Shown here piece by piece: positions 1 through 20,000 of a stretch of DNA of 20,000 nucleotides (positions are counted from its first letter, which is position 1; every line of letters begins with the position of its first letter). The stretch lies in the IMG/VR virus record IMGVR_UViG_3300025769_000088. One strand, given 5' to 3'. The DNA comes from an uncultured virus (IMG/VR IMGVR_UViG_3300025769_000088). Lineage: Duplodnaviria > Heunggongvirae > Uroviricota > Caudoviricetes. Under the pieces are notes generated by a model. It worked only from the letters and a program-made list of their open reading frames with translations. It searched no databases and was not told the origin of the DNA. A program made the position numbers and the translations under genes.

Positions 1-132
1 CTGTTGATTGTTCGTGCCGACAATCGCTCGCTGGCGATAGCCCGCGAACTGCATCTCTTTGAACATGTAATTGACTTCCTCACCCCCCGAATCCTGGGTG
101 AACTGGATGTCAGGATGGGTTGGGTATGTCAT
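1..132 (-). CDS. Distal tail protein (lambda gpM-like), 5' part; runs off the window
   Basis: Not in the ORF track. ATG at 132 overlaps the TMP stop (ATGA). Translates MTYPTHPDIQFTQDSGGEEVNYMFKEMQFAGYRQRAIVGTNNQQ; FAGYRQRAIVGTN resembles the gpM motif FGDGYxQRxxxGLN. Position directly after TMP fits. Confidence 0.7.
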   Translation of the reverse strand, partial: MTYPTHPDIQFTQDSGGEEVNYMFKEMQFAGYRQRAIVGTNNQQ

Positions 133-2969
133 ATCACATCCTCATTGGTCTTGCTGAACGCTCCGCCAGGACGCTGCTCCTGAGCAACGAACTCATTGAA
201 CTGGGCTCGCATCTGCTGCTCAAAGTCTTTGGCGATCTGGGCTCCGTTGCCTGCAGCATTGTCGCTGTTGCCTTCGACCGTAATGCTGACGTTCGGAGCA
301 TACGCGACTGAGGTCACATTGCCACCGCCCGGCATCCGGCCAGTCTGGTTGAGATATTCCAGGCCAGCCATGTTCGGACGACTCGCGGCAGCGTTGACCA
401 CAAACTCATCGCGAGACAGTAACGCATTCACTGAGTCACTGACTCCTGTGCCGGGACCATGGACTCGACCGCCTGTGGCGAACCGTGCAGGCACTGCAGG
501 ATTGTCCTGCACGAATCCTCCGCCGCTGAACCCAGGGAGGCCGAAGGCGTCTCCTACTGAACCTCCGCCCGAGAAGCCGAAGATGCCGCCGAAGAATCCG
601 CCGAAGAACCCCATCAAAGGCTTGATGATCAGCATTCTCACGACCATGCGGGCAAGGTCGGCGATGATGCTGTTGATCAGCGACTTGAAGTCCAGCTTAC
701 CGGTTGTAACGAAGCCGACGAGCGCGTCTTCCAGACTACTGAAGATGGAGTTGAAAGCCTGTCCCATCTCATTGCCCGCTGCTTGAGCGGTTTGTCCAAA
801 GCTCCTGGCGGCTTCCCCGACTCGCTTAAATTGAGCGACTCCTGCATTTCCGAAGTCATCTACTTTAGTTTTGGCTTCAATTAACTTGTCTACTGTTCCC
901 TGAAGTTCATCCGTTGAGCTGCTGCTGCCTCCTGGACCAATGTCTCCTCCACCTGCACCTATCGTCACAGTGTCTGACTCTGTCCTTGCAGCAGCACCTG
1001 CACCTGCAGCAATGGCACTAAGTCTCTGCAGCACTCCTGCATAAGCATTGGTCAAGGCTTCTGCCGTCTTTTGCGCAGCAGCAACCAGGATGGTGTCTGC
1101 TTCAGTGGCAACTTCATCCACCTTGCTGAGTGCGGCTGTCTTTTCATCCGCTCGCAGGGTCTCTGCCTTTTTCTTAATCTCGTCCAGTTTGATAATCGAA
1201 GAGGTCACTGCTCCCTGCAATGCAACAGACTGCTCTGCCAGTGCTTTGTCATTTTGAAGTTTGTCCAGCAACGGCTGAAGCTCTTCCAGAAGCAACTTGT
1301 AATTCTTCAGACCCTCTCCCGGCTTAATGCTTTCCAAGGCTTGATTTATCGTTCCTACCTTTTCAGCGATCTGTGCCTGAACTTCCAGATTTTTAGTGCC
1401 TGATCTTTCTGAGATTGACTCTATCTGAGTCAGTACGCCTTTCACTTCCTTCTGAAGGCTCAGCTTCCTGTTCAAGGCTTCTTCTTCTCGGCGATCCATC
1501 TCAAGCCCGCCGCCGACAAGAGTATCCTGGCCCGTCATCTTCTTGTTCATTTCCAGAACCCCTCGTCTCGCATCTTTTTCGACTTTGTTGTACGCCTCTA
1601 TGTACAATTGGCCGATCTTTGTGCGCACGTCCGCCGCAAAAGCACCTACTCCTGGTTTCCACATTTGAAGCTGCCCATTAGACATGAGCTTCTGCATACC
1701 TTCCCTGTCTTCAGGCATTTCCAGTCCAGACTTACGCAACGTCTCCGGAGTATCTGGGTCATTCATAATCGCTTCCAAGCCCTTTATCCGGCCCCTCTCC
1801 TGCAGCTGCTTTTGGATCGCCGGTTCTTTGAGGGCAAATCCTGCAAGGTAGTCGTCGAACAGTCCTCCCAATCCTCCCGCTCCTTGGAAGTGCATGAAAT
1901 GTGAGATGATGTCCGCCAATGCGTTTGCGATCCTCATCATGAAGTCCGCAACTTGTCCCAGCCCTTTCGCCAAGAGATGAAAGGCACTTCCTAAATTGAA
2001 GCTGCCTCCCGTCATTCTTCTCAGAACAGCGTCAATGCCTGCCAATGTCAGCAGCAGTGCCCCTAAAGGGCCAGTCTTAATAACTGTCTTTGCGAAAGAC
2101 GCTGCAAAGAATAGAGCGGCTCCTCCAGCCAGGCGGAGAGCATCGTGAAGGACACTTCCTGCGTTCTCCGCGACATTCAGCATTGTTCGACTCAGTGACT
2201 GAGTGATGTCGTTGGCTTGATCAAACTCACCAATCACTTCTGTGAGTTCATCTTTAAGACGTACGAAGGACTGAGACAGGGTAGGCAAGGAGCCTGCGAA
2301 CCTGTTCGCAATGGCATCTTCCGCCTTCAGGAAAGCATCGATAATAACCTCTCCTGTCAACTCTCCTTGCTCTCCCAGTTTTCTAAGTTCTCCAATAGAA
2401 ACTCCCAGACTGTCAGCAATGATTTCAGCGACGGTCGGCAACTGCTCAAGTACAGAACGAAGCTCTTCACCCTTCAGTCCTGCCGCCCCCATGCCCTGCG
2501 TCAATTGACGAATAGCATTCTCCGCTTCAATCGTCGTGGCTCCTGAAAGAATGGTTTCCTGGGAAAGTGCCTTGGTGAATCGGAGCAAATCATTTTGAGT
2601 CTTGCCGAGTCCTTTTGCGTTTCGAGTAGTTCGCGTGTAAAGCTGAACTACGGACTCCATAGAAGTCCTGGTCTCTCGGGATACTGCCAGCAGCTTTTTT
2701 CGAACTACCGTCAATTCTTTTTCCGAGTTGATCACTGTGCGAATCTTATTGTTCATCACAGTGAAGCTCTCAGCCATTCGAAGGGCGGCACGAATACCTG
2801 CCGCCGCAAACAATGTCTGAACAGCTCTTCTCAGCAGAAAGATTTGACGAGAAGCTAAGTTGGCTTTTTCTCCAAGTTTACCAGCAGCTCCTCCTAGAGC
2901 ATTAAGGTCTCTGCCAACGACTCGTGTGCCGTCAGACCGAACTCTGATGTGCAGTGTGTTGGTGGCCAT
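129..2969 (-). CDS. Tail tape measure protein (946 aa)
   Basis: Long Ala/Gly-rich helical ORF. N-terminal tape-measure domain (AIRQLTQGMGAAGLKGEELRSVLEQLP), lambda-type C-terminal segment (SLEDALVGFVTTGKLDFKSLINSIIADLAR) and FATGGRVHGPGTGVSDSV motif. Downstream of the tail chaperones. Confidence 0.95.
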   Translation of the reverse strand: MATNTLHIRVRSDGTRVVGRDLNALGGAAGKLGEKANLASRQIFLLRRAVQTLFAAAGIRAALRMAESFTVMNNKIRTVINSEKELTVVRKKLLAVSRETRTSMESVVQLYTRTTRNAKGLGKTQNDLLRFTKALSQETILSGATTIEAENAIRQLTQGMGAAGLKGEELRSVLEQLPTVAEIIADSLGVSIGELRKLGEQGELTGEVIIDAFLKAEDAIANRFAGSLPTLSQSFVRLKDELTEVIGEFDQANDITQSLSRTMLNVAENAGSVLHDALRLAGGAALFFAASFAKTVIKTGPLGALLLTLAGIDAVLRRMTGGSFNLGSAFHLLAKGLGQVADFMMRIANALADIISHFMHFQGAGGLGGLFDDYLAGFALKEPAIQKQLQERGRIKGLEAIMNDPDTPETLRKSGLEMPEDREGMQKLMSNGQLQMWKPGVGAFAADVRTKIGQLYIEAYNKVEKDARRGVLEMNKKMTGQDTLVGGGLEMDRREEEALNRKLSLQKEVKGVLTQIESISERSGTKNLEVQAQIAEKVGTINQALESIKPGEGLKNYKLLLEELQPLLDKLQNDKALAEQSVALQGAVTSSIIKLDEIKKKAETLRADEKTAALSKVDEVATEADTILVAAAQKTAEALTNAYAGVLQRLSAIAAGAGAAARTESDTVTIGAGGGDIGPGGSSSSTDELQGTVDKLIEAKTKVDDFGNAGVAQFKRVGEAARSFGQTAQAAGNEMGQAFNSIFSSLEDALVGFVTTGKLDFKSLINSIIADLARMVVRMLIIKPLMGFFGGFFGGIFGFSGGGSVGDAFGLPGFSGGGFVQDNPAVPARFATGGRVHGPGTGVSDSVNALLSRDEFVVNAAASRPNMAGLEYLNQTGRMPGGGNVTSVAYAPNVSITVEGNSDNAAGNGAQIAKDFEQQMRAQFNEFVAQEQRPGGAFSKTNEDVI

Positions 2970-3433
2970 TACTTGAAAATCTTTCTGGCGTTCTTGATTA
3001 CTTCCAACGTGCCAAACTGAAGTGCTCTTTCGGCAAATCTCGGATAAGGAGTTCTGTCAGGAGGGGGAGCACTTCGAGGCTTAATGTTACCGACATTCAA
3101 ATCATTGATGTAGGGCAGACTGTTGCTGATCCAGACATCCTGTCCAGTACGTCGGCCCTTGATAGCAGCGTTCACTGCCACTTGTGCGGCTGCCCCAGAA
3201 GCCGACGCAGTGCTGCCGTATTCCCCAGGGGAATACGGCAGTCGAGTCACCGTAGAGGGACTGCCCAGGGAGCCGGTCCAGTTGCTGAGTGCCTGGCTGG
3301 TGTCGACCGGAGTGGTCGCGATGACTTCCTTCGCGATGGCACGTCCGGCCAACTCCACAATTCGGTTGACGGACTTTTCAACCTCCTCTGCCCTGCCGAT
3401 CATTTCAATTCTAAATCTTGCAGGACTAGCCAT
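2969..3433 (-). CDS. HK97 gp10-like tail completion/neck protein
   Basis: TPVDTSQALSNW and VWISNSLPYINDLN motifs typical of the family; stop/start overlap with TMP. Confidence 0.8.
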   Translation of the reverse strand: MASPARFRIEMIGRAEEVEKSVNRIVELAGRAIAKEVIATTPVDTSQALSNWTGSLGSPSTVTRLPYSPGEYGSTASASGAAAQVAVNAAIKGRRTGQDVWISNSLPYINDLNVGNIKPRSAPPPDRTPYPRFAERALQFGTLEVIKNARKIFK

Positions 3434-3788
3434 TAGAACTTCCTTTTATCTTACGGTTCTTCTTCGACTGCTTTTCCTGCCACTCCAAAAATAGTCCGTC
3501 CATTTTTCGAATGAGCTTCAGCATGAGATAAGACATCTCTTCGTCCAGATTCCATTCTTTGCAATAAGTGATGATCGAAGAGTATGGAATAGGTCCAGTG
3601 CTCATGCCTAGTTGCCTGTCAGGAAAAATTTCCCAGAAGGCGTCGTAGTAAATGCTCAGTCCTTGAAGCAGCTCAGGCTCATCGAGAAGGGCCGCAGGTA
3701 TCTCAGATTCATCTTTGTCCTGATACCTCATGTGCATCACTTCTCGATGCTTTCCATACGCCAGTTGCCACTTCAGGACTTCTAGGAG
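3426..3788 (-). CDS. Tail assembly chaperone gpT portion, reached by -1 frameshift (gpGT fusion about 284 aa)
   Basis: The frame stays open from the slippery site (LLEVLKWQLAYGKHREVMHMRY...) into the 3426..3740 ORF. PELLQGLSIYYDAFWEI-DRQLGM-GPIPYSSI is typical of gpT-type domains. Confidence 0.8.
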   Translation of the reverse strand, partial: LLEVLKWQLAYGKHREVMHMRYQDKDESEIPAALLDEPELLQGLSIYYDAFWEIFPDRQLGMSTGPIPYSSIITYCKEWNLDEEMSYLMLKLIRKMDGLFLEWQEKQSKKNRKIKGSSNG

Positions 3789-4279
3789 TTTCCCTCCATG
3801 ATTTCTAACATCTCATCCTTGAAGGCTGCCGCTTCTCCGCACAGCTCCATGATCGTCGTAAAGGCTTCCGGATAATCCTCCAGAAGCTTCGTCAGATTCT
3901 TTTCAGTGATCGGAAGCAGCTCACTCGCTTCCTCATACGGAGTTGCTATAGGAGCACCTTCGTCATTCAGAGTGTACGGCTCGATGCCGTCGCACCACTG
4001 CTCGTTCACCTTTGTCTGCCACCCGGCAACGACCGTTCGTGCGTAGCAGGTTCTTTGAATCGCCTTCAACGGCTCTTCCAGTCCCGGCGGGATTCTATTG
4101 CCGTGTGCCAGGCGTAGACGTCGCATGTGGGGCTGCAGCAGCTTCGAATGCAGTTTGTCATACTCTTTGTTGCCGCCGCCTGCTCGACGAAGCTTGACCT
4201 TCGTATCTTCGTCCAGTTCGAACCACGCTCCGTCCGCCTCTCGTGCAGGGTCCGTCCCGAAATTACTGTTCAATCCCAT
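3782..4279 (-). CDS. Tail assembly chaperone gpG (165 aa)
   Basis: Follows the tail tube gene; FGTD...GAWF...KLRRAGGGNKEY N-terminus; ends EGNS at the slippery site; SD AGGAG upstream. Confidence 0.85.
   Translation of the reverse strand: MGLNSNFGTDPAREADGAWFELDEDTKVKLRRAGGGNKEYDKLHSKLLQPHMRRLRLAHGNRIPPGLEEPLKAIQRTCYARTVVAGWQTKVNEQWCDGIEPYTLNDEGAPIATPYEEASELLPITEKNLTKLLEDYPEAFTTIMELCGEAAAFKDEMLEIMEGNS
3788..3794 (-). other. Programmed -1 ribosomal frameshift heptamer G GGA AAC
   Basis: X XXY YYZ heptamer in the correct phase just before the gpG stop (GAG GGA AAC TCC TAG); the -1 frame is open and joins the downstream ORF. Confidence 0.85.
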
Positions 4280-4304
4280 CTCAATCTCCTGTGTGCATCA
4301 CTCA

Positions 4305-4339
4305 ATAAAAAAGGCCCGGCCCTACAATGGACCGAGCCC
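4305..4339 (-). terminator. Rho-independent terminator after the tail tube gene
   Basis: RNA GGGCUCGGUCC-AUUGUA-GGGCCGGGCCU (11-bp stem including G-U pairs) followed by a U-run. Confidence 0.85.
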
Positions 4340-4360
4340 GAAGTCCTCGTCGAAGTTCAA

Positions 4361-5905
4361 TTAGCTGCCTGCGGCTGTCGGCAGGTAGTCAAAGAACACG
4401 GCAGCCAGAATATGATTCAAAGTGCTGGCGACATCAATGCCGTTGGCACCTTCACTGGTCAGTGGAAGCTTGATCGGAGAATCTGCTTCAACGTTTGCCA
4501 GTGCTCCTGAGCCAGCCAGTAGTGGGATGTCGAAACTGATTCCCGTGTTCTGGTGGTACAAACTGAAGTCGACCGTCAGGTCACTGTTGGATCGCACCGA
4601 GGCCAATGCCGAAACATTGGCAAAGAAGGCTTCGAGTTCCAGCTGAACTCCGAAGTCACCTTCCGACATCTCAAAGGCACCTGTCGTACCAATCGCGAGG
4701 TTGCGCGACAGGTTATTGTTGATCGTCAATGTCAACTCACCGATCTGAGCAAACAGTGCCGCAGGATTACTGTCCGTCGAAGAGACCACATTGATCTTGA
4801 TGCGAGGCACGCTCGACGAAGAGTTGAAGGCGTCTTCAGCAACCAAGGCAGGACGAGTGCCTGACTTGATGTTGCCTGCTGTCACCGTCTCATGATCAAG
4901 ACCCATGAACGCGGCGTCGACAGTGACCTTCTCGGCCTCAGGAATGTTCAGAGCCAATTCACTGCAGACGGCACCCGTGATGTACTCGGCCTGCACATCT
5001 CCTGGGCTGGAATCGTTCGGAGCACCGAGCTGGCGCTCGACCTGAAACGTCTTGCGAACGATCAGTGATCCGACCTCGTTCTTGAGCAGTCGCCCCAGGA
5101 AGATGCGGATTGTTTTGCCGGTGCCGTCATCGGTGACCATCGTGCCTTGCGTCTTGTCGAAGGTCATGACGTTGGCAGCCACCGATCGAACGCGGGCATA
5201 GCCATTGTTCGCTGCCGTCGCGAATTGTTCGGCGGTCAGGTCACCACCAATGTAGACCATCTCTCCCGGCAGAATGCCGAGTTCTGTTAGGTCTTTGGTG
5301 GTCGTAATCAGCGTTGGAAATCCGGACGTTGTCAGGATTTCGGCATCGCCAGAAGCGAACTCGTGTCCGACCACAACCAGGCTGGCGTCAGTCGGAGGAG
5401 TCTCGTCGACAGTTACGTCTTCATCGACAACCACCGTGGTCGTTGTAGAGCTGGCAACTGTGAACAAGGCATTATTCGCAGAATTAGTGAAGCCCGACGC
5501 AAGTACCAGGTCGTTGACCAGGAAATCGTCACCATCGGCATCGACCGTGAAAGTCTCGGTGGCTGCATCCACATCCGTGATCTCGGTGTCGTTGGCGTTG
5601 ATCTTCTCCGCCTTACGCCGGGCAACCGAGTACAGGTAGCCTTCCAGCAGAGCAAACATGTTGCTGTAGGTCAGGTCGCTGTTGAACCCAGCCTTGGCCT
5701 CAACGTCGACCACCGGTCCTTTGCGGCCCATGCGGTCAGACTTGATCGGCTTACGTGGAGCCGTGGTAATATCACCCCCGACGTCGTCGTAGCCGTTCGG
5801 CTCGTAAGGAGTCCATACAGGAGTTCCTGGCAAAACACCGATCGAGTCTTCGACCGCGATGCTGAGCTGTGTTTTATTACTGGAGATCGCTTGTAGTTCA
5901 GCCAT
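4361..5905 (-). CDS. Major tail tube protein (514 aa) with inserted beta domains
   Basis: N-terminus (AVEDSIGVLPGTPVWTPYEPNGYDDVGG, ARKPIKSDR-like segment) resembles large siphovirus tail tubes. Lies between the terminator and chaperone genes and is followed by a terminator. Confidence 0.85.
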   Translation of the reverse strand: MAELQAISSNKTQLSIAVEDSIGVLPGTPVWTPYEPNGYDDVGGDITTAPRKPIKSDRMGRKGPVVDVEAKAGFNSDLTYSNMFALLEGYLYSVARRKAEKINANDTEITDVDAATETFTVDADGDDFLVNDLVLASGFTNSANNALFTVASSTTTTVVVDEDVTVDETPPTDASLVVVGHEFASGDAEILTTSGFPTLITTTKDLTELGILPGEMVYIGGDLTAEQFATAANNGYARVRSVAANVMTFDKTQGTMVTDDGTGKTIRIFLGRLLKNEVGSLIVRKTFQVERQLGAPNDSSPGDVQAEYITGAVCSELALNIPEAEKVTVDAAFMGLDHETVTAGNIKSGTRPALVAEDAFNSSSSVPRIKINVVSSTDSNPAALFAQIGELTLTINNNLSRNLAIGTTGAFEMSEGDFGVQLELEAFFANVSALASVRSNSDLTVDFSLYHQNTGISFDIPLLAGSGALANVEADSPIKLPLTSEGANGIDVASTLNHILAAVFFDYLPTAAGS

Positions 5906-6405
5906 CAGGTCACCTCGTCAAATTGAAATTCGGTAAGGAAGTCCACGCGAAATACGAGACCACCTCTGATTTTACCAATTACTTGAGTCCGAGGATTCTT
6001 GAAGAAGACCCCGCCAGAAGTACTCGTCCCTTTGAACGCCTTGCCTGCCATTGTAGCCAGTGCCATTGCCAGAAAAAGCCCATCTCCAGCAGGCACATTG
6101 ATCTGCAATGTCAGTGTTCCGGTGTGCTCGAATCGATTCGCTCCCGAGTTGCGACCTACGTTTGTCTGACGACTGGTAGCAGGTTGCCATAGCAGTTGAG
6201 CCCAGGGGGCGATGTTGTTTCCTGTTGCCGACTCGCGGTCGCGAACTACCGCATCTACTTTGTTCGGAAATTGAATGGGGACGCCGTCAATGACAAGGTC
6301 TCCATCCACATGGTCCAGCGTCCAGGTTGCTTCAGGGTCGTGTTCCCAGACACTCAGCAGCTGGAGCACCGATTGGTCGTATGCTTGTGACTCAGAGGCA
6401 GGCAT
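5905..6405 (-). CDS. Tail terminator protein (probable start 6405, MPASESQAY)
   Basis: TGATG overlap with the upstream gene and SD GGAGGT. PWAQL...RFEHTGTLTLQINVPAGDG...F pattern; immediately precedes the tail tube gene. Confidence 0.7.
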   Translation of the reverse strand: MPASESQAYDQSVLQLLSVWEHDPEATWTLDHVDGDLVIDGVPIQFPNKVDAVVRDRESATGNNIAPWAQLLWQPATSRQTNVGRNSGANRFEHTGTLTLQINVPAGDGLFLAMALATMAGKAFKGTSTSGGVFFKNPRTQVIGKIRGGLVFRVDFLTEFQFDEVT

Positions 6406-6830
6406 CAGGCTTCTACCTCCAGCCAATAAAACAGAACTGTTCCACCAGGATTTGGTCCGTAGACTGATTTAATGGCCCATGTCTTTTCTCCCTGCTGAAC
6501 TGAAGTAAAATCGTCGAGCGTGACTCCTAACGCCGCTGGTCCTTTAGTGAGCCAGCCATCCGTCTGCGTCTGAATCAAATCCTGCAGAGCCTGCTGAATA
6601 AACTGCCCTTGAACCGTTGAGCGTATCTCTCCGATGGATACCGCGTTGGCAGTGACGAAGTGTCCCGCCGGAGCATTTGCCAGGTCCCATACTTCTACAG
6701 CAGGCTTTCGATGAGGAGCATCATTATCCACGACCGTTCGAGGAATCTTCAGGAAGGATACTTCCTGCCCAAACTCGTCGACCAACTCATTCACCAGCTC
6801 AGTGAATTCTGTGTAGTCGAACGTGGCCAT
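6405..6830 (-). CDS. Head closure/stopper protein (probable start 6830, MATFDYTEF)
   Basis: MATFDY..F..LV.EFGQ.V N-terminus and W.I..V..PNPGGTVLFY.LEV C-terminus typical of head-closure proteins; synteny supports the call. Confidence 0.7.
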   Translation of the reverse strand: MATFDYTEFTELVNELVDEFGQEVSFLKIPRTVVDNDAPHRKPAVEVWDLANAPAGHFVTANAVSIGEIRSTVQGQFIQQALQDLIQTQTDGWLTKGPAALGVTLDDFTSVQQGEKTWAIKSVYGPNPGGTVLFYWLEVEA

Positions 6831-6907
6831 GGAACGCTTTCTTAAAGGAGGCAGCCCGACAAGCAACAGCCAAGAAGCAGCCTGACTGCCTCCCTCACAC
6901 AGGAATC

Positions 6908-7468
6908 TTAAATTCTAGTCATTCGTTTGGAGCTGGTACGTGCCAGAAACTTTTCAAGTAACAGATCAGCTGCCGGGTATTCTTTGAAGACCGAGTCGCG
7001 AACCAGAGAGGACTTCTGACGCAGCCCTCCGTTCTTCATGAACTTCTCACGCTTCTCGATCGGCCCAATTTTCTTTTCGACTTCTTCAACTTCGAGACCT
7101 TGTGTTGAAGGATCAGCAATCAGCGCGGCAGTGATGGCCCTCACAGCGTACTCGCCAACCGCCTTCTGTAACTCTGGTGGAATCTCGACATTCGAATAGA
7201 GCAGCCGCTGATGCCGGTCGTAGACATTGTACCTGGGCCAGGACAACTCGTTGGTGTTATCGTTTTTGTCGCCGATCCACTTTTCACTGAACCGTTTTTC
7301 GATGTAGTCCGTCGCTTTGATCAGGATGTATTCCTTCTCAGCCTCGGTCGCCAGAGCATCCCACGCGGTATTGCCGCCTCGGTCATCGAAGTAGGCTTGG
7401 ACGAACGCCACGGTGGTGTAGGAGTTGGCATTTGCCACACCCGTCCCATCTTCGACGATCATTGTCAT
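6908..7468 (-). CDS. Head-tail adaptor (DnaT-like phage family)
   Basis: MIVEDGTGVANANSY, LIKATDYIE, LSWPR, IPPELQKA, EKKIGPIE and YPAADLLLEKFL are hallmark motifs of this adaptor family. Confidence 0.85.
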   Translation of the reverse strand: MTMIVEDGTGVANANSYTTVAFVQAYFDDRGGNTAWDALATEAEKEYILIKATDYIEKRFSEKWIGDKNDNTNELSWPRYNVYDRHQRLLYSNVEIPPELQKAVGEYAVRAITAALIADPSTQGLEVEEVEKKIGPIEKREKFMKNGGLRQKSSLVRDSVFKEYPAADLLLEKFLARTSSKRMTRI

Positions 7469-7509
7469 GGCGTTCTCCCAAGCTGATTACTTCGTTGACT
7501 GCTTCGCGA

Positions 7510-8070
7510 TTACGCCGTGCGGTTAAGCCCAGGGAAGGCTTCGTCCACTTCCTTGCGAGTGACGTTGGGAACGACTTCTCGCAGACCAGTGATGTTGACT
7601 TCGCCGTTCGACTTCCAGTACTTGTCCTCGTCGCGAGGAAGCTCTTCGAGCGTCTTGCGAAGTTCAGCGACAGGTCCGGGGACTTCCCATGGGTTGGGAG
7701 TTGTGGCAGCCTCTTCCAACTTCTCTGCATCCTGCTTCACGACTTCTTTGACCGGCTCTTCTTTGACCGGCTCTTCTTTGGCCTCTGGTGCCGCCGCTCC
7801 TCGTTTCTTCCAGCCGCTGGACAGCATTGTTTCCAACTGACCCTTGTCGCACCAGGATTCTTTACCTGATTCGATGTGCGTGATGGCAATCTGATTGGTG
7901 TGGTCGTTGATTGCGATTTCTGCCTCTGACAAAATCGGAGGATTCGGATCATCGACAATGACCCAGACCGGCTTGCCTTCTCCGTCCGTTTGAGACGTGA
8001 ACGCTTTCAGCTGACCTTCGCTACAGCGAAGTGTCTTTTGGCCGTTGCTGATGAAGATGATTTTCGACAT
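7510..8070 (-). CDS. Hypothetical head-associated protein (186 aa) with duplicated N-terminal module, Lys/Glu/Pro linker and small C-terminal domain
   Basis: SD ACAGGA. Sits between the capsid and adaptor genes. The C-terminal DEDKYWKSNGEVNITGL...VTRKEVDEAFP resembles small domains often seen at this locus. Confidence 0.65.
   Translation of the reverse strand: MSKIIFISNGQKTLRCSEGQLKAFTSQTDGEGKPVWVIVDDPNPPILSEAEIAINDHTNQIAITHIESGKESWCDKGQLETMLSSGWKKRGAAAPEAKEEPVKEEPVKEVVKQDAEKLEEAATTPNPWEVPGPVAELRKTLEELPRDEDKYWKSNGEVNITGLREVVPNVTRKEVDEAFPGLNRTA
7745..7780. repeat. 15-nt tandem repeat (TCTTTGACCGGCTCT x2.4) encoding KEEPVKEEPVKE
   Basis: Directly visible in the sequence. Confidence 0.85.
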
Positions 8071-8091
8071 CTTAAATTCCTGTGTGAATTG

Positions 8092-8138
8092 AAAAGTAAA
8101 AAAATATGCCGGGCAGGCAGAGGTTGCCTGCCCGGCAT
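8092..8138 (-). terminator. Rho-independent terminator after the major capsid gene
   Basis: Perfect 14-bp stem ATGCCGGGCAGGCA/TGCCTGCCCGGCAT (8106-8138) with a 5-nt loop, followed on the minus strand by ATTTTTTTACTTTT. Confidence 0.92.
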
Positions 8139-8158
8139 CAATTTTCAGTCAGCGGAGA

Positions 8159-9337
8159 TTACTCTCCACGAACAATCTGACATCCGAGGTTGCCATCAAC
8201 AAGAACACCGCCGACCAGGCAGTCCATCGAGATCGTCGATGTCTTGGTCGTGATATTGTAGTCACGGATCAGCCGGATGCTGAGGTCTTCGTAGGTGACC
8301 ACTGCACCAGAAGCTTCCTGCGGGATTTCCAGAGGAACCGCAGCGAAAGCGAAGGCACGAGGATTGAACGCAGCACCTTGCAACGTTCGAGTTCCGGCAC
8401 TGCCGTCGTAGACCGTCATTGCAGTCGCGTCGGCAATCGCCGTTCGAATCGGCTCCACGATGGTCAGCGTACCAGCGCTTGAGCTGGCAGTATTGTCTGC
8501 CGCCACAACCACGTTTCCGTAGCCAGCGATGTAGACAATGTCGCCTTCCTTGAAGGTTCCTGAAACCTCATCGCCAGTGTCGTAAGGGATGCTGGTGGCA
8601 CCCACAGCAACAGCGGCAGAGGTCAGAGCCGTATCCATCGTACCTGAGGTGTGGACCGTCGAGCTGTCGACGTTCTGGTCCATGAAGTGGCTCATACTCA
8701 TGAGCTGGCCCATACGAGCCTGCTCCAGAGCCGTACCGCCGTCACCACGTTTGTCAGCTTCGACAAAGCTGTCGATCGACAAGAGAGCCTGCTTGTAAGC
8801 CGGGCTCACAAGCTGAACACGTTCTGCCATCGGAACCTTCTGCTCATCGAGCTTGCGGTTGATAGCTGCCAGGTGACCGATGGTCGTTGGCAACGCGCCG
8901 GGAAGAACAGCAGTGCTGCCATCCCACGAGGTTTCGCCGGTTCCGCCGATGTTCGGAAGATGCTTCAGCTTGGTCAACGCATAGGCGTCGATCTGCTCGG
9001 CCATCTTCAGGACGTTCGGAGCGAGCAGCTGCTCACTGAAACTCTGCAGGTCCAAGGTCCACTGCTTCGAGGTGACCGCGAACGACAAGTCGTAGTGCTT
9101 TTCCAGCACCAGGTTGACGTTCGATTCAGTGATGTCGTCAACGGTGATCGAGGAAGTGAATTCCCGAACCGTTCCCGAGCCACGTCGGCGAATACGAATC
9201 GTATCGCCGATCATCTCGTTGCCGGTGAAGTTCGCTTCGTAGCGACGATCGAACAGCTTGACGCCGACGAGCGTGGATCGCAGAAGCATCAGTGCTTCAC
9301 GAGCAATGTCGTCAATCGTCAGAATAGTATTCGCCAT
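8159..9337 (-). CDS. Major capsid protein, P22 coat (gp5)-like (392 aa)
   Basis: MANTILTIDDIAREALMLL, IGDTIRIR, AEQID, AFAFAAVPL and SIRL...DCLVG motifs plus an insertion domain (FKEGDIVYIAG). Strong SD, follows the scaffold gene and is followed by a terminator. Confidence 0.9.
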   Translation of the reverse strand: MANTILTIDDIAREALMLLRSTLVGVKLFDRRYEANFTGNEMIGDTIRIRRRGSGTVREFTSSITVDDITESNVNLVLEKHYDLSFAVTSKQWTLDLQSFSEQLLAPNVLKMAEQIDAYALTKLKHLPNIGGTGETSWDGSTAVLPGALPTTIGHLAAINRKLDEQKVPMAERVQLVSPAYKQALLSIDSFVEADKRGDGGTALEQARMGQLMSMSHFMDQNVDSSTVHTSGTMDTALTSAAVAVGATSIPYDTGDEVSGTFKEGDIVYIAGYGNVVVAADNTASSSAGTLTIVEPIRTAIADATAMTVYDGSAGTRTLQGAAFNPRAFAFAAVPLEIPQEASGAVVTYEDLSIRLIRDYNITTKTSTISMDCLVGGVLVDGNLGCQIVRGE

Positions 9338-9368
9338 GGTAACTCTCCCCTAATCAGGATTTAGATGA

Positions 9369-9395
9369 GGTGAGAGTGTTGGCGAACACCCCACC
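9369..9395 (-). promoter_or_regulatory. Stem-loop between scaffold and capsid genes (possible mRNA stabiliser or processing site)
   Basis: RNA GGUGGGGUGUU-CGCC-AACACUCUCACC forms 11 bp with one bulge; no U-tail. Confidence 0.45.
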
Positions 9396-9396
9396 G

Positions 9397-10212
9397 TCAA
9401 TAAGGCTTCTTCTTTTTGGAAATCTCTGCTTGGCGATACGCTTCGAACTCTTCGAAGCTCATCTTGCTTGTGTCCACGCCACCAGTCGGTCCACCGGAAT
9501 TTGATCCAGTGGCATTCGAACTCTTCGAAGGTGCCCACCAGTGAGCACATGGTTCTTTCTGTGCTTCCAGCCAGTCTTCCACGGAGTAAGGACTGACTCC
9601 GTCCTTTCCGATCTTGACGACTCCGTCCTTGTCACGAATTTCCTGACGTCCAGTTTCCTCATTGAAGTGATTGAAGACTCCTTCGGCCCGAGACATGACG
9701 TCCGGAGTTGCCGCCTTCTGGAATCCCTCTGAAGACGCTGTCACAGACAGCACTTCCACTTCACGCATCTTCTTGACGTACTTGTCTTTGGCTTCCTGCT
9801 CTGCAGCCTTGACGGCTGCCACAGCATCCTGCTGCTCTTTGAGCTTGCCTTCATAACTCTTGATCAGTTCCTGGTTCTTCTCCTGGAACACTTCCTGCCA
9901 CTCACCCTTCTGGATGCGTTGCAGCGTTTCGTCGCCTGCCGTCTTCTGCTGCAGCTCGATGAGACTTTTGATCCCGTCTTCGCCGCCCAACTGTCCAAGA
10001 ATGCTGTTCGCTTTCTTGAGGTCTTCCGCAGCCTTCCGTTTCTCTTCGAGAATGGTGTCTCGGTTCTGTTTCAGGGGAGCCGTCGCTGCTTCAACCGCAG
10101 CGTCGATTTTTGCCTGAATGTCGTCCTCTTTCGGCGGGTCGCCGTCGTCAAAAGGTCGAGTCAGTTTTCGAGAAAATTTACACGTCGAGATCGAGAAAAG
10201 AGTCGTCATCAC
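9397..10212 (-). CDS. Capsid scaffolding protein
   Basis: Coiled-coil, Lys/Glu-rich sequence (IQAKIDAAVEAATAPLKQNRDTILEEK), HWWAPSKSSNATGS linker and C-terminal SKMSFEEFEAYR capsid-binding helix. SD AGGAGG; start at GTG 10212 or ATG 10209. Confidence 0.85.
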   Translation of the reverse strand: MMTTLFSISTCKFSRKLTRPFDDGDPPKEDDIQAKIDAAVEAATAPLKQNRDTILEEKRKAAEDLKKANSILGQLGGEDGIKSLIELQQKTAGDETLQRIQKGEWQEVFQEKNQELIKSYEGKLKEQQDAVAAVKAAEQEAKDKYVKKMREVEVLSVTASSEGFQKAATPDVMSRAEGVFNHFNEETGRQEIRDKDGVVKIGKDGVSPYSVEDWLEAQKEPCAHWWAPSKSSNATGSNSGGPTGGVDTSKMSFEEFEAYRQAEISKKKKPY

Positions 10213-10296
10213 AACCCTCCTGGGTTCGTGGTGTTAGCCCCTTCTGGGACTGCGGAAAATCGACGATCGGTCACAGACTTCACGTCACAGTCATTT

Positions 10297-10347
10297 ACTA
10301 TAGAACGAGCTGAGCAAATAACTCAAGGGCCATTACTCATTTTTTTT
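10297..10347 (-). promoter_or_regulatory. Putative sigma70-type promoter for scaffold/capsid genes
   Basis: TTGAGT (10326-10321), 18-nt spacer, TATAGT (10302-10297), with an upstream A8 tract (UP-like) in a 137-nt intergenic gap. Confidence 0.55.
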
Positions 10348-10349
10348 GA

Positions 10350-11447
10350 TTACTCAAAACCTTCCCTAACCTGCAGCTCTGCAAGGGTTAAGGGTCTGCC
10401 GGTAGGGCCATCAAAAAGCTTACTGAAGTCCAGCGTCCCGGTCTCCAGTAATCGGAACCTGCGTGGCCCTAAGATGTCCTTCTGAACATCTGCAGGTTGT
10501 TTCGTGAGCCACTGCTCGTAAGAGGTCTGCCTGGGCAGGATGCCGTCCACTATTGCGGACACTAAAGAACGGCAACGAAAATGAATTGGGGGTCGTAAAG
10601 TGGGCGGCTCCAGTCGCGGAAGCCCAGGGTCGAGGGTGTCTTCCATGCCGAACAGCGGAGCGACTCTGCCGTCCAGCCCGCGACAACGTGAACTGGTTTT
10701 TTCGTCCAGCACTGCCGACCAGACGAGACCGCTGATGCGTTTCTTGTTCTTTACCCACACCTTCTCACGCACGGACTGTGTGACTTCGACGGCTGCCGTC
10801 TTGACGACGCCGTCGACCTTGTCACGCAGCCTCGCCGAGATGCCGTCTGAAAAGTCGCTGTTCGGAGTACCTCGAATGCTCTCTGCAATGTCAGTGATCG
10901 GACGGGAGTCTCGTAAGCCCAGACGAATTTCCTGGGCAACCTGTGCCGTGTCGTTGGCTGCCAGCAGGTCGAACCAGTCGTCAAGCGTCTTTCCCCGGAG
11001 AGGCGTCCGCTTCACCAAGGTCTTCACCGACGATTCCGGAAATGAAAAAGTCCGGAAGGGAGCAAGTGTCGCAGGAGAATCTCTCAGCACCCGGCGCACA
11101 GCATTCTGCTGCCACGTTGCTTCCCAGATCGCCAGTGCCACCATCTCCTTGTTGATCAGGCTTTTCGATTCCTGCCACGACTGCATCCTTTCTCTGGAGA
11201 GTTCTTTGATGACTCGCTCGACCTTCGGCTGCTGACTGACGTAGTTCGCCGCCGTAATGAGACCAATCCTTTCCAACTCCAGAATGATCCTGGCAATGAA
11301 CCGGTCTTCGTTCTCGTTCATCTGCCGGACGACGCTGCGTGTCGCTCCATTAGCGACTCGCAGGATGCCTAGCTGGTGACCGATCAGCAGGTCTTGCAGG
11401 AAGTCTGCTCGCGACTCCGAATTTCCTTCTTCGACGTAATCAGCCAT
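10350..11447 (-). CDS. Minor head morphogenesis protein (SPP1 gp7 / Mu gpF family)
   Basis: WSAVLDEKTSSRCRGLDG, RPPIHFRCRS and SYEQWLTKQP..VQ..ILG motifs. Confidence 0.92.
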   Translation of the reverse strand: MADYVEEGNSESRADFLQDLLIGHQLGILRVANGATRSVVRQMNENEDRFIARIILELERIGLITAANYVSQQPKVERVIKELSRERMQSWQESKSLINKEMVALAIWEATWQQNAVRRVLRDSPATLAPFRTFSFPESSVKTLVKRTPLRGKTLDDWFDLLAANDTAQVAQEIRLGLRDSRPITDIAESIRGTPNSDFSDGISARLRDKVDGVVKTAAVEVTQSVREKVWVKNKKRISGLVWSAVLDEKTSSRCRGLDGRVAPLFGMEDTLDPGLPRLEPPTLRPPIHFRCRSLVSAIVDGILPRQTSYEQWLTKQPADVQKDILGPRRFRLLETGTLDFSKLFDGPTGRPLTLAELQVREGFE

Positions 11448-12228
11448 TCTCTTCCTGCTTCTTGAGTTCTTCCGTCAGGTCAGGCAGATTCTCAACTTCA
11501 ACGTCGATGATCTTCTCGTGCCCGGCTCGCCACTCCTCAATGCTCTGGGCTACCGGAGCCACGGCGAGGATGCCGGTGTGCTTGACTTCGATTTCTCCAG
11601 AGACCTCTACCGAGACTTTCTCGCGATTCGCACCCCATTCCTCAGGATGACGTCGAGCCAGCAGATGAGCAGCGGCTCGCCAGTCGTCTTTCGCTGCCTC
11701 GTGAATCATGGTCGTCAACTCATTCGAGTTGATCCCTTCCGCCGTCAACATGCCTTCGTAGTACGTCATGCAGTTGAGCTGATGTTCCGTGACTTCCAGG
11801 TCAGCGTTCTTGATGTACTTCTCCAGCATCTTCTGGCCGAGCTTCAGCCAGCCTCGATGCGTGTTGGAATCCACTCCCAGTTGTCGAGCCACAGCGACTC
11901 GGCTGCAGCCTTTCAGGATCAGCCTGAACGCCTTACGCATGAACCAGGGAGTCAGCAGGCCGTCTACCGGAACGTCCTGCCCTATCGTGGACAGGTCCGC
12001 AATGCGAGCCGTCGCCAATCCCCCGATACGCTGAGCCATCTCATCGGCCACAGAGTCATTCGAAAAGGTGGACGCAATCATCTCCTGCAACTCGTTCAGG
12101 TTCTCCGTCTGAGTTTCAGGCGGCTTGCTGAAGATTTGCTTTTCGAGATGCTGACGAACAGTCAGTGTCGGAACGTTACGTCCCGGTCCCGGCTTCGCCA
12201 GCTCCTTCGCTATCGCTGTTGCTGACAT
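11440..12228 (-). CDS. Terminase small subunit-like HTH protein (probable start 12228, MSATAIAK)
   Basis: HTH (LILKGCSRVAVARQLGVDSNTHRGWLKLG), DWRAAAHLLARRHPEEWG motif and beta/C-terminal GILAVAP...EEW segment. SD GGAG before ATG 12228; overlaps the portal 3' end by 53 nt. Confidence 0.6.
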   Translation of the reverse strand: MSATAIAKELAKPGPGRNVPTLTVRQHLEKQIFSKPPETQTENLNELQEMIASTFSNDSVADEMAQRIGGLATARIADLSTIGQDVPVDGLLTPWFMRKAFRLILKGCSRVAVARQLGVDSNTHRGWLKLGQKMLEKYIKNADLEVTEHQLNCMTYYEGMLTAEGINSNELTTMIHEAAKDDWRAAAHLLARRHPEEWGANREKVSVEVSGEIEVKHTGILAVAPVAQSIEEWRAGHEKIIDVEVENLPDLTEELKKQEENG

Positions 12229-13732
12229 CTTCGGTCTCCGCCAATCGGCCAATCAGCCCGAACGCCGTGTCGATGTCCGACGTTGAGCCGTTGAGTTCTT
12301 CTTCGTACGTCAGGTGTGTGAGCTGACGTTTCCGCATCTGAGCGTGAATCGTCTCGTTCGACAGCGGCACGCCGTTGCGAATGGCCAGGTCTTTCGCCTG
12401 CATCAGGAACAACAGTTCCTGGTAGCCCATCTGACCTTCGGTGAAGTTAACGTTCGGGTTGAACGTGATCTCTTCCACTTCGCTGTCAGACATGCCGGAC
12501 AAACGTCCGACCATACGCAAGGCTTCCTGCAATCCGGCACCTGCGTTCTTGACCAACGCCTTCACCGAGACCTGCTTCATTCCCTGACGTATTCGCAGTG
12601 CCTCGGCAGCTTCAGCCCCCTTCGAAGCAGACTCAAGTAGATGTCCAGCCTCACCGTAAAATCGACTGTATTCTGAGTCGATGGCTTTGAGCTGCAGTGG
12701 GATTCCCTGTCCGTCGATGTCGAGGTATCCAACCTTGGCTTCGGAGTCTGGCAGTCCCCAGATGGAGCTGCCTCCGATTTCGGTGGGGATGTCGTCTTCC
12801 GCCACACCAGTGACCCATGCCTGCGGATCACCTTTGATGTACAGCGAGCGATTTGCATCCGCACTTTTTCGGAAGATGGCAAGTGCTCTCTTCGCCATCG
12901 GCCACGCTGGGACAGGTCCATAGGAAAATCCAATGTCTGTGGCGTTGATAATGGTCAGCGGAATTTGATCGAATGCCGTCCCGAATATCTCTGGTCGCAT
13001 CCAGCCATCAGTGGTGGTTTCCGGAGTAATGACGATTTCAACTTTTCCATCCTTGATCTTCTTCCAGACTCGTACCCAATACTCGTCCTCGAAGAGTCGC
13101 AGCTCTCGATACATCATGACTTCAACATGCTTGAAGTCATCGTGCTCGTCCGGAGCCATGCCGTGCTCGCCGAGCACCACCATCTGTGCTTTTTCGCCTT
13201 CGCATTTCTCGGAAAGTCTCCAGTTGCGAATAGTTTCCGCCGTGTACTGGCAGAGGTGCATCTGGGCTCCCTGCAGGCCGAGTCCGCCCTTCACGTCGGC
13301 CAGGAGTCCAATCCGTCCTGTGTAGAACAACTCCTGTGTGACGAGCTGCCACAGCTCTTCGATCGAGTCGCCGTCACCGGTCGCCTTCTTCGCCAGGTAA
13401 CTCAACTTCTCCGGCAGGTTGTATTCCGGCGGCTTCTCATGGACCAGGCCCATGATGCCCTGGATCATCGGTGCGGTGATCTCGGGAAAATCGGCAAACG
13501 TCTTGTAGAAGTCGTACCTGGTCTGCAGCCGGTTCGTCAGCTTGTCGTTGATCGACTGCTCGGGACCAGGCTGCATGCCTGGGGGCGGCGGCAGGTAATC
13601 GCGAACATTCTCTGCGGCGAGCACCGCAGGCTCGCCCTCGATGACGTCACGCACCTTCTTCCAGATCGGTGAGATTCGATCGTAGGATGGGTGCGTCGTT
13701 TCAACCTTCGGACGTTCGACTTCGTCAGCCAT
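12176..13732 (-). CDS. Portal protein (DUF4055-type, 518 aa)
   Basis: HPSY...WKKVRDVIEGE, YLP, TGRIGLLAD, YTAETIRNW and DQIPL motifs; directly after TerL with a TAATG overlap. Confidence 0.9.
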   Translation of the reverse strand: MADEVERPKVETTHPSYDRISPIWKKVRDVIEGEPAVLAAENVRDYLPPPPGMQPGPEQSINDKLTNRLQTRYDFYKTFADFPEITAPMIQGIMGLVHEKPPEYNLPEKLSYLAKKATGDGDSIEELWQLVTQELFYTGRIGLLADVKGGLGLQGAQMHLCQYTAETIRNWRLSEKCEGEKAQMVVLGEHGMAPDEHDDFKHVEVMMYRELRLFEDEYWVRVWKKIKDGKVEIVITPETTTDGWMRPEIFGTAFDQIPLTIINATDIGFSYGPVPAWPMAKRALAIFRKSADANRSLYIKGDPQAWVTGVAEDDIPTEIGGSSIWGLPDSEAKVGYLDIDGQGIPLQLKAIDSEYSRFYGEAGHLLESASKGAEAAEALRIRQGMKQVSVKALVKNAGAGLQEALRMVGRLSGMSDSEVEEITFNPNVNFTEGQMGYQELLFLMQAKDLAIRNGVPLSNETIHAQMRKRQLTHLTYEEELNGSTSDIDTAFGLIGRLAETEDVSNSDSEGAGEAGTGT

Positions 13733-15312
13733 TATCTGCCTCGAATTTTCTTGTTAACCATCTTGCCGGTCCTACTGTACAGGCGATAACGTACCTCATC
13801 CGCTACGTGATCCTCAGCCTCGGTGTTGCAATCTTCTGTGTTCTTATCGTCTCTCGGCAAGACCGGCACCGTACGAATAAACGCATCACACGTATCAAAA
13901 ACATACAGTCCAGGATGCTCTCTGGGTAGTCCGTCCTTTTTGAACGACGCCTGCAACCGGTTCCGAATTCGCTGCCAGCCCAGGATACGGCTGCCTGCTG
14001 ATTTGTCAGCGCGAGTCCAGCGGACGCCCATGTTGGACATCGCCTTGGCGATCGACTGCCCGTTCGTCGTGTCGTAAATGGACGTGTCCGCCGGTCCTGG
14101 GTGAATCGTCTTGCCCATCAACATCGGATGCTGCGTCTGCAGCTCTTTGATGCCGTTGGCGATCTCCCGGTCAGTCAGCATCAGCCCTTTGTTTTCTTCA
14201 CCCTTCTTGCACATGTACCACTCGTGGATGCGAAACAGGTCGCCCCGCACGGTCGACACGCGGAAGCCTGCTGCGTTGATGTAATCCGTGCCGTCAGACT
14301 CTGCCCACCAGCCCACCGAGGATGGTTTGGACGAGCCCCAGTCGAACGACCTGTCGATTCTCCACGACTTCGGAATCTTAAAAGGCTCCACGATGTGGAC
14401 AGTCGAATCCCACAGGTCGTCGAACATCCCACCAGCGACAACGTCCCATGAACCATGGAGCCATGCTTTCAACTGACTCGGTGAGCTTGCCGATGCGGCA
14501 ATTGTGGCTTTGTAGCCAGGGTCAGCGTCGAGCAGTAAGAAGTTCTCGTCGATGTCGCCGTGAATGGCAATACGTTCCGGCTGGTACATCGGCTTGCCCT
14601 GGTTGTCCAGGATCGCTCGACCCTTCTCGTCGGTCATGACGTCGCCGCCACAAATCTCGCCGAATCGCTTACCTTCTTTAACCGGCAACTTGTACCTGGC
14701 TTTTACCCAATTATGTCCACATCCGTGCGGATTTGTCGTTGCACGAATCATCTTCGGAACCTGTGGGTTCGTCGTTCGATTCGTCGAGAGCATGACGACA
14801 AAGCAATCCTTCGACGGCCACGTCGTGAGTTCTTCCCATCCGATGAACGGATAGTTATGGCCGTGGTACTTGTTGTAGTCGGTAGGCACTCGCATGTGCC
14901 CGAAGTAGAGTCGCTCTCCAGTCGGCCATTCCCAGAAGTGCTTCCCTTTGTTGTACGTCGCCTCAGGGAAGATTTCCGTGAACCACTTATCCGCCTTGCC
15001 GATGATGTCTTCCAGCTCGGGATACGTCCGGCGAAAGATGATGCCACGCCAATCCTTGCCCCACTTCCCGATGTGCTGAGCGAAGCTCATCAGCAACGCA
15101 TCGGTCTTACCTGGGCCTCGTGTTCCGGCGTAACAAACTTCCTGGATCGCACATTCCATGAACCCTTTCTGACTGCCCGGCATGGGAGCCCAGGTGAGCA
15201 GGACGATGTTCCCGTCCGGGTCGCGGGAGTACGGCCTAAGCTGCCCGTCGACACGTCCCCAGTGAACTTCGGGCGTGAAGCTCTGGGTAGGCTGTGTGGC
15301 TGTTGCTGTCAT
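13732..15312 (-). CDS. terL: Terminase large subunit (526 aa)
   Basis: Walker A YAGTRGPGKT, FRRTYPEL, Walker B FIGWEELT, coupling motif RATTNP.G.GH.WVK, and nuclease motifs SFDWG and EDHVADEVRY. Confidence 0.96.
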   Translation of the reverse strand: MTATATQPTQSFTPEVHWGRVDGQLRPYSRDPDGNIVLLTWAPMPGSQKGFMECAIQEVCYAGTRGPGKTDALLMSFAQHIGKWGKDWRGIIFRRTYPELEDIIGKADKWFTEIFPEATYNKGKHFWEWPTGERLYFGHMRVPTDYNKYHGHNYPFIGWEELTTWPSKDCFVVMLSTNRTTNPQVPKMIRATTNPHGCGHNWVKARYKLPVKEGKRFGEICGGDVMTDEKGRAILDNQGKPMYQPERIAIHGDIDENFLLLDADPGYKATIAASASSPSQLKAWLHGSWDVVAGGMFDDLWDSTVHIVEPFKIPKSWRIDRSFDWGSSKPSSVGWWAESDGTDYINAAGFRVSTVRGDLFRIHEWYMCKKGEENKGLMLTDREIANGIKELQTQHPMLMGKTIHPGPADTSIYDTTNGQSIAKAMSNMGVRWTRADKSAGSRILGWQRIRNRLQASFKKDGLPREHPGLYVFDTCDAFIRTVPVLPRDDKNTEDCNTEAEDHVADEVRYRLYSRTGKMVNKKIRGR

Positions 15313-15932
15313 TTTGGCTGTTCATTTTTTTTTAACTGGAGAGCGGCCTGCAGTATCGGACAGCCCGCGTAAAAGCGAAATATGGTTCTCTTTTCTGCCA
15401 GTGCCACTTGCTGAGCAAGTGGTGCGGGAATTTGTTGTGAGGGGACGGCTGTTCGATCCCCGACGTTTCTCGGAGGCTCGTTCAGCAGTGCTTTTACACA
15501 AACATCTTCTCTAAAGAACAGCAGTGCGGCAACGAGATCATTCTGCAGTTGTTCAAAACGACCTACGAATTGACAGGCGGAGTAGTCACTTCCGAACATG
15601 CCTTCAAAGCTTCTCCCTACAAAGCCCGGTTCTATTTTCTGCAGGACGTTTTCAAGAAACTGCGAGAACGTGTCGGCTCTGCAGGCGTTGTCGATCTCAC
15701 AGTCTTTCCAGCCATGAGAGACTCGGTGACGCCAGTACGATTCGTACCATGTCAAGGGATGTCGAACAAACCCGAAGGCGGGCATGTCTGGCCCTTTTCC
15801 TGAAGACCAGTGGTACTGCTCGTCGTTCCCCAACTCCCAAGAGTTGGGGCAACTGGCTCGGATGGCTGTCGTGCAGTACGTGGTTCCGGTCTTTGCCATT
15901 CGCAAAAACCGACAGTTCCGAAGAATCAGCAT
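15309..15932 (-). CDS. Sulfotransferase family 2-like protein (207 aa)
   Basis: 5'-PSB-like FLRMAKTGTT, 3'-PB-like FGFVRHPLTWYESYW and FVGRFEQLQNDL motifs in the order expected for carbohydrate sulfotransferase-like proteins. Confidence 0.75.
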   Translation of the reverse strand: MLILRNCRFLRMAKTGTTYCTTAIRASCPNSWELGNDEQYHWSSGKGPDMPAFGFVRHPLTWYESYWRHRVSHGWKDCEIDNACRADTFSQFLENVLQKIEPGFVGRSFEGMFGSDYSACQFVGRFEQLQNDLVAALLFFREDVCVKALLNEPPRNVGDRTAVPSQQIPAPLAQQVALAEKRTIFRFYAGCPILQAALQLKKNEQPK

Positions 15933-16813
15933 ACCTGCTTTTTGCCATTTCTGTCTTTGAACAGGTGCCCCATCTTGACCGACCAGTCAATGGCGAAATC
16001 GATGCCCCGAGAATTCAGAGCGTATCCCCAGTTCATGTCAGTGCCTTTGAGGCCGCCATAGGTACGACCTATGCCAACTTCGCGAATGGCATCCGTACGA
16101 GTCAGCCACAGTCCCATGTGCCCAGCTCCGATGGTCTCGACGCCTCGCCTCTTCTCCGGAAGGTTAATCGTAGAAATTTTCAGTGCAAACTGAGCCCCGA
16201 CACGAGCATGTACTTCAAAGTCCACAGAGATCGAACTTTTAGCTCCACGATAAATGAAATCACGTCTGTCGTTGCATTGGCCGATTACCGTGCCAATGCT
16301 CTCATCCTGAATGACGTGGTAAAGCTTCTCGAAAGAATCACTGGGAATGACAACGTCATCTTCCAGGTTCAGGCACAGCGGCAACTTCTGATCAATCAAC
16401 TCTTCGTAGATGTGCCGATAAAAAGCATCGCATCGAGCGCTGAGGGCTTGGCAATTGTGCTGAAGATGTGAGGGAACTTCGTAGTTCCTGTCTTCAACAA
16501 TCGTGTAGCTGTCAATCTCCGCCTGACAGAACGCCAGAAGCCGCTGCGAGAATTTCGGGCTGTTCCCGTTATCGTAGACCAGCAAGTGGCTGCGGTGCAG
16601 TGGTAGTCTTCCCAATGACCTCTTCCAGTCCGCGAAGCAGAACGCCCTTCCTGCCATTGGGCAGACAACATTGATGTCGATGGATTTCTTCCGGCTCTTC
16701 TTCTCTTCAACGGTCTTTATCAGGCCGATGTCGAATTCATCAAGCATGGACAGTCCGGAGTTTCCCGACTTTCCGCTGTTGCCGTTGTAGTTGAAGTTGA
16801 AGGCGTCTTCCAT
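15926..16813 (-). CDS. Glycosyltransferase, GT-A fold / GT2-like (295 aa)
   Basis: INVVCP first strand, LLVYDNGNS, DxD-like LNLEDDVVIP, GAGHMGLWLTR, GTDMNW (catalytic-base position) and IDWSVKMGH. SD GGAG. Confidence 0.8.
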   Translation of the reverse strand: MEDAFNFNYNGNSGKSGNSGLSMLDEFDIGLIKTVEEKKSRKKSIDINVVCPMAGRAFCFADWKRSLGRLPLHRSHLLVYDNGNSPKFSQRLLAFCQAEIDSYTIVEDRNYEVPSHLQHNCQALSARCDAFYRHIYEELIDQKLPLCLNLEDDVVIPSDSFEKLYHVIQDESIGTVIGQCNDRRDFIYRGAKSSISVDFEVHARVGAQFALKISTINLPEKRRGVETIGAGHMGLWLTRTDAIREVGIGRTYGGLKGTDMNWGYALNSRGIDFAIDWSVKMGHLFKDRNGKKQVC

Positions 16814-16814
16814 G

Positions 16815-17147
16815 TTAGTACTCCAAGGTATGCATCGAAGTCAGAGAGCCCTGCACCGCAGTCCCGCCGGTCGTCAAGGTGATGACCATGACGTCGCCTG
16901 TCACGTCACCAGCCATTTCAGGCAGCTCCAAGGGACCAGGTCCCGCCTGAGTGACCGGCACACTGAGAACTTCCACGCCGTCGATCGTGATCGTGAGACG
17001 ACCTGGAGTCGTCGTCAGCGTCTTGTCGTAGCCGAACAGCAAAAAGTGCAGCGCGACTCGCTTGTTCGCCGGAGGCGTGATGGTGATCACCGTGGAAGTG
17101 TTGTCCGCTGCTTCGGCGGTGGTCCAGACTTGTCCTGCTTTGGGCAT
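16815..17147 (-). CDS. Hypothetical Thr-rich beta-strand protein (110 aa), possibly virion-associated
   Basis: Strong SD AAAAGGAG; 20 of 110 residues are Thr; alternating beta pattern; stop is 1 nt before the GT start. Confidence 0.65.
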   Translation of the reverse strand: MPKAGQVWTTAEAADNTSTVITITPPANKRVALHFLLFGYDKTLTTTPGRLTITIDGVEVLSVPVTQAGPGPLELPEMAGDVTGDVMVITLTTGGTAVQGSLTSMHTLEY

Positions 17148-17212
17148 TTGAAGCTCCTTTTGGATAGCTGTTTTCTTAAAATCCTGTGCAGATACTTCCT
17201 GACTGTCAAGGC

Positions 17213-17710
17213 TCAGTTTTTCATTTCGATTTCCAGCACATCTTTGGCCCTATCCATCTGAACCACGTACCGAGTGCTTCCTGCAGGTATCCTCCGGAGA
17301 CTGAATACAACGGGAACTTCGTGCCCCTTCTTATGAAGAATGGAGCAACGAACGATCTGCACCGGCTTGGAAAGACCTTCTCGCTTAGCTGCCTCTTCAA
17401 TGCCTCTGTGATGACTTGCCTGGTATTTCTCAGGGATCAGGAAATTCAATCCCCAGCCCACCGCCTCTTCTTGCCTGTATCCTGTCATTTCTTCAGCGGC
17501 TTTATTCCAGTCTGTGATAATGCCGTTAGAAGTTGCCGCAATCGTGGCCGTGTCGCTTTCCGCAATGGCTGCAGCAATCAACATTGCCTGGCCCAGGGCC
17601 AGGCGTTGTTGTTCTCTCATCTGAACGGTGAATGTCGCAATGGCAATGACCAACAGCAGTCCTACTGACAACAGTGCCCAGGATAGACTGTTTCTATTTT
17701 TCATTGTCAT
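17213..17710 (-). CDS. Membrane-anchored stand-alone PAS domain protein (165 aa)
   Basis: N-terminal hydrophobic helix (about residues 11-28), then PAS S-box signature NGIITDWNKAAEEMTGYRQEEAVG..LNFLIPE and PAC-like LHKKGHEVPVVFSL. No output domain. Confidence 0.88.
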   Translation of the reverse strand: MTMKNRNSLSWALLSVGLLLVIAIATFTVQMREQQRLALGQAMLIAAAIAESDTATIAATSNGIITDWNKAAEEMTGYRQEEAVGWGLNFLIPEKYQASHHRGIEEAAKREGLSKPVQIVRCSILHKKGHEVPVVFSLRRIPAGSTRYVVQMDRAKDVLEIEMKN

Positions 17711-18035
17711 CTTTTTTCTCCAATTGAATTCCGATTTTCACGTTGCCTTTGGCCAGTTCGACAATGAGGTCGAGCAGTGACATTCCTCCAAATCCTGCCA
17801 GTAGGCCGACACCCATCAGCAGCCAGACACCTTCGTCCGAGGTGGAGTATTTTTGCCAGAGCAGCAGATTAACCAGCAACCCAAGCAACCCTGAGGTTAA
17901 CCCGGCTGAGACAACACTTCTCCAGGAGAGTTTTTTGCCAGACCGTAGCAGTTGGGCTAGTCCTGCACAGCTCGCAATCACAAATGTCCCGGCGAAAATT
18001 GTGGGTGGATCAGTGTAATTCACTTGGTGTCCCAT
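17694..18035 (-). CDS. Putative holin (3 TM, LydA/lambda S-like; probable start 18035)
   Basis: About 113 aa with three Gly-rich hydrophobic segments, a basic loop RSGKKLSWR, GLLAGFGGMSLLD motif and charged C-terminal tail EKKDDNEK. Confidence 0.65.
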   Translation of the reverse strand: MGHQVNYTDPPTIFAGTFVIASCAGLAQLLRSGKKLSWRSVVSAGLTSGLLGLLVNLLLWQKYSTSDEGVWLLMGVGLLAGFGGMSLLDLIVELAKGNVKIGIQLEKKDDNEK

Positions 18036-18134
18036 CTGTATTTGATCCTGTAACGTGGGTTTTGCCCTGAAAACACAGAAATGTGTTCTGCCCAAACACC
18101 TGTGGAATCCTATGGATGTTCGTGTCCGCGCACA

Positions 18135-18171
18135 ACAAGAGCCAGCAGGAGTCCTTCCTGCTGGCTCTTGT
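18135..18171. terminator. Perfect 16-bp hairpin, probably a terminator or boundary before the lysis/late block
   Basis: ACAAGAGCCAGCAGGA-GTCCT-TCCTGCTGGCTCTTGT; only a weak U-rich tail on the minus strand. Confidence 0.6.
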
Positions 18172-18218
18172 CGCTCACTCTCTCACAAGGAGACATCACA
18201 GTAGACATCGTGAGTCAG

Positions 18219-18491
18219 CTATTTTGAAATGTCAATCTCTCTTTTCTGGTGCCGGTATCTCGTCATTTGCTTGCGAGTCATCCAGGCACAGTTGTACGGC
18301 CCGTACTTCTTTTCGTTGTCAAATCTGCCCAGAACGAGGTTGTCCGGGCATCTTCCCATGTCGCTGAGAAAGTCTTCGTAAGAATTATTCCATCGCGGAC
18401 AGGTCTGCGACCGTCGTTTTCGACGCAGGTGAATCCAGGTCTTGTATTCCCTGGACTGCGTGTCGCGGTGAGTGGCGTTGCCGTGTGTCAT
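18219..18491 (-). CDS. Degenerate HNH-endonuclease-like protein (90 aa)
   Basis: THG...SREYKTW, CPRW..YEDFLSDMGRCP and LGRFDNEKKYGPYNCAW match the common phage HNH-like family (consensus LDRIDNxxxYxPxNCRW). ATGA overlap with the upstream gene. Confidence 0.7.
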   Translation of the reverse strand: MTHGNATHRDTQSREYKTWIHLRRKRRSQTCPRWNNSYEDFLSDMGRCPDNLVLGRFDNEKKYGPYNCAWMTRKQMTRYRHQKREIDISK

Positions 18492-19147
18492 GTCGATTCT
18501 ACCTTCGGTAACGTGTTGAGATGAGCGATGGCGTCCATCGCAGAAAGTGAAAACAACTGAGTCTCGGTCACCAGCCGATCGCTCGGCTTTGGCGTGTGCA
18601 GGTCAATCCGCCACTCGCCCTTCGCATCGCTGTGCAGTGAGATCGTGCAGCCCGTTCGCTTGCACAACAGCATGATCATCTGCATCGGCCCGAAGTCCGG
18701 ACAGTCCCGCTGATCCTGGGCGGATTCCCGCATCTCACGGATGTACCTGACTGCCGCTTCCCGTTCGAGGCAGAGTTTGCCCATCACGTACTGAATCTCT
18801 GCCTCGCCGACATGCTCTCCGTCTCTGGGCACCAGCACGTCGCCCACGAAGTCCAGTACCTCGCTGAACGTGAGAATTTCCTGCGGAGCATCGTCGGGCA
18901 ACTCACCTCCGAAGTCGTCTTCCGGGTCAGCTCCGTACATCGGCAGCACCGAGTCGACCTGCATCCTGTGGCCACGCAGCTCGAAGCGGAACAGTGCGGT
19001 GCTGGATGATTCTCCCGTGTCCCTCGACATTCTCGTCAGCAGGAAGAGAAACGGATGCCGGGTGTCGTGTCGCATGCCCAGGAGTTCGTAGGCTTTGTTG
19101 TTGAATTCTTCGTAGGCACTGTCGTTATCGTCGTAGGGGGGTTTCAT
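18488..19147 (-). CDS. Hypothetical acidic protein (probable start 19147, MKPPYDD; 219 aa)
   Basis: SD GGAGAG, ATG 1 nt after the upstream stop, ATGA overlap downstream; no family recognised. Confidence 0.65.
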   Translation of the reverse strand: MKPPYDDNDSAYEEFNNKAYELLGMRHDTRHPFLFLLTRMSRDTGESSSTALFRFELRGHRMQVDSVLPMYGADPEDDFGGELPDDAPQEILTFSEVLDFVGDVLVPRDGEHVGEAEIQYVMGKLCLEREAAVRYIREMRESAQDQRDCPDFGPMQMIMLLCKRTGCTISLHSDAKGEWRIDLHTPKPSDRLVTETQLFSLSAMDAIAHLNTLPKVEST

Positions 19148-19148
19148 C

Positions 19149-19457
19149 TTACTCTCCAAGAACGCAGATTTTTTTGCCTTGCATTCGAAGCTCAACGGCA
19201 CGTTCATGAACTTCGTTCAGTGTCGGGTACGACTCGTACGGAGTGCCGAAGAGCATGGACTGTCCGCAATCGATCTCTTCCGGAGACTCTTTGAGAGTCG
19301 CAGCCGTCATCCTTCCAATCGCCGATTCGGTGCCAATGAAGATGTCGATGACGCATCCATTGTCAAGGTCCAGCGGCTGGTAATCCGCTGCCTTCTGCAT
19401 GTCTTCCCAGGTCATGCCTTGCGACTTGTGGCTGGTCACTGCGTGGGTGGGTTTCAC
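19149..19457 (-). CDS. Hypothetical protein (102 aa) starting with an SF1-helicase motif V-like peptide
   Basis: GTG start with SD AAGGA, overlapping the upstream stop; contains HAVTSHKSQGMT. Confidence 0.55.
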   Translation of the reverse strand: MKPTHAVTSHKSQGMTWEDMQKAADYQPLDLDNGCVIDIFIGTESAIGRMTAATLKESPEEIDCGQSMLFGTPYESYPTLNEVHERAVELRMQGKKICVLGE

Positions 19458-19690
19458 TCTATTATTCCTTTGAGTTGGGCGTAGGCGTTCTGCAGACGAG
19501 AAATGTCTTCGTCGTACATGTCTCCCATCCGCTGGTTCTTGCGTGTCGTTCTGCCCAGGGATTGGTCGTGTGTGGCTCTGGCCTCTGTGGTGTTGTCAAT
19601 GGCGATGTCCAGCAGGTCGTGAATCTCTTTGAGGAAGGTGTGGGGGAGGCTGTGGTTCCGGGACTTCGTTGAATGCCATGGGGTTTCCAA
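19454..19690 (-). CDS. Hypothetical helical protein; 5' end uncertain (possible frameshift with the ORF starting at 19737)
   Basis: Amphipathic helices (FLKEIHDLLDIAIDN, YDEDISRLQNAYAQLKG); stop overlaps the next start (GTGA); TTG start lacks an SD. Confidence 0.5.
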   Translation of the reverse strand: METPWHSTKSRNHSLPHTFLKEIHDLLDIAIDNTTEARATHDQSLGRTTRKNQRMGDMYDEDISRLQNAYAQLKGIIE

Positions 19691-19743
19691 TCGTCATAGT
19701 AAGAGAGAATGGATTTGAGTTTCTGGATGAAGGTCATAGGGCC

Positions 19744-19795
19744 ATGGTAGGGGTAGGGCCAGAAAGTTCAAGGGGGATTTTTTTTATTTTTTTTT
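19744..19795 (-). promoter_or_regulatory. Putative sigma70-type promoter with A-tract UP element
   Basis: A9-T-A8 tract (19795-19778), TTGAAC (19771-19766), 16-nt spacer, TACCAT (19749-19744); predicted +1 near 19737. Confidence 0.55.
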
Positions 19796-19941
19796 GAGCG
19801 GTGAGTACGTTTGGTCACGACATGGATGTCGGTCGCTGAATGGTGAGCGGTGATTGAGATCAGGTGGATTTGGTTTGTCAAGTGTGGGGTGAGGATTGGT
19901 GGGTGGGGAGCGGTGATTGAGGCTTGCCGAAAGGTGAGCGG
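19796..19941 (+). repeat. Dispersed direct repeats GAGCGG(TGATTGAG) x4
   Basis: Exact 14-mer GAGCGGTGATTGAG at 19845-19858 and 19908-19921; partial copies at 19796 (GAGCGGTGA) and 19933 (GGTGAGCGG). Confidence 0.75.
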
Positions 19942-20000
19942 AGCGAGGTACTGGACATTTGTTTATTAGTGTGGTGGGTGTGTTGGTTGGGGGTACTGGG

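Follow-up and report, generated by a model that had tools for sequence, protein, structure and literature searches.

A probable P35-type holin gene overlaps a gene for a membrane-anchored PAS protein without output domain in uncultured siphophages: a possible modulator of lysis timing

Two overlapping genes in a lineage of uncultured siphophages appear to be made as a single translationally coupled unit. The product of the first is probably a holin of the family of PRD1 P35, and the product of the second is one membrane helix followed by a single PAS domain and little else. The PAS protein is tentatively read here as an antiholin-like (or pro-holin) modulator that would be dedicated to its P35-type partner, and the finding is an extension, with a PAS partner, of the known theme of a holin and its modulator. 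The window, as the whole 20,000-nt stretch of DNA that was analysed is called here, is part of the genome of one such siphophage and has all its real genes on the minus strand. The features discussed are in Table 1.

Table 1. Positions in the window of the gene pair, its parts and neighbouring features
Feature	Position	Strand	Description
orf110	16815..17147	-	conserved all-beta protein; next after the membrane pair in all three of window, L090 and L008
PAS gene	17213..17710	-	165 aa; N-terminal membrane helix and one FixL/DosP-like PAS domain, no output domain
PAS domain	17246..17578	-	approximately residues 45-155; from Pfam, TIGR00229, model and Foldseek
His100 codon	17411..17413	-	F-alpha helix, residues 94-109 in the model
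Membrane helix of PAS protein	17624..17686	-	approximately residues 9-29; model helix spans residues 3-51
Coupling junction	17694..17721	-	GGAG 17718-17721, 7-nt spacer, PAS ATG 17708-17710, holin-like stop 17694-17696
Holin-like gene	17694..18035	-	113 aa; three hydrophobic segments, charged C-terminal tail; distant member of the PRD1/PR4 P35 type (phrog_785)
Hairpin	18136..18170	-	perfect 15-bp stem, 5-nt loop, no T-run; in the 183-nt gap that precedes the holin-like gene

The stop codon of the holin-like gene sits inside the PAS gene, as can be read directly from the sequence, and a GGAG Shine Dalgarno sequence stands 7 nt ahead of the PAS start. Hydropathy analysis (Kyte-Doolittle, 19-residue window, threshold 1.6) gives three hydrophobic segments in the 113-aa protein, approximately residues 12-30, 40-60 and 69-92, and one in the PAS protein, within residues 6-32 and with a maximum of 2.38. 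The 17-nt overlap of a three-helix holin-like gene with a gene for a membrane-anchored PAS protein, with which the preliminary description began, is thereby confirmed. Such an overlap, in the window as in L008 (a different viral contig with its own copy of the pair), is the position looked for in an antiholin gene. The upstream reading frame is open from a TTG (17694-18095), and the ATG at 18035, which gives the 113 aa, is the start in the homologues P0003 and P0004 and in the L008 copy. In phage lambda, S107, which is the holin S105 with an N-terminal extension, delays hole formation by binding the holin. Unlike that system the window pair has no conserved dual start, L008 being without an upstream in-frame start to match the TTG at 18095, and a dual-start antiholin of the S107 kind was rejected on this ground. 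Two further contigs, L001 and L002, are 100% identical to the window across the pair region.

The 113-aa protein has the size and architecture of a holin: fewer than approximately 150 aa, three predicted membrane helices and a charged hydrophilic C-terminal tail, which from residue 93 (ELAKGNVKIGIQLEKKDDNEK) has 5 Lys and 6 Asp/Glu. Direct scores against holin families are weak and this counts against a lysis reading. The match to Pfam Phage_holin_3_3 (LydA-type, PF16083) is at E 0.072, below the cut-off, and those to PHROG holin families 785 and 6384 are at E 1.2e-4 and 2.1e-4. The same two PHROG families are matched independently by P0003 and by P0004 (E ~1e-4), and phrog_6384 only by the L008 copy. 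Those Atlas feature/structure neighbours that have a Pfam family belong to holin superfamily III, with lead-level scores of 0.89-0.90. The homology to holins that had been proposed for this gene was borne out when alignments were compared. By hhalign, the window family (A5) matched an alignment (A7) of 10 sequences of the phrog_785-type family from cultured phages, among them holin P35 (PR4 gene XXXV) and two annotated holins of Serbin and Klebsiella phages, with a probability of 93% (E 3.5e-7, 95 columns), against 0.4% and 0.9% for two control three-helix phage membrane proteins (one from the related contig L090 and the class I holin of Salva). Single-sequence comparisons were weaker. The window profile matched the Vibrio phage 1.207.B protein with 34% probability, and pairwise BLASTP gave a 36-residue match only with that protein and none with two Salva holins; tblastn of the holin-like protein against cultured phages likewise gave no match. 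P35 itself has three membrane helices, and its length is similar to that of the window protein. It is an experimentally characterised holin, on the account given in PMC6356626. In Vibrio phage 1.207.B the phrog_785 member (E 7.7e-28) is flanked by an amidase gene and an Rz-like spanin gene, just upstream of TerL. On this comparative evidence the window protein is probably a holin of the P35 family.

Elsewhere in the window there are, by Pfam and PHROG matches, genes for a tape-measure protein, tail chaperones and a tail tube, for a P22-type coat, a scaffold and a portal, and for TerL and further structural proteins. The order on the minus strand towards TerL is a gene for a 239-aa unknown protein, an HNH-like 90-aa gene, the pair, orf110 and then genes for a 295-aa GT-A-like protein (its Atlas neighbours are GT-A glycosyltransferases) and a 207-aa protein that is sulfotransferase-like by eye and whose L090 counterpart has a faint PHROG match at E 0.037. 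The model of the orf110 product is of low confidence (pLDDT 62.7) and has 0 fold matches at E<=0.001. Among the 25 window proteins the holin is the sole lysis family that Pfam and PHROGs find, with none for endolysins or spanins, which weakens a lysis reading, and the ORFs in the extra 3.4 kb of contig G001, as well as the remaining ORFs of the 31-kb L090 contig, are tail-gene-like judged by size alone. G001 is the nearest record to the window, of which it covers positions 1-13881, and it does not include the pair. A lipobox script found no o-spanin candidate near the pair, but the same script also found none in the Vibrio control, which deprives its result of weight. In Salva and Vibrio phage 1.207.B the lysis cassette is directly upstream of the terminase. 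As a marker of lysis genes in the present clade, terminase adjacency was rejected: in 20 relatives with TerL ~47-55% identical, 0/146 ORFs within ~4.5 kb upstream of TerL match a lysis PHROG at E<=1e-6 (146 of 174 ORFs were scanned; left out were the ORF that ends each locus, in most cases TerL, and a further 8 of at least 573 aa), and in 16 of these relatives a TerS gene is upstream of TerL.

Adjacency to an endolysin gene is not obligatory for a holin, as the genes for the holin and antiholin of phage P1 show by being unlinked to that for its endolysin (PMC9025707). P1 LydA and LydB resemble the window pair in this respect and in that a small holin has its modulator gene immediately downstream; LydA, moreover, gives its name to PF16083, the family to which the window protein has weak leads from both Pfam and Atlas. 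The modulators themselves differ. LydB is given neither a predicted membrane helix nor a known domain in PMC9025707, whereas the partner in the window is membrane-anchored and has a PAS fold.

The pair recurs in L008, with 56% identity to the window in the holin-like protein and 41% in the PAS protein. Despite this divergence the GGAG-N7-ATG arrangement and the 17-nt overlap are identical, and this points to a function in common. Window and L008 have 45% identity in TerL, so that the pair is approximately as conserved as a core gene, conservation here being that in the one distant relative with DNA. With profiles of both proteins, neither gene was found in 79/79 other TerL-related loci, and the pair is consequently accessory. 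The conservation of the pairing in related phages that the preliminary description looked for is therefore narrow: it holds, down to overlap and spacing, for L008 and does not extend to those 79 loci.

The closest of the 79, L090 (TerL 85% identical, structural genes 76% identical in nucleotides), has a non-homologous membrane pair in the slot between the HNH-like gene and orf110. The first gene of its pair encodes 105 aa with approximately three hydrophobic stretches, judged by eye. The second, which overlaps the first, encodes 111 aa with one hydrophobic stretch and a charge-rich, heptad-like C-terminal part, also by eye. The slot is therefore an exchangeable two-gene membrane cassette, of which the PAS version is one option among several. 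Cassette swaps of this sort are typical of lysis genes and the mosaic replacement pattern of the slot fits such genes.

L090 also bears on whether the pair is lytic at all. Both genes could instead be membrane parts of the conserved module that lies downstream and would modify a glycan or DNA. The order of pair, orf110, glycosyltransferase-like gene, sulfotransferase-like gene and TerL is common to the window, L008 and L090, as such a role would lead one to expect, L008 has in addition a TET-associated glycosyltransferase (PF20691, 8.5e-45) and a methyltransferase, and there is a weak match to EamA transporters (E 0.016). Yet L090 has swapped the membrane pair and retained orf110 (78% nucleotide identity), the glycosyltransferase-like gene (69% over 192 nt) and the sulfotransferase-like ORF, which suggests that the pair is an independent cassette. 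With the holin-family homology also being specific when set against the two hhalign controls, membership of the module is decidedly improbable.

A different lytic role for the second protein is raised by the same replacement pair, as an N-terminal hydrophobic stretch with a charge-rich heptad-like C-terminal part would suit a spanin. The PAS protein might then fill an i-spanin slot that follows P35-type holins and join in envelope disruption. An Rz-like gene comes next after that for the holin in Vibrio phage 1.207.B, and in PRD1 the genes for P36 and P37 lie directly after gene XXXV. According to PMC6356626, P36 and P37 are Rz/Rz1-like lysis proteins with which, together with a muramidase, P35 of PRD1 works. 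The window holin-like gene is flanked by the HNH-like gene and the PAS gene, and no endolysin was seen. However, the C-terminal domain of the window protein is modelled as a PAS fold, not a coiled coil, and the protein matches no spanin PHROG; the likelihood that it serves as an i-spanin is very slight. More generally it matches 0 PHROG families at E<=0.01, antiholin families included. Known antiholins do not form one family, so the lack of a match is compatible with an antiholin function.

That the second protein consists of a membrane helix and a PAS domain is clear from several comparisons. The search with PAS and PAS_9 models that had been suggested earlier gave PAS PF00989 at E 5.3e-12 (residues 47-135), with PAS_9, PAS_8 and PAS_4 also matching, and NCBIfam TIGR00229 matched at 9.7e-18. 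No domain besides PAS was found by Pfam in the 165 aa, and the protein ends 10 residues past the PAS domain, leaving it without a covalently linked kinase or phosphodiesterase output; the claim that kinase, GGDEF and HTH outputs are all absent agrees with this, PAS models being all that Pfam gives. The AlphaFold2 model (mean pLDDT 73.6) has PAS secondary structure. Among solved structures, sequence similarity is strongest to R. meliloti FixL (4.1e-7), E. coli DOS (~1e-5) and DosP, and Foldseek with the model again ranks FixL and DOS/DosP at the top, though among 497 matches at E<=0.001, PAS folds in general matching widely. FixL and DosP carry a histidine kinase or a c-di-GMP phosphodiesterase output, and the window protein has neither.

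What it shares with FixL and DosP is the F-alpha His and, in the window copy, the G-beta Arg. In HMMER alignments H100 falls on the conserved His of each sensor, in 'PYRHEH-DGY' for Rhizobium meliloti FixL (1d06) and in 'DLRPAHPEY' for E. coli DOS, and R121 is aligned with the Arg of 'IDRVV' in FixL. These FixL and DOS residues we take to be the proximal heme His and the distal Arg. A profile search gave a family of 8 PAS proteins, of 151-170 aa and 32-78% identity, all with the same helix-plus-PAS build and all from metagenomic or viral contigs, the largest of which, 61.9-76.2 kb, are those with P0154 (61.9 kb), P0053 (67.2 kb) and P0001 (76.2 kb). The two residues fare very differently in it. 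His100, for which the register of the FixL heme His had been claimed, keeps that register in the alignments with both FixL and DOS and is invariant (8/8). The parallel claim for Arg121 applies to the window copy, where it does align with the FixL Arg, but not to the family, only 2/8 members having it; the next residue, Cys122, is kept in 7/8. The frequency of both residues in cellular relatives has also to be considered. In 822 PAS domains drawn from the 151 best cellular matches, His is present at the H100 column in 325/634 aligned domains and Arg at column 121 in 300/468, so that they mark a large PAS subfamily and not heme binding as such. Heme binding by the PAS protein is plausible, at roughly even odds on these sequence features. 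As the FixL-type distal Arg has been lost from most family members, the chemistry of sensing would differ from that of FixL, and a FixL-type mechanism is unlikely for most of them.

The PAS gene is not a recent truncation of a host kinase, an origin that the preliminary description had named as fatal to its proposal, for it belongs to the 8-member family of its own. When 1.84 billion representative proteins were searched, among the best 150 matches only the PAS protein itself and P0053 were matched at full length, and the remaining 148 are sensors, 406-5,490 aa long, in which separate stretches match with 25-39% identity. In a tblastn search of one genome for each of 185,579 prokaryote species, 207 stretches were matched, the best of them generic PAS domains at ~30-38% identity, with no close cellular homologue of the protein among those species. 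Some cellular hybrid kinases do align from their last membrane helix, by way of the linker, into their first PAS domain. Residues 1-116 are matched in one of these (L011, 33% identity) and residues 7-134 in another (L017, 30% identity), the latter containing 'LIPERYRDAH'. This suggests that the helix-linker-PAS unit of a hybrid kinase was the ancient source of the PAS gene. In cultured phages PAS domains appear to be rare: tblastn of the protein against 50,697 cultured-phage records gave no match at E<=1e-3.

The same kinase matches prompt consideration of another function. A protein corresponding to the last helix and first PAS domain of a host hybrid sensor kinase could be a decoy, or dominant-negative, which by forming a heterodimer with the kinase blunts its signalling, and the overlap with the holin gene would then be compact packing only. 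PAS domains commonly dimerise, the lack of an output domain is what such a decoy would have, and the L011 and L017 matches span helix, linker and PAS. In the search of the 185,579 species, however, no cellular protein was found to exceed 31-38% identity across most of the PAS length, so that no particular kinase stands out as the target. Overlap and spacing relative to the holin-like gene have been kept while the PAS protein diverged to 41% identity, and L090 has replaced the two genes jointly, neither of which is as expected if the neighbourhood were incidental. Action as a kinase decoy is judged rather unlikely; were it nevertheless so, the phage would have in this protein a compact means of silencing a two-component sensor of its host.

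The sequences give conflicting indications as to whether the PAS domain is periplasmic or cytoplasmic. In 7/8 family members the net charge is greater on the N- than on the C-terminal flank of the helix, which favours a periplasmic PAS domain, and kinship with the cytoplasmic PAS domains of hybrid kinases favours the cytoplasmic side. If the domain is periplasmic, heme b is unlikely. The PAS protein of the window has an Ala-Ile-Ala at residues 23-25, a possible signal-peptidase site, and the Ala-x-Ala motif is not conserved in the 8-member family.

A location outside the cytoplasm, to which the charge bias and the possible cleavage site would both lead, is also what might be expected if the holin call is right and the PAS protein is nonetheless an independent, co-transcribed accessory gene product, for example a periplasmic or membrane ligand sensor for superinfection exclusion or some other envelope function. 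The absence of the pair from the 79 other TerL-related loci is in keeping with an accessory role of that kind. Against it are the conservation of the coupling architecture in L008, the failure of the Ala-x-Ala motif to be conserved across the family and the lack of a PHROG match (E<=0.01) for the PAS protein. Such independence from the holin is quite unlikely.

The reading preferred, a modulator of the holin, supposes the following. The product of the first gene would be a holin of class-I type from the PRD1 P35 family, with a predicted N-out/C-in topology. Since its PAS partner has neither an enzymatic nor a DNA-binding output, that protein could signal only through binding another protein, and the likeliest target would be the holin made with it. 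Contact might be helix to helix in the membrane, or by way of the conserved N-terminus or the charged tail of the holin. The PAS protein would thereby make the timing of hole formation depend on a signal in the PAS pocket; with the invariant His100 on F-alpha and with FixL and DosP as nearest relatives, this signal may be a heme-borne gas or redox cue. We infer the contact, its effect on lysis timing and the cofactor from the features described above. The idea of a PAS-based holin modulator was already in the preliminary description and comes through the present analysis in part. The homology of the partner to holins, the conservation, albeit narrow, of the pair and the exclusion of a recent kinase fragment all sustain it, but Arg121, on which it also drew, is not a feature of the family. 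Its most specific form, in which a heme-PAS antiholin acts as an output-less gas or redox sensor that binds the P35-type holin directly and gates the lysis clock, is on present evidence unlikely. If true, lysis timing would be under post-translational control by oxygen or redox conditions in the infected cell.

The cues to which known antiholins respond are membrane energisation and superinfection. T4 RI acts via a periplasmic domain with a fold of its own, and neither it nor lambda S107 has a cofactor-type sensor domain; we know of no antiholin that has a classical cofactor or ligand sensor domain. In T4 the cue is superinfection, and RI delays hole formation by binding the holin T, as set out in PMC11413866. 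A literature search for PAS-domain or oxygen/redox-controlled antiholins, with subscription journals outside its scope, found nothing relevant, and to our knowledge control of lysis timing at the post-translational level by a sensor domain has been described for no phage. VqmA of phage VP882 is a soluble transcription factor with a DNA-binding output and acts on the lysis-lysogeny switch. Unlike the window PAS protein it is not a membrane protein and is not coupled to a holin. It is, nevertheless, the nearest phage precedent for a PAS sensor, being a phage receptor that links the lysis decision to a small-molecule signal (VqmA(Phage); PMC8284805). The pair described here is a testable candidate for environmental gating of lysis.

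When the window was scanned for promoters and terminators, there were 0 promoter-like sites, and no gene boundary had a terminator. The hairpin ahead of the holin-like gene was not among the terminators called, for which a T-run is required; it may mark the boundary of a transcript or contribute to stability.

Among the best 150 matches to the PAS protein in a search of 1.84 billion representative proteins, the nearest cellular relatives of its PAS domain are giant proteins (P0005-P0062) of up to 5,490 aa, each with 8-31 matched PAS stretches, and the FixL-like His and Arg found in the phage protein are present in many of these stretches. Cys122 is retained in 7 of the 8 members of the phage PAS family, and related cellular PAS domains mostly carry Val, Thr, Leu or Ile in that column. 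This Cys might take part in redox chemistry or form a disulfide.

In L090, the contig with the closest TerL, the interval between the HNH-like gene and orf110 (a conserved all-beta protein gene) holds a gene pair non-homologous to the holin-like and PAS genes. By eye, its first protein (105 aa) has about three hydrophobic stretches and its second (111 aa) has one, with a charge-rich, heptad-like C-terminal part; neither matches a PHROG lysis family. The gene for the 111-aa protein overlaps that for the 105-aa protein, and its overlap with orf110 is ATGA.

The trio that includes orf110 also occurs in L008, a distant viral contig with the same holin-like and PAS pair, there with additional genes (a second sulfotransferase-like gene, a SAM methyltransferase, a ParB-like gene and a TET-associated glycosyltransferase; PF20691, 8.5e-45). 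Trio and additional genes together may form a module for the hypermodification of DNA or a glycan. Directly after the pair, L008 encodes a 196-aa protein with, by eye, an 'AYSWG' serine-hydrolase-like motif and no family match, and an SNase-like endonuclease (phrog_452, 6.5e-11).

Features and their coordinates
Feature	Location	Remark
Tail tube protein, 514 aa	window 4361-5905	
270-aa protein, terminase-small-subunit PHROG match (phrog_4102, 3.1e-13)	window 11440-12252	after portal gene
Conserved trio: orf110, GT-A-like glycosyltransferase, sulfotransferase-like protein	window 15309-17147	upstream of TerL
Cys122 codon of PAS protein	window 17345-17347	Cys adjoins former distal-Arg position
Perfect 15-bp inverted repeat, 5-nt loop, without T-run	window 18136-18170	between HNH-like and holin-like genes
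Two genes directly 3′ of pair	L008:2423-3461	neither present in window
Trio with additional genes	L008:3465-8189	
Non-homologous gene pair	L090:3750-4371	

The phrog_4102 gene overlaps the portal gene by 77 nt, whereas in 16 of 20 relatives (TerL about 47-55% identical) a phrog_4044 TerS lies upstream of TerL. The 266 positions of the Phage_tube_2 model are stretched across residues 10-483 of the tail tube protein, which implies a large insertion.
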